The translations under genes were made by a program, and so were the position numbers. The notes under the pieces were generated by a model. The model saw only the letters and a program-made list of their open reading frames with translations. It searched no databases and was not told the origin of the DNA. Of a stretch of 64,000 nt of DNA, positions 1 to 64,000 are shown one piece after another. Source of the DNA: Eutreptiella sp. 'Long Island Sound 2002' (taxonomy: Eukaryota > Protista > Euglenida); the NCBI GenBank assembly GCA_964036045.1, contig OZ038379.1, forward strand, positions 9,176,001-9,240,000, written 5' to 3'. Numbering within the stretch: the first letter of the stretch is position 1; every line of letters starts with the position of its first letter.

Positions 1-1495
1 GTGCATCACCGGGGTGGCATGAGGTGCCGCCCTGTGACGCGTGTGTATCCTTCATCTTTTTGTTTTTATGAGTTCTGCTCATTCGCATTGAGTGGACACA
101 CAATACCACACAGACTGGCTGCACACCGTCAGCGATAGCCGTAATACCAAATGGCTGTCCGTCAGCACGTCTTCACGCCTCTCAGGAGCAGTCGGTTAAT
201 GGCCATGAGGTTCAGGGCGCTTGGCGGCTGACACGGCCGTCGGCAGGTAGTCGACGGTGTACACTGGTCCACGGATAGCCAGCGGACAAGTGTGGGACTG
301 GGGTCATGGTATGCACAGTCAGGCCTGCGCCGGACCCCCGGACCCCATGTCAAACACGTGTCATGGGGCACATGACGTGACATGGGCAGACTCAACACCA
401 ACAAGAGGCAGGACGTTGTTACTTGGTACCATTGTCAGCTGTCCTTCTTGCTGTCGCTACTCTCACGGGTAGTGGCAGTCACTACTGGAGTCAAAATCGC
501 CACTGGGGATGGGCGACAGTGAATTGAAAGAAAATGTATCCTCCAATTGAAACGGTGCTTCATCAGGTCAATATTCCCAATCCTCACCCCCTTCACCATC
601 CTCGAAAAAGCAGAGCACTCTCCTTCGGAATGGTCAGGCACAAAACCTCTGTTCTGGTGTCCCTTGCGCTGTCTTAGTGTCCCACGGTTTGCTAGCTGCA
701 CCACAGGCCAGCGATGCACTTGGCAGTCACAGTTCCTTCCGGTTGGCTTCCGTTGGGGAAGACCCCTGGCCCTCAACTGTTTTACTGCACCTGCAGTGTA
801 CTGTGGGGGGGTTGTCTAGCGGTGGACTGCCCTTTGTGAGCTGCGGGACGGACATTCCAGTCTCACCACGTGCCATCTACCACCAACAAGCAGGTCACCT
901 ACCGGGGGGGGGGCGGGGACACAGGGTAGAATTTCTGTGTCACAAATTCTGTGCAGAATGTTTGTGCGCAATTTGTTCGGTGTGTTTAAAGATTTGCACG
1001 GGTATGCGTTCCGCTGTGCCTTCGCTCACTTGTACCATGGCAGAGGATTTGGTGAATGATGATTGGGTTCCCTTGGAAGTCGCAGAAGTGCTGATGTGGT
1101 GTTTCCTCATTTGTAGTGCTCCTGGGGCATTCAATGGGGTGCAGACAAGAGTGCTGGTCGATGCACCAGGAAAGTCCTCCGGGAAATAACAGCAGCCGTC
1201 CACCGTTTCTCATGAGCAATTTTTGCCAACCCTGCATGGCTTGTTCGCTCATTTTTATGAAATGGCACGGGTTTTGTCGCGCCAGAATTTGTAGATCCGG
1301 AGTTTCCTAGGCACGGAATCCTCCCCCCCCCTCCCCCGGTAAAAGATATGGAACTGGGCGCTGGTGGTACTGCACGGCCTTCTACCAGCCTGCATGGGAC
1401 ACACCCCCATCCCCCCGCCGGCAAGTTGACTGTCCTCCATTCCATGCCCGGGCAGCAACTCCAGGCATACTGGTGCCCTCATGCCTTGATCTCAG

Positions 1496-1732
1496 ACTGC
1501 GTGCCTGTGAACATGTTCATCGGACCTTCCGCAACCGTCACGAAGACAGTGGCTATCTCTGAGCCCTTGGCCTCCTGCAGTACCCCCTGCGGGCAGGGGT
1601 GCCGGGCCAACAGCGACTGGTCCGCTGCCATGGACACTTTTGGCGTCACGGTGAAACCCGGGGAGCTGGTTGTCACACGCCTGGACAGGGATGAGAATTG
1701 GGGCATGCAGTTGGAGATCCCTTGCTGCAAAG
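1496..1732 (+). CDS. Exon: small Cys-containing beta-rich module (IGPSATVTKTV...DTFGVTVKPGELVVTRLDRDENWGMQLEIPCC)
   Basis: ctcag|AC acceptor, AAAG|gtgtgc donor, 237 nt, phase 1-1. From memory, resembles a D-x-F-x-V-x-V...L-x-V-x-R-x-D...WG-x-x-L motif of protist extracellular proteins. Confidence 0.65.
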
Positions 1733-2952
1733 GTGTGCTTGGGGGTTGGGAATGCGGTGGGGGGTTTGGTATGCCGCGGGGTGTGTGAGCCTCTGAAGCA
1801 GTACGGGGTGGGGGTGGGGGTGGGAAAGGGACTGAGATGTCGGGCCCCGGATGAAACCCGGAGTCTGAGGACCGCCGGTGGCTCAAAAATAGGGCTTCCA
1901 AGCAGCTGCGGGTGAGAATGACATCGCCAGCGATGTTGTTGTTTGGGGCGGTTTGAATCCATGTTGGTTTGGGTACCCCGTTTTTTTGGGGGGGGGGGGG
2001 CTTTATCTTCTTGATTAGCACCTTCGAAACGGGTTCCCCAATTAAGGATCAAAAACTCACGAGTTCCCAGATATGGTTAGGAGGGGGTTGGGTTGGGTTG
2101 GGTCGGGTCGGGGCTTGCACCGGAGGCGGGTTCCCACCGGGTCCAACCCCGGCTGTCTGGTCTCACAGCCCCAGAGACCGTTGACGACCCTTGAACCCCA
2201 CCAAGGCGCTGTTGGGATGGAGATGCTGCCGTGCCTGTGTGTATTTCACGCATGCCGGGGGGGCCTGCGGGGGGGTTCAGGGGACAGTGGCGCGCCTTTG
2301 TTCTTCTCCGGCGGGCTGCGATCCTCCTGTTGGCGTGTGGGGGGGGGATGGTGCCAGTGCTCCGGGGCCCAGCAGTGGGATAGGGGTGCCCTACACTAAG
2401 GCTGCTGGAGGAGTCTGTGGGTCAGGTGACCTGTGGCTTCCTCCAGCCCCCGACTGAACCCTCCAAAAAGGGGTGCACGGGGCGTGTGGTCTCAGGCGCT
2501 CCTTGACTAACCCAGAGGGTCACAGGTGGCGCTGCACAGAGTGCCAGACCGGCTGGGCGTCCCAGTGGATGGGAGGTCCTGAGGCGTGCTGAGCACTTCC
2601 CTGCCCCAGGAGCACTCGAGGGAGCGGAGCTCCCGGTGAGCCTGCTGCGCCCTGGTCACCTCAGACCAGACAGGACCCCGAGGGTAACACCGCTCACTGA
2701 CCCTTCCTGGGGTGGGAGGGGGGGGGGGCGGCTGGAGGTGCCTTGCCGAAGGCAATAGAATTTTGGGCTGGTGGGCCCAATTTCCCAAATGCTCGTAGAG
2801 GGAGGGGGCGAAAGGGGGGGTCCCCCACCCTTTTCCCCCTGGAAAACACACACCACCTCGTCAAGTTTGTTGGATCAAACCCATGCAGGCACGCATCTAT
2901 GGGACAATACCACAACGCCCCTCCCCTTTTTGTGCCCATTCATGTACCCTAA

Positions 2953-3130
2953 CAAGGATGTATTAGAACGGCTGACAAACATACAAGGAGCCCCCCCCCC
3001 CCCCCAGGACCAAAGTGACCACAGTGGGAAAAGACGAAATTAAGCATTGGGAAAATCTTGTCGGTCCATTTTTGGTACACAATTTTTTGGGTCCCAGACC
3101 CCCCCTCCCCTCTCTTCTAATGTATCCTTG
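2953..3130. mobile_element. MITE, 178 bp, TAA target duplication
   Basis: TIR caaggatgtattagaa / ttctaatgtatccttg (14/16 match); TAA at 2950-2952 and 3131-3133. Confidence 0.75.
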
Positions 3131-3304
3131 TAACCATACCCCAAGGGGTTAACAGTCTATCGCCGTTGGTGGCATGGGTGGGTGGGCCGGCTGGGGTTGG
3201 CCAGGGCCCCCAATGACCCCCCCAACCCCACGGGGTCATTAGGCAACAGCCTGATCTCGGGATGCATCATCCATCTGACCGCTGCCCCCACCCCTTCTGT
3301 ACAG

Positions 3305-3379
3305 CACCGAGCTGCACTGACGGCATCCAGAACGCGGATGAGACCGGAGTTGATTGCGGAGGGTCCTGCCTCGCTTGCG
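3305..3379 (+). CDS. Exon: Cys-rich repeat PSCTDGIQNADETGVDCGGSCLAC
   Basis: gtacag|CA acceptor, G|gtgtgt donor, 75 nt, phase 1-1; paralog at 6399. Confidence 0.8.
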
Positions 3380-5899
3380 GTGTGTTTTGGTGTCCCAGAA
3401 AAGGGTCCTTTGAACTCTGGCCCTCCGGGAGGTGGACATGTGCATTCGCTGTGCCCGGCAGCGGCCCATATTTTCGGTGCACAAAGTTCCTTCTGCCCTC
3501 ATACCCCCCGTCGCGTAGGCCAAACACCAAGCACAACCCTGGTATGCTCCCCTCAGTGGCACCAAACATCTCGCAGTCCCCTACACAGTGGTGCACTATG
3601 CATTGCAATGACTGCACGGATCTCCAAACACTGTTGGGAGTGTTCTGTGGTGCCTGGACATTGCAGCAAGGAACCCCCTGCAACTGCGACGAGTCTTGAG
3701 AATCCATCCTGAGACCATGCGCCCAGGCCAAGGACATGTGGTTGTTTTCGCTTGCGGTGCTTGCCTGCTCTGCAGCAATTCGTCCGTGGGATGACGCTTC
3801 GTTTCGCCCGGTGTTCCTCGGTTCACCGGTGCATCGCGGTTCCCCGCACCGGCAGATGTCGCAGCCTTTGCCTCTGCACCACCATCAGAATGTCTGCTCA
3901 AGAATGTCTGCACGGCAAAGAGGGGGGTCAGCCCCGCTCCCCCCCCGGCCCTGCTTTACGCCCAGCCCTGCCTGAAGCCGCGAACGTGAAAACCCAACAC
4001 TGAGAGCGGGGCGCATGGCGTAATGACTGGTTTGTAGGGCAGCTGGGGTCTCTGTCCAACATTTTATTTTCCCCAGGGGAAAAAATTTTTGCTTTTGGGT
4101 GGGTAGGTCCACAAGATCACCCCCCCCTTCTGTAGATAAGCACACCCCTGGAGCATAAATCATGGCATGTGCCGTTGGCACCAAAGGCGCCAGACAAATA
4201 GTTGTTGTTGCTCTTGTTGTTGTTGCCTTCAGGGTGCTGCGGTCTCATTGTTCTATACGACGTTGAAGGGGTGGTGGCTCCTCTGTACAGTTTGCCCATT
4301 CAAGCCCAGCCCTGCTCGTGGGCCTTGCAAAGGCGAGCCCCTTGATCTTAGATTTGTTTTGTGCAGCGTTGCACCGTTGGTCACAGCGTTGTGTTGTTCA
4401 TAGCCTGGGGTCCACATTGCTGACCGTGTTGGGTCTGGCTTTCGTGGGTTGTGGGCCAAGAAAATGCCTCTGGGTGGGGCTTTGACAGTCCCGTTGGGAG
4501 GAGGCGTTGGCCATCTGACCATGGTCTGCTGGACGGGGGTGCCCACGACCCGTCTGGCCCACTATGGCCGGCTGGCAGAAGCGCCGCCCGGAGTCCGGCC
4601 GGCCGGCCGAAAGTGACGGATGACGCCCCCCCCCCCCCCCCCAGAAAGGGTGGGACGACAGGGTGTACCTGTGCACAGAAGGTTGGCGGTCTGTAGTTTG
4701 TAAACACTGTCTGCCCCAAATAGATGCGGTCCGCCAATTATCCACACTGCAGGCGCATCCCCCCCGCCCCCTGCTGGACTGGAAATTAGAGCAAGTCTCT
4801 GACCCCCCCTGCCCCCCCCACACACACCATACACCACACACAACTCCATACAAGCCTCGGACTGTGCAAACCAGAATTCACTATCCTTGTGTACACAGGT
4901 GTACACAGCAACTGGAGACTTGCTGGGAAACATTAATAATGTCCCTTCACATCTACAAGGGCTTCCCCTCAGACCCCCTCCCCGCCAGACCCCCCACCCT
5001 CTAAGTCAGCTGGAAATCAGGGGTTTCAGGACGTTTCTCAGTGGCACCAACAAAAAAAATTTTCTTCGGCGCCTGGCGCATGTTGAGGGGATGCTCTGTA
5101 TTTGATATCTACCCGGTATTTCTGTTCCGAATATGACCTCCCAAAGCACCTGCTGAATTCGTCTTTCAGCTTCTGATTGGGGCTGCTGCTCTGCTCAAAG
5201 TTTGTGGGATAACGATAGACTCAAAGGTGCAAAGCGACAAGAAGCGTGCTGTACACAGAACACAACTTCCACATTGTCTTTAAGTATACCCATGGCCACC
5301 CTCCGCCGGTTTGGGACAGTGGCTCCACAAGACCACGATGGATGCAGTCCACTGCAGGCGCACACGGGGCAGCACGCCACGCCCCAGTGCCCCTGTACAT
5401 CGCGCGTGTCTCTGTCACGCACAGCCCCCGCATCAGTGCCCGGTCCCGCACGGGCTGCACCCCCAAGAGGGCCAAACGCCTCACAACAACACCACTGCCC
5501 ACTCCAAAAGCACCACAGTTCCATGTGCCGATGGGGTCACTGCCCACCAAGTTTTGCTCTTTCCTACGCCTTTTGGGGACATTCCGCGGGGGGGGGGGGG
5601 GACCCCTTCCCTCACCCCCACTCAAGCAAATCCTTTGGGGAGGGGGGGGGACTTCGGCCGTGCGGTGCCCAGTGAATGGGTTGGCCGAAAATTATTTGAA
5701 GCCCCCAATTGTTTCATTTCTGCATAGGAAATGTCTCTCTGTACTCGTGTCATTGGGTGGCTCCGTTGGCATGCCCGCGCACGTTGCAGTGGTACGCCAC
5801 TCGGTGGCAGTGGGTTGCTCAGCATGTCGCACTTTTATGGAATGCGGAAGCTCTGTGTTGCACTGTGGTCCTCCGCACCGCTCGACTGTGTTGCACTAG

Positions 5900-6127
5900 G
5901 GGTGACATGTGCCGCTTTGCCACATCAAGTCAACAACATCTGCGTTGAGACCGGCAACGTCTGTGAAGCCATGATGACGACTGCAAGGGCCACGTGCACT
6001 CAAGCGTGCGCAGCTGGCGGCATGCTCTGTGACGGCAGTTGGGACGACTTGGATAAGTGCACCCGCAAGGCCGGTCCATCGAACTGCGAAAACCCATTCT
6101 ACACTCAAATCTGCCGCTGCATGAGAG
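5900..6127 (+). CDS. Exon: Cys-rich module of unknown family (VTCAALPHQVNNICVETGNVCE...YTQICRCMR)
   Basis: cactag|GG acceptor, G|gtgacg donor, 228 nt, phase 1-1, Cys-rich open frame. Confidence 0.65.
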
Positions 6128-6398
6128 GTGACGCTCCCAGTATCTCGTCGTGTTGCACCCAACGCGCCCATCGCATGCCGATGTTGTTGGGCAGTGCGAC
6201 GTGCCGCAACCTGAGATCGCACCCCTGAGCATCCCACGAGGGACACGGATGCCAGTGTTTTTGATTTCCGGATCGTCGCAGGAATAGGCCCGCGTAAAGA
6301 TGTTGATTGCCTCGGCAGCCGCGAGAAATCCGGGGGGATCTAGGGTGCGTCGGGTCTAGGGCGTGTGTGTCTCACTGCCGCATCCACCCCCTGTACAG

Positions 6399-6473
6399 CA
6401 CCAAGCTGCTCTGATGGCATCCTGAATGGAGACGAGGCCGAAGTTGATTGCGGCGGATCCTGTGCTGCATGTG
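6399..6473 (+). CDS. Exon: Cys-rich repeat PSCSDGILNGDEAEVDCGGSCAAC
   Basis: gtacag|CA acceptor, G|gtatgt donor, 75 nt, phase 1-1; paralog at 3305. Confidence 0.8.
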
Positions 6474-7932
6474 GTATGTCCTGGTGGTTCAGGCGACACC
6501 CCTACCTGCCCCCCCCCCCCAACCCCCCTTACCCAGCACAACCGGAAGTACCAGCCGGCACGCTTGTTCCGCCTCAACGGCACCCCCCCACTTCCAAACA
6601 GGGAGCATGATATCACTCATCAGCTCAACCAATCGGTTTGCGCGCGCGTGTTGAAAAAACCAGTTGCAGCCACTTGGCCATCCAAGTGCCATTTTGGCAC
6701 CATTTGGGTGCATCACGGGTGAAACACCCCAACTTGACCCATAATTTCAAACACACGTTTTCCTGTGGCCAGGGGTCTGGGAAGATGGGGACGGGCGGGC
6801 TCGGGACTGGGGTCACTCGTAGCGGGGCCATTGATCACCGAAACAGGTGTATGGCAATGGTATCGACCGCCGAGGTACATATTGTCACAACGTACCTCTT
6901 GCCGTGGTTTTCTCCCCACGTGGCCATGAGGTGTGGTCGCTAGGTGGGTCCAAGGGCAAGGGCCACAACCTGCGGTTTTTCGCCTCAACTGTTGATAACT
7001 GTGACCACCCACAACGATCGGACACCACTGGTAACGCGTGCGTTACACCGTCGTGATGTGCTCTTTGCGACAGTGAGTGCGTGGGACACGGGGCAGGGCA
7101 ACGGGTTGTGGGAGAGTGATGTGTGCACTGCAAAGCGCAACAGGATTTTATCAACAGCCGAAAGTTGAGAGCCGGAGACCCGCAGCCCAGAGATTGCGGG
7201 ATGTCCCTCACCAAACAATGAATCAGCAGCGAGCAAGAGGGGGCACCAGCGACAGAACCACCTCGTTCAGAGCCCGCTTACCCCACGCACACAAATTGCT
7301 GTATCAGGAGGGGGGGGGGGGGGCTATCCCCCCCCCTGCCCTCCTCTCCTGTAATCCCCTGTCATCAAAAGTCTGCCTACTCCAGGGGGTCGTGCAGATT
7401 GTTGGTGTTGGTCGATGTTCGTCGATGCTGTCAGTCCACATGTGGTGACCAATTGTGGGACATAATGGTGTTGTCGCAATGCACTGACTGAAGACATCCA
7501 CAACCCGAGGGGTCAGAAATGCAAAGTTAGATCGAAACTCAGAGCCGGCTGGGGTTCCAGGCTCAGAGGCTGTGGCAAGGGCAGGGCTCTTTGGGAGTTG
7601 ATTGCAGTGGATCTCTCTCCGCTTGCCATATGCTCTGGTGGTTTGGGAGACACCCCCCCCCCCAAAAAAAAACAGGGAGCATGATATCGCTCATCAGTCT
7701 ACGGTTTGTTCTCTCTTTTTTTTTGTGGCCATGGATTTGAAAGGATTGGCGTTCAGGACTGGTGTCAGGCCAAGGATCAGGCAGTAAGACATGTGGTGTC
7801 TGAAATCACATCGATGTTGCAAGTTCAGCCTGGCCTCGAGAAAGCATCTTTGGGGTACATTTGGTTCCGATATGCCACTGGTTCTTTTGACCTCACCTAA
7901 TTCTTTTTTCCTTCATTGCCATTCTCCAAGTT

Positions 7933-7954
7933 AACCCTTACCCTAACCCTAACC
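7933..7954. repeat. Short interstitial telomere-like (CCCTAA)n
   Basis: aaccct taccct aaccct aacc. Confidence 0.5.
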
Positions 7955-8059
7955 AGGATTGAATATTGGGACCGAGCTGGTGGGGGAAGGAACATTGTCT
8001 AGGAGACTTTAACGACAAATGAGGTACGCACGGGAAAGTACGCACGGACGAGAGCGGCT

Positions 8060-8580
8060 CAAATGGGGCTCAAAATGAGCCGTATTCATCCGTTTGGGTA
8101 CCACAACTGGACTAGGATCATGTTTGGCATGGTTTTGACCCGGTTTTGAGCCCTTTCAGCCTTGAGAGGGGCCAAAATTGCTCCACATGGGCTCAAAATG
8201 GACTCATTTCACTTGTTTGTGCACCCCAAATAGTCCAAAGGTATCTTTGGGAAAACACATTTTGATCTATTTTTGACTGATTTTTGGTCCCAAAACAGCC
8301 CCTTTTCAAGGCATTTTGTGCCTCTGGTGTGGCCAAAATGGCTTGCAATGGGCTCAAAAAGGGCTCATTCCACTTGTTTAGGCACCCCAAATGGTCTAGG
8401 ATCACTTCTAGGAAGAACCCATTTTTGACCCATTTTCCACCCACTTTTTGTCCCCAAACATCCCATTTTCAAGGCATTTTGGGTTTTTAGGAGGGCCAAA
8501 ACGGGCCACAATGAGCTCAAACGCGCCACAAACACTTGTTTTGGCATTCCGAGTGGTCCAGGATCATTTTTGAAAAAAGT
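8060..8580. repeat. Degenerate ~161-bp tandem repeat, about 3.5 units
   Basis: g(g/a)gctcaaaa...cacttgttt...caaggcatttt recurs at 8189, 8350 and 8513. Confidence 0.75.
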
Positions 8581-9187
8581 CTTTTCGGCCGGTCACACCA
8601 CCGCCTAGCAGTTTGGCCGGCCAACTCGACCGGCCGAGACTGCCGGGCCGTTCCGACGCACCCCCCCCCCCCCCCCCAACATCCCCAAGTTAGGGACCCC
8701 TTTTTGCACCCACTTTCACCTATTTTCACCCATCCTTTGCTCATTTCCACCACATCCACTCCTTTCCAGGTTGATTTCTCCCCACCATGGGGACCCCAAG
8801 AAGGCAAGGGTGATGTAGCCATATTGGTTTGTCAAGCGCAGCTCTCACCACAACGCACAAGGGGACTTATGGTCACATTGCAAGTGTTTCTTGATCATTG
8901 TATGTGGTCATTAAATAAAGAAATCGGGTTCTGATTTTTTTTTGATTTTTCAGCAGCTGGAAAATCCACCCCTTGTATACTCAGCTGATCACCTCTCCAA
9001 AGCTGAATGGATGGATATCCAACAGTGACAGCGACAGTGGGACTCACTAATTCTAACCCAAACCTGCGAAGCACTCTCCAAGATCCACTCTTTTAGACCT
9101 CCCCCGTTGCCCCTTGTTCTGACCCCTCACCCCTTGCCTTGATGCCCACTCCCTCAAAGCTCCTCCACTGCCTTCCACTGCACTCAG

Positions 9188-9358
9188 CCGGGGGTGTGGA
9201 TTGCGTTGTGGGTACATGGGGCTCATGGAGTACCTGTTCAAGGACATGTGGAGGTGGATCTCAATCTCGCAGCCGATCCATCACGACCCCTCCTGAAAAT
9301 GGTGGTGCTGGATGTCCAACCACAGATCAATCCCAGTCATGCAATACTCAGGCCTGCG
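9188..9358 (+). CDS. TSP1 exon 1 (spondin-like thrombospondin type-1 repeat)
   Basis: DCVVGTWGSWSTCSRTCGGGSQSRSRSITTPPENGGAGCP...CNTQAC. ctcag|CC, G|gtatgt, 171 nt, phase 1-1. Confidence 0.9.
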
Positions 9359-10136
9359 GTATGTTGTTTGCTGTTAACACATGGGTGCGTCATGTGTGGT
9401 GATAACATGTGGCATGTTGCGGTGCAGTGTGTTGTGGTGTAGTGTGTTGAAGTGTGGTGTGGGTGTTCTGCATCCTTTGCGCATTTTGCTTCCAGCACAG
9501 TACCAGAGGCCCGTACTTTATGGTGGTGAGGATACTGTTGTTGCTTGGTACCCCTCTGTCAAGGGGATGTTGCGATGGGATCATATGCGGTCCATGGCTG
9601 TATTGGTTGTACTTCCTTATTTTGGGCAGTGGGCCAGAAGTGAGGGAGAACAGATGGGACGGAGAACAACGCACCAGAGCAGGACCATTTGAAAACGAAG
9701 CAAACTAAATCCCGTACACAGTGACCATTCGGAGTGATGACTGGGGGAACTCAGTTGGACGGGAACCCTGGGCCCCAGTCACCGTGTAGCGTCACTGCCG
9801 CGCTTTCCAGAGGCCCTGTGCTGCTCGGCCACATGCTACAGCCCTGTGTCATGTGGGGGATCTGTGTTTCTCAGTGTCTAATGGAAACACGACGAAGGGG
9901 GCTCATTAAGAGACACACTGTCAGAATGCTTGAGTGAGCATGCATGTGTGGGGGTGTGCCTGTGTTGAGGTGTGGAATGACAGGTCTTGGAGGCGCCTGG
10001 TACAAACATAAGGGTCTTTGCGATGCTTGGCTGTGCCCCGTTGCAGTGAGTGCCTTTGCACCACCGATCCAAGAGGGAAAATGGTCTTTGAGCTTACCCC
10101 TGCCGCCCTGGTCATTAGCTGTGTGTTGCTCTGCAG

Positions 10137-10301
10137 CTGTGGACTGTGTTGTGGGTACATGGGGGTCATGGGGTACTTGTTCAAAGACATGCAGAGGTGG
10201 ATCTCGATCTCGCAGCCGATCCATCACGACCTCACCTCAACATGGCGGTGCTGCATGTCCGACTACAGAGCAGTCGCAGTCATGCAATACAAACAACTGC
10301 C
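10137..10301 (+). CDS. TSP1 exon 2
   Basis: cag|CTGTG...TGCC|gtatgt, 165 nt, WxxWxxC and CSxTC motifs. Confidence 0.9.
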
Positions 10302-10436
10302 GTATGTTGTTGTTTACTGCCCATGCATGGATATAATGTGTGCAGTCTCATGTGTTCGTCATTCCAGGATCTGCTGTGGAATAACAAAGAGGCAGAATGG
10401 ACCCTTATACCAGTCGAATTTGTTGATAGCACTGTA

Positions 10437-11030
10437 CAGGGGGGGGGGATTGAGGTCCACAATTTTCCGCAATTTCCCGCAATTTATCGCAATTTCCCGC
10501 AACTTTTCCGCAATTTTGCTGCTTTGCCCTTCTTACGTGCTTGCAGGTGACTTCTCCCATGTACCAGATATGGCAGAGCAATGGAGCTTGTACATCCGTT
10601 GCAATGCCGTTGATATAAATGGTCATACTGCCTTGCAGGAATGGTGGCAATAATGCGCCCCTTCGCCTTTCCAAGAGAGGGTGCTGTTTTTGATTACACA
10701 GCCCACTTCTGGTGGTGATGTGGAACGCTTTTTCTCACAGTGTGGGACGGTTTTGAAGCGGCAACACAAATTGGATGACAACATCCGCCGCCTTCGGTTC
10801 ATGCTTCAATTCCACGGTGATATTGAGGGGTGCCTCCTGTAATTGTGCTGCCCATGGACCTTTTGTATGACTGAATGGAAAAATCTGAGCCACCTGTCCA
10901 GAACTGTTGCACCTTGAGGGTTACGGAGGGTTGCTTACAGTTCCGCAATTTTCCCGCAATTTTCCCGCAATTTTTCGCAATTGGTTTCGACCCCCCCCCC
11001 CCCGACCGCAATCCCCCCCCCCCCCCCCTG
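10437..11030. mobile_element. MITE in the TSP2-TSP3 intron
   Basis: TIR cag(g)nattg / caat(c)nctg; flanking direct repeat cactgta at 10430-10436 and 11031-11037; internal (aatttcccgc)n arrays. Confidence 0.8.
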
Positions 11031-11116
11031 CACTGTACTGAGTCTATCCACGCCAATCTAAGAGTGCAAGCCTCCTATTTGTAGCCGCTCCTCAATATCT
11101 ATGTGTTGCTATGCAG

Positions 11117-11281
11117 CTGTGGATTGTGTTGTGGGTACATGGGGGTCATGGGGTACTTGTTCAAAGACATGCGGAGGTGGATCTCGATCTCGCAGCCGAT
11201 CCATCACGACCTCACCTCAACATGGCGGTGCTGCATGTCCGATTACAGAGCAGTCGCAGTCATGCAATACAAACAACTGCC
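11117..11281 (+). CDS. TSP1 exon 3
   Basis: Same splice sites, 165 nt, phase 1-1. Confidence 0.9.
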
Positions 11282-11377
11282 GTATGTTGTTGTTTACTGC
11301 CCATGCATGGATATAATGTGTGCAGTCTCATGTGTGTACGTGTGTGGTGTGATGACGGATGGTGCTGGTGTGTTGTA

Positions 11378-11620
11378 CAAGGGGGGGGGGGAGGCTTCGG
11401 GGGGGGGGGGGAAGAATTTTTCGCAGGGAGAATCACCTCGAAGAGAGGTTGTTTGATCAAGTCCAGGTGCAGACGCCATACATCCAGAGCCCACCAGGAA
11501 ATATCAGGAAGCATAGAAACCTACCAGTAAATGACAACAAGCTTCAGGTTTCCTGGAGGTGGCGACATTTTCTCCTTCCGAAATTATCCCCGTCGAAATT
11601 GTGCCCTGGCAACCCCTCCG
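11378..11620. mobile_element. 243-bp insertion with TA duplication in the TSP3-TSP4 intron
   Basis: Absent from sister introns; gttgTA...TAttg (compare gttgtattg after exon 9); ends caagggg / cccctccg. Confidence 0.6.
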
Positions 11621-11922
11621 TATTGTTGTGTTGTGTCGTGTTGTGTCGCGCTGTGCTGTGTTGTTTTGTACTCTGAGTCTTCTGAGCAAAAGTGTGCGTG
11701 CATGTGTTTGTCTGCGCATACACACGCAAGTGTATATTTTATAGCCTGACGAGCTGTTTCTCCTTTGCCGTGCCCTGTTACCTGCAGGGGTGTTGATGTT
11801 GCGTGTTTTTGCATTGTGTGTGTTTGTGTGTGTGTGTGTGTGTGTGCACGTGCCGAGGGGGTTGCCCCAGGACTGCTCGCTGGAGCTGCTGAACAGATCA
11901 ATATCTATGTGTTGCTCTGCAG

Positions 11923-12087
11923 CTGTGGACTGTGTTGTGGGCACATGGGGGTCATGGGGTACTTGTTCAAAGACATGCGGAGGTGGATCTCGATCTCGCA
12001 CGCTACCCATCACGACCTCACCTCAACATGGCGGTGCTGCATGTCCGATTACAGAGCAGTCGCAGTCATGCAATACAAACAACTGCC
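11923..12087 (+). CDS. TSP1 exon 4
   Basis: Same splice sites, 165 nt, phase 1-1. Confidence 0.9.
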
Positions 12088-13133
12088 GTATGTTGTTGTT
12101 TACTGCCCATGCATGGATATAATGTGTGCAGTCTCATGTGTGTACCAGGCTTCGTTTATAAGAATTAAGGTGCAATGGGGGGGGGTCTGGGTGGGTGGGT
12201 CTTCAGCCAGGTGGGTGGGTCTAAAGCTTTGGACCCCCCCCTCTTATTATTCCAAGGGTTTCCTGGGTTGGGCTCCAGCCACCCCCTTCTTTCTTTGGTC
12301 ACAGGAGGCTTGTCTGGCTGGTTGCTGGTGCCCCTTTCCGCTTTGTTGTTGTGCAGGCACCACGCCAAAAGGATACAAAAAAAGTGTTTTCACCCCATGT
12401 GTTTATACTCCATATACTCGGAATTTTCAGGAGAATTTAAAAATGCACAAAAATGGGCATTTTTCCAGTCATCCCAAAATAATTATCTCATTCCTGACCG
12501 TGTGCTTGTCAAAGATGTCCAGTATCCTAGTTAGTGGAACACTGATGCACAACTGCAAGATCCTGGGTTCACTTCCTCGGGTTGGCATTTACCTGTCATT
12601 GTGCAAAAGCGGTGGAGCTGTTTTCCTTTTTTTTTCTTCCATGGCTCATCTAATTTGCAAAGGCAGGGTCATGCAGCCAATTTGGTTTACAAAAAATGCT
12701 CCCCACAGAATTATAAGGGGGGAGGTCTGGGGGGGTCTGAAAAAGTGTGTGTGCGTGCATGTGCTTGTATGTGTGTGCGCGCGCGCTTTTGACACTGCAC
12801 CTGACGAGGTCTAGTACATTCAGGCCGCCTTGACCAGTGCCCTGTTTTTCGCGTTCATCGTGAGTGCGCGCGCAATCGCGAGTGTACGTTTGGCGGCCTG
12901 ACAAGCTGTTTCTCGTAGTGCTGTGCCCTGTTGCGTGCAGGGGTGTTGATATTGCGGGCTTTTGCACTGTGTGTGCGTGCGAGTGTGTGTGTGTGTGTGT
13001 GTGTGCGTTTGTGTGCTCCCTGTACTGCAGAAAGGCGCCTATTGGCGTTGGACATGCTCTGTTTGTCTTGTCTGATGACCAACTGACGAGGACTTTTCAC
13101 TCAGCCAACAACGCTTTGTGCTGTGCATCGCAA

Positions 13134-13184
<51 letters not shown>

Positions 13185-13305
13185 GTGTGTGTGCATGGGG
13201 GCGCGATTGGTACAATCAGCAAATGCGAGTCTCTCTACACCAATCCTAGAGTGCAAGCCTCCTATTTGTAGCCCCTCCGATCAATGTTTATGTGTTGCTT
13301 TGCAG

Positions 13306-13470
13306 CTGTGGACTGTGTTGTGGGTACATGGGGGTCATGGAGTACTTGTTCAAGGACTTGTGGAGGTGGATCTCAATCTCGCACGCTACCCATCACGACC
13401 TCACCTCAACATGGCGGTGCTGCATGTCCGACTACAGAGCAGTCGCAGTCATGCAATACAAACAACTGCC
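13306..13470 (+). CDS. TSP1 exon 5
   Basis: Same splice sites, 165 nt, phase 1-1. Confidence 0.9.
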
Positions 13471-13757
13471 GTATGTCGTTGTTTACTGCCCATGCATGGA
13501 TATAATGTGTGCAGTCTCATGTGTGTACGTGTGTGGTGCGATGACGTATGATGATCGTGTGTTGGTGTTGTGCTGTGCTGTGCTTTGCTGTGCTGTGTTG
13601 TACTCTGAATGTGCTGAACCGGCTGCACTTTCCTGCCTTCTATCAACAGACCGAAAGACTTCTAGGGCTGCCCTGCAGCTCCTGAGGAGTTTTCTTTCAC
13701 CGCTTTTCTTGCTCTGTTGTTGTCTGCGGTTCTCATCGTGTGTGTATTGAGGGCCTC

Positions 13758-13799
<42 letters not shown>

Positions 13800-13939
13800 G
13801 CGGTTCTCATCGTGTCTGCGTGTGTGTGCACGGGCACGGCGATTGGTACAATCAGCAAATTCGAGTCTCTCCACACCAATCTTCGAGTACAAGCCTCCTA
13901 TTTTGTCAAGATAGTTAATGTCAATGTTTTGTTCTGCAG

Positions 13940-14104
13940 CTGTGGATTGTGTTGTGGGTACATGGGGGTCATGGGGTACTTGTTCAAAGACATGCGGAGG
14001 TGGATCTCAATCTCGCAGCCGATCCATCACGACCTCACCTCAACATGGCGGTGCTGCATGTCCGACTACAGAGCAGTCGCAGTCATGCAATACAAACAAC
14101 TGCC
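13940..14104 (+). CDS. TSP1 exon 6
   Basis: Same splice sites, 165 nt, phase 1-1. Confidence 0.9.
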
Positions 14105-14469
14105 GTATGTTGTTGTTTACTGCCCATGCATGGATATAATGTGTGCAGTCTCATGTGTGTACGTGTGTGGTGTGATAACACATGGTGTGTTGTGTCATGT
14201 GGTGTCATGTTATGTTGCGTTGCGTTGTGTTGTGCTGTGTCATGCTGTGCTGTGCTGCGCTGTGCTGTACTCTGAATGTGCTGACCAAGTGCGTGTGCGT
14301 GCATATGTTTGTTTGTTTGTGTGCATGCGTGCACAGGCGAGTGTATGTTTTGCGGCTTGACCGTGCCCGGTTGCCTGCAGGGATGTTGATGTTGCGTGTT
14401 TTCATATTTTGTGTCTGTTTTGTCTGTGTCTGTGTGTCTGTGTCTGTGTGTCTGTGTATTGAGGTCCGC

Positions 14470-14510
<41 letters not shown>

Positions 14511-14622
14511 ACCAAGGCGGCGATTGGTACAATCACCAAATGCGAGTCTCTCTACACCAATCTTATAGTGCAAGCCTCCTATTTGTAGCCCCTCCGATCA
14601 ATGTTTATGTGTTGCTCTGCAG

Positions 14623-14787
14623 CTGTGGACTGTGTTGTGGGTACATGGAGTTCATGGAGTACTTGTTCAAAGACATGCGGAGGTGGATCTCAATCTCGCA
14701 CGCTACCCATCACGACCTCACCTCAACATGGCGGTGCTGCATGTCCGATTACAGAGCAGTCGCAGTCATGCAATACAAACAACTGCC
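14623..14787 (+). CDS. TSP1 exon 7
   Basis: Same splice sites, 165 nt, phase 1-1. Confidence 0.9.
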
Positions 14788-15606
14788 GTATGTTGTTGTT
14801 TACTGCCCATGCATGGATATAATGTGTGCAGTCTCATGTGTGTACGTGTGTGGTGCGATGACGTATGGTGCTGGTGTGCTGGTATTATGTTATGTTGTGC
14901 TGTGCTGTGCTATGCTGTGCTGTGCTGTGCTGTGTTGTACTCTGAATGTGCTGACCAAGTGTGTGTGGCTTGCATGTGTTTGTTTGTATGCGCAGGCTAG
15001 TGTATGTTTTGCGGCCTGACCGTGCCCGGTTGCCTGCAGGGATGTCAATGTTGCGTCATTTCATATTGCGTGTCTGTTTGTCTGTGTTTGTGTGTGTGTA
15101 TTTGTGTGTGGGTACACCTGTCTCCAGAGATTTGCACCGTGATACGAGTGGACATGTAAGTAGCGCTGCGGGCAGTTAGTCTCAACCTCACAACCCCGGG
15201 CCAATCAGGGCCTATCAACTGGAGGTGCCAGATGTGACCAGCAGTGCCTGTGATAGCTGTGCTGCCTCAAGCTGTACTCCTGTTGCAGAAAGGACCTTGC
15301 CTACTTTTTGTCTTCAATGCCCTGATGAGTTTGTTTTTGGTGATCAGTGCCGTGCCTGTGTATTCTCGCCCACACTGACGGTGCGCTTCCGCGGTTTCGT
15401 CCTCTGATCCCCTTCACCAAGTGTGTGTGTATTTGTGTGCGTGTCGTGCGGTCCACATTGTGTGTGTGTCCGTGGGGCGCGCGCGCTGGCGGGCACGGGG
15501 GCAGCGATTGGTACGATCAGCAAATGCGAGTCTCTCTACACCAATCCTAGAGTGCAAGCCTCCTATTTGTAGCCCCTCCGATCAATGTTTATGTGTTGCT
15601 TTGCAG

Positions 15607-15771
15607 CTGTGGACTGTGTTGTGGGTACATGGGGGTCATGGAGTACTTGTTCAAGGACATGCGGAGGTGGATCTCAATCTCGCACGCTACCCATCACGAC
15701 CTCACCTCAACATGGCGGTGCTGCATGTCCGATTACAGAGCAGTCGCAGTCATGCAATACAAACAACTGCC
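15607..15771 (+). CDS. TSP1 exon 8
   Basis: Same splice sites, 165 nt, phase 1-1. Confidence 0.9.
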
Positions 15772-16256
15772 GTATGTCGTTATTTACTGCCCATGCATGG
15801 ATATAATGTGTGCAGTCTCATGTGTGTATGTGTGTTGTGCGATGACGTATGGTGCTGGTGTGTTGTGTCATGCTGTGCTGTGCTGTGCTGTGCTGTGCTG
15901 TGCTGTGCTGTGCTGTGTTGTACTCTGAATGTGCTGCGGCTGGCATGTGCTTGTTTGTTTGGTCGTATGCGCAGGCGAGTGTTTTTTTTTTTTGCAGCCT
16001 GACCGTGCCCAGTTGGCTGCAGGGATGTCGATGTTGCGTCATTTCATATTTTGTGTCTGTGTCTGTGTCTGTGTGTGTCTGTATTTGTGTGTGTGTCGTG
16101 CGGTCCACATTGTGTGTGTGTCTGTGGGCGCGTGCGGGGGCGGGCACGGGGGCGCGATTGGTACAATCAGCAAATGCGAGTCTCTCTACACCAATCTTAG
16201 AGTGCAAGCCTCCTATTTGTAGCCCCTCCGGTCAATGTTTATGTGTTGCTTTGCAG

Positions 16257-16421
16257 CTGTGGACTGTGTTGTGGGTACATGGGGGTCATGGAGTACTTGT
16301 TCAAGGACTTGTGGAGGTGGATCTCAATCTCGCACGCTACCCATCACGACCTCACCTCAACATGGCGGTGCTGCATGTCCGATTACAGAGCAGTCGCAGT
16401 CATGCAATACGAACAACTGCC
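16257..16421 (+). CDS. TSP1 exon 9
   Basis: Same splice sites, 165 nt, phase 1-1. Confidence 0.9.
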
Positions 16422-16594
16422 GTATGTTGTTGTTTACTGCCCATGCATGGATATAATGTGTGCAGTCTCATGTGTGTACGTGTGTGGTGCGATGACGGAC
16501 GGGCTGGTCGTTGTATTGTGCCATCTGGTGTCATGTTGTGTTGCGTGATTTCGTGCTGTGTCATATCCTCTTTTCTCGTGCTGTTCTGTGTTGT

Positions 16595-16940
16595 GTTGTT
16601 GCCACACTGGAGGAGGCAGTGGGGAGTGGAGTCTTTCACTAATGTGCCACATTGCAACGGGCAGTGGGCAGCAGAATTCTTCTGTGTACCATGCTATAGC
16701 AGGCAGCAGATGGCAAAGGAATCCTTCAGGACACCACCACACTGCAAGGGGCAGTGTGCTGTGGAATCTGGCAGTATGTTGCCACACTGCAAGATGCAAT
16801 GGGCAGTGAGATCCTTCAGTACACTGCTTGAAGTAGTAGTGCCTCTCTGGAGGGGGGTGGGTTGTGGAATCCTTCATTACCATGTTATGCTGCACGAGGC
16901 AGTGGGTTGGGAAATCCTTCGGTGCAATGCTGTACCGCAT
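16595..16940. repeat. Degenerate ~45-bp minisatellite
   Basis: Recurring ccacactgcaa...gcagtg...gaatccttca. Confidence 0.55.
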
Positions 16941-17311
16941 GGGGTACCAGGGTGGGGGTGGGGGGTTAGGAATAGGCAAAATTCTGCACAACAACAGTGT
17001 GCCGAATTGTGCCATGGTATTTTAAGGACCAAAGCCATTTTTCTAGGTGCCGTTGGCGCTCGTGGTATGTGTCCCTTGTGCCCGCGCACTTTAGTCTACA
17101 AGAATCCTTTGGCAGGCTAGTTGGCGGCTACTGCAGCCTGCCTCTTGGTCCGTGTGGTGAAACTTAGGGCAATTTTTTTTTAAGTTTAACTCTAAGTTTC
17201 AAATTTTCATAAAAATCATTTTGCTACTAAGTTTTTCTTCTGTGGGTGGGTTTTTTTACTAATTAGAAAAAGTTTTCCTACTCCGTAATTTTATCTAGAA
17301 GAGAAAACAAA

Positions 17312-17660
17312 CTTGTGGGCCACTGCTGACTTTGTGCCCCGCTTTGATGCGTTGGGGACCCAGACGCTAGGGGTTGTGGGCCACTTCTGATTTTGTCCGC
17401 CACTCTAAAGCATTGGGGACCCCCCAAACGGCAGGGGTTATGTCGCCTATCCGCCCAATGGTGGGCCACTGCTGATTTTATCCCCCAGTCTGAAGCGTTG
17501 GGGACCCCCCAAACAGCACGGGGGGGCGTAGCCAATCTGCCCACTTGTGGGCCATTGCTGATTTTGTCCCCCGCTCTGAAGCATTGGGGACCCCCAAACG
17601 GCAGAGGTTATGTAGCCATTCTGCCCACTTGTGGACCACCTCTGATTTTAAGAGTAAGGG
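17312..17660. repeat. ~60-85-bp minisatellite, 5 units
   Basis: ttgtgggccactgctgatttt...ttggggacccccaaac repeated. Confidence 0.8.
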
Positions 17661-18334
17661 TTTGACGTTGGAACTCTTGCCCCATGCAGGCCTGATGGTA
17701 AGGTGACACACACACGGGTCATTGTTGGTGGGCGTTGGAAGACGGCCCCAAAGGACGGCGATTGTGATGCGCAGTTGCCAAGCGAAGAGGGCATTTAAGT
17801 AGTTCCTCACATGGTTTGACACACAATTTGCCATTTTCCCAGGCACTACGCCTTCGGTAAAATGGAAATTCTTGCAGACATTTTGCCAACGCCACCATTC
17901 CATATCAAATGAGGAATTGGAGGAATTTGTTAAGTCGCGTGGTGGAAGGATTGATCCTGCCAACCACCAAAAGTGCACAATGGTGCATGGAGTTGTGCGG
18001 AGGCCACCACAATCAGCGACCTCCACTTCCGTCTTACGCGGGTTGACCCCAAGGAGTCAAAGGTGGAGGCCAAAGAAGAGGGTAATGTATAGGTGGGAGG
18101 CGAATATTGAACCTGAGATGTTTCAAACCAGTGAGGAGGCTACTTGCAGTCACGGTTTGAGATTCGTTGCCGCAACGATATGAGTTGGAGGCACGCCATT
18201 TCAAGAACCTTACCACCAAGAGCTATGTCACAGGCTGTGTTGAGATTGAGGTGTATTACTGGTGTGCAGCCCACACCGCTCTCGGTGCGGATTGGAACAC
18301 CATGGGTGTGGCCTGGGCATAGTTTGACCGAGAC

Positions 18335-19235
18335 CGCGCGCCTCGTTTAACGAGGCGTGCCGGGGGGGGGGGGTGGCGCCAACGAGGCGCACGGGGGGGG
18401 AGGTTTGGCGCTAACGAGGTGCACGGGGGGGGGGGGGGGGGTTTGGCGCTAACGAGGCGCGGGGGGGGGGGGGGGTTGCGAACGAGGCTTGTGGGGGCTG
18501 GGGGGGTTTGGCGCGCTAACGAGGCACGGGGGGGGGGGTTGGCGCGCTAACGAGGCGCAAGGGGGGTGGCACTGACGAGGCGTGTAGTCCACATAAAAGT
18601 TTGTGCATACACACGCACATACAAGCCGGTGCACACACAAGCCGGTGCACACAAAAGACGGTCTGTAGCCACCGCAGGAGTCTTGTTATTTAAGGGGCCA
18701 CGGGCAAGGCGGTACACACAGAAGGCGGTACACACACAAGGCGTTGCACACAAAAGGCAGTCTGTAGCCACTGCAGAAGTCTTGTTATTTAAGGGGAGGG
18801 CGGGGGTGTCCCCTGCATCGAGCGGAGCGAGCCATAGTCCACATACAAGGCGGTGTATACACAAGGTGGTGCACATTCAAGGCGGTGCACACACAAGGCG
18901 GTGCACACAAAAGGCGGTGTGTAGCCACCGTAGTAGGCTTGTGATTTAAGAGGGGTGCGGGGGTGTCCCCCGCATCGAGCGAAGCGAGCCGAAGCTGAGG
19001 GAGGTCCACATACAAGGCGGTGCATAGGGGGGGGGGGGGGGGTTGGTGCGCTAACGAGGCACACGGGGGGGGTTGGCGCTAATGAGGCGCAGGGGGGGGG
19101 TTTGGCGCAGTAGCGAGGCGCATCGGGGGGGGGGGGGGGGGGTTGGCGCTAACGAGGCACACGGGGGGGGGGGGGGGTGGCGCTAACGAGGCGCGCGCCA
19201 AGCCCAATTTGCGGCTCGTATAACGAGGCGCGCAG
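18335..19235. repeat. G-run minisatellite ((G)n-ggcgctaacgaggcgc) flanking cacacaaggcggtg repeats
   Basis: More than 10 units at 18340-18570 and 19025-19200; starts with hairpin cgcctcgtt-t-aacgaggcg. Confidence 0.8.
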
Positions 19236-20718
19236 TTTCAGCCAAACACTCGGCCTGGGTTGTCCATGGTTCGCCGTGGAATGCCTCGTGTGCCAGTCCA
19301 CAACAATCCACAACGTAGACAACAGCTGGTTGAATCGTGGGCAGACTGCACTTTGCAAGTGGCGTCCATTGATATGTCTTTTGCACCACCCTTGATTGTG
19401 GCACAAGTACATAATTTGGGCAATTTCCATCGGGTGCCCCGCTTGTTGTTCATTGCGCCAACTCATGAATGCCTTTGCCTTAAGTTGGACCCCCATTGTC
19501 ACCGGCCACACATTGTTGGGGTTAACCAGGATGAGTTGGCTGTTGTGGATTTGATTGCCGAGCGAGAAGGCATTCAACCAAGCAGCGGAAGAAGTGGGCA
19601 AAGTTTTTGGATGCTTTCAGTGCCCTGTATTTGCAATTGCACCCTGCATTCCACCTTCATCCGGCAGATTGATGGTGTCAATTGCCATCCGGCATGTTCC
19701 TTGACATTGCATTGTGCCTTGTCTCGACGCGTTGTCAAGGGCATATTGCAAGTGCCATAGGATAGGTTGTGGTTGCTGTGTGAAATGGCGCGAGCTACTT
19801 TGTACTACAGTCGTTCCACTTCGGCCTCACAACCAAGACCCCAACAATGCATTGGGAGGTGGTTCGGATATACACCGAACCCAAATCTGCGGACCCCGCT
19901 GACACATGCTTTTTTGTGATGGCACACCTCACATAATGGTAGGTGGTACTTTTGTTAAGGGGAACAAAGCCCCCGGGTTGATCCCCGGCCACTTGTGTTA
20001 GCGGCGCCCCACCTGGGCCAAACCATCATGCACACCAATTGGTTGGCAAGAATATAATTGGGATTGGGTAGTAGAAAGAAAATCAGGCTCAAGAAAAGAG
20101 TCCTGACAGGGCCATGGCCAACATCAGTGCAGCGGCACTGGGAACAAGGTGGCATAAAAACCCGGTAGGGCCACAACCAACATGAGTTCCTACTACTTAC
20201 AAGTCGTTACAAAAGACAGGCTTCAAGATCAAGTGAGCCTTATTATATGTATGCCTCGGTTTGCTTGCCTCCGTGGGATTCATGGTGCACATCCCAACGA
20301 CAGTTTTTTTCCATTCCCCTTGCACAATAAAGGCTGAGTTTGTATGCTTGGAGGGGGGGGGGGGGCAGCTGCAATGGACCCGGTTGCCACTCATGACCAT
20401 GGCAATTGCTTGTACTACCTGTGAGAGAGGCTGTGCGTGGTACTCACCACTCCTGCAACATTTGACAGTACCTCCAGCCTTCAGTTTGTGCAATGGCATC
20501 CTCCATTAAAACGCCACACCGCAAGGGGGGCAATGGGAGTGGCATCTGTTGACATCCACCGGGCAGTGGGTGGTGGCGTCCTGCAGTAGGCTGTAGGGTG
20601 TGGGGGGGGGGGGTGGGGTGTGGCACGCTTCAGTAAGTGGCCACACCATAAGTGGGGCCGTGGGCTGCGAGTTTTTGCAGTGCCTGACCATCGATGCAAT
20701 CTATATGTTCCTCTACAG

Positions 20719-20883
20719 CTGTTGACTGTGTGGTGGGCACATGGGGGTCATGGAGTACTTGTTCAAGGACATGCGGAGGTGGATCTCAATCTCGCACGCT
20801 ACCCATCACGACCTCACCTCAACATGGCGGTGCTGCATGTCCGATTACAGAGCAGTCGCAGTCATGCAATACAAACAACTGCC
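20719..20883 (+). CDS. TSP1 exon 10
   Basis: tacag|CT, C|gtatgt, 165 nt, phase 1-1. Confidence 0.9.
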
Positions 20884-21215
20884 GTATGTTGTTATTTACT
20901 GCCCATGCATGGATATAATGTGTGCAGTCTCATGTGTGTACGTGTGTGGTGTGATGACGTATGGTGCTGGTGTGTTGGTGTTGTGTTGTGTCGTGTTGTG
21001 TCATGTAATCGTATGTTGTGTTGTGTCATGCTGTGTTGTGCTGTGCTGTGTGGTATTATACTCTGAATGTGCTGAGAAGTTGTGTGTGTGTATTTGTGTG
21101 TGTGTTTGTCTGCACATGTGCACGTGCACGCGTGTATGTTTTGTGGCCTGACGAGCTGTTTCTCCTATTGCCGTGTCCTGTTGCCTGCAGGGGTGTTGAT
21201 GTTGCGTGTTTTTGC

Positions 21216-21255
<40 letters not shown>

Positions 21256-21404
21256 TGTTATCCTTGTGCATTTCACTGTGTATTTTTGGGGCTGGCTAGG
21301 GCGGCGATTGGTACAAACAGGCAATGCGAGTCTCTCCACGCCAATCTAAGAGTGGAGGCCTCCCACTTGTGGCTGCTGTGGTCTATCTATGTGTTGCTCT
21401 ACAG

Positions 21405-21569
21405 CTGTGGACTGTGTTGTGGGCACATGGGGGTCATGGAGTACTTGTTCAAGGACATGTGGAGGTGGATCTCAATTGCGCACCCGACCTGTTACGATTT
21501 CACCTCAACATGGCGGTGCTGCATGTCCGACCACAGAGCAGTCCCAGTCATGCAATGCTCAGACCTGCA
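21405..21569 (+). CDS. TSP1 exon 11 (diverged terminal copy)
   Basis: tacag|CT, A|gtatgt, 165 nt; ...SQLRTRPVTISPQHGGAACP...CNAQTC. Confidence 0.9.
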
Positions 21570-22014
21570 GTATGTTGTTGTCTGCTGCAATGCACGAGAA
21601 GCTTCCAAGCGGTTAGGGTGCTCCCCTGAGGGTGAATCTCGGTTTCATTTTGAGCATTTTGAACACACAGAATGTGGTGCGTAAGATTGCATTTATAATT
21701 CACAATCTGCTGCGCCTTCATCAGCTCGATTGCCCCGTGGGCCTTTGCCACAGGGAACGCTAATCCTGCGGCACTTGCTGCACTTGCGGCGCACCCTGTG
21801 GCACACATCTTGGGTAATTATCCTAGGAAACAAGCGGAATACTGGTGCAAACATATGCGCGCTTTTACATACTGTATACCCCCATATACCATTTTTTCTC
21901 CTATTTCGTTGCTGCATTCTCCTTTTTGGGCCTCTGTCCTTCACAAACCGTGCACTTGTTTTCCGTACCCGGTTCGGTATGGACCAGGGTTTACCGCTGG
22001 TTCGGAAACGAACA

Positions 22015-22100
22015 TTTACGAATATTTCCGAATACTTCCGAACCAGAGCCAGGGTTGCTAATTCCGAATATTTCCGAATATTTCCGAATATTTCCGAACC
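22015..22100. repeat. 10-bp tandem repeat (ttccgaatat)n
   Basis: Directly visible; interrupted. Confidence 0.75.
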
Positions 22101-22866
22101 TCAGAAGCTTGGGGTTGGGGTAGCATCAGTGAAGGCAGTGAATTTCGTACCTGGACCTGGACCTGCAGCATTCAAACCAGAACAACAGGGGGCTGCATCG
22201 GATCAGAACAACAGGGGACAGGTGCATCATCTACAGCAACGCCCAAGAAAAAAACTTTTGCAGGAACTGAATTTTGCTGCTGCATTGCTTCAGGCGGGTC
22301 TCCCCGGCAAGAAACTGGACCACCCCAGCATCAGCATCAGGGGTTTGATTCGTAAGTACATCACCTGCATTGCAACCCCCCCCCCCCCCCCGCACAGTGG
22401 CACCAGTGACATCACATGGGGGGGGAAACGTTAGGCATCCTGCAGCCCACGTAGTTGTGGGAATGCTTCTTCCTATTTTGGGGCACGGGTCCTTTTTATG
22501 AGGATCACTTGCCCACATATCAGCGCACGATGAGGCTTGTTTCCAGTCATCCTGAGGTTCAAACCCTTGACCCTGGGGCATTTGGGAGACTTCAGTGGGC
22601 AACTGTCCGAAGCCTTGGGGTTTGAGCAGGGGATTATGGCAGTAGGCAACCTGACCTTGACCGCTTGACTGACCACATGCTCTTTACACTGCTAGTGGCC
22701 TGGCAGAGGGTGTGGAGGGTAACAGGAGGTGCTTTGACAGTAGAGCCCGATGTTGATGATGCAGGTACTGGAGAAATGGAAGGCAGAGTGTGTTTCTTTG
22801 TTTCTCTCTGCCAAGGACAGCCCTGCAGTACCCTCCGTTTCTACTGCAATTTGCTATTTGATGCAG

Positions 22867-25800
22867 GTGCAACGCCAACAACCTCGCAAACTGTGTCGCA
22901 AAGTGCCACTGCAACCTCCACTGCGTCGCCCACACGGTCTGCAAGTTCAAGTTCCATCTCAACTCCATCCCAGAGCCCATCCCATAGTCCATTCTCCACT
23001 GCTTCCCCAACATCCACAGCGTCTGCAACTGCTTCGCAGACGGAATCACACTCCACATCTGCAACAGCACCGCCCACTCCCATGTTGACTGCGTCCTTGA
23101 CTCGAACCCTCACTGCATCACACACGGCATTGATCACAATGTCCCCAACTGCATCCCAAAGTGCTGGTCCCACTATTTCTTTCACGCCTTCCCCCACATC
23201 CTCCCGCATGGTGTCTTCAAGTGCCTCATCAACTGCGTCCCGAACCGCGTCCCCAGGTCCGGTCCCACCCGCTTCTTTGACTGCTTCCCCTACCTCTTCG
23301 GAAGTTATGTCTGTAACTGCATCGCCGACTGCCTCGGCGACTGCATGGTCCACTGTGGCCTCCACTACGTCACAGTCGCAATCACCAACAGCTTCACCAA
23401 CTGCGTCGCACAGCAAATTCTTCACACCATCCCCAACTGCATCATCCACCCCACTTTTAACTGCATTGCAAGCTCCCCTGCCAAGCGCCTCTATTACTGC
23501 CTCCTCAACTGCATCTGCAATCGCGTCCTTAAGTACATCCCTGACTGCTTCCCGACTTGCTTCTTCAACATTGTCCTCAACACCATCAGCAAACCTATCG
23601 CCGTCTTCATTACCAAGTGCGTCGCCAGCTGCATCAGCAAATGCATCACCATTCACATCTCCAAGTGCATACACAAATGCCTCACCCATTGCTGCCTCCC
23701 CAGCTGCATCGCCATCTGCATCCCCCTCTGCGTCCCTTTTTGCATTGCCCATCCCATCACCATTTGCATCTTCAACTGCATCTCCAGTTGCTCTCCCAAT
23801 TGTATCTCCATCTGAATTTCCACCTGCATTAGAATCTGCATCCCCAGATACACCACCATCTGCATTCCCAAGCTTTTCTCCATCTCCCTCCCCAGTGGCA
23901 TCCCCAGCTGCCACCTCCCCAATTTCATCCCCAAGTGCATCACCGTCCACATCGCCCATTGCACCTCCCGGCGCATTTGCAAGTCCATCTGCATCCCCAG
24001 GTGCAGCTTCAGCTGCATCACCGCTTGCATCTCCAAGTCAGATATCATCTGCATCCCCAGAGGCATCTCCAGCCGCTACCTCCCCAATTGCATCCCCCAA
24101 TTCATCGCCCAGTGCGTCACCCTCCAAATCCCCCTTTGCACTCCCCATCGGATTTTCAAGCGCATCACCATCTGCATCCCCGAGTGCATCTCCATCTGCA
24201 TCCCCCAACGCACTCCCCTTTGCATCCCCAGCTGCCTCTCCAAGTGCATCGCCATCTGCATCAGCCTTTGCATCCCCCAGAGCACTCCCAAGTTCATCAC
24301 CAGCTGCATCCCCAAGCGCATCCCCATCCTCCTTAAGTGCATCACCGTCTGCATCTCCAAATGCATCTCCATCCCCCCCGGTAGTCACCTCTGCCTCTCC
24401 AACTCCGACTGCAACTGTAACTGAACCTGCAACTGCATGGCCGACCACATCCATCACTGCGTCCCGGACGGCATCACGAATTGCATCCCTGACCCCATCC
24501 CCAGCTACATCACCAACTGCATCATCCAGTCTAACGACAGCTCCCTCGTCGACACCGTTACCGACATTGTCCCAAACTACCTCGCCGGCTGCAACGCTGA
24601 CTGCATCTTTGACGGCGCCTTTGACTGCATCACAGACTCTCCTCCCAACGGTATCAATTACCCTGTCTCTAACGGCGACCCCGGGTGCATCCCTGACTTC
24701 TTCCATCACTGTGTCTCGGACAGCATCCCCAAGTGCATCCGCAACTGCGTTTGGGACTGTCTCTGCCACCCCATCGGCAACCGCATCTCCCTCCCCCTCT
24801 CCAACTCCCTCAAACACTGCATCAACCACGGCATCACCCGTCAGCACCCCGGTTGCATCGCAGACGACATCCCTCACGGCGTCCCACACGACTCCCCCAA
24901 CGACATCAGCAACCCCATCGCCCGCCGCATCCGGAACAGCGACCCTCACGGCAACCCTGACTTTGTCCCCGAACCCGTCCTCGACTGCATCCCCGACGGT
25001 GTCCCGGACGGCACACCCGACCTCAACCCCCACCGCAGCACAGACCACCACGGCCTCTGCAACGTGGTCCCCAATTGCCTCCCTGACCCGGCCTCCAACG
25101 GCAACCACAACCGCATCCTCGACTGCACCAGCGACACTATCCCCAACGCCATCGCCGGCTGCAACCCCATCCCCAACCACGTCCTCAACCGCATCCTCAA
25201 CGGCCTCGGCAGTTCCGTCCCCCACGCCATCGCCAGCTCCCACTCCGATCCCAAGCGAGTCCGCAACCCCGTCCATCACAGCGCCGGTGACCCCATCCCC
25301 AACGCCATCGCCAGCCCCCACACTGTTCGCCCCCGCCATTCCACTCGCAACGGTATCCTCGACCCCAACCCGCACAATGTCCCACAGTGCATCCCCAAGT
25401 CCGTCACCGTCTGCATCCTCAACTGCATCTTGGACGCGGTCGAGCAGCGCATTGCCAAATGCTGTGCCGGCCATACCAACCACTTCCACCGCAACTGCGT
25501 CCCCCACTGCATTCATGAGGGCACCCACGGTCATGTCTTCAACGGCAACGGCAACCGCATCGCCAGCTGCCTCCGCGAGTGCATCAGTGACCGTTTCTCC
25601 AAGCATCTCACCAATGGTAGCCCCCGCTGCATCCCCGACGGCGTCCCCAACCTCATCCCCAACAACCACCCACACGGCGTCCTCAACTGAATCCCGACCG
25701 GAATCCTCCAACGTAGGTCCAGTTCCGTCACAAAGTGCATCCCCGACTGCGTCCATTATTGCGCCGTCGACCCCAGATCCATCCCGGACGGCATCCAGCA

Positions 25801-26378
25801 CAGCAACCAGCCCTGCAAGCACATCCCAATCTGCATCCCCAACCCCGTCGGCCGCTGTATCTCAAACCACGAGTGCATCAGCAACAGCCATCACGACCGC
25901 ATCGCCCTCGGCGTCCGCTTCGTCACCCGCCAGTGCATCGGCAACTGCATCTTCCACCGCATCCTCACGCGCCCTTGCGCTCCCCACTGCCGTCCTCACA
26001 CCTCTCCCCACCTCGACGCTGACGCCATCGCACACCGCATTTCCAACGATAACAGTGTCCCCCTCGCCGACTCACTACTTGACCGCACCCCCCGCTGCAT
26101 TCCCATTCCCGTCTCCCACGGCATCCGCAACGTCGACTGCGCTCATCACAACGTCCGCCACCACATCGCCATCAGCGTCCACTGCTGCATCCGCAACTTC
26201 TGTCTCAAGTGCGTCGCCAACACCATCAGCATCCCCGTCCTGGAGTGCCGCCGCCGCCGCGTCCTCCACTGCCTCCTCCACTGCCACGTCCCACGCGACC
26301 CCGGCCGCCGTGAATTGCACGTCCGATGGATCCCTTCAGCTTGACTGTCTTCCGCCGGGCATCGCTGCGCGGCTGCAG
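22867..26378 (+). CDS. Exon: mucin-like Ser/Thr/Pro/Ala stalk (~1,170 aa)
   Basis: Lies within ORF 22665..26783. atgcag|GT acceptor (phase 1), CAG|gtcagg donor (phase 0). SPxASP/TASPT repeats, ending VNCTSDGSLQLDCLPPGIAARLQ. Confidence 0.85.
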
Positions 26379-28037
26379 GTCAGGCTGTCAATGCGGGTGC
26401 AGTGGAGGAGGGGCCGACGTGAGAAACTGCCCAGCGACTGTGAGATTGGGCTGCAAGGAGCCCCTGTGTGGCAGGGGGGAAGCCGTCCAGTCGAGCATGC
26501 CCCCTCTTTTCCTGCACACCACAGCAGAGCCCCTTCACCAACCAGGATGCCCAGGCGCAGTGTGCGCCTGCCGTGCGCATGCGATCGCAATAAGTGCACT
26601 CAACAATACGGAGCCGGCCCTTGGAGCCCCCTCCAGGCTGGGGGGGGGGTTGGAAAAGGGGCTCCAAGCCCCCCCCCCCCCCCACCCGAAGTAAATTTTC
26701 GGGAGCCCAGTGTGCATGGTGTCAGCGCATGTGTACATCTTGTGTGCACCGCGTGTGCAGCCTATGCACATATGCAAGCGTGACCGTGACATGTCCCGTT
26801 TGTCGTTGGTGGGCCCACAACCGCAGTGAGCAGCGCCTAACACCGCTTCCGCCTTTCCAGTAATGTTGCGTCATGTATGTTGGGTGAAGAAATATACTTG
26901 GGACTGGGCCGCTTTCTTCCAGCTCAGTCCAGGTCACGTTGGTCGTGGCCGGGGCACTATCTTTCCAACCGGCGCCCGGGGGGGGGGGGGGGCGTATCGG
27001 GACCGCGCCGCTTCCCAACACCCCCTTTTTGCACAGGGGGGTTGTCCCATGGCGGTGGGGGGGGATCGTTCGCTTTTGGCGGTTCGCTGAGCGCCCGACC
27101 GACGGCGTCAGCCGCTTTGCTGGAGGCATGATCACGGTTGTATAACTGATTGGCGGTTTCCAGTTGATGACAGCCGTTGTCGGTTCAGTGACGGGCGGTT
27201 GGCAAGGGGGTCGCTCAGTGGACGGGAAGGGGGAATGTGGAATGGCAAAATTTGGCACAACAAAAGTGTGCCAAATTTTGCCGTGGCATTTGAAGGTCCG
27301 AAGCCATTTTTGGGTGTCATTTTAGGCGCTCGTGGCATGCCCATTTCCATTGTGCCCACCAACAACCATCTAGAAGCCTCCAAGAAACAACTGCGGCCAA
27401 CCAAAGGCCCATAGGAAATCACAACCACCACCATTCACGGTCTCCGCTTCTTCTTGTGCCACAGTCCTACCCCGCCCCCCCTTTGTATAAGCTACGCCCT
27501 TGTCCAAGCTACAGTAGGCGTAGGGACCGTAATAATTGTGTACGCAATTCAATTACGTACGAAATGTAGTGTGGCCACATAAGACATGGGTTTGTCGTCA
27601 CATCTGCAAATTTCAGCACATGTGGCCCCCTGCTGGTGCACCAGGATTTTTTTTTTTAAGTATGATGCACCCCATAGGTCCTGAATTGCCAATTTCAGCA
27701 CATGTGGCCTGCGCACGTGTGTGTCGGCAGTTGTATGTGTTGTGCGCAAGCCACGCCCTTGTCCAAGCTACAGTAGGCGTAGGGAAAGTAATAATTGTGG
27801 ACATTGGCGTAGCTTATACAAGGGGGGGGGGGTAGTTTTCCCCTCCCCAGTACATCACCCGGATCATCACTGAGGACTGTGTGAGAAGGACCGGGGAGGA
27901 TGCGGGGGAGGACGCGGAGGGTGGCCGAGGAGGACGCGGAGGGTGGCCGAGGAGGACGCCGGGTGCAGAATGCGGAGGGTGACCGGGCCCTTCGCATTGT
28001 CCGCGCTTCAGGTCTCCGCAGTGCTCAACTTCCTCAG

Positions 28038-28961
28038 GTGCCCCGCCGGAGCATTGTCATCGTAGATGAGGAGACGGGACTGCTGTACTTGGGGGGCACG
28101 CCGCTGCTGGTCCTCGACGTCCTGCACTCCTACCGCCTGGTCGCCTCCGTGGCGCTGGGAGGTGTCATCAGAAGCGGGTTCGTGGGCCCGGACGCGGTCC
28201 ACTTCGTGGTGCAGGAGGAGGCCCCCGGCGGCCACGGCCTCGTCTACGTGTCCGTGACCCTGGGGCACGCCCCGACGGTCCGCCACCGCGTCGCCGTTGC
28301 GCCCGCGACCGCCCCCACAGAGGCGCGGCCCATGCGCCCGCAGTCGGCGGCGCAGGACTTCGTCGCCCTTTTCCCGCTCGAGGGCCTCCCGTGCGTGTTC
28401 ACCTTCGCGGCCGGCGAGGCCCGCGTCGCGATCCTCCGGGGCAACGCCTCCGGGATCGCGTACCGCGTCGCGGCCCACGAGCTGCAGCTGGACCAGGTAC
28501 GCGACGCGCGCGCGCTCGCCCACGGCGACCGCCCAACGACCCTGTGGCTCGCGGGCGCGTGGCAGGGGCGGTGGCAGGCCACCGCGCTCCCGCTCTCCCT
28601 CACGGCCCAGGCAGCGCCGCTGCGCGCCCGGATCGCCGCCGCGGTGCCGGAGTGCTCCGCCGCGGCCCCGTGCGATGCGGCCGGGGCTTTCGAGGTCGCG
28701 CTGGACGGCGCGGTCTTCCTGGTGCTGGTGGGCGCGGACCGGCTGGTGGTCGTGGCGTTGGACGCGGCAACGCACGAGGTGCGGCGCACCGCGGCCGTCA
28801 GCAGGCCCCCGGGCGGGCCTTGGGCGGGGGGGCTGGCCCTCGATCCCCTGACCAACACGCTGCTCTTGTGGCAGGGGTTGCCGGGCGCTGTGTACAAGCT
28901 GCGAGCGGACTCCCTCGCGCTGTACGAGACCGTCCCCATGGGAACCCCCGAGAGCCCGGAG
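28038..28961 (+). CDS. Exon: beta-propeller-like extracellular block
   Basis: Strong GC3 bias. cctcag|GTG acceptor, GAG|gtgcgt donor, phase 0-0. Short beta-strand motifs such as GLALDPLTNTLLL and VYKL. Fold assignment is inference. Confidence 0.8.
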
Positions 28962-29106
28962 GTGCGTGCGTGTCCGTAATGCATTGGTTTGTGTTTCTTT
29001 GCACTTGTCTTAACTTGTGCACATGAAAGTCCCCCAATACAGGGCAGGCCCGACGGTCCCTTTGCGCATTGTGAGGACAGGTACAGCAGCACCCGACGAC
29101 AGGCAG

Positions 29107-29177
29107 CACCACCACCACCACCACCACCACCACCACCACCACCACCACCACCACCACCACCACCACCACCACCACCA
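29107..29177. repeat. (CAC)n microsatellite, ~24 units
   Basis: Directly visible; intronic. Confidence 0.95.
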
Positions 29178-30457
29178 GCAGTGCGTTGCATACACCCTTA
29201 CCAATCCCACCAGCCCCATTACACCGCTCACCAACTCGTTCCACAACCGCTCGTAAGCCCCAACTACTTTCCACCACCCCCTCCACACCTCTGAAAGATC
29301 CTGCACAACCCTTCCAATCCACCGTTCGTCGCTGTTGTGCTCGCACAGCCACTCGGGAGAAGGAAATGACGATCTCATGTGAACACAATGGGGAGAGCAG
29401 AGCTACCGGGCGCCAGGGGTTTCCATGCGAACACACCTTCCGTCCGGCCTCGTTTTTAGTCACCCGGGGGTACCCCCGCTTTCCCCCTTTCCCGGGCCTT
29501 CGGTCACGCTTCCTTGCCCGAGGTAGACGGGCTTGGGGCTGACATGACCAGTGGTACTGAAGGCGCCAGAAACTTCTATCGATGCCCCCCCCCCCCCTCA
29601 AAATTTCACTCTCACATATTCCTCGAATTGATGGGTGCAACGTTGCCATCGTTTTGGGGCATGTATTTGTCGTCCCCCCCCCCCCCCTAAGGGGCCCATG
29701 TTCAGTTGTACGGGGGGGGGATCTCAAACCGAAAGTCCCCCCCCCCCTCCCTCCGGTGCGTCCTGTCAAGGCAGTCTTGACCGGCGGCTGGTGGTCAGCC
29801 GTCGACGGATAATAGCCTGCGTCGGGTGGTCAACTAATGTTTGTTGTGCGGTCAACCACTGGCAGTTGGCGTGGGACAAACAAATTCTACCTTTTTGTTG
29901 TGAAATGGGGAGGAAAAGTCCCGTACGGCGGTGCAGGCCACCTGCTCGCATATGGACAGCTGTCGCCTCCCGGGGTTGTGCAGGTTCTTCACAAACCCGC
30001 GCGGCGTGTTCTCTGAAGGGCGACTTGGGTTTTTTTTTTGTCTAGGACCGCCGCCAGCGGGTAACGGCCAACCGCTGGCTGCTCCGGGCAGGCACTTGGA
30101 TTCCGCATTGGCGTCCGTTGCCCCACTCGTAACCCCCAACCGTCGACGTCTAACCGCCAGCCACCGACAGTTGATGGTCAATTGACGGTTGTTGGCAGTT
30201 GTTTTTTTTTTGCATTGCTTTGCGCCGTAGATTTTCTTTGCGCCCCCCCCCCTCCCTCTCGTGTCCAACGATTGCATTTTCCAATGAACACTTGCACTTC
30301 CGTTCGGACCGTATTTTTTTTGAGGATTTTATTGTTCGCTGGACACGGGGGGGGGGTTACCAATTTTGGACTGCAGAGTATTGGGACACGATCTATATTT
30401 TGTCTCAGCATTCAGGAGGCCCCAAGCCCACGGCTCCTCTCTCTGCCCTGTGTGTAG

Positions 30458-32573
30458 GCCCTGTATGCGATGACCGCCGCCCCGGCGCTTCGGACTCTGT
30501 ACACAGTCGGCGAGGCCAGTGACGAAGAGCCCTTCATTTCCACTTTGCTGCTGTACACCGCCACAGGGGTAGAGCCCCCGCTGGCGGACGTGGCCGGAGG
30601 CACGGCCCTCACCATCACCGGCGAGGGCTTCGCCGACGCCGGGGCCGGGCTCCAGTGCCAGTTCTCGGACGGGCGGGCCGTGCCGGCCACCCTGCGCTCT
30701 GCGTCGGCCGTGGAGTGCGCGGCCCCGCAGGTCGCGGGCGGCGGCCCGGCGTGGGAAGCGGTGGAGGTGCGGATCGTGCCGTGGCTGCCGGCCCGCGGCG
30801 CCGTGCGGGTGCAGCGCACCCCCAGCCCGGCCCCGACGGGGCTCTCCCCCGCCCGCGGCTACTACGCCGAGCCGCAGTGGGTGGAGGTGCGGGGCGCCGG
30901 GTTCGTGGGCTCGGCGTACCTCAGCTGCCGGTTCGGCAGCGGCAACGCATCGCGGGTGGCGCACGACGGGGTCCGCTTCGTGTCGGCGGCGGAGGTGCAC
31001 TGCCGGCGGCCCGCCCTCGGGGCGCCCACGTCCCCGCAGCCGCTGGCGGTGGAGGTGTCCAACGACGGCCAGGCCTTCGTGCCGGCCCCCGCGGGCTTCG
31101 TCGTGCTGGGCCCGGCACGGGCCCTGGAGTGGGCGGTGGGCCGCGTGCGCGTCCCCGCGGGTGAGCTCAGCGCGGTCCCGGGCCTGGCGCTGTACAGCGT
31201 CGATGCCTGGGGCCGCCGGCTGCTGCGCCACGACCCCCTGGTCCTGCCGGTGGCGCTGCTCCTCGCGCCTGATCCCTCCGGCCCCGCGCCCCAATACACC
31301 GGCGGCGCCGCGGAGCTGCGGGACGGCGCGGCGGAGTTGCCCGTCGAGCTCGTGCGGCCGCCGGTCGGGCGGTACGAGCTGCGCGTCGACCGCACGCCGG
31401 GGTTTGCGGCCGCGGGCCTCGCGGCGCCGGAGCCCGTCGTGGTCGACGTCGTGGAGGGCGCCCCGGCAGCGCTGCGGATCGTGCGGCAGCCGTCCAACGA
31501 GACGTCTGCCGGCGCCGGGGCGCTGCCCGTGCAGCCCGTCGTGGAGATGCAGGACGCAGCCGGCAACCGCGTGCGGGGCCGCCCGGAGCTGCGGCTGCAC
31601 GCCCACCTCGAGCCCCTCCCGCCCCAATCCGCCGGGCCGCTGGGCGTCGCGTCCGCCGCCGACGGCCGGTTCGAGTTCGCCGGCCTCGCCGTCCCGGCCG
31701 CGGCATCGGGGGGTCGCGTGTACCACCTCCGCTTCGGGCTGGCGCCGCCCGCCGCCGCGGTTCCCGCCGTCGTCTCCCGCGCCATCCGCGTCCGGCTCTG
31801 CGCCCCGGCGCAGTTCTACCGCGAGGGCGACGCCGCGTGCGCCCCCTGCCCCCGCGGGGCCGTCTGCGACGGCGCCGCGGTGGTGTCGGTGCCGGACGGG
31901 TACTGGCTCCCGCCCGGGGGCGCGCAGGTCGTCAAGTGCCCGGCCGGGACCGGCGAAGGGGCCCTCCCCTGCCTCGCCGGCGCCCCCGGGGCGCCCGGAG
32001 GCTGCGCGCCGGGCCACGCGGGCCTGTTCTGCGCCGTCTGCGCCCCCGGACACGCCGGGGACGGCTGCGAGCCCTGCGGGGCTTCGCCGTGGCCCGGGCT
32101 CTCGGTCCTGGGGTTCGCGACGGCGTTCCTCGCGCTGCTGGCGTACGCGGCGTGGCAGGCCTACACCCTCGACCCCGAGGGCCACCGGTCGCTCGTGCTG
32201 CCGCTCTCCAAGCGGCTCCTCGTGTACTGCCAGCTCCTCTACCTCCTCCAACCGCTGCTGCCGCACAGCGCCGGGCGCACCCTCGCGGGCGTCGCCGCGG
32301 TCCTCAGCCTGCGGCCGCCGGCCGCGGGGCTGAGGTGCGTGGCTGGGGCCGGGACGCTGGGCCGGCTCTACGCCGCGATGGCGCTGCCGGTGGTGGGGCT
32401 GCTGGTCGCGCTGGCCGTGTTCGGGGTGCTCCGGCTCCGGCGCCGCCGCCGCCGCCGGTCGCTCGTGGAGGAGTTCCACAGCGCCGAGAAGGCGGGGCTG
32501 GACTGGTCGTCGACGTGGGACGGGCAGGAGGCGGCGGAGCAGGCGGGGGTCAGGCCCCAGAAGCGCGTCGCAG
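30458..32573 (+). CDS. Exon: two IPT/TIG domains, Ig-like domain, Cys-rich region, first ~3 TM helices
   Basis: gtgtag|GCC acceptor. TIG motifs (GGTALTITGEGF...LQCQF; VEVSNDGQ), CxxCPxGAVC...GYW...CAPGHAGLFCAVC, hydrophobic helices then RRRRRRR. Donor is either G|gtccct (32574, phase 1) or GGG|gtcagg (32549, phase 0). Confidence 0.85.
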
Positions 32574-34011
32574 GTCCCTGGCCCCTCCCATCTCTGCCCG
32601 TGCCCCCGACGGTTCTCTCTGCCATTGCTCTGGCCTTTGCATCCGCCTGCTCCCGCGCCCCTGACCCTGCCTCACTCTGGGGGGGGGGGGTGGAGGGTGA
32701 GTGGGTGGTTCCGTTCTTGACCGCCCCCCGGCCCGAGGCTAGACCACTGGCTGCTAAGACCTTGGTGACCCCGACTCAACACAAGACCAGCACCCTCAGC
32801 GTGCTGCTTGGTGGGTCGCTGGCCGCACTGCCGTACCAAGCGCATCAGCTGACCCGGCCCCCACCGGGGCTGCGTTTGCCTTACGGTCCGTGTCCCTGGA
32901 AGAGCCCTAACCCCCTGGCCCTCCAGGGCTAGAAGCCCAAAGCCCAGAGCCGCAGCCCCCCAACCCCCCGGCGCATAAGGCCATGAGTGGGTTGGTGGGG
33001 TGCAGCTGGTGAGGGCAGCTGCAAATTACCCCCCCCAAAACATGTGTACCGAGCACGGTACGATGCTGGAAACATGGCATCAGACCCCCCCTGCCCTTAC
33101 CATGAAGATGCTGGACCCTCCCTCTTCCTCCTCTGCCCCTGCCCTTGCCCCTGCACCTCCCCTGATTTGCCTCTGCCCATGGTTCTGCCCCGTTCGCTAC
33201 CCCTGCCCCTGCCTGCCCATTCCTGGAGTGGGATGCAGTGCGCGGAGAGGACATGACGGGCACCATGTCACAGAAAGGCCTGTGGGGAGGTAGGGAGGTG
33301 CTGGATCTGGTGGAAACGACAAGGAGCTGTGTTAACTGCGGCAGGTGCCACCCCAGATCGAAATTTTCGGGAATGAGCCCGGGAATGGGTGGGGGAGGTC
33401 GGTCGACAGCAAAGTGAGCACCGGGAGGGCATGAGGCTGCAGAGGATAGGCTCCTCAGTTTGCAGCTTTGGTCTGAACTCTCAGGGGTGCCAGAGTCCTG
33501 AGTGGTGACTGTGCCGTCAGGAGAGAATTGGCCATCTGGGGTTGTGTGGCCGGGCTGTTGAAAGCCTATGCACGTGCTGTGTTGATGGTGATCTCGCAAC
33601 ATAACGCCCTTACAATGGTATGGTAAGGTATGCACAGAAGCCGATGTTGGTTCAGTATGATTTGCGGCCTCCTGCGCCTCTGTCCCTTCCTCTGCTTTGC
33701 CCCTGCCTCTGCCCCGGTCCCTGCCTGTACCTCTCCTCCTGCCTCTGCCTGTGCCTCTGCGCGTGCCCCTGCCCGTGTCCCTCGTCCCCCCTTGCTGCAA
33801 GGGCTTGGGTGTGGTGGAGACACCCATGTCGCGAGCTTTGGGTGTAGAGGTCGGCTTGGTCAAAGGCAACGTCGGGGTGCCGAGGGGGGGGCGGCCACCC
33901 GCGCTGGAAAGCGGAGACCCAAAGCCACAGCCAAAGCCCATGTTCCTGCCCCTGCCCCCGCCCTTGCCTCTGCCTCTGCCTCGCCCTGCCACTGTTGCTG
34001 CCTCTACCCAG

Positions 34012-34295
34012 GTGCGACCAAGCACAAAGACATTGAGGCTCGCTCCCCAAAGATGGGCAAAGAGGGTGTTGACTCTGCTGCTTCATCATGGGTTTCATGT
34101 GGCAAAGGGGAGAAATCGGTTGGGGGCGCCCCATCCTCCTCCTCTCCACCCTCCTCCTGTGTCAATGCAGAGGACATTGGTGCATCATTCTCTTCTTCGG
34201 ACAAGAAGGGCAGTAGCGGGGATCAGTGGACTCCGGGCCCGAAACAGAAGGGCAAGGCTGTGGAGGTGCAGTCTCCAACATGCATCCGCAATCAG
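34012..34295 (+). CDS. Possible linker exon in the cytoplasmic loop
   Basis: Pyrimidine tract plus cccag|GT (phase 1) and CAG|gtccct (phase 0) bridge 32573 to 36066 in frame. It is dispensable if the 32549 donor is used. Confidence 0.45.
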
Positions 34296-36065
34296 GTCCC
34301 TGTCCCTGCCCCTCTACCCGTGCCTCTACGCCCCTACCCCCTTTTTGCCATTGCCCCTGCCCCTGCCACCGTCCATGCCTACCTGTACCCTTACCCCTCG
34401 TATCCCTCGTCTTAGCATGCTACCCAGTCGTGTTGCCAGTGTTGGGAGTATTGGGCGAGTCTATGCACCTTCAAGGGTGCGGGTAGTCCCACATCCGTGT
34501 GAGGGCGCAGGTAGTCCCCCAAAGTGAGATGCAGCAAGGTGGCATGGGCTGCATGCGGAAGAGCCTCAGTCCCCCCATCAGAGTGAGGGTGCGGGGAGTG
34601 CTCCCCAGGTGAGATGATGAGTTGCCCCTTGCTGCCGGGGTGCGGGTGTGGTGGAGACATCCATGTCGTGCTGCCCCAAACTTTGGTGTGGAGGTGAGCA
34701 TGATCAGCGGTATAGCACAGCTAAGTAGGGGACCGGCCACCTGCGCCGAAACGGGGAGACCCACAGCCAAAGCCACAGCTGAAGCCTCACCCCCCTCCCT
34801 ACCCTGGTCCCTGCCCTCCCCACTGCCCTTGCTGTCCCTTCCACCCCTGCCGCTACCCCGGCTTGTCCCTCCCCCTTGGCCCTTCCCTGGAGAGGAGTGG
34901 CCGCACGAGCAGAAGGAGCCTTTCTGAGCAGAGGGACAACTGTCCCACCTTCACCCACCACCGTTCCCCACCGCATGTAGACAAACAATGTGCACGATGT
35001 TCCCCCGAACAGTGTGCACACCCCGGAACTACCTAGGGGGTGGCATATTTTGTGCTCTTTGAGTCCATAGACGAATGGGTGCGGTGCAAAAGTACAGAGT
35101 TGTCTGTGTTTCCTCTTTGTTCCTTTTCTGCAGTCCACACTTCAAGGCACACCATGAAACTTCTCTGTGGCGATGGCTTTATGTGATTGACAATGACAAT
35201 GTCCGCCAAGAGCATTTGAAGTCTCAAGAGCATAAACCCCAATCAGCTCTGTCACAACAGGCCGGGTCCATGGAGCAAGGAGGGAGGGAGGTTGGGTGGC
35301 CAACACCCCCCCCCCCCCTTCCCACAGGGCTGGGAAGTTTTTGGGGTGCTGTAATCCATGGGGAGCAAGGGCTGAGGGCTGTTGCTATAAACCAGCGGTT
35401 AACGGCAGGGTTTAGGAGTACGTATGCATGCACTCCGGAGCCATGGTGAGGGCTTGGCCAATGAGGTTGCCAGCTAAAAGCAAGGCTGCTGAACCACACT
35501 TCCACAGTGAATCTGATTTGTGCCCTGTAGTATGCACCCCCTTCGGATAAAATACGGTGCAGTGAAACACTAGTCCAGGACAAGGCGAGCGACGGAGTGG
35601 CTGCTAGTGTCCGTAAACGATTAGATGCGCTCTCAATGTACACATCTGGCAAGTCGTGATTGGGCGCAAAGATTCCAACGGGACTGAGCACCTACAGTTC
35701 GAGAATGCCCTGCTGTAGTCCTGCTTGGCAGGCTGCCCCCAAAACCTGGATGGCGGATCCACCAACCCCCCCCCCCCCCCTTCCCCGAAGATAAGCACCA
35801 GGCTGTGTTTATTGAGGGAGTTTTTTTCCGGGAGGGGTGGTTTGGGGCGGTCCTGCGAGGGGCCGCCTGGTCAAATCTGATTCCCGAAGCCGAAAACTGG
35901 GTGAAAATTTGGGGCTGAGTGGGTCTCAGGGCCAACAGACCCCCCTCTCCTCTCATAAATACAGCTTGATCAACACATGCCTGCACCCAACCCCAACATC
36001 CTCCTCCTTCCCTGCCCCGTTCCTTCCCCCATGCCTCCCCCTACCCTGCCCCTGCTTCCGCCTAG

Positions 36066-39000
36066 GGCATCGATCTGGACGTCACCAGCCCGATGAAGGA
36101 GAACCCGGACATGGAGTTCTGGTCGCCCAACAAGACCGAGAGGAAGACCGCCTCGAAGACCACCTCGTTCGCCGCCGCCTTCTGGTCCCCCCGGAAGGAG
36201 GAGAAGGCGGCCCAGGCCGCCGCCGCCGCCTCTGCCTCGTCCGCCTCCGACGCGGCACCGGACATCGAGGCCCGCCCGCCGGCCACGAACAAGGACCCCG
36301 AGGCCACTGCCGCGGCCCCAGAGCCTGAGAGGGAGCCCCCGCTGAAGTTCGAGGAGGTCCGCAAAGAGCAGGCGGTGGCCGCGCCGGCCGTGAGTCTGCT
36401 CAGCAGCGGGGGCCCCTGGCAGGTCGTGCTGGCGGGCGTGAGCGTGGTGCTGTTCGTGCTGTACGCCGTCCTCCTCCACGAGGGCGTGCGCCTGCAGGAC
36501 TGCGCCCGCTTCGACCTCGGCCCGCCCCCCGGCGCCCCCGACGACGGCAGCGCGTCCGACCTCCGGTACGTGTTGGCCAGTGACTACGCCGTCGAGTGCT
36601 CCGGCGGGGACTACCGCGCCGCCCAGGCCTTGGCCGTGCTGTGCCTGTGCGTGTACGGGGCCCTGGGGCCCTTGGCCGCGCCGGTGCTTGGGCGCACGCT
36701 CTGGCGGTCCCGAGAGCAGCAGGCGGCGTTCGGCTTCGTCGTGGCCCAATTCAAGGAGCAGTTCCGGTACTGGGAATCGATCGTGATGCTGCGCACGCTC
36801 CTGATCGTGCTGGTGGTCGCGCTCGCCCCGGGCCCGCAGACGCAGGCCGGCGCGTGCGCGGGGGTGCTCGGGGCGTTCCTGGCGCTACACGCCGCGTGCC
36901 GGCCCAGCCGCTCCCGCCTCGTGGACGCCCTGGAGGGCGTCGCGCTGCTGGCGCTGGTCCTCTGCCTCGTCATTGCCGCCATGTGGCACCACCTCGCCGC
37001 TGCCGCCGCCGCTGCCGCCTCCGCCGCCGCCCTGGCCCCGCCCCCGGCCCTGGAGGTCGCCATCCCGGTGCTCCTGTCCGGCCCCGCGCTCGCCTTCGCC
37101 GCGGCGGTGCTGCTGCCGCTCCTGCGGCCCCTGGTGTGCTGCGGCGCGGTGCGGCGCGGCAGCGCGGCGGAGCCGGAGTACGTCAAGGACCGCGACCCCG
37201 ACGCGGAGATCTTCCGGAAGGCGGTGCCGATCGTGCCGGGGGCCGACGCGCCGCGACCCGCGGAGGCGAAGAGCAAGGCCCACTTCCGCGGCGCCCGCCC
37301 CCCGGCAGTGTGCACCGCCCCCGCGCAGGCGCGCCTGGGGCTGGGGACCCCCGCGTCCGGCCGGTCCGCGCGGCTGAGGACTGGCAGCCCGCGGTCCAAC
37401 ACCGGCACCCCCCGGGGCCTGACGGCGCAGTTCAACACCAGCGGCCGGCACCAGCTCCACCCGCCGGACGTGTGGCTCACGTCCCCGACCTCTGGGCTGC
37501 GCGGGTCCGCCGGGGCCTCGCTGGGCGGGTCCCTCGGGGCCTCGCTGGGCGGGTCCCTGTGGCACCCCGACGCGGCCGAGGCCCCGCGGTCGCCGTACAG
37601 CGCGGGCGCCGCGGCGCTGCCGGGCCAGCCCGGGCGCCCCGGCGCCGGCGCGCATGCGGCGGCCTCGGGATCGCCGGGCCCGGGGTCGCTCCTGAAGCAG
37701 ATCTTCCAGGACGTGATCCTCTCGGACCGCGAGGCGGCGGAGCACCACCCGGCGGAGCATGCGGTGCGAGGCCGGCCGGGCAGTCGGGGGCTGGTGTCCC
37801 TGGCCGACCTCGGCCCCGTGCCCCCGCCGCCCCGGGTCCCGTCCGCCGTGCGCTTCGGCCCCACAGAGACCGTGGGCACCAACACCGACACGTCGACCAG
37901 CTGCAGCTCGCCCGTGTGGCTCCAGGAGTCCGCGCCCGACCTCTCTCCGGTCCGCATCTCCCCCGTGTGGCGGTCCCCGCTGGGCTCAAGTTTTGCCGGG
38001 GCTGCGTCCCCTGCGCGGGAGGCCTCACCCTCGCCGCCCTCGTGGGAAGCCGCCGTGGCACCGAAGGAGGAGGAGGAGGAGGAGAGGAGGGAGCAGGCTC
38101 CTGCAGCTCCAGAGGCACCGGAGGGCGCCGCGGCTGCTCCAGAGGGTCCCGCTGCGGCGCCGCCGGATGAGGATGCGGCACCCGACGACGCTGCTGGTGC
38201 CCCGGAGGATCATGCCGCTGCGGCACCGCCGGATGCGGCTGCGGCACCGGAGGAAGTGGAGGATGCCGCCCTGGCGACGGAGCAGATGCCCGCGGCGATG
38301 GAGGATGCCTCTCCGACCCCCGTGATGGTGGATGCCTCTGCGGTGTCGGAGGATGCCTCTGTGGTGACAGAGCCACCGGCCGCTGCCGCATCAGCAGTGC
38401 GAAATACGCCACCCCCGCCGGCTGCTTCCCTGGAGACTGTGGATGCCGCCGCCTTGCTGAGCAACCCCCCCCCTGCACCAGCCGCTGCCTCAGTGCCGGT
38501 GGGTGACGCCGCTCCGGTGATGGACAACGTCTCCTCTGCGGTGGAAGAGGCTGCAGCAGCAATGAAAGATGCCTCTGCAACACCGGGGGATGCCGCTTCC
38601 GAGAGGAAGGAAGAGGTTTCTGCAGCAACGGAGGATGCCTCTCTGGCGCCGGGGGATGCCTCCCCAAGGGATGCCTGTCTGGCGCCGGGGGGCTCCGCTT
38701 CAACGTTGGGTGGTGCCTCTGCGGCGTCGGGGGATGCTGCTTTGGAGAGACGAGATTCCTCGGTGATAACGGTGGGCTCTGTGGTGATGAAGGATGCCTC
38801 TGCGGTGATGAAGGATGCCTCTGCGGTGTCAGATGCCGCCGCGCCAGGGCTGTGGGGTGCCCTTGCGGCCAGCAGTGGCGCCACTGCGGCGCCGGAGGGC
38901 GCCCCTGCGGCACCGCGCAAGAGCGACGCCTTCCTTCCGACGTTCTGGTTGCCCTTCCTGTCGAAGGGGGATGCGGCTTCGCCGTCGCCACCGCGAATGG

Positions 39001-40757
39001 ATGCCTCTCCAACTCGAGCGGCATCGCCACCTGTGGCCGTGTCGCCTGCCATGGGGTTGGCGGATGACTTGGCCGCCGAGCCGGCAGCCCCACCGCCCGC
39101 AGACGTCCCTCCGATCCCCCGACCCTCGTCCCCGGCTGCTGCCGCAGCGCCGCCGACCGCCTGTCCAGCACCCAGCGATGCGCCCGCGGCGATGGAGGCT
39201 GCTCCTCCCGGGACGGAGGACGCCGCGCGTGCACCGCGCAAGCGCAGTGCGTTCAGGCCGACGTTCCGATTCCCCTTCCTGTCAAAGGGGGCTGCCACTC
39301 CGCCGGCTCTCGATGCCGCATCCCAATTGAACACCCCCGTCCAAGAGGCGCCGCCCCTAATCCCCGCGTCTCCGGCGCTGGAACTGGGGTCCGCCTTGAC
39401 CGAAGGCGCTGCACCCCCACCACCCGCCGCCGACTCACTGCTGCCCGAGCCGTCTACGCCCTCCCTGGCCCCGCTGGATGCCTTTTCCCGTCCCCATGCC
39501 TCACCACCGGGGGCATCACCGCTCCACCCCGGCTCCCTGGCATTGCTACTGCCATGCGACGCCACGCCACAAGACCCCGCGGCCCTGCCGCTGGACCCCG
39601 GCCACGCGCTGGTCCCGCACCAGCCGATTGCGGTGAACTCCGAACCGTCCGCCGCCGCGGCAGTGCGCTCCGCCCTCTCCGGCCGGGCCGCGGCCCCCGC
39701 CAACCCGCTGGCCCTGCCAGGCCCCGCGAAGGTCCCTGCTGCGTCGCCGCCCTACGAGGGCGCGCGCGCCCGGGGCCGCCCGGCGCCGGAGCCGCTGAAC
39801 CCGCTGCTCACCGAGCGCTTCCAGCAGATGAGCATCCTGCGGCACCGCGCGCAGGCGATGCGCAGCCTGGGGCTGGAGGATGAGGCGGAGGCCGGGGACG
39901 GCGGCGCCCCGGAGGAGCCCGCCGGCACCGACGAGCCCCTCCAGACGGACTCCCTCTCCTTCGCGCTGGCCACGACCCCGAACCTCCCCGGGACCGCCGC
40001 CGATGCCGTCCTCACCGAGACCCTCCCCAGCGACGCCTTCCGCTTCAGTTTCTTTTCGCAGCGGAGCTCGTCCGCCGCGCGCCGGCGCGGCTCCGGCGCG
40101 TTCGGCGCGTCCCCCTCGGCCGCTCTGGCCGCGGCGTCCCCCCCGGCCCCGCTGCGGCAGGCCCCCGGGGCCAGCCTGGCCGAGGTCGTGCCGCCGCGGC
40201 GCAACTCCGGCGCCGCCGCCGTCTCCCCCGCGGCCGCCGGGCTCGGACTGGCGGCCGTGTCCCCGGGGGCGATGCCGTTTCACCCCCCCGGCCCCGGTCT
40301 GTCCCCGCCGGCGCTGCCGCGGCCCAACTCTGGGCCCTTTCTGGCCGATGTCGTGCCGCCGCGGCCTGTGTCTCCGCGCGCAATTCCGCGGCGCAACTCC
40401 GCGCCCGGCGCGGCGGTGGCGTCGCCCCCGGTGCTGCTGCGGCGCCCCTCGGGGGTCATGGCCGCGTCCCCCCCCGCCCCCCGCCCGGTGCCGCAGTACG
40501 CCCGGCGCACGTCCGGCCCGGCGCCGCAGTCCAGCCGGCGCAACTCCGGTCTGGTCGCCGCGTTGCCGCCCACCGCGAGGCCGGGGCTCGCCACCGCGTC
40601 CCCCCCGGCCGCGCTGCCCACGCTGGAGCGGGGTGGCTCCGGGGTTTCTGCCGCAAGCCCCTCCGCCCCAGTGGACCGACGCCTGTCCTGGCATTGCATT
40701 GCCGGGCTGCCGCCCCTCAATCTGTTCCCCTCTGAGGACCCACCGGACAGTCCGTAG
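36066..40757 (+). CDS. Terminal exon: ~6 TM helices plus long Ala/Pro/Ser-rich tail
   Basis: gcctag|GGC acceptor (phase 0), ORF to TAG 40757. LASDYAVEC...Y and FGFVVAQFKEQFRYWESIVMLR motifs resemble the TRP/PKD2-like C-terminal TM region of protist giant proteins (family from memory). Confidence 0.9.
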   Translation, partial: GIDLDVTSPMKENPDMEFWSPNKTERKTASKTTSFAAAFWSPRKEEKAAQAAAAASASSASDAAPDIEARPPATNKDPEATAAAPEPEREPPLKFEEVRKEQAVAAPAVSLLSSGGPWQVVLAGVSVVLFVLYAVLLHEGVRLQDCARFDLGPPPGAPDDGSASDLRYVLASDYAVECSGGDYRAAQALAVLCLCVYGALGPLAAPVLGRTLWRSREQQAAFGFVVAQFKEQFRYWESIVMLRTLLIVLVVALAPGPQTQAGACAGVLGAFLALHAACRPSRSRLVDALEGVALLALVLCLVIAAMWHHLAAAAAAAASAAALAPPPALEVAIPVLLSGPALAFAAAVLLPLLRPLVCCGAVRRGSAAEPEYVKDRDPDAEIFRKAVPIVPGADAPRPAEAKSKAHFRGARPPAVCTAPAQARLGLGTPASGRSARLRTGSPRSNTGTPRGLTAQFNTSGRHQLHPPDVWLTSPTSGLRGSAGASLGGSLGASLGGSLWHPDAAEAPRSPYSAGAAALPGQPGRPGAGAHAAASGSPGPGSLLKQIFQDVILSDREAAEHHPAEHAVRGRPGSRGLVSLADLGPVPPPPRVPSAVRFGPTETVGTNTDTSTSCSSPVWLQESAPDLSPVRISPVWRSPLGSSFAGAASPAREASPSPPSWEAAVAPKEEEEEERREQAPAAPEAPEGAAAAPEGPAAAPPDEDAAPDDAAGAPEDHAAAAPPDAAAAPEEVEDAALATEQMPAAMEDASPTPVMVDASAVSEDASVVTEPPAAAASAVRNTPPPPAASLETVDAAALLSNPPPAPAAASVPVGDAAPVMDNVSSAVEEAAAAMKDASATPGDAASERKEEVSAATEDASLAPGDASPRDACLAPGGSASTLGGASAASGDAALERRDSSVITVGSVVMKDASAVMKDASAVSDAAAPGLWGALAASSGATAAPEGAPAAPRKSDAFLPTFWLPFLSKGDAASPSPPRMDASPTRAASPPVAVSPAMGLADDLAAEPAAPPPADVPPIPRPSSPAAAAAPPTACPAPSDAPAAMEAAPPGTEDAARAPRKRSAFRPTFRFPFLSKGAATPPALDAASQLNTPVQEAPPLIPASPALELGSALTEGAAPPPPAADSLLPEPSTPSLAPLDAFSRPHASPPGASPLHPGSLALLLPCDATPQDPAALPLDPGHALVPHQPIAVNSEPSAAAAVRSALSGRAAAPANPLALPGPAKVPAASPPYEGARARGRPAPEPLNPLLTERFQQMSILRHRAQAMRSLGLEDEAEAGDGGAPEEPAGTDEPLQTDSLSFALATTPNLPGTAADAVLTETLPSDAFRFSFFSQRSSSAARRRGSGAFGASPSAALAAASPPAPLRQAPGASLAEVVPPRRNSGAAAVSPAAAGLGLAAVSPGAMPFHPPGPGLSPPALPRPNSGPFLADVVPPRPVSPRAIPRRNSAPGAAVASPPVLLRRPSGVMAASPPAPRPVPQYARRTSGPAPQSSRRNSGLVAALPPTARPGLATASPPAALPTLERGGSGVSAASPSAPVDRRLSWHCIAGLPPLNLFPSEDPPDSP

Positions 40758-42950
40758 CCCACGGACAGGCCTGCACTTGAAGCGACTGCCAGTCGCGCCC
40801 GAGCGGGCCCCTCCGGACTCCGACCGCGACTCCAACGGTTTTGCAACCGTCCGCTCCCGCCTCCCAACCGTTTTGCCAACCGTCGCCAACCGGTTGCACA
40901 AGCCTTCGCTGTACTCCCCCGTGGCCTGCCTCCCCTGCGAGTTCGGGTGCGGTCGCTGGTCTGCATCCCGCGGTGCTGCTGAGCGGTGCAAAATGATCCA
41001 CACGTGACCCATCACGACCAGGAACGGCACAAGAAATATGGGTGCACAAGAGCCCCAAACTGCCGCCCCGTTGCGGACTACCGCCCTCCCAGACACGCCC
41101 CTGGGGCGGACTGCGTCGATGCAAACCCCACACGGTCCCGTTCCTCGGTTTCGAAAGTCTGAGAGTATGGGCCCCTGAGCAACTGCCAGATCCGAATGTG
41201 CGCATCTACTTTTTGTAACCGTCAGCTCCTACTCTCCAACCGCTTTGCCAACCGTCGCCAATCGGCTGTGCAAGCGTCCGCCGTACTACCCCGTGACCTG
41301 CCCCCCTCCCCCCCTTTCACAGCGCCCCGTGCAGCCCCTTTTGTCATCGAGGCCGACGGACCCCTTGTGCTCACATGAAGGTGCTGTGGACACCCGCACT
41401 GCACGGCTGTGTGAACCCACGCACCGAGGCACGGCACGTACAAATGCTGCCGCGCCATGGTACCGACGCATCGTGGACCCAGGCACTTTGTCGCTCGGGG
41501 TCCCACAGTGCGTCATAGCTCTGCCCCCCTCCCCCACTCCCCAAAGGCTCCACCTACACTTTCGCTTCGCTCACCTCAATCAGTTCCAATCCCCCCCCCC
41601 CCCTTCCTGCACACCAACCGGCATACCCACTCAGCATACACTCCTCCCTCTTCCTCCGCTCAGGCAGTGGTGTCACTGCTCAGCCCACACGCCCCGGGGC
41701 GCACCGACGCGATGGGCCGCACCTCCAGTGCCGCAAAGGCCTCGCTTGCGATGTTGCCGCCCATCGATTAGAAGCAGCAAATGCTGGTCCCCCATGCCAA
41801 ACCAGTTCCCTCATGGGGCTCTGGACGCGATTCGTTATTGGGGCCTCCTGGGGTCTGGAGGCAAGTCTCAGTGGGGGAATGGGGGTTCCCGGGCCGTGTA
41901 GACTCAGACGGATCGATCCGTCAGGCAACAAGTGGACGTTATGTCGTGACAGGGAGACTTAGTGGGCTCGACCCTCGACCCTGGGACCCTCAACCCTGAG
42001 ACAACGGTCCCAGGGTCTTAAAAGCGACCCCCCCCTCTCTGCAAGCCCCTTGCTGACGTCTCGGCAGGGCAGGGCAGGCAGTGCACGGCCTCCGCTGTTG
42101 TGGGTACGGGGTTGCCCGGTGCACATTGGAACTGATCTACCCCACTACACGGGCGGCCCGCCGGGCCTGGTCCGTGCACGCGAACCCCCTTGCCCTCTTC
42201 CCTTTTTGAAGGTTAGTTGCCCAGGAAACCCACAAGCGGAGGCCGCCGAAGGCGCCGGAAACAAGTTTTCTTGGGGGCTCTGGGGGTTTTGTTTTACCTG
42301 AGCACATTGCTCTCAAAATGACCAGCACGACGCGGCGATCATTTTGAGGTGTTGTGCGTTGTGACCCACTTTCGCCCGTTGGTTGGCGGGTGGGCCGCTG
42401 TGGAGTTGCTTCAGACCGCTTCCCGTGCCACACCACCGCCGAGCTCCTTGCCATGTCTGCGGTGTCTGCGGTGCTACGTCATCTCTCCAGGATCATGATC
42501 ACGTCATCACCAACCGGATGGTCCGAGCCTGCAAGCCAAACCGCAAAACGGGGGTACGCCCAAACGTCAACGCAGAAGATGCCCCCCCCCCCACCCCACA
42601 CCACTACACATGCTCACTACTTTGGATATTGAGTCTTCTCTTTGTAGCCCCCCCCCCCCCCCCGGCATCCTCGCCCGGTTTGCGGTTTTGTGAATTGGAA
42701 ACTACGTTGCTCCAAAAAGTTTGTACCCGCCCTTCGGCCCACATGGACCAATTTCATTTCTAAATGGATTTCTTTGCCGAAGAGCTCGCTCACGGGACCA
42801 GTCCTTCCGCTCAGTCCAGCAGACTTGAAGGCCTTCTATGGCGTGCTAGTCACTTTTCGGGACTGCAGGAAGTTGGTCCACCCACCTCTGAGTCCCACCC
42901 CCCCCAACACCACCATCTAATGGCTGCGTGCAGGCAAGCCAGGAATTGAG

Positions 42951-43330
42951 TTGGCTGTGAAGGTGGAAGAACAACTCTCTGAGTATGTTGACCAGGGATT
43001 TGAGCCCGTTTGGACAGACGGCTCTGCACAGCTTTACGAATGGACTAATGTCATGGTCAGTGGTTTCGGCATCTTTTCCGGGTCTGGGGTCAACGCCGCC
43101 CTCCCTTTGTATACCCAACTGCACCAGTTGTGCAATATTGCAACTTGGTACGGGCATTAGAAATCTTTGGTTATGGTGTAATTTTAATTTGTACCGACTG
43201 TACCCCTTTGGGAAAAACTTGTGGATGAGTAGGATAAACCAGGACAGACAGTCTGCTTGTTGAAGGTCTCCTCTCATGTAAATTTGTACGGGAACATTTA
43301 AGCAGATTCTCTTGCAGATGTTGGACACTT
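42951..43330 (+). pseudogene. Degenerate RNase H domain (non-LTR retroelement-type remnant)
   Basis: VWTDGSA...GFGIF, then after a frameshift ALEIFGYGVILICTDC...LLKVSSHVNLYGNI*ADSLA; two in-frame stops. Confidence 0.75.
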
Positions 43331-44957
43331 GCGCAGTACGTTGAACCCCAAAACTCCACACAAAATGCCAGTCCGTTTCACTTCACCACCGGCCAAATGC
43401 AGACGGGTTCTCCCGGTAGCGGGGCTAGAATTTCACACCCCAATTTGCTTACACGATGCACACAGTGAATTTCAGTTTCTATTACCATTTTCGGCCAGAA
43501 AGTTTTGCACATCCTTCTGTCGTACGGGCTCGTCCCTATGGACAACCCATCGAAGGTAGGTTCTGATCTGCCAGACGCCCTAACAGATGCCGACACCGCC
43601 TCTTGTGCTTCAAATCTTTCTGACAACTCAAATGCTTGGCTTGCCTCGTAGATGAGTTATGATTGGCTGTTTTGGCACCACATACTTTTCGTTTTGATTT
43701 CAGCTTGTCTTGCTTTGGCCGGTTTGAATATTTAACGGCGGATGCCGCTTCCCTAGGCTTGCGCAGCTTGCACAGTGGTGCACTTTGTGCTAGCTTTGGG
43801 CTTGCAGCAACATGCGTATGTTTCGAAGTGAGGTTCGGGACTCAGTATTCCACGTATTCATGTATTGGTATAGGGGTAAGGCGGAAGGAGTGCCAGCCTT
43901 GTGCGCCCCACGTATCATACATTCGTAGTGTGCATACAGTCATTCAATTCTATATGTCGCTAAGAAACAGTGTAGCATAGCACCGGAAGGGGTGGTCTCA
44001 TGTTGAGACCTTACTTACCAGGTTCGGTTTTGTGTCCGCAGCAAGAGGAAGGAAGAGCAGAGGAAGGAAATTAGTCATTAGGGGTGAAGGACTTGGTTGT
44101 GCATCAACAGCGCGAACACGGCCAAACTCATCCCCTCAATCTTCCCGCTTATCATGCACGACGTGTCCGTGTGAGGCCTGGTGTGGCTCGCTCCAAGGGT
44201 CCTTTTTTTCTGACTGCCCCTCCCCCTCAAGCGATTCCCTGCGGTGCCCTGTTGGTTATGGGTAAGAAACAAGTCAAGAGTTGCATTTGCAGGCAGGGGG
44301 GCGAAGCCTTTTGCTTCCCCAACTTCGGGGCAAAAGGGGCCCAGGGCCGGGCGTCCGAGGCCTGACGAGCTTTGTTTCTTTCTTTCTTCTGTGGCTTTGC
44401 ACGTGAGTGTCCGTCGTTACAGACGACCACCAACACCATGTGGCATGTCCAAGCGTCACCAGACGGGGGGTCAATGGCACCTCCCAAAAGGGGGGGGGGG
44501 GCTGGAGCCGGCGGCCGGCGGCTCTATTGACTGGCAGCATCGACAAGTCACGATGAAATCTGGTGGTGAAGGCGCCGAAGATGTTTTTGGGTGGTCAAAA
44601 CTGGTAACCGAGAATTCTAGCAGAATTGGAGCCAACTGATGACGTCTCCGGACCTCATCGTTGCACTGATTCCACAAATGCCGTTTTCGCTCTCTGTGAA
44701 GGTTGCTGACACTGGCGGTGGAGTGGATTCCATGGGGGGAAGGGGCAGAATCCGCACCTGTGAGCAGAGGGACAACACCCACTCTCACCTCCCAACCATA
44801 TGTCTCCCCAGCGTCCAGGGGCAAACAATGAAAAGAATTTCCTCTCCGAAACCCAAACAGTTGTGAACATCCGGAGGTCTCAACGGGTGTACTATTACTA
44901 ACCCTGCATGGCAACCTCCTCACAGATTGGCAACCATCATGTCCCCATGCCCATCTC

Positions 44958-45070
44958 TAGGGGGCTTTTTGGCAGTGCAAAGTGTCTCCATGTCCATATA
45001 TAGGGGGCTTTTTGGCAGTGCAAAGTGTCCCCGTGCCCAAATATAGGGGCCTTTTTGGCAGTGCAAAGGC
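44958..45070. repeat. 43-bp tandem repeat, ~2.6 units
   Basis: tagggggctttttggcagtgcaaagtgt repeated. Confidence 0.85.
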
Positions 45071-46021
45071 ACACACCCAGAAGCACACCCCCCCCCCCCT
45101 ACTGAGGCCTTGTGCCAACCCCCCCCCCTCCTACTAAGCTCCCCTTGTCTACTGCCTTGTTCAAGGGAACTGGGGTGTTGTTGAGTAACACGTCCCGTTC
45201 CGCTCTCACCCCCCACCCCTTATCCCTTCCCTCAATCACCCCCACGAATGACCTGAATGACCAAAGCGGATCACAAAGGCCATGGCACTGGGCACCGTTT
45301 GTACTCCACGGTCTGGCAGACTTGCCTCTGTCCTCGGTCGGACCGTGGGTTGCTGGTTGTTGGCCAGTGGTGGGGGGTTACCATCAGCGACAATTATCAA
45401 AATTGAAGATTAATATCAGGCGCCGTTGGTGTTGGTTGTGCTGACCCCGCTTCCCCTCCTCCAATGCCATTCCCAGACCACTGCTCACCTGCGCATGTCC
45501 AACCCACGCCCAGCACTCACCCGCAATTCCAGCAACCCAACACTGCGCCCTTCTCCGAGGGAACAGAGGGAACAATCGGCGGATCTCTCTCGATATCGAA
45601 GGGCACACCATGCCATGCCGCACCAGCAGCCGCACGCAGGAATCCCCTGCGCTGTCTGCCGCCCAGACGGCCCGTCCTGGCCATTCGGTGGGCCCCGTGA
45701 ACCACACCGCATCCTCTCTCAATTACCCCCCCCCTTGTCTAGGCAACACCTGAGTGCAAGCAACACCGGGTGTTGGTTCTGTCAATTTTTGCGCCATAGA
45801 TTTTGGCGGTGCCTTTTTGATTGGCGCAAGTGTGTTGTGTTTCTGGTGTGTGATACCTTGGTACTGAGTTGCACAATGTCCTGGGGAAGCTTATTTGGCT
45901 TATGATGGCAGTTGTCTGGCAGTTGTCGCAGGCTGTGTGCGTGTCCAAGCCATCGGTGTGCTCTTGGGTTGATGATGGTCGGGTCATGCGTTGGCAAGAA
46001 GCAAGCTCTCTTTTCGGCATG

Positions 46022-46059
<38 letters not shown>

Positions 46060-46961
46060 TCACCGAGGGCAGCTTTAGATTTCAGGGGGCAGAAGTGCGT
46101 TAAACCGACGACGACGGGTATCATTTCGCTGCCGGCAACCTACACCAGTCGGCCTTTTGTCGACGGCCATCGGTCAGCTGATGCTCTGTCGAGGTGCAGA
46201 GGTGTTGGAGTCCAGCAGTGTGTATTTTCCCCTTTGTTGCAGCTTGAGACGTAAGTGTAGAGATGAATCTCCAGCTGCAAATCGCACGGTGGTTGGGGGT
46301 CAAGCGGTAGTTAATGGCGGTGTGCCATGGCAGGCTTTTGAGCCGTTTAGGTTGTCTGTGAGCGCCGTCGTCGGTGTCCCAAATGTCATCGGACAGCCGA
46401 TTTTTCTCAAGTTTTTGCGCCATGCATCGTCTTGGTACCTGCTTTGCAGAGCGGGTTGTGACAGAAAGGTACCTGTGGTCCTCAAGGCCACTGACGCTTC
46501 CTGCGCGGGGAACTGATCTTGTGCACACGCACAATAGCCCAGGCTTCCTCCGGGGCTTTTGGCGCGGACAACGCGCGCGCCGGGGGGGGGGGTGGTTGGC
46601 GCCTCGTGGAACGAGGCGCGTGCGATTCTAACGAACCGCTCTCGTTGGCAGGCGTGCAGAAACGTAATGAACAGGGTCGGGCGCACGCATCTGTTATTAT
46701 TTTTTTTGTGGCTGTTTGAGGGAACAAGCCATAGCAGGGCCGTGACTGGAACTGGGGCTGGGAACCGGGGGACCGCGTATGATCTAAGTGACAGGAATGG
46801 GATTGTGCTTCATGAACGTTTCCCCTCCCCAATCAGCTGTATCCGGGTTAGCATGTGTACATCACACTGCCGCCCCGTGAGGTGGCCTATATGGAGAGCG
46901 CGCCTGACTCATAAACTTGGGTGATCGGCCGCAATCATTTTTCCCAGCGGGACCTGTGTGT

Positions 46962-46994
<33 letters not shown>

Positions 46995-49702
46995 CACATC
47001 CAGAGTGGTATCTCGTGGTCCGTGATGTGTGCCTCCTCTAGTGGGGAGTGTCTCTCACACACGAGCACGGTGGATCTTCGTACCAAGGTTGGCCCCCCGA
47101 TGTGCTGCTTTCGGGGGAATTTCCTGTCAACATCAATGCCGGAGCACTGTAGAGTAGACAGTGTGACCCCTGCAGCCTGAGCTGACAGTCATCCACACTG
47201 GTGTGCGGCATTGCTAGGTTTTGGGCGACCACTGAGCTGATCTATGCTGGCATTGTACTGGATCGTGTTGTGTGGACTGTGTGGATTTTTATGAACGTTT
47301 GTGTGGGCGTGTTGCTTGCATAAGAGTTTTATTACGGGGGCAGCCCAGACGGTGCAGTGCTCAGTGCAATGTTAGCGCGTTCTGCACTGCGGAAACAACA
47401 GTCACGTTGTGCTGTGTGGTGTGGGATGTGCGTGTTTCTGTGCGTGTGAGTGAGCTGCGCGCGCGCGTGTGTGTGACTGAGCGAGGTGTGCGTGTTCACG
47501 AGGGGGGGGGGGGGGCTTTCAAGCCAAACTTCCCACACACAATTTCTGTTTCCTGACTTCTGTTGGTCAAAGGATTCATGTTTGTGCATTCCATGGGAGT
47601 CGGCTGCATGTGCCCACGTCGGACATCCGTCGGGAGTATGAGGGACGAATGGGCAAAGGACACGCCTTTCGTGCTGCCCCAGAGGGCCCTTTGTAGCGCA
47701 GGGCGCGTGTAGGCACACATCTGTCTTGAATGGACTCTCTCCACCCGAACAACTGTTCAGCCAAGAGTGTAGCCAACATGCCGCCAAGGTGGCAGCCATG
47801 CCTGCAGCCAAGTCCGTGGCTGGAGAGCCCATTCCAGTGCCCCCGCCCCCCCCCCCTGTTGAGCATGTGTAGCATTTCAAGTACTCGCACCAAAGAAGCA
47901 GCACGCAGTGCCTCTCTCTCAGTAGACGTGAAGACACATCCCAACCAACAATTTCCTGGTCGTTTTGTGGATCATACGCCCTCATGTTTGCATTTCTTGT
48001 TTTGTGTACCACGTCCCTTGTGTTTTCCCCAGAGGGGCGGGGATACCGTCACTTTGGGTGTGTTCCCCCGTGTGGGGATACCATCACATGCAGGCGGGTA
48101 TTTCTCAAGGGGTGGGGGGTGCAGCATGATTGCCTGCCAGTTGGCGCTCCATTGGTCCCGGCTCCCAACCCACCATTTCGGATTTCTCCTCTGTGGCGCA
48201 GAGGTGGTGTGCAGCAGACCATGCGCCTTGAGAGGGCCATGTTCTGTTGCACACGCCAACCTTTGTGCCCAGCCCCGCGAATGTTCTCGGTTCAAGGTCC
48301 CATGTCTCATTTTTTTCACAGGGGCCCCGTAGTATTGGTATGTGTGTCTACCTGCTTACCTTACCTCACCTTACAACACCCTTGTCAGAACAGCAGGAGG
48401 CGATGTTTTTCGCCTGTTTTAGTGCTTTTACAGCTGCTCTCGCGAGGGGATATGGATGTGCGTGTGGGTGTGGGTACTTGTGTGTGGGTGTGTGGGTGTG
48501 TGGGTGTGTTTTCAATGCGAGGGATGGCTGGCTGAGTCTGGCTGGATATGGCAATGGATAACCCTGGTTACAAGCAGGCAGCGAACCGACGAGGACTGCT
48601 GCTGTTTGTTGGATCGTCCTGGTCCTGGTTTTGTTCGAGGGAAGTGAGGGGAAGGGATGGACCCTACCCACACCCAACACCGTAGCAGGTAGATTTTGTT
48701 GTTTACACTCGTCAGGTGCTGTGCCAAGGGACTACCCCGTGATTGCACGCTGGAGCAGAAACACGCCTAGTGCGGCGTCCAAACATGCTGTTGTTTGGAC
48801 TCTACACCTGATGCGATCAAGTACACTCAGGCTGCTTTCCACTCGTGCTTGTTTGTTACGCATTTCACATGTGCGTGCGTGCGTGCGTCCGTGCGTGCGT
48901 GCGTGTGTGTGTGTGTGTGTTTTTGCGGTTCTCATTGTGTGTGTGTGTGTGTACAAGTGTACACTCACTGTTTGTACGGTACTACAAGCGCGCACGCGTG
49001 TGTGTGTCAAATGGGTGGCGCGGCTACTTTCTACGTTCCCATGCACGGGTGTTGCCATGTGTCCTTAGCGGCGAAATGGATTCAGAAACACCGCTACCGC
49101 AGGGTGGGTTCGCGTTCTACCTGCGAACTCTCTGGGTGTTTTTCGCCAACAGAATTACAGGTGCTTGGTACAAAGACGTTGACACCCTACGCAACTTCCA
49201 CTCCCTCTCCAGCACACTGCTCCTGCTGGTTCCTTGATATCACCTGCTGCCCCTCCTACTCCCCCTCCTCTACATGACTGCCTTCATGGCATTGCGTGTG
49301 TAGCCCCCTGGTATGGGCGGTTTTTTTTTTATTTCAGTTGCATGTTCTGTAACTGTGGGGCTTGCATTTCAGCTTTTGGCTACTGCCTGTAGTGGGGTTT
49401 GTCCCACATGCAGGAACCTTCGGGTCCACGGCCATTCACCTTTTTTCCTTCCCTTCCGCGGCCTCCCCAAATTGTTTTTGCAGCAAAGGATTTCTATCCG
49501 CTGAGATTGGAGCCGCTGTCCCTTCCCGTCCGTTTCGTGTGTGTGACCGCACCCAGGGTTCAGGTTTGCTGCACACCTCTTGTGTTTTGTCGCACAGAAA
49601 GGCGCCGAGCTTCATGGTTTTTCCTCAACGCCCCATGTAATTGGCCTGACAAGAAGTTCGCTTGCCCCGTTCAGGGTCGGTGTGTGTTGGCGAGCGTTAT
49701 CA

Positions 49703-49817
<115 letters not shown>

Positions 49818-51196
49818 CACTTTCTGAGTGTCCTTTTTTTTTTTCGCCGCATGACATTGTTTTTCATGGCCTGGCGAGGAGTCTTCACGTCGACGCCCAC
49901 TGCTTCGTCGAGCCATCAGCAGGGCGTTTGTTGGGTGTTGGCGTGTCCGCATCGTGTGTGTGGTTGGGTGGGTGCGCGGTTGTGGTTGGGTGTGCATCGG
50001 ATGGTGGCATCCTGAGGCCTCAGTGTCAGGTCATCAGTCTTGATGGACGTGTGCACTGTTATGTTGTTGCAGGACGGACCGAGTGCACGTGTATGACGCA
50101 GTAACACCACAGTGGCACCATCCACTCACCTGTTGAAAGGCCGATGCTCCCCCTGGTGCAGGGCAGCGAGGGCAGCGTTGGGGAGATGCTGAGCTCCTGG
50201 GGCCCATGCACGCTGAGATGGCACTGCTGCACCGCTGCTGTGTCTTCCTGTGTCTTCTTTTCCTGTTGCTGAACCAGTTGGCCCGACCGGGACATTGTGG
50301 CATGCTCATTGCACCCGCTCGTCTGTGTTGTTTCAACTTTGCCTTTCGTAAGCAATCCCCCTGATGCGGTGTGCAGCCAGCGTGTCTGTTCCTGTGAGCC
50401 CAGAACCAGGCGGGGGGCATGGTCGTTTTGTCCACACAATGCATTGCTTCTTCGTTTCTCCGGGGATCTGAGTCAAGCCTGTGCCGTGGTAGACGGCCTT
50501 GACCTGCTATCCACACGCCACCCTTGAGAGCTGGGCAGGGGCTGTGCTGGGATTGCAAATTGCAGGGATTCGAAAGACTGTAATCTGCAGATGTGTGGGT
50601 GCCCTCTCCCGTACAGAGATACAGAGAGGGCCGGTTGGCTATGTGCACATAATGTTGTTCATGTCCTGACTGGGCGTGGCAGCGTCCCTGGTACAGGTGT
50701 GCTTATCATGTGTTCACGAGCAAACATGTATGTGTTTATATGCTCCTCTCCCCCTCCCTCCCTCCCTCCCTCCCTCCCTCTCTCTCTCTCTATGTGTGTG
50801 TCTGTGTGTGTGCATGCGTGCGTGCGTGCGTGCGTGCGTGCGTGTGTGTATCCGTTTGTGCGCTGCATGGCATGCACCTGGGGTTGGTTGTTGGCTTGTC
50901 ATGCCGCATCTTTCTTTTTGTGTGTTGCCTTTCAGGGGACCGAATCAACTTCTTGACCTTCCTGTACTGCTTGTGTTCGTTGCAGAAAGGCGCAGTGTGT
51001 TGGCTGTATTTTGTGTGCCTGCATGCGTGCTGGTGTGCGTGCGTGCGTGCGTGCGTGCGCGTGTGTGTACACGGATGCAGCCATTCCCGTAATATTTCAG
51101 ATGGAGGGGTATGAACCAGTGTGGTGCGCTGACATGCCGCTTTTGTGCACCAGGGCCAGCCCGGAGTAATTGGTTTTCCTGCATATTTCTGTCTCA

Positions 51197-51229
<33 letters not shown>

Positions 51230-51512
51230 TTAGGTGGTAGCACCTAACACTGGTTGCATTTGGCTGTCAGAACATGAACTCCTCCGTGGGTCATTTCCTG
51301 GTCCGTTGGTCGGTGCAGAACGACGCCGAGGCCGAGGGTAGGTGGGTAGGTGAGGGCACAGGGTATGAACTGTATCACGCCGCACCCGCAGTCCAGAGCT
51401 GCACATCGCTTTCTCTATCAACAGACCAAAAGACGTCTAGGGCTGCCCTGCAGTTCCTGAGGAGTTTTCTTTCACCGCTTTTCTTGCTCTGTTCTTGGTT
51501 TTGCGGTTCTCA

Positions 51513-51590
<78 letters not shown>

Positions 51591-53129
51591 GCAGCTGGTG
51601 GCAGTGTGCTTGTGCATGGCCTTCACAGGCACACACCGTGCCATCAGATGCCGCAGTAGGGTGCTGCACCTTCAGTGTTTTTCGCTGTGATTTGATGCGC
51701 GCTTCCCTTGAAGGCTGGCTTGGCACGCCTTAAGCAGCAAAAAGAACGAACATATTCTCAGAGCTGTGCCCGAGTGCAGCAGGGAATCGACACATGTTGT
51801 GTAATAGCGGGGGCTATGGGCAATGGGTGGGCATTGGAGGCCAGGAATTTCTGATGTGTTCTCCTGGCAGACCCTAAGTGTAGATGAACCCACTGTTCCG
51901 TTCCATTCCAAACATTGCCGAGGACTGTGGGCTGATCACAGGGATCATGCTGACAAAAACCCATTCAGCGGCAACAACATGCGACCCAGACGTTTTTTCT
52001 CTTTGTTGATTCTGCTTCCACGTGGCAATATATTGATTCTGGACCGGCAGACACCAGTGGAACTTCAGGTCTAGGAAAGTGTGATGCAAAATTGCGGCAA
52101 GGTGCAGACATTGTCCGGCAAAGACAGCCAAAGGTGTGTGGGGCTTGGCACGTGTTATCAACGGCATGTTGCATTTGATGCGCGACATCGTGGATGATGA
52201 GGCAGTCCGCCGAGCTTCTTTCAGAAGCTTGCTTGGCAACCACCAGTTGACAACAATTGTCTGCAGTCAGCCTTTGCTTTTCCGGAACATGGTTTTGCCT
52301 GCAACAAATCTTGCCAAACATTTATGTCCAAGGTGCCCCAGTCATGATGGTCTGCATGTCTGAACACCAAATATATAGAGCATGGTGAAACCTGAACTCA
52401 AGTCAAATTCAAACTCCCTTCCATTCATCTTGCAACGTCGTGTACAAATGCATAGCAACAAGGTTTGCCTGTAGTGGCAGTTGTATGCTGCTTTGGCTGA
52501 CGTCGGATTCTCACACGTCAACTCATCCCCAGCATAACTCTTGCCGGCGGAGGATCATTCCCCTACCTGGCTGGCCCCCACTCCGCCCTAGCAAAGGTTC
52601 CCAAGCAGAACCCAATCGTCCGAGCAAACATGCTCTTGACGTCGGGGCTGGCGGTTGGTGGGACAGTTATCAGGTCTTCCGTGACCTCGCGATTTGGTGT
52701 ACGAGCTCTGTATTGGGTAATGACTTCTGCAGCTCGCGAATGTTCGTCTCCCTCCACACACCTGTGCATCATGTCCACACCATTCCAGGCACGTTATATA
52801 TCAGGTACCCGAACACAACAGAAAGGTTATGTATGGCCTGAGCAAGCCATGCTCGCCCATTTTGTGTGTGCCTGCCTGCCTACCTGTGTGCCCACTCTGA
52901 TGCACATTGGTAGTTTTTTGACCAAACTTGGCAGACGCGACAAAATAGTATCATCTCGGCATGCCACACTGCAAGAATCGTAGTTCCTGAGAATGCATCC
53001 TGCATACCGCATGTGGAGTATTGTACCCCCCTTTGCATAGTAATCGCCCTTGCTTAGTAAGCGCGGGGGGGGGGGGGTGAGGGAAATGTTTTGCAAATTT
53101 ACTCAGAAGGTCGGATATTGAGCTTTTCT

Positions 53130-54305
53130 AGTGTGGGAATGCCATGCATGCAGTGCGCACACAGTGCGAAGTTTTGGATGTCGGCAAATACTCGAACCCT
53201 ACTTTCGGCCCCTTTTCACAAGTTTTTGGTTCCGTACCAGGGTTTTTTTTGGTTCCTAAGCATTTAGGATGTGGCATATTCGAATTGAATTGAACCAGTT
53301 TTGCCCATTTTCAACCATTTCCCACTATTTCCTCCCCCGCATGGGTGTTAGCGCACGGGGTGATCTGGACTCTTAAAAAGAGAGCATGCGAGAACATGTT
53401 GGTAAGGTGGATCGGCAAAGACACATTGCAACTTCACGACTTTGATGGGGAGGTCTCCCTGATTGTTCCAACCCCAGGCGGACGGAGGTCAGTTTCCGTT
53501 TCCGCCAGCTAGGCGAGGGGGTATCACCACATCTGGTTTTCGGGAATGCCCGGTATCCTGCGCTGTTTGGAACAAGCACATGTGTGTATCTTGCATGCCC
53601 TTGCATAGTTGTACTTTACAAGGCTGAGTGGCTTGTTCATAACGACAGTTGGTTACCAAGTTGAAGGCAATTTCGTTGTTCTCATGTGGGCTTTGCTGCT
53701 TCGCTTTGCTACTAGACAGGTGACAGGTATGCTTGGGTGAGTATCTCAGCCTCTGCGTGCGTAGTATGCACGCCGTGCACACGCAGTGCACACACAGTGC
53801 AAGAACTTGGCTTTGTTTGCTGGCTGGACACAAGTTATATCATTGGTGCATTGCCGTGTACTTCAGATTTCTTGTATCCAAGGCACTCTACTGTACCCTG
53901 TATCATGCATCATGCAGAATGCTTCAGTTTTTCGCAACTTCAGCCACGGATATTGATCATATTGACACGTACCCAGTTGGTGCTGTTGTCAATTTCCAAT
54001 GATCTGGGGCCAGCATTGTGCCCGCCAAGATTCTGGGCCCCTCAGAGCGCAATGCTGACTACCGACTACCGGACCATCACATATGAGCGCTGTGGTGGCG
54101 CATGACTGTGGGAATGCCGTGCACGCAGTGCGCACACAGTGCAAAGTTTTGTACGTCGGCAACTCCTTGAACCCTGGTTTTGGCCCCCTTTCACGTGTTT
54201 GTTGTTCCATGACAGGGTTTTTACGCTTCTTGTGCATTGAGGATGTGGCACATTTGAGTTGCGACCCATTTTCAACCATTTTCAGCCATTTTAGCCCAAT
54301 TTTAC
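53130..54305. repeat. Diverged ~200-bp direct repeat pair (53130-53330, 54105-54305)
   Basis: gtgggaatgcc...cagtgcgcacacagtgc...aagtttt...ggatgtggca...ccattttcaaccattt in both. Confidence 0.75.
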
Positions 54306-54635
54306 CCGGTTTTGCTTTGTTATAGGTGGATGCTGGATTATGATAATGGGGAATCACCGGACGTCCTGTACATTCACAATGCAACAAATCAGCAGTGGGG
54401 GGGGCGGTGTCAGCGCCCCGGGCGCGCGCCGGGCATCTTTTTTGACCGGTGCCCCACCGGTGACCTTTTAGGGGGCGCACTAAGTGCACGGAGTGCAACT
54501 ATTTGGGTGTCTAGCCGTCCCAGAACCCCGGGAAGGTGTGCAGTGCAAGGCCATCTACTTGGGGGGCTTCTCCATCAGTGGGTAAATCTGGGGCTGAAGT
54601 TGGGATAGTTAATGGAAAAGTAGCGTGCCGGGCTT

Positions 54636-55568
54636 TGGAAGGTCGCATTTCGCAACATGTGGCTTAGCACCTGGGGACCATGGCAAGATACGGTAACGGA
54701 ATGGTGGAACAGGGCGTCGGCGGCGGACCTACACCATGTTTCCTGCCTTCGCATACCACAGTCCCTATGGGACCACATCCCCCGAACAATGCGGGTAGAC
54801 CTTAGGGAGCGTGTGGCCTGGCACCAGTACCACGCCCTACATGGTGTGTGCCAACTGCGCGGCCAACTCACCATGCCCCCCCGCGACCCACAGGTGTCGC
54901 CCACGCTATCCACAGCGGTGCCGGCATGGTACACAAAGCTGCGCCCAAGAGCTGTACGACCGAACCCCACGGACTCTGTCCTCCGCAATCAAGTAGGGTA
55001 CACAGGGCCCCGGGAGAGAACATCGCGGCGGGATGGCCGCGTCTCTCAAGAGACGTCCCACCGTAGAGCGGTGCGCACATGGGACCGGCCGCAGTCGTAC
55101 CATACCAGGTCATGGGCGGTGAAATATCTCGACCAGTGCCTCTGTCCCAGTACCGCAGACCCACGGGCACAACAAGTAGCTTCGGCAATGCAGTATCTGG
55201 CCCAACCTTGGTTTCTGCATCAGCGTGCCGTTCTCGGGGCCTCACTGATGGATTCATACCGCGACGTGCTAGATGATCTGGTGCGGCAATCACGGCACTG
55301 GCACACCCTTCTGCGACGTGCTAGAGTGTGGACCACCTCCGCAGACCAGCACTACCAGCGGCATAACCGAAGGATTCAGCTCTTTTCGGTGATGAGCCAA
55401 TTGTGGGCATCTGAGCGCGCCGCCCACCGGGTGGAGTCGCCTCTGCCTAAACGTCAGTGCCGCAAAAGGCCCGGCATCCTGGGCCAACGCCCGCCACCGG
55501 TCATGGCCCCTGCAAAGCGACGAAAGCTTGTCTCTCTTGAGGACCTGTGGGGAATGGCACACACGTGA
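54636..55568 (+). pseudogene. C-terminal ~310 codons of the truncated element's ORF; no recognised domain
   Basis: Frame is open from the TSD edge (WKVAFRNMWLSTW...) to TGA 55568; Trp/Arg-rich; ends with basic PAKRRK. Confidence 0.65.
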
Positions 55569-55674
55569 TCCAGCATGTCTTAACCTCCTTAAAACTTACG
55601 CATTATAGGCTTGCCATATGGCGTGGCGGTTTTGCCTACCGCATCAGAGAGCCCTCTAGTATACGCATGTGAAC

Positions 55675-55740
55675 CACTAGTTGTGCCTCGTCTCAACTTT
55701 TGTTTGCGTCTCCAATGTTTAGGCAGTTTTCCTGTCTTTG
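55675..55740 (+). repeat. Split direct repeat A1
   Basis: Identical to 61931..61996 (cactagttgtgcctcg...cctgtctttg). Confidence 0.95.
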
Positions 55741-55753
55741 TTTTTGTTAACCC

Positions 55754-56386
55754 ATGGACGGGGTTGAGCAGCCAAGCCAGAACCAACAAGAGTCAACCGA
55801 GGAGCGGCTGGCGGCACAAGCCAAGGAAATTCAAGAACTCAGAGAGCAACTCGCCCGAGTGGCGGTGAAGGAGGGGCCCCGCCTGCCCCCACTGAGCGTG
55901 CCAGAAGTAAACCGAGCCCTCGAGAAGCCTCAGTTGGCACAGTGGATGAGACTCATGCTGTCCAACATCAAGGCGTACGTACGCCTTAGAGCTGGTGAGG
56001 TGGGGGAGATCCCCCGACCAAGTGAGTTCGGCGGCCAGGCGACGGAGGCCGCAGTCGACCCAGGAGAGCAGCTGGCGTGGAGGGTCTGGGACTGCGTGTC
56101 CCAGTCCCAGGCGGCGTATGCCCGCAGGTATGCAGGGACGCAAGGAAAAACCAGCTCCGAGTCCAACCAGTACACCACGCTGGAGGAGGCATGGAAGGAA
56201 CAAGGATCGGCGTTCACGTGGCGGAGCGTCAAGTTCAGGGAGGTGGGAGGAGTACTGCAGTGGCAGTCGACGCAGGGCGAGTGGATCCCTGTGGACTCGC
56301 CACCGAGCGGAGGGTGCCAGAGGTGCGCGCAGCGGGGCTCCCCCGACGAACGCCACTGGCACTTTAGATGCCCACACTGGTCCTGA
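55754..56386 (+). CDS. gag: Gag-like ORF1 (210 aa)
   Basis: ATG 13 nt after A1. N-terminal coiled-coil-like segment (EERLAAQAKEIQELREQLARV) and C-terminal C-x2-C-x9-H-x4-C knuckle. Confidence 0.75.
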   Translation: MDGVEQPSQNQQESTEERLAAQAKEIQELREQLARVAVKEGPRLPPLSVPEVNRALEKPQLAQWMRLMLSNIKAYVRLRAGEVGEIPRPSEFGGQATEAAVDPGEQLAWRVWDCVSQSQAAYARRYAGTQGKTSSESNQYTTLEEAWKEQGSAFTWRSVKFREVGGVLQWQSTQGEWIPVDSPPSGGCQRCAQRGSPDERHWHFRCPHWS

Positions 56387-56445
56387 CAGGACCGGCTGGA
56401 GCCCGGACCGGCCGCCCCGGGCTCCGGCATTGCGGACGCGGCGGC
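56384..56445 (+). promoter_or_regulatory. Putative stop-codon readthrough signal (UGA-C, 8-nt spacer, H-type pseudoknot)
   Basis: Stem 1 56395-56406/56417-56428 (12 bp, one G-U); stem 2 56411-56416/56440-56445 (6 bp). No other stop lies between gag and YR. Confidence 0.6.
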
Positions 56446-56521
56446 AGAGCTGCGGGCGCTCGCCCGCCGGTGGGAGACAGCAGCCCGGTCAGACGACCCC
56501 TGCTCACCAGAGGAAAGTGCC

Positions 56522-58327
56522 ATGCAGTCCTGGAGACCGAGAACCCGCTCGCAGTACGCATCCCGACTCCGGGCCTTGGCGGCTTACGCGGACCGCACGA
56601 GCCCGCCTGATACAGCCGCAGCACTGGCAGGCCTCCTGGCAGAGCGGGCGCAAGCCGGCGCTACAGCGTCGGCCCTGCGGGGTATTACCTCCGCGGTCAG
56701 AGCCGTGGAGGACCTCCAGTGGCTGCCCCCAACAGTCACCACCCTGCACAAACGGATTGCGGCGGGAGCCGCATCCTCGGGCTCTCAGCCCTATCTGTCC
56801 CCAGCAGGCTTGGTCCAGCTGGTCGAAAAGGCCAGAGACTCCAGACACGGAGCGGTGTTCAGCGCTTTGGCCATCATCAGCTGGGTATGCCACCTGCGGG
56901 TGGGCGAGGCAGCTGGCATCAGGGTTACTGACCTGGCTATGCCAGGCTTTATCCAGTTTTGGAACTCCAAGACAGGGGAGGAGGGGTACACCACCCGCCC
57001 CCTGTACAGGTATGCGGACGGCGTCCGGGCGTGGCTTCATGGCCACATGGTTTCGCTGGGCCGGTCCTCAGACATGCTCGTCTGGCAGTCAGGGGAAGCG
57101 GGGTTGGAGGCAGGCATGGCCGACACCCTGGCGAGCACCGCCCACTTCCGAGCCAGGTGGCACGCCCTGCGCAGGGGAGGCGCCGCAGCGACTTGGGCCC
57201 GTAAACCAGACCTCGCCTACTACAAATGGTGGGGCAGATGGCAGAGCACGGCCGTGGCAATGCAATACGGCACCAAATGGTCAGACCCGGGAGTCGTTGC
57301 CCCTACGGTGCTGCCCGCATGGTCCCGTGACCAGGGGCCTTTGCCGAATCCGGAACGCGTGGGCGTCCTGGCCCTGTGGGGATCCCCGATGTTCCCCAGT
57401 ATCGCGAACGCCCTCAACACCCCGACCAAGCGCAAGCCGAGGCGTCCGCGAGGTCAGGAACTGGAGTCCACCGCGAACGGCACAGTTGGGAGCGGAGGCG
57501 ACGGAGACCAAGCCGCGACCGAGCTGGAGGAGTCCACCGGGGATGGCTCTGCTGAGATGGGCCCGGGGCCTGACACGGCTCCTACCCTCCCTCCACTTCC
57601 GCCTTTGGCCTCTGCCATTGAGCGCGGCGCCGTGTCTCGGGAAGATGCGGGTCAGCTGTGCACGGTGGCGGGGCCATTGGCTGCCGTGGGGGGGGGCGCG
57701 TGCGGACCAGGGACGGCAGCCGGGCCCATCAATGTCGATTCCGACGTGGACACCGACGACCACAGCGAGGATTCCGGAAGCGAGCCCTCTGGCGAATTCG
57801 CAGTCGGCAGCACCAGGGGCTCCCCCGGGCGTCGACAGGCCGGAGTTGCCAGGTTCGTTGGACGGGAGCGTAAACCGTGGTCCTCCAGGGCAGCCGTTGG
57901 CCCTGTCAGAGGAGGACCCGCGGCGGGCTCGAAGGCTGGAGTGGTGGGCCGTATCCACCGCACATACAAGGGGCCGCGTCGCGCTAAGGTGGTCCTGGAT
58001 GGTACGCAGGCCGTGCGATCCCGAGCCCCCGCACGCCGTCAAGCTGGGAGACCTCGTTTGGCCCAGCAGATCGGAACGCCGCAGCCCAAGCGCATCAAGC
58101 TCGGGCAGGGCGGGCATGTCCGGGCGCAGGAGGCGCAAGGCCTGGTGGAGGGTGCCTTCGTGGCTGCAGCTGAGCGTCTCAAGGCCAAGGCTTGGGGGAG
58201 GGCGGGACCAGTGGCGTCGCCCCCCCCCCCCTCTGTAAGGGTCCCGACAGGGGTGGGAGGGTGCAGGACCAGCCCCCCCTCTTCCTGGAGTTCATGCAGG
58301 CGCTCACCCCCCATTTTCACTGGATAG
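56522..58327 (+). CDS. Tyrosine recombinase ORF2 with low-complexity C-terminal extension; frame also open from 56387
   Basis: Catalytic set R (LRVGEA), K (SKTG), HxxR (HALRRGG), W (GRW), Y (AMQY) is all present. Confidence 0.92.
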   Translation: MQSWRPRTRSQYASRLRALAAYADRTSPPDTAAALAGLLAERAQAGATASALRGITSAVRAVEDLQWLPPTVTTLHKRIAAGAASSGSQPYLSPAGLVQLVEKARDSRHGAVFSALAIISWVCHLRVGEAAGIRVTDLAMPGFIQFWNSKTGEEGYTTRPLYRYADGVRAWLHGHMVSLGRSSDMLVWQSGEAGLEAGMADTLASTAHFRARWHALRRGGAAATWARKPDLAYYKWWGRWQSTAVAMQYGTKWSDPGVVAPTVLPAWSRDQGPLPNPERVGVLALWGSPMFPSIANALNTPTKRKPRRPRGQELESTANGTVGSGGDGDQAATELEESTGDGSAEMGPGPDTAPTLPPLPPLASAIERGAVSREDAGQLCTVAGPLAAVGGGACGPGTAAGPINVDSDVDTDDHSEDSGSEPSGEFAVGSTRGSPGRRQAGVARFVGRERKPWSSRAAVGPVRGGPAAGSKAGVVGRIHRTYKGPRRAKVVLDGTQAVRSRAPARRQAGRPRLAQQIGTPQPKRIKLGQGGHVRAQEAQGLVEGAFVAAAERLKAKAWGRAGPVASPPPPSVRVPTGVGGCRTSPPSSWSSCRRSPPIFTG

Positions 58328-60144
58328 CCGAGCGGGAACGTTGTGGCTTGTGGATGGTTGCGAAGAGGGTGGATCTGTGGTTGAATAGAGTATTCGATAC
58401 AGCCGAGGATTTCCGCTTGCAAGGGGCTCTGCCCGCTCTCCTGGGCGCCTTGCGCAAGCTCCACCCGGACGCCTGGGAGGCATGCCTCCATATCAACACC
58501 TCCCCCATTCCGCGGTTCATGGGGGGGGTCGAGGATGCCATTTTGGACCGGGGATTGGGACCGGTAGGCTCCCACCAGCTACCAGACGATCTGTGGGACG
58601 CCGTCGTACCGCCCTTCTACCACGGAGGGCTCCAGGATTTTGACGTCGAGCGGGAGTGGCAAGACGGGGATAGGGTGGTCCGAGGGGCAACCAGATGGGT
58701 GTCGCAGCAGGTCCAGAGGATAGTGCAGGCGTTGAGGGGGGCGGGGGTCTACGAGCAGCCGGCTGACCCCCCCCCCCCCCCCACATGTTACCCCTTCGTC
58801 ATCCCCAAATCATCCGAGAAGGTATCCTTGATCTTGAGTTGCGTCAAGATCAACAAGAGTGACGGGGGCAAGCCCCCCACTTTCAGATTGGATTCCTGGG
58901 AGGATTTGGCTAGGTCCTTGTCGGCGTTCCCGCCTGATGTGGACCTCTACGGCCTCCACATCGACCTCAAAAATGCGTTCTGGAGCTTTTGCTTGCCCCA
59001 GGGTGCGCGCCAGGTTTTTCGCTTCCGGCCCGCCCCCGGGGCTCCGCCTGTGGCGCTGTCGCGCCTACCGTTTGGCTGGAAATACAGCCCCTATCTGTGC
59101 CAAACCAGTTTGGCTCGCATTCTCCAGGGGGTACTGCCCCCCGAGATACTCCTTGTGCACTACCTCGATGACTTTTTGCTCGTCTTCACTGATAGGGAGG
59201 TGCTCAGGGAGGCGGGACCTAAGAGTGTCCTGGACCCGGTGCCTGTGGCGTCATTCCTGGGGAAGGAGCTCGACTTGCAGGCTAGGCAGATCAAGAGCCA
59301 TGAACAAGCACTGCTCCAGTTGTGGGCGGGATGGCTGAGGCTGGCGGTTGGCGCAGGCAACGACCGGCACCTCCAAAGCTTCCTGGGTTTACTGAATTGG
59401 CATGTGCGTCCGAGGGGATTGGGTTGTCCTTTCGCGGCGGGCGCCTACTGCTGGTTGCGCTGGGGTCGGACGGTGGGGGGGGCCAAACAGCCGGCCCAGG
59501 GCTTCCCCCTGAAAATGCTGGACAGCCTCGCGACATTGGTGGCGCTGGCGGCCGAGCCCTGGCGGGCGCCGGGCGGGGAGGCCTGGCGGCAATTGAGGAC
59601 CCTCCAGTTTGGGACTGAGGATAGGCTTTCGCGATCATCTCTCTGGTGCGGGGGCGTCGTCATCTGCGTCGATGGAGCGCGCGATGCGGGGTGCTGGAGG
59701 GTTGGGGCGCTCGTGCCGGGGGTGGGTGTGCGTACGCATGTGACACCTCCTGCCCGCTTCGCCAGCCAGCAAACCACGGAACTGAGGGGAGTGGCGTGGG
59801 CTGTCAGGTTTGCAGTCAGGACGGGACACCGAGCTGTTACGGTCTGTAGCGACAGCGAGGCGGCCATTGCTCAGGTCCTCAGGCTGCGCGCGACTAGCCA
59901 CCTGACCCACCACCAAACGGTCCTTCGGTCATTGGCTAGAATCCTGTGGGTATCAGGGATCGTGCTCCGCCTCGTGTGGGTGCCCTCGGCGCTTCAGCCG
60001 GGAGACCCTATGTCCAGGGTGACGTCAGTGTTCGGAGGCTCACAGGCCAGAGCGGAAGTCGAGGCTTGGTGCACGTGGGATGCATTGCTGGAGAATCTGG
60101 GCGAGGCTCGGGTGAGGGGGGTGGTGTGTCTCCGAGGATGCTAG
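58174..60144 (+). CDS. pol: Reverse transcriptase / RNase H ORF3
   Basis: PFVIPK, IDLKNAFW, LPFGWKYSP, YLDD, FLG motifs; RNase H CVDGA / TELRG / CSDSE / PGDPMSR. Frame is open from 58174; first ATG at 58294. Confidence 0.93.
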   Translation, partial: ASQGQGLGEGGTSGVAPPPLCKGPDRGGRVQDQPPLFLEFMQALTPHFHWIAERERCGLWMVAKRVDLWLNRVFDTAEDFRLQGALPALLGALRKLHPDAWEACLHINTSPIPRFMGGVEDAILDRGLGPVGSHQLPDDLWDAVVPPFYHGGLQDFDVEREWQDGDRVVRGATRWVSQQVQRIVQALRGAGVYEQPADPPPPPTCYPFVIPKSSEKVSLILSCVKINKSDGGKPPTFRLDSWEDLARSLSAFPPDVDLYGLHIDLKNAFWSFCLPQGARQVFRFRPAPGAPPVALSRLPFGWKYSPYLCQTSLARILQGVLPPEILLVHYLDDFLLVFTDREVLREAGPKSVLDPVPVASFLGKELDLQARQIKSHEQALLQLWAGWLRLAVGAGNDRHLQSFLGLLNWHVRPRGLGCPFAAGAYCWLRWGRTVGGAKQPAQGFPLKMLDSLATLVALAAEPWRAPGGEAWRQLRTLQFGTEDRLSRSSLWCGGVVICVDGARDAGCWRVGALVPGVGVRTHVTPPARFASQQTTELRGVAWAVRFAVRTGHRAVTVCSDSEAAIAQVLRLRATSHLTHHQTVLRSLARILWVSGIVLRLVWVPSALQPGDPMSRVTSVFGGSQARAEVEAWCTWDALLENLGEARVRGVVCLRGC

Positions 60145-60220
60145 CCCCCCCCCCCCCAGCGGGCCGGCGGCGACAGAGTTTGCCCCCTCCATGTAGCAAC
60201 CTTTTTTGCTTTCCGCACCT

Positions 60221-60730
60221 ATGACCAAGCGTCGGGGCTCGCGTGGGGCCCACAAGCGACGGGGTTCCCGTGGAGCCCACCGGAAGGGTCGCCATGGCGG
60301 ACAGCGGCACCGGCGTTCCGCGGACGCCCAGCAGCGCCGGGCGGCGAAGTGGAGCGGCGTGCTCCGCACCCGCCTCCGTGGCAGGCTGGCACGCCTGCCC
60401 ATCCGCCGGGTGCTGCTCGGCAACGGGGTGCGCCTGTGCCCCCAGTGCCCCCTCCCTGACGACAGGGAGGGGTTTTTGGAGAGAGCGGCCAGGGACGTGG
60501 CCGCACGCGTGGGGGGCACGCCGCACCGCCGCACGGCCCCCGGCGGCAGCGCCGCCAAGCCCCCAGGGCGGCATGCCTGCCGCCAGGTCTGGGAGGTGAG
60601 GCTGCCGGAGGGAGCCGCTGTGGTCTCCCTAACGGACTGGAACCAGGGACGCAGGGTTGCGGTACCCTATATATGGATCCAGGCCCGGTATGGGCTGGTG
60701 TTGCAAATTGCCCGCCTCTTCAACCCCTGA
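60221..60730 (+). CDS. ORF4, basic 169-aa protein of unknown function
   Basis: ATG start; KRRGSRGAH x2 with 4/4 nucleotide differences synonymous; followed by a non-repetitive C-terminal region with CPQC. Confidence 0.6.
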   Translation: MTKRRGSRGAHKRRGSRGAHRKGRHGGQRHRRSADAQQRRAAKWSGVLRTRLRGRLARLPIRRVLLGNGVRLCPQCPLPDDREGFLERAARDVAARVGGTPHRRTAPGGSAAKPPGRHACRQVWEVRLPEGAAVVSLTDWNQGRRVAVPYIWIQARYGLVLQIARLFNP

Positions 60731-61889
60731 GGTTTGACGCTCGTCGTCGTTGACTGAGCCTGCCCACTGCAGTGGGTGACCCTGACGGCGTGGCCGCTGG
60801 GTGTTGCTTTTGCTTTGTCTTTTTGGGCCGTGTCGGTCCGCGTTCCGCTGGAGCTGACGGCCGGGAGCTGGGGTTGACAGCCTTTTTACCGTCGGTGAGA
60901 CTGGGCGACCGTCGTAATCGCCTGTATCTGCCCTCCGCAGGGGGTGACTCTGACGGCGTGGCCGCTGGGTGCGCCTGTCTTGTTGTCTCTTTATTTGGTT
61001 GGCGGCACGGCCGCTGGGTGCTTTATTTGTTTCGCATTTTTGTTGGGCCTACCTCACTCCGCATCCAGCTGAAGCTGACGGCAGGATGGTGGGATATGCC
61101 CGCCCTCTTTGTCCGGGGGACACGGCGACCGTCGTGATCGCCTGTATCTGCCCACTGTGGTGACTGTCCAGGGCGGCGTGGCCGCTGGAGGCGTCCGCCG
61201 GGGGTGGCGCTGCTATTATGGGCCTGGTGCCCGGCATTTTTCCTGCCCTCCCCGCACTTCGACCTCTGGCCTTTGCCATTGAGCGCGGCGCCGTGTCTCG
61301 GGAAGATGCGGGTCAGCAGTGCACGGTGGCGGGTCCTCTGGTCGTCGTGGGGGGTGCTGCGGTTTAGTCTGCCTTTTTGCTTGTTTGCACGTTCCTCTGG
61401 AGCAGGGATTGGTTGTGGGACCTGCGGTGAGAGAACCGGGTGCGGCGGGGACCTTTTTGGGCGTGCCTCACTCCGATTCCAACTGGGACTGAAGGCCGGT
61501 TGGTGCGATTTGACCACCTTCTTTGTACGTGGGCGCGGCGACCGTCGTGATCGCCTGTATCTGCCCGCTGTGGTGGCTGTCCATGGCGGCGTGGCCGCTG
61601 AAGGAGTCTGCCGGGGTGACGCTGCTGATGTGGACCCGGTGCCCGACACGAATCCTGACCTCCCTCCGCTTCAGCTTCTGGATTCTGCCGTTGAGCGCGG
61701 CGCCGTGTCTTGGGTGGATGCGTGTCGGCAGTGCACGGTGGCGGGTCCCCTGGGTGTAGTGGGGGGGGGGGGGTGCTTCTGTTTGTTCTACCTTTTCGCT
61801 TGGTTACTACCTCAGTTCACATTCCTCTGGGGCTGAGATCCGGTTGTGGGCCCTGTGGTGGGAGAGCTGGGTACGGCGGAGAATGAATA

Positions 61890-61996
61890 CCCAAGTCCTG
61901 TGCAGTTTTCTTGTGCTCTGCTTGTGCAAACACTAGTTGTGCCTCGTCTCAACTTTTGTTTGCGTCTCCAATGTTTAGGCAGTTTTCCTGTCTTTG
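61890..61996 (+). repeat. B1-A2 junction (internal copy of the end-to-start junction)
   Basis: cccaagtcc...gtgcaaac directly abuts cactagttg..., sharing one C. Confidence 0.95.
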
Positions 61997-62235
61997 CCCG
62001 CCCACCCACCCACTGACCGACTGACCCCCTGAGAGCACCTGCCCTTTCCTTTCCTTTTTGAAACCGATCCCCTCGGGTGGAGTGGGGGATCTTACCGTGC
62101 TGCAGCGTGTGGGCCAGGGTATAGGGTCAGGGTCAGTTTCAGAGTGGGGTCCCGCATCCAGCGGAGTGGTCCGCAGCGCACCCGTCCATACAACCGCCGG
62201 TATTTCCGGCCTTGGTGATACTTCAGTACTGCTAT

Positions 62236-62277
62236 CCCAAGTCCTGTGCAGTTTTCTTGTGCTCTGCTTGTGCAAAC
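62236..62277 (+). repeat. Split direct repeat B2 (element 3' end)
   Basis: Identical to 61890..61931. Confidence 0.95.
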
Positions 62278-64000
62278 CTGGGTCTTTGCCATGTGCCCCG
62301 CGTTGCGGGGATCCACTGTATCATATGCTGGAGACGCCCACTTTGCCAAGCACATTCTTGAGTACTCTTTGAACTTCTGGAGTCAGCCAAAAAAAAAAAA
62401 GTAGCGTGCCGGGCGCGTGCCGGGCAAACATTCCCCCGAGGTTGTTACACACTCCAAAGCGGATTCCAACCCTCATGGCCATTGCCTTGCTATCTGTAGG
62501 AGACAATGTCCTTTTGTGGATTATTTGTATGAGCTCGCACTTGAACCCCTGAACCCCGCATCCGCACTCTCGGATCATCGCGAATTAGTAGCATGGCTTA
62601 TTAGTAACGGCCCACATAGTGCTGCATATTGCTACAAGTTGGGCCCCAATCGGGTCAAGGCAGAATGCCTATGTCCCTAGAGGCAGCCACCATCTTCCAA
62701 CACACTCACGCCACAACAGACTGTGCTTGGCCACGGCCACCAACCACCAAGGATATGAAGACCCTTGTGACGCATAAATGCAGGGTGGTTTCCTATCTTC
62801 CTCCCTGGCTAGGTTTCATAGCGTGGGCAGTGCGCACGTAACCCAACAACATCCCCTGTGCCCCTATAGCACGGATTTCCGTCCTCCGTGTGCCAACACC
62901 CCCACGACTCACCTGCAGCTCTTCAGAGGCAATACTCCCGCCAGAAAAAGTGGCACACATATTGCCTGTTGCCTGTTTCTGAGTAGAGCTGAACATGCAT
63001 TCTAACGGGCAATTCCCGGCTCATTTTGTGGTTCATATGCTATCGAGTCTGCATGACTTGTTTTGTGCCAAGCATCCTTTGCACAGTACTTTGGGGGCGA
63101 GGGAACCGTCACTTGGGGTATGTTCCCTCGGGTTGCAAGGATACCGTTGCGTGCAGGCGATTACTATGCAAGGGGTGGGGGGTATAAAAAAATCGTTCCA
63201 TATCCACAACTCCTGCTGAGGTCACTCTCAGGCTTCACCACTTTTGTGGTATGAAACAGAATTCATACCAGGGAGCACTGGAGCCTTACACTCACAAACT
63301 GAATGCCCTGAAAGGTGTGGCATCTCTGCTATACTTGATTATGTATACTACTACCCCCTGCGGGTGTACAATTGGGCAGATGGTAGGGGCCTGTAGAATG
63401 TACTAGTGGTCAAGACCAGGCACCTGCCATGCCTGGCATCTGCTGGAAGCAGTCGTGGGTGAAATATCATTGAAACTGGTTTCAGAATGTTTGTTTTGTC
63501 GTGACACCTGAATAGCCAATGGCTGGGGCGTACATAGGCATCATTGCCTTGGCAGTCCATGTGTCTACAGCATTCCACAGCATTCAGTGTCCAATGATGA
63601 TCTGTGGGTTGGGCAGGCCTCGGCCTTGCCAAAGCGTCAAAGGGGCCCTGAAGCTAGTTGAGTGCACACGTGTTTTCCACACCCTATGTTGAATGCACAT
63701 CCAAACGCCAGTCTGTCAGGGCAAATGAGCCAAGGCCTGATAGCCCACTTGGATTGCAAAGATGGCTTGAGCTTTGTCCATGATCACAGAGCATAGGGCA
63801 TGGGTCGCCCTGGACAATGCCAAGGCGCTGTATGCGGTCCGATTTCGTTCACCTCTGTGGGTTTTTCTTTGAGAATGGTGCATCCTGTGTGGAGGCTGCT
63901 GTACTATCTGATGCATGCAGAGCACTACACTATTTGCTTGCCTATTGCGACGCCACAGTGGGTTTGGCACCCTTCAATATGGGACCTGATGCTGTGCACT

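What the first reader, a model, noticed from the sequence alone, without database searches (positions are those of the whole stretch)
56384..56445. Retrovirus-style stop-codon readthrough signal fusing Gag to a tyrosine recombinase
Seen: gag (55754) and YR (56522) are in the same frame. The only stop between them is TGA 56384-86 and the following 45 codons are open. The context is TGA-CAG, then an 8-nt spacer (caggaccg), a 12-bp stem (gctggagcccgg/ccgggctccggc), and loop bases gccgcc that pair with ggcggc at 56440-45, giving an H-type pseudoknot. Known: MuLV gag-pol readthrough uses a stop, 8-nt spacer and pseudoknot, and UGA-C is the leakiest stop context. Inference: an 857-aa Gag-YR fusion is made at low frequency, which would package the recombinase into particles. 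I know of no such description for YR retrotransposons.
Basis: partly seen in the sequence, partly recalled or inferred. Interest (0 to 1): 0.88.

Follow-up and report, generated by a model that had tools for sequence, protein, structure and literature searches.

The report
Leaky stop joins Gag to recombinase
A multi-copy jumping gene of a single-celled eukaryote has its coat-like gene and its DNA-recombinase gene in one reading frame, split by a single conserved stop codon with a predicted RNA stem 8 bases behind it, so ribosomes likely read through the stop now and then and would make a coat-recombinase fusion.

Summary
The element is a VIPER-like YR retrotransposon (gag-YR-RT/RH, split direct repeats) in a probably euglenozoan genome.

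The stop is not a private mutation: 17 of 19 Gag relatives reaching the motif end at the same residue, down to 40% identity. The 45 codons after it are coding: they hold a conserved helix, and the AUG at 56522 is absent in 46 of 72 relatives. Stem 1 looks selected: 1 of 24 stem positions varies (G-C to G-U) against 12 of 23 unpaired ones. One divergent relative is compatible with a different 17-bp stem, also 8 nt after the stop (0 of 1500 shuffles).

The pseudoknot's second stem is not established: its end pair is often broken. Readthrough and packaging are inferred, not measured; Candida Tca2 shows that this anatomy can mislead. T. cruzi VIPER also has gag-TGA-YR in frame, but with its own AUG. 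This scan earlier found gag-stop-pol candidates in Ngaro/DIRS elements of other genomes; none joined gag to YR. Readthrough about 0.7.

The parts
55665..55740 (+). Repeat A1 (5' split direct repeat), T-rich tract and AG dinucleotides ahead of the gag ATG
   Evidence: 96% identical to 61920-61996; T fraction 0.5 upstream of AG 55721
55754..56386 (+). gag-like ORF, 210 aa, C-terminal C-X2-C-X9-H-X4-C motif, ends in TGA
   Evidence: 47 homologues; 'gag' rests on position and the Cys/His box, no Pfam hit
56378..56394 (+). Predicted 7-bp hairpin over the stop codon (stop partly in the loop); kept in the listed variants
   Evidence: pair probability 0.92-0.95
56384..56386 (+). Conserved in-frame TGA followed by C: candidate readthrough codon
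56387..56394 (+). 8-nt spacer (5 of 8 purines); variable at 56392 and 56394
56395..56428 (+). Stem 1: 56395-406 paired with 56417-428, 12 bp, 10-nt loop; the only listed variant turns G-C into G-U
56411..56445 (+). Possible stem 2 (56411-16 with 56440-45) of an H-type pseudoknot; 5-bp core, end pair often broken; 11-nt loop 56429-39 highly variable
56438..56485 (+). Conserved helix (residues 18-33 of the YR frame) upstream of the first AUG
   Evidence: (pLDDT about 91 for residues 21-30)
56522..56524 (+). First AUG after the stop (residue 46); inside a predicted helix, not conserved across subfamilies
56387..58327 (+). YR frame, 646 codons: recombinase (about residues 20-295; R171, K195, H259-x-x-R262, W285, Y294) and a low-complexity tail
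   Evidence: Cre, E 1.6e-4; XerA Z 11.2
58174..60144 (+). RT/RNase H ORF in the -1 frame, overlapping the end of the YR frame by 154 nt
   Evidence: (RVT_1 E 1.7e-10, RVT_3 E 0.014)
61890..62277 (+). 3' split direct repeats: B1 61890-931, A2 61920-996, B2 62236-277

Best explanation
This is a VIPER-like tyrosine-recombinase retrotransposon whose gag and recombinase genes lie in one frame across a conserved UGA, and ribosomes likely read through that stop at low frequency, helped by a predicted stable stem 8 nt downstream, which would make a minor Gag-recombinase fusion beside abundant Gag. Shown here: frame, stop conservation, coding linker, conserved stem 1. Inferred: the stem at the mRNA entry channel slows termination so that a near-cognate tRNA decodes UGA-C (as measured in MuLV and alphaviruses); the product is 857 aa in this copy; the Gag part would carry the recombinase into the particle or RNP to meet the circular cDNA and would keep its level below that of Gag. 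A pseudoknot through stem 2 is possible (about 0.4) but not needed for this reading.
For: (1) Stop conserved: of 48 Gag hits, 19 reach the C-terminal motif; 17 end exactly at it, from 97% to 40% identity, 1 stops two residues early, 1 has lost the stop and runs into another frame, and none reads on in the YR frame. No variant is listed in the TGA in 7 runs laid. (2) Frame conserved: off-frame protein records crossing the junction keep one frame from gag end to YR helix in P0012, P0014, P0058 (close) and, read by eye, in P0050, P0086, P0087, P0088, P0176, P0190 (divergent). (3) Linker coding: a helix at residues 18-33 is aligned across relatives down to about 27% identity and predicted with high confidence; most full-length alignments to Cre, XerA and lambda Int start at or before model residue 41. 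Met46 is absent in 46 of 72 records, and the subfamily at 60-70% identity has Ile there. No AUG lies between the stop and 56522 in any frame. (4) Stem 1 selected: 1 of 24 positions varies (G-C to G-U) against 12 of 23 unpaired ones, Fisher p = 0.0003; two CpGs inside stem 1 are fixed while all four fully unpaired CpGs vary. (5) Covariation: P0190 is compatible with a 17-bp stem of unrelated sequence starting exactly 8 nt after the stop, 8 forced Watson-Crick pairs, 0 of 1500 codon shuffles; P0039 gives a C-run/G-run stem, 9 of 1500. (6) TGA is not a general sense codon: 0 TGA against 42 TGG inside the YR and RT frames; no SECIS family hit over 55600-62400. (7) Single-ORF gag-YR-RT copies of TATE exist in Bodo saltans (PMC6681497), so YR joined to Gag has a precedent.
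Against: No protein, ribosome or reporter data. Stem conservation is not significant at third codon positions alone (1 of 8 against 4 of 7, p = 0.12; stems 1+2 p = 0.33). The variant tables are incomplete (68 rows hidden; 56429 listed there is missing) and contigs are not independent copies. In the back-translation test only 3 of 15 records reach p < 0.05 (P0190, P0039, P0102) and P0127 is borderline (77 of 1500); the window's own family scores as chance there, so the test is weak, and the D-subfamily record P0176 shows no forced stem. Five crossing records change frame at the junction (P0022, P0039, P0084, P0101, P0102). Decayed copies show a sense codon at the stop (P0101; a loose end in X2), and some divergent copies carry a second in-frame TAG two codons on (X1, X9). 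P0127 has A, not C, after the TGA. Several distant YR families have a called start upstream of the helix, and T. cruzi VIPER has ATG directly after its gag TGA (read by eye), which fits reinitiation. In Candida Tca2 the same anatomy (UGA, 8 nt, predicted pseudoknot) did not give readthrough in a yeast reporter (PMC2194720, abstract and passages).
Confidence: 0.7

Rival explanations
1. The recombinase is translated on its own: by reinitiation after the gag stop, from a shorter (for instance spliced-leader trans-spliced or internally started) RNA, at the AUG at 56522 or at a near-cognate codon (CTG at codons 4 and 22, ATT at 15); the stem would aid start selection or RNA processing.
For: Host is probably euglenozoan (Atlas lead), a group with trans-splicing (PMC6681497 passage for trypanosomatids). 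The AUG has G at -3. T. cruzi VIPER has TGA-ATG. Tca2 has a cryptic junction promoter. Several distant families have a Met before the helix.
Against: The AUG would cut off the conserved helix and sits inside another; 46 of 72 relatives lack it. No T-rich tract precedes any AG at the junction (T fraction 0.07-0.23 against 0.43-0.5 before gag). Independent initiation does not explain why the frame and the 8-nt distance to the stop are kept.
Confidence: 0.17
2. An in-frame intron removes the stop, so the Gag-YR fusion is made by splicing. TGA-CAG fits both a 3' AG acceptor and the N3-CAG donor of euglenid nonconventional introns.
For: The stop plus CAG matches 5'-N3CDG (PMC12501133, abstract and passages). 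49 nonconventional-type and 55 GT-AG in-frame candidates exist on paper.
Against: The motif fits 8% of all positions. The only partner for a donor at the stop gives a 21-nt intron with no further pairing. The CAG is not kept in divergent subfamilies. No joints were found in either lay, and the one RNA-library contig (X16, 155 nt, depth 2) runs colinear across 56352-56454 with the stop (it may be DNA).
Confidence: 0.08
3. The stem serves something other than translation (packaging, dimerisation, reverse transcription) or is a by-product of G+C-rich sequence, and YR arises only from basal UGA-C leak.
For: Folding z-scores are weak; third-position tests are not significant; Tca2 precedent.
Against: Different stems at the same 8-nt distance from the stop in the window and in P0190; unique site in the coding region.
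Confidence: 0.05

Closest known systems
VIPER and TATE (VIPER-like YR retrotransposons of kinetoplastids; PMC6681497, PMC5146736)
   Same: Order gag, YR, RT/RH; split direct repeats A1...B1-A2-B2. T. cruzi VIPER has gag (169-1509) and YR (1510-2517) abutting in one frame, with a single TGA by my reading of the supplement. Two B. saltans TATE copies are one ORF.
   Different: T. cruzi VIPER has ATG directly after the TGA and its RT ORF overlaps the whole YR gene; here no AUG follows for 45 codons, an 8-nt spacer and stem follow the stop, the RT ORF overlaps only the YR tail, and 240 nt lie between A2 and B2. The passages I searched in these papers do not mention readthrough. No tree was built.
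Moloney MuLV gag-pol readthrough (type III; as described in PMC3159437 and PMC2194720)
   Same: Stop at the end of gag, 8-nt spacer, compact G+C-rich structure, in-frame enzyme downstream.
   Different: UGA-C instead of UAG-G; second stem unproven; downstream product is a tyrosine recombinase, and RT is not in this frame.
Type II UGA readthrough of alphaviruses, tobraviruses, furoviruses and Drosophila kelch (PMC3159437)
   Same: UGA (mostly UGA-C), 7-9-nt spacer, stem of 12 bp or more.
   Different: Those stems mostly close long loops, and the context is CGG or CUA; here it is CAG with a 10-nt loop.
Candida albicans Tca2 gag-UGA-pol (PMC2194720)
   Same: Retrotransposon with UGA, 8-nt spacer and predicted pseudoknot.
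   Different: Tca2 is an LTR element with a DDE integrase; its flanks did not direct readthrough in yeast, which is the main warning for this case.

Membership tests
VIPER-like YR retrotransposons | ORF order gag, YR, RT/RH | tested here: met
   'gag' by position and Cys/His box only
VIPER-like YR retrotransposons | Tyrosine recombinase with R, K, HxxR, H/W, Y | tested here: met
   Pfam itself gave no hit
VIPER-like YR retrotransposons | Split direct repeats A1...B1-A2-B2 | tested here: met
   repeats are short (about 70 and 42 nt) and A2 and B2 are 240 nt apart
VIPER-like YR retrotransposons | RT/RH or YR groups with VIPER and TATE in a tree | not tested
VIPER-like YR retrotransposons | Kinetoplastid host | tested here: inconclusive
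   Atlas clusters for the RT point to Euglenozoa on 3 records each; no genome held
MuLV-type (type III) readthrough signal | UAG-G stop context | tested here: not met
   UGA-C
MuLV-type (type III) readthrough signal | 8-nt spacer before the structure | tested here: met
   5 of 8 purines
MuLV-type (type III) readthrough signal | Compact H-type pseudoknot | tested here: inconclusive
   stem 2 complementary in the window; 2 of 12 positions vary and break pairs, p = 0.07 against unpaired; not shown in other subfamilies
Type II UGA readthrough signal | UGA followed by C | tested here: met
   window; C in 4 of 5 records where the base is forced, A in P0127
Type II UGA readthrough signal | CGG or CUA after the stop | tested here: not met
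   CAG in the window and close copies
Type II UGA readthrough signal | Conserved 3' stem about 8 nt downstream | tested here: met
Programmed stop-codon readthrough (any type) | Measured readthrough that depends on the cis signal | not testable with these tools
   needs reporter, ribosome profiling or mass spectrometry
Selenocysteine UGA | SECIS element | tested here: inconclusive
   no SECIS family among Rfam matches over 55600-62400; a divergent SECIS would be missed

The most novel reading that the evidence does not exclude
VIPER-like retrotransposons load their site-specific recombinase by programmed, structure-stimulated UGA readthrough as a Gag-YR fusion, a recoding use not found in my searches for any tyrosine recombinase or for any euglenozoan element; the in-frame gag-TGA-YR junction reaches from this family to T. 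cruzi VIPER, and a pseudoknot tunes the level.
Probability: 0.45. Interest if true: 0.8.

Novelty: new variant of a known kind. Interest (0 to 1): 0.64.

Why it matters
How YR retrotransposons express and package their recombinase is open: no protease is described for them and their ORFs overlap or abut. A conserved leaky stop gives a concrete, cheap-to-test answer (Gag-YR fusion at a set ratio) and supplies natural stem variants for a reporter test. It would extend structure-stimulated readthrough to a recombinase gene and probably to Euglenozoa, and it draws attention to the in-frame gag/YR junction of T. cruzi VIPER.

Tried and rejected
No DNA loci of relatives could be fetched: no own genome; metagenome scans 0 of 173 and 0 of 591 candidates; viral 0 of 43 and 0 of 254; prokaryote genomes 0 of 63. 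So no DNA alignment, RNAalifold or covariance model was possible, and covariation rests on variant tables and off-frame protein records.

Copy-specific nonsense mutation: rejected. Host-wide UGA reassignment: rejected. -1 frameshift at this site: no slippery heptamer ahead of the stem by inspection, and YR is in frame 0. Natural fused Gag-YR proteins: the 'longer' search gave 1 hit, a frameshifted copy (weak evidence by the tool's own note); among 246 stored proteins 3 score for both gag end and YR core, all decayed (P0079 with an internal deletion, P0101, P0102).

Sequence search of solved structures gave only XerA at E 0.19. Rfam gave no relevant match. The wide structural search was not run. 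Literature searches for readthrough in YR elements and term look-ups in PMC6681497, PMC12278014, PMC3783388, PMC3266345, PMC5633606, PMC8547959 and PMC8226300 found no such description. Lorenzi 2006, Goodwin and Poulter, and Poulter and Butler 2015 were not read and may comment on it.

Full report
Observation. A 210-codon ORF from 55754 ends in a Cys/His box and TGA at 56384-86. The same frame stays open for 646 more codons, the first AUG being codon 46 (56522). After the stop come 8 nt, a 12-bp stem (56395-406/56417-428, one G-U) with a 10-nt loop, and 11 nt later six bases complementary to the loop. Stem 1 forms with probability 0.99. This geometry occurs once among 4306 start positions of the coding region and in 3 of 2000 shuffles (criteria chosen after the fact). 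The overall folding energy is ordinary for the base composition (z -1.5 and -1.1).

The element. The downstream protein folds like Cre, XerA and lambda integrase (Foldseek E 1.6e-4; Z about 10-11; model pLDDT 60) and has R171, K195, H259-x-x-R262, W285 and Y294 (read from the alignment). An RT/RNase H ORF (58174-60144) overlaps its end in the -1 frame. Short split direct repeats A1...B1-A2...B2 flank about 6.6 kb. Order and repeats are those of VIPER and TATE (PMC6681497; parts 2 and 3 of 9 read). No tree was built, so I call it VIPER-like. The host is probably a euglenozoan; this rests on Atlas clusters with few named members. The family is large: one Gag cluster stands for 244 sequences, and a YR profile finds 852 representatives, of which the best 150 were listed.

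Is the stop a family trait? Yes. Of 48 Gag hits, 19 reach the C-terminal motif. 17 end exactly there, from 97% down to 40% identity; one stops two residues early; one lost the stop and runs into another frame. Only cluster representatives were read. No variant in the TGA is listed in the two lays (8 run slots, 7 different runs). The search for longer Gag proteins found one frameshifted copy. Against this: two decayed copies read a sense codon at the stop position (P0101; an X2 loose end).

Is the linker translated? Most likely. A helix at residues 18-33 is aligned across relatives down to about 27% identity and is one of the best-predicted parts of the model, while Met46 lies inside the next helix. 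Most full-length structural alignments start at or before residue 41; XerD starts at 46. Of 72 records aligned over this place, 26 have Met, mostly records of the window's own subfamilies that begin there, and 46 do not; the subfamily at 60-70% identity has Ile. No AUG lies between the stop and 56522 in any frame. A complete recombinase therefore needs readthrough, splicing or a non-AUG start.

Frame in relatives. No DNA of relatives could be fetched. I used protein records that were called in another frame across the junction. Nine keep one frame from gag end to YR helix: P0012, P0014, P0058 by script, and P0050, P0086, P0087, P0088, P0176, P0190 by eye. Five change frame, by different amounts and mostly in C or G runs (P0022, P0039, P0084, P0101, P0102). 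All such records come from damaged copies, so this is supporting, not decisive.

Is the RNA structure selected? In close copies, listed variants fall at 12 of 23 unpaired positions, at 1 of 24 in stem 1 (56425, G-C to G-U) and at 2 of 12 in stem 2. Stem 1 against unpaired gives p = 0.0003, and many loop changes alter the protein. With third codon positions alone the contrast is not significant (p = 0.12). The tables are incomplete: 68 rows were hidden, and a variant listed there is missing. In divergent copies, back-translation of 15 records was tested for forced pairs. P0190, whose YR is clearly diverged from the window's, is compatible with a 17-bp stem of different sequence beginning exactly 8 nt after the stop (8 forced pairs, 0 of 1500 shuffles). 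P0039 and P0102 give a C-run/G-run stem (9 and 56 of 1500), P0127 is borderline (77), and 11 records show nothing, among them the window's own family, so the test has little power. Stem 2 is weaker. Position 56440 is A or C in about 40% of the depth in X1, X4 and X9, leaving 5 bp; 56443 varies rarely; a local hairpin competes. I could not show it in other subfamilies.

Mechanism. The best reading is programmed UGA readthrough stimulated by a 3' stem (0.7). An 8-nt spacer puts the stem at the mRNA entry channel, as proposed for MuLV and found for many UGA sites with stems of 12 bp or more (PMC3159437, passages). The fusion would tie recombinase level to Gag and carry it with the RNA and cDNA; both steps are inferred. 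TGA is not a general sense codon here (0 TGA against 42 TGG in the YR and RT frames), and no SECIS was matched.

Rivals. Independent initiation (0.17) gains from T. cruzi VIPER, where gag and YR abut in one frame (PMC5146736 passage; supplement table) with ATG directly after the TGA (supplement read by eye), from called starts upstream of the helix in distant families, and from Tca2, where the same anatomy gave no readthrough in yeast (PMC2194720, abstract and passages). Splicing (0.08): TGA-CAG fits the euglenid nonconventional donor (PMC12501133, abstract and passages), but the motif is common, the only partner gives an unpaired 21-nt intron, CAG is not kept in divergent copies, and the single RNA-library contig is colinear (depth 2, may be DNA). 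Some divergent copies carry a second in-frame TAG; they are probably dead copies but do not help the case.

Known and new. Readthrough of a gag stop is known from MuLV and proposed for Tca2, and single-ORF gag-YR-RT TATE copies exist in B. saltans. Six full-text searches and term look-ups in seven YR-element or related papers found no description of readthrough in YR retrotransposons. The library lacks most subscription papers; I did not read Lorenzi 2006, Goodwin and Poulter, or Poulter and Butler 2015, and five alignment supplements of PMC6681497 could not be read. Earlier AI notes of this scan report gag-stop-pol candidates in Ngaro- and DIRS-type elements of other genomes (not checked by me, used as leads to three papers). 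None concerns a gag-YR junction, and the sequence and place look-ups were empty.

Verdict. Real, conserved and above chance; probably a structure-stimulated readthrough site that makes Gag-YR; pseudoknot unproven; unmeasured. New variant of a known kind, interest 0.64.

Noticed in passing
PMC6681497 supplementary file 1, part 5; coordinates in PMC5146736: Read by eye: in T. cruzi VIPER the gag ORF ends TGA directly followed by the YR ATG in the same frame. Ten codons before it lies an A AAA AAC heptamer followed after about 7 nt by a G+C-rich stem, and the RT/RH ORF (from 1386) is in the -1 frame: a candidate -1 frameshift from gag into RT.
   Followed up: partly
window 58219-58295: In the YR/RT overlap a 12-C run is followed by G- and C-rich tracts that could pair; RT is in the -1 frame. 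How RT is expressed (frameshift, own RNA, ATG at about 58294 after a pyrimidine tract and AG) is open.
   Followed up: no
window 56378-56394: A 7-bp hairpin covers the stop codon; the two spacer variants (56392 C>T, 56394 G>A) both keep it.
   Followed up: partly
loose ends in runs X1 and X9 behind 56389: A divergent subfamily shows a C-run after the stop region and, in some copies, a second in-frame TAG two codons after the TGA.
   Followed up: partly
window 57523-57700, 61184-61361, 61596-61773: A 178-nt stretch of the YR tail recurs twice, 82% and 75% alike, in a 412-nt tandem duplication in the 3' region.
   Followed up: no
window 60197-60730 and 54624-55568 (+): Two further ORFs (177 and 314 codons stop to stop) beside RT and upstream of the element, with no Pfam hit.
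   Followed up: no
protein records P0002, P0005, P0007 and others: Many sister YR records end at 450 aa rather than 601 from the Met; the tail has homopolymer runs, so the 857-aa length may differ between copies or reflect assembly slips. Longer forms were outside that search's length limit.
   Followed up: no
window 22626-40757: Very long G+C-rich open frames (1385, 824 and 1563 codons) on the + strand, apparently large exons of a host membrane or surface protein gene.
   Followed up: no
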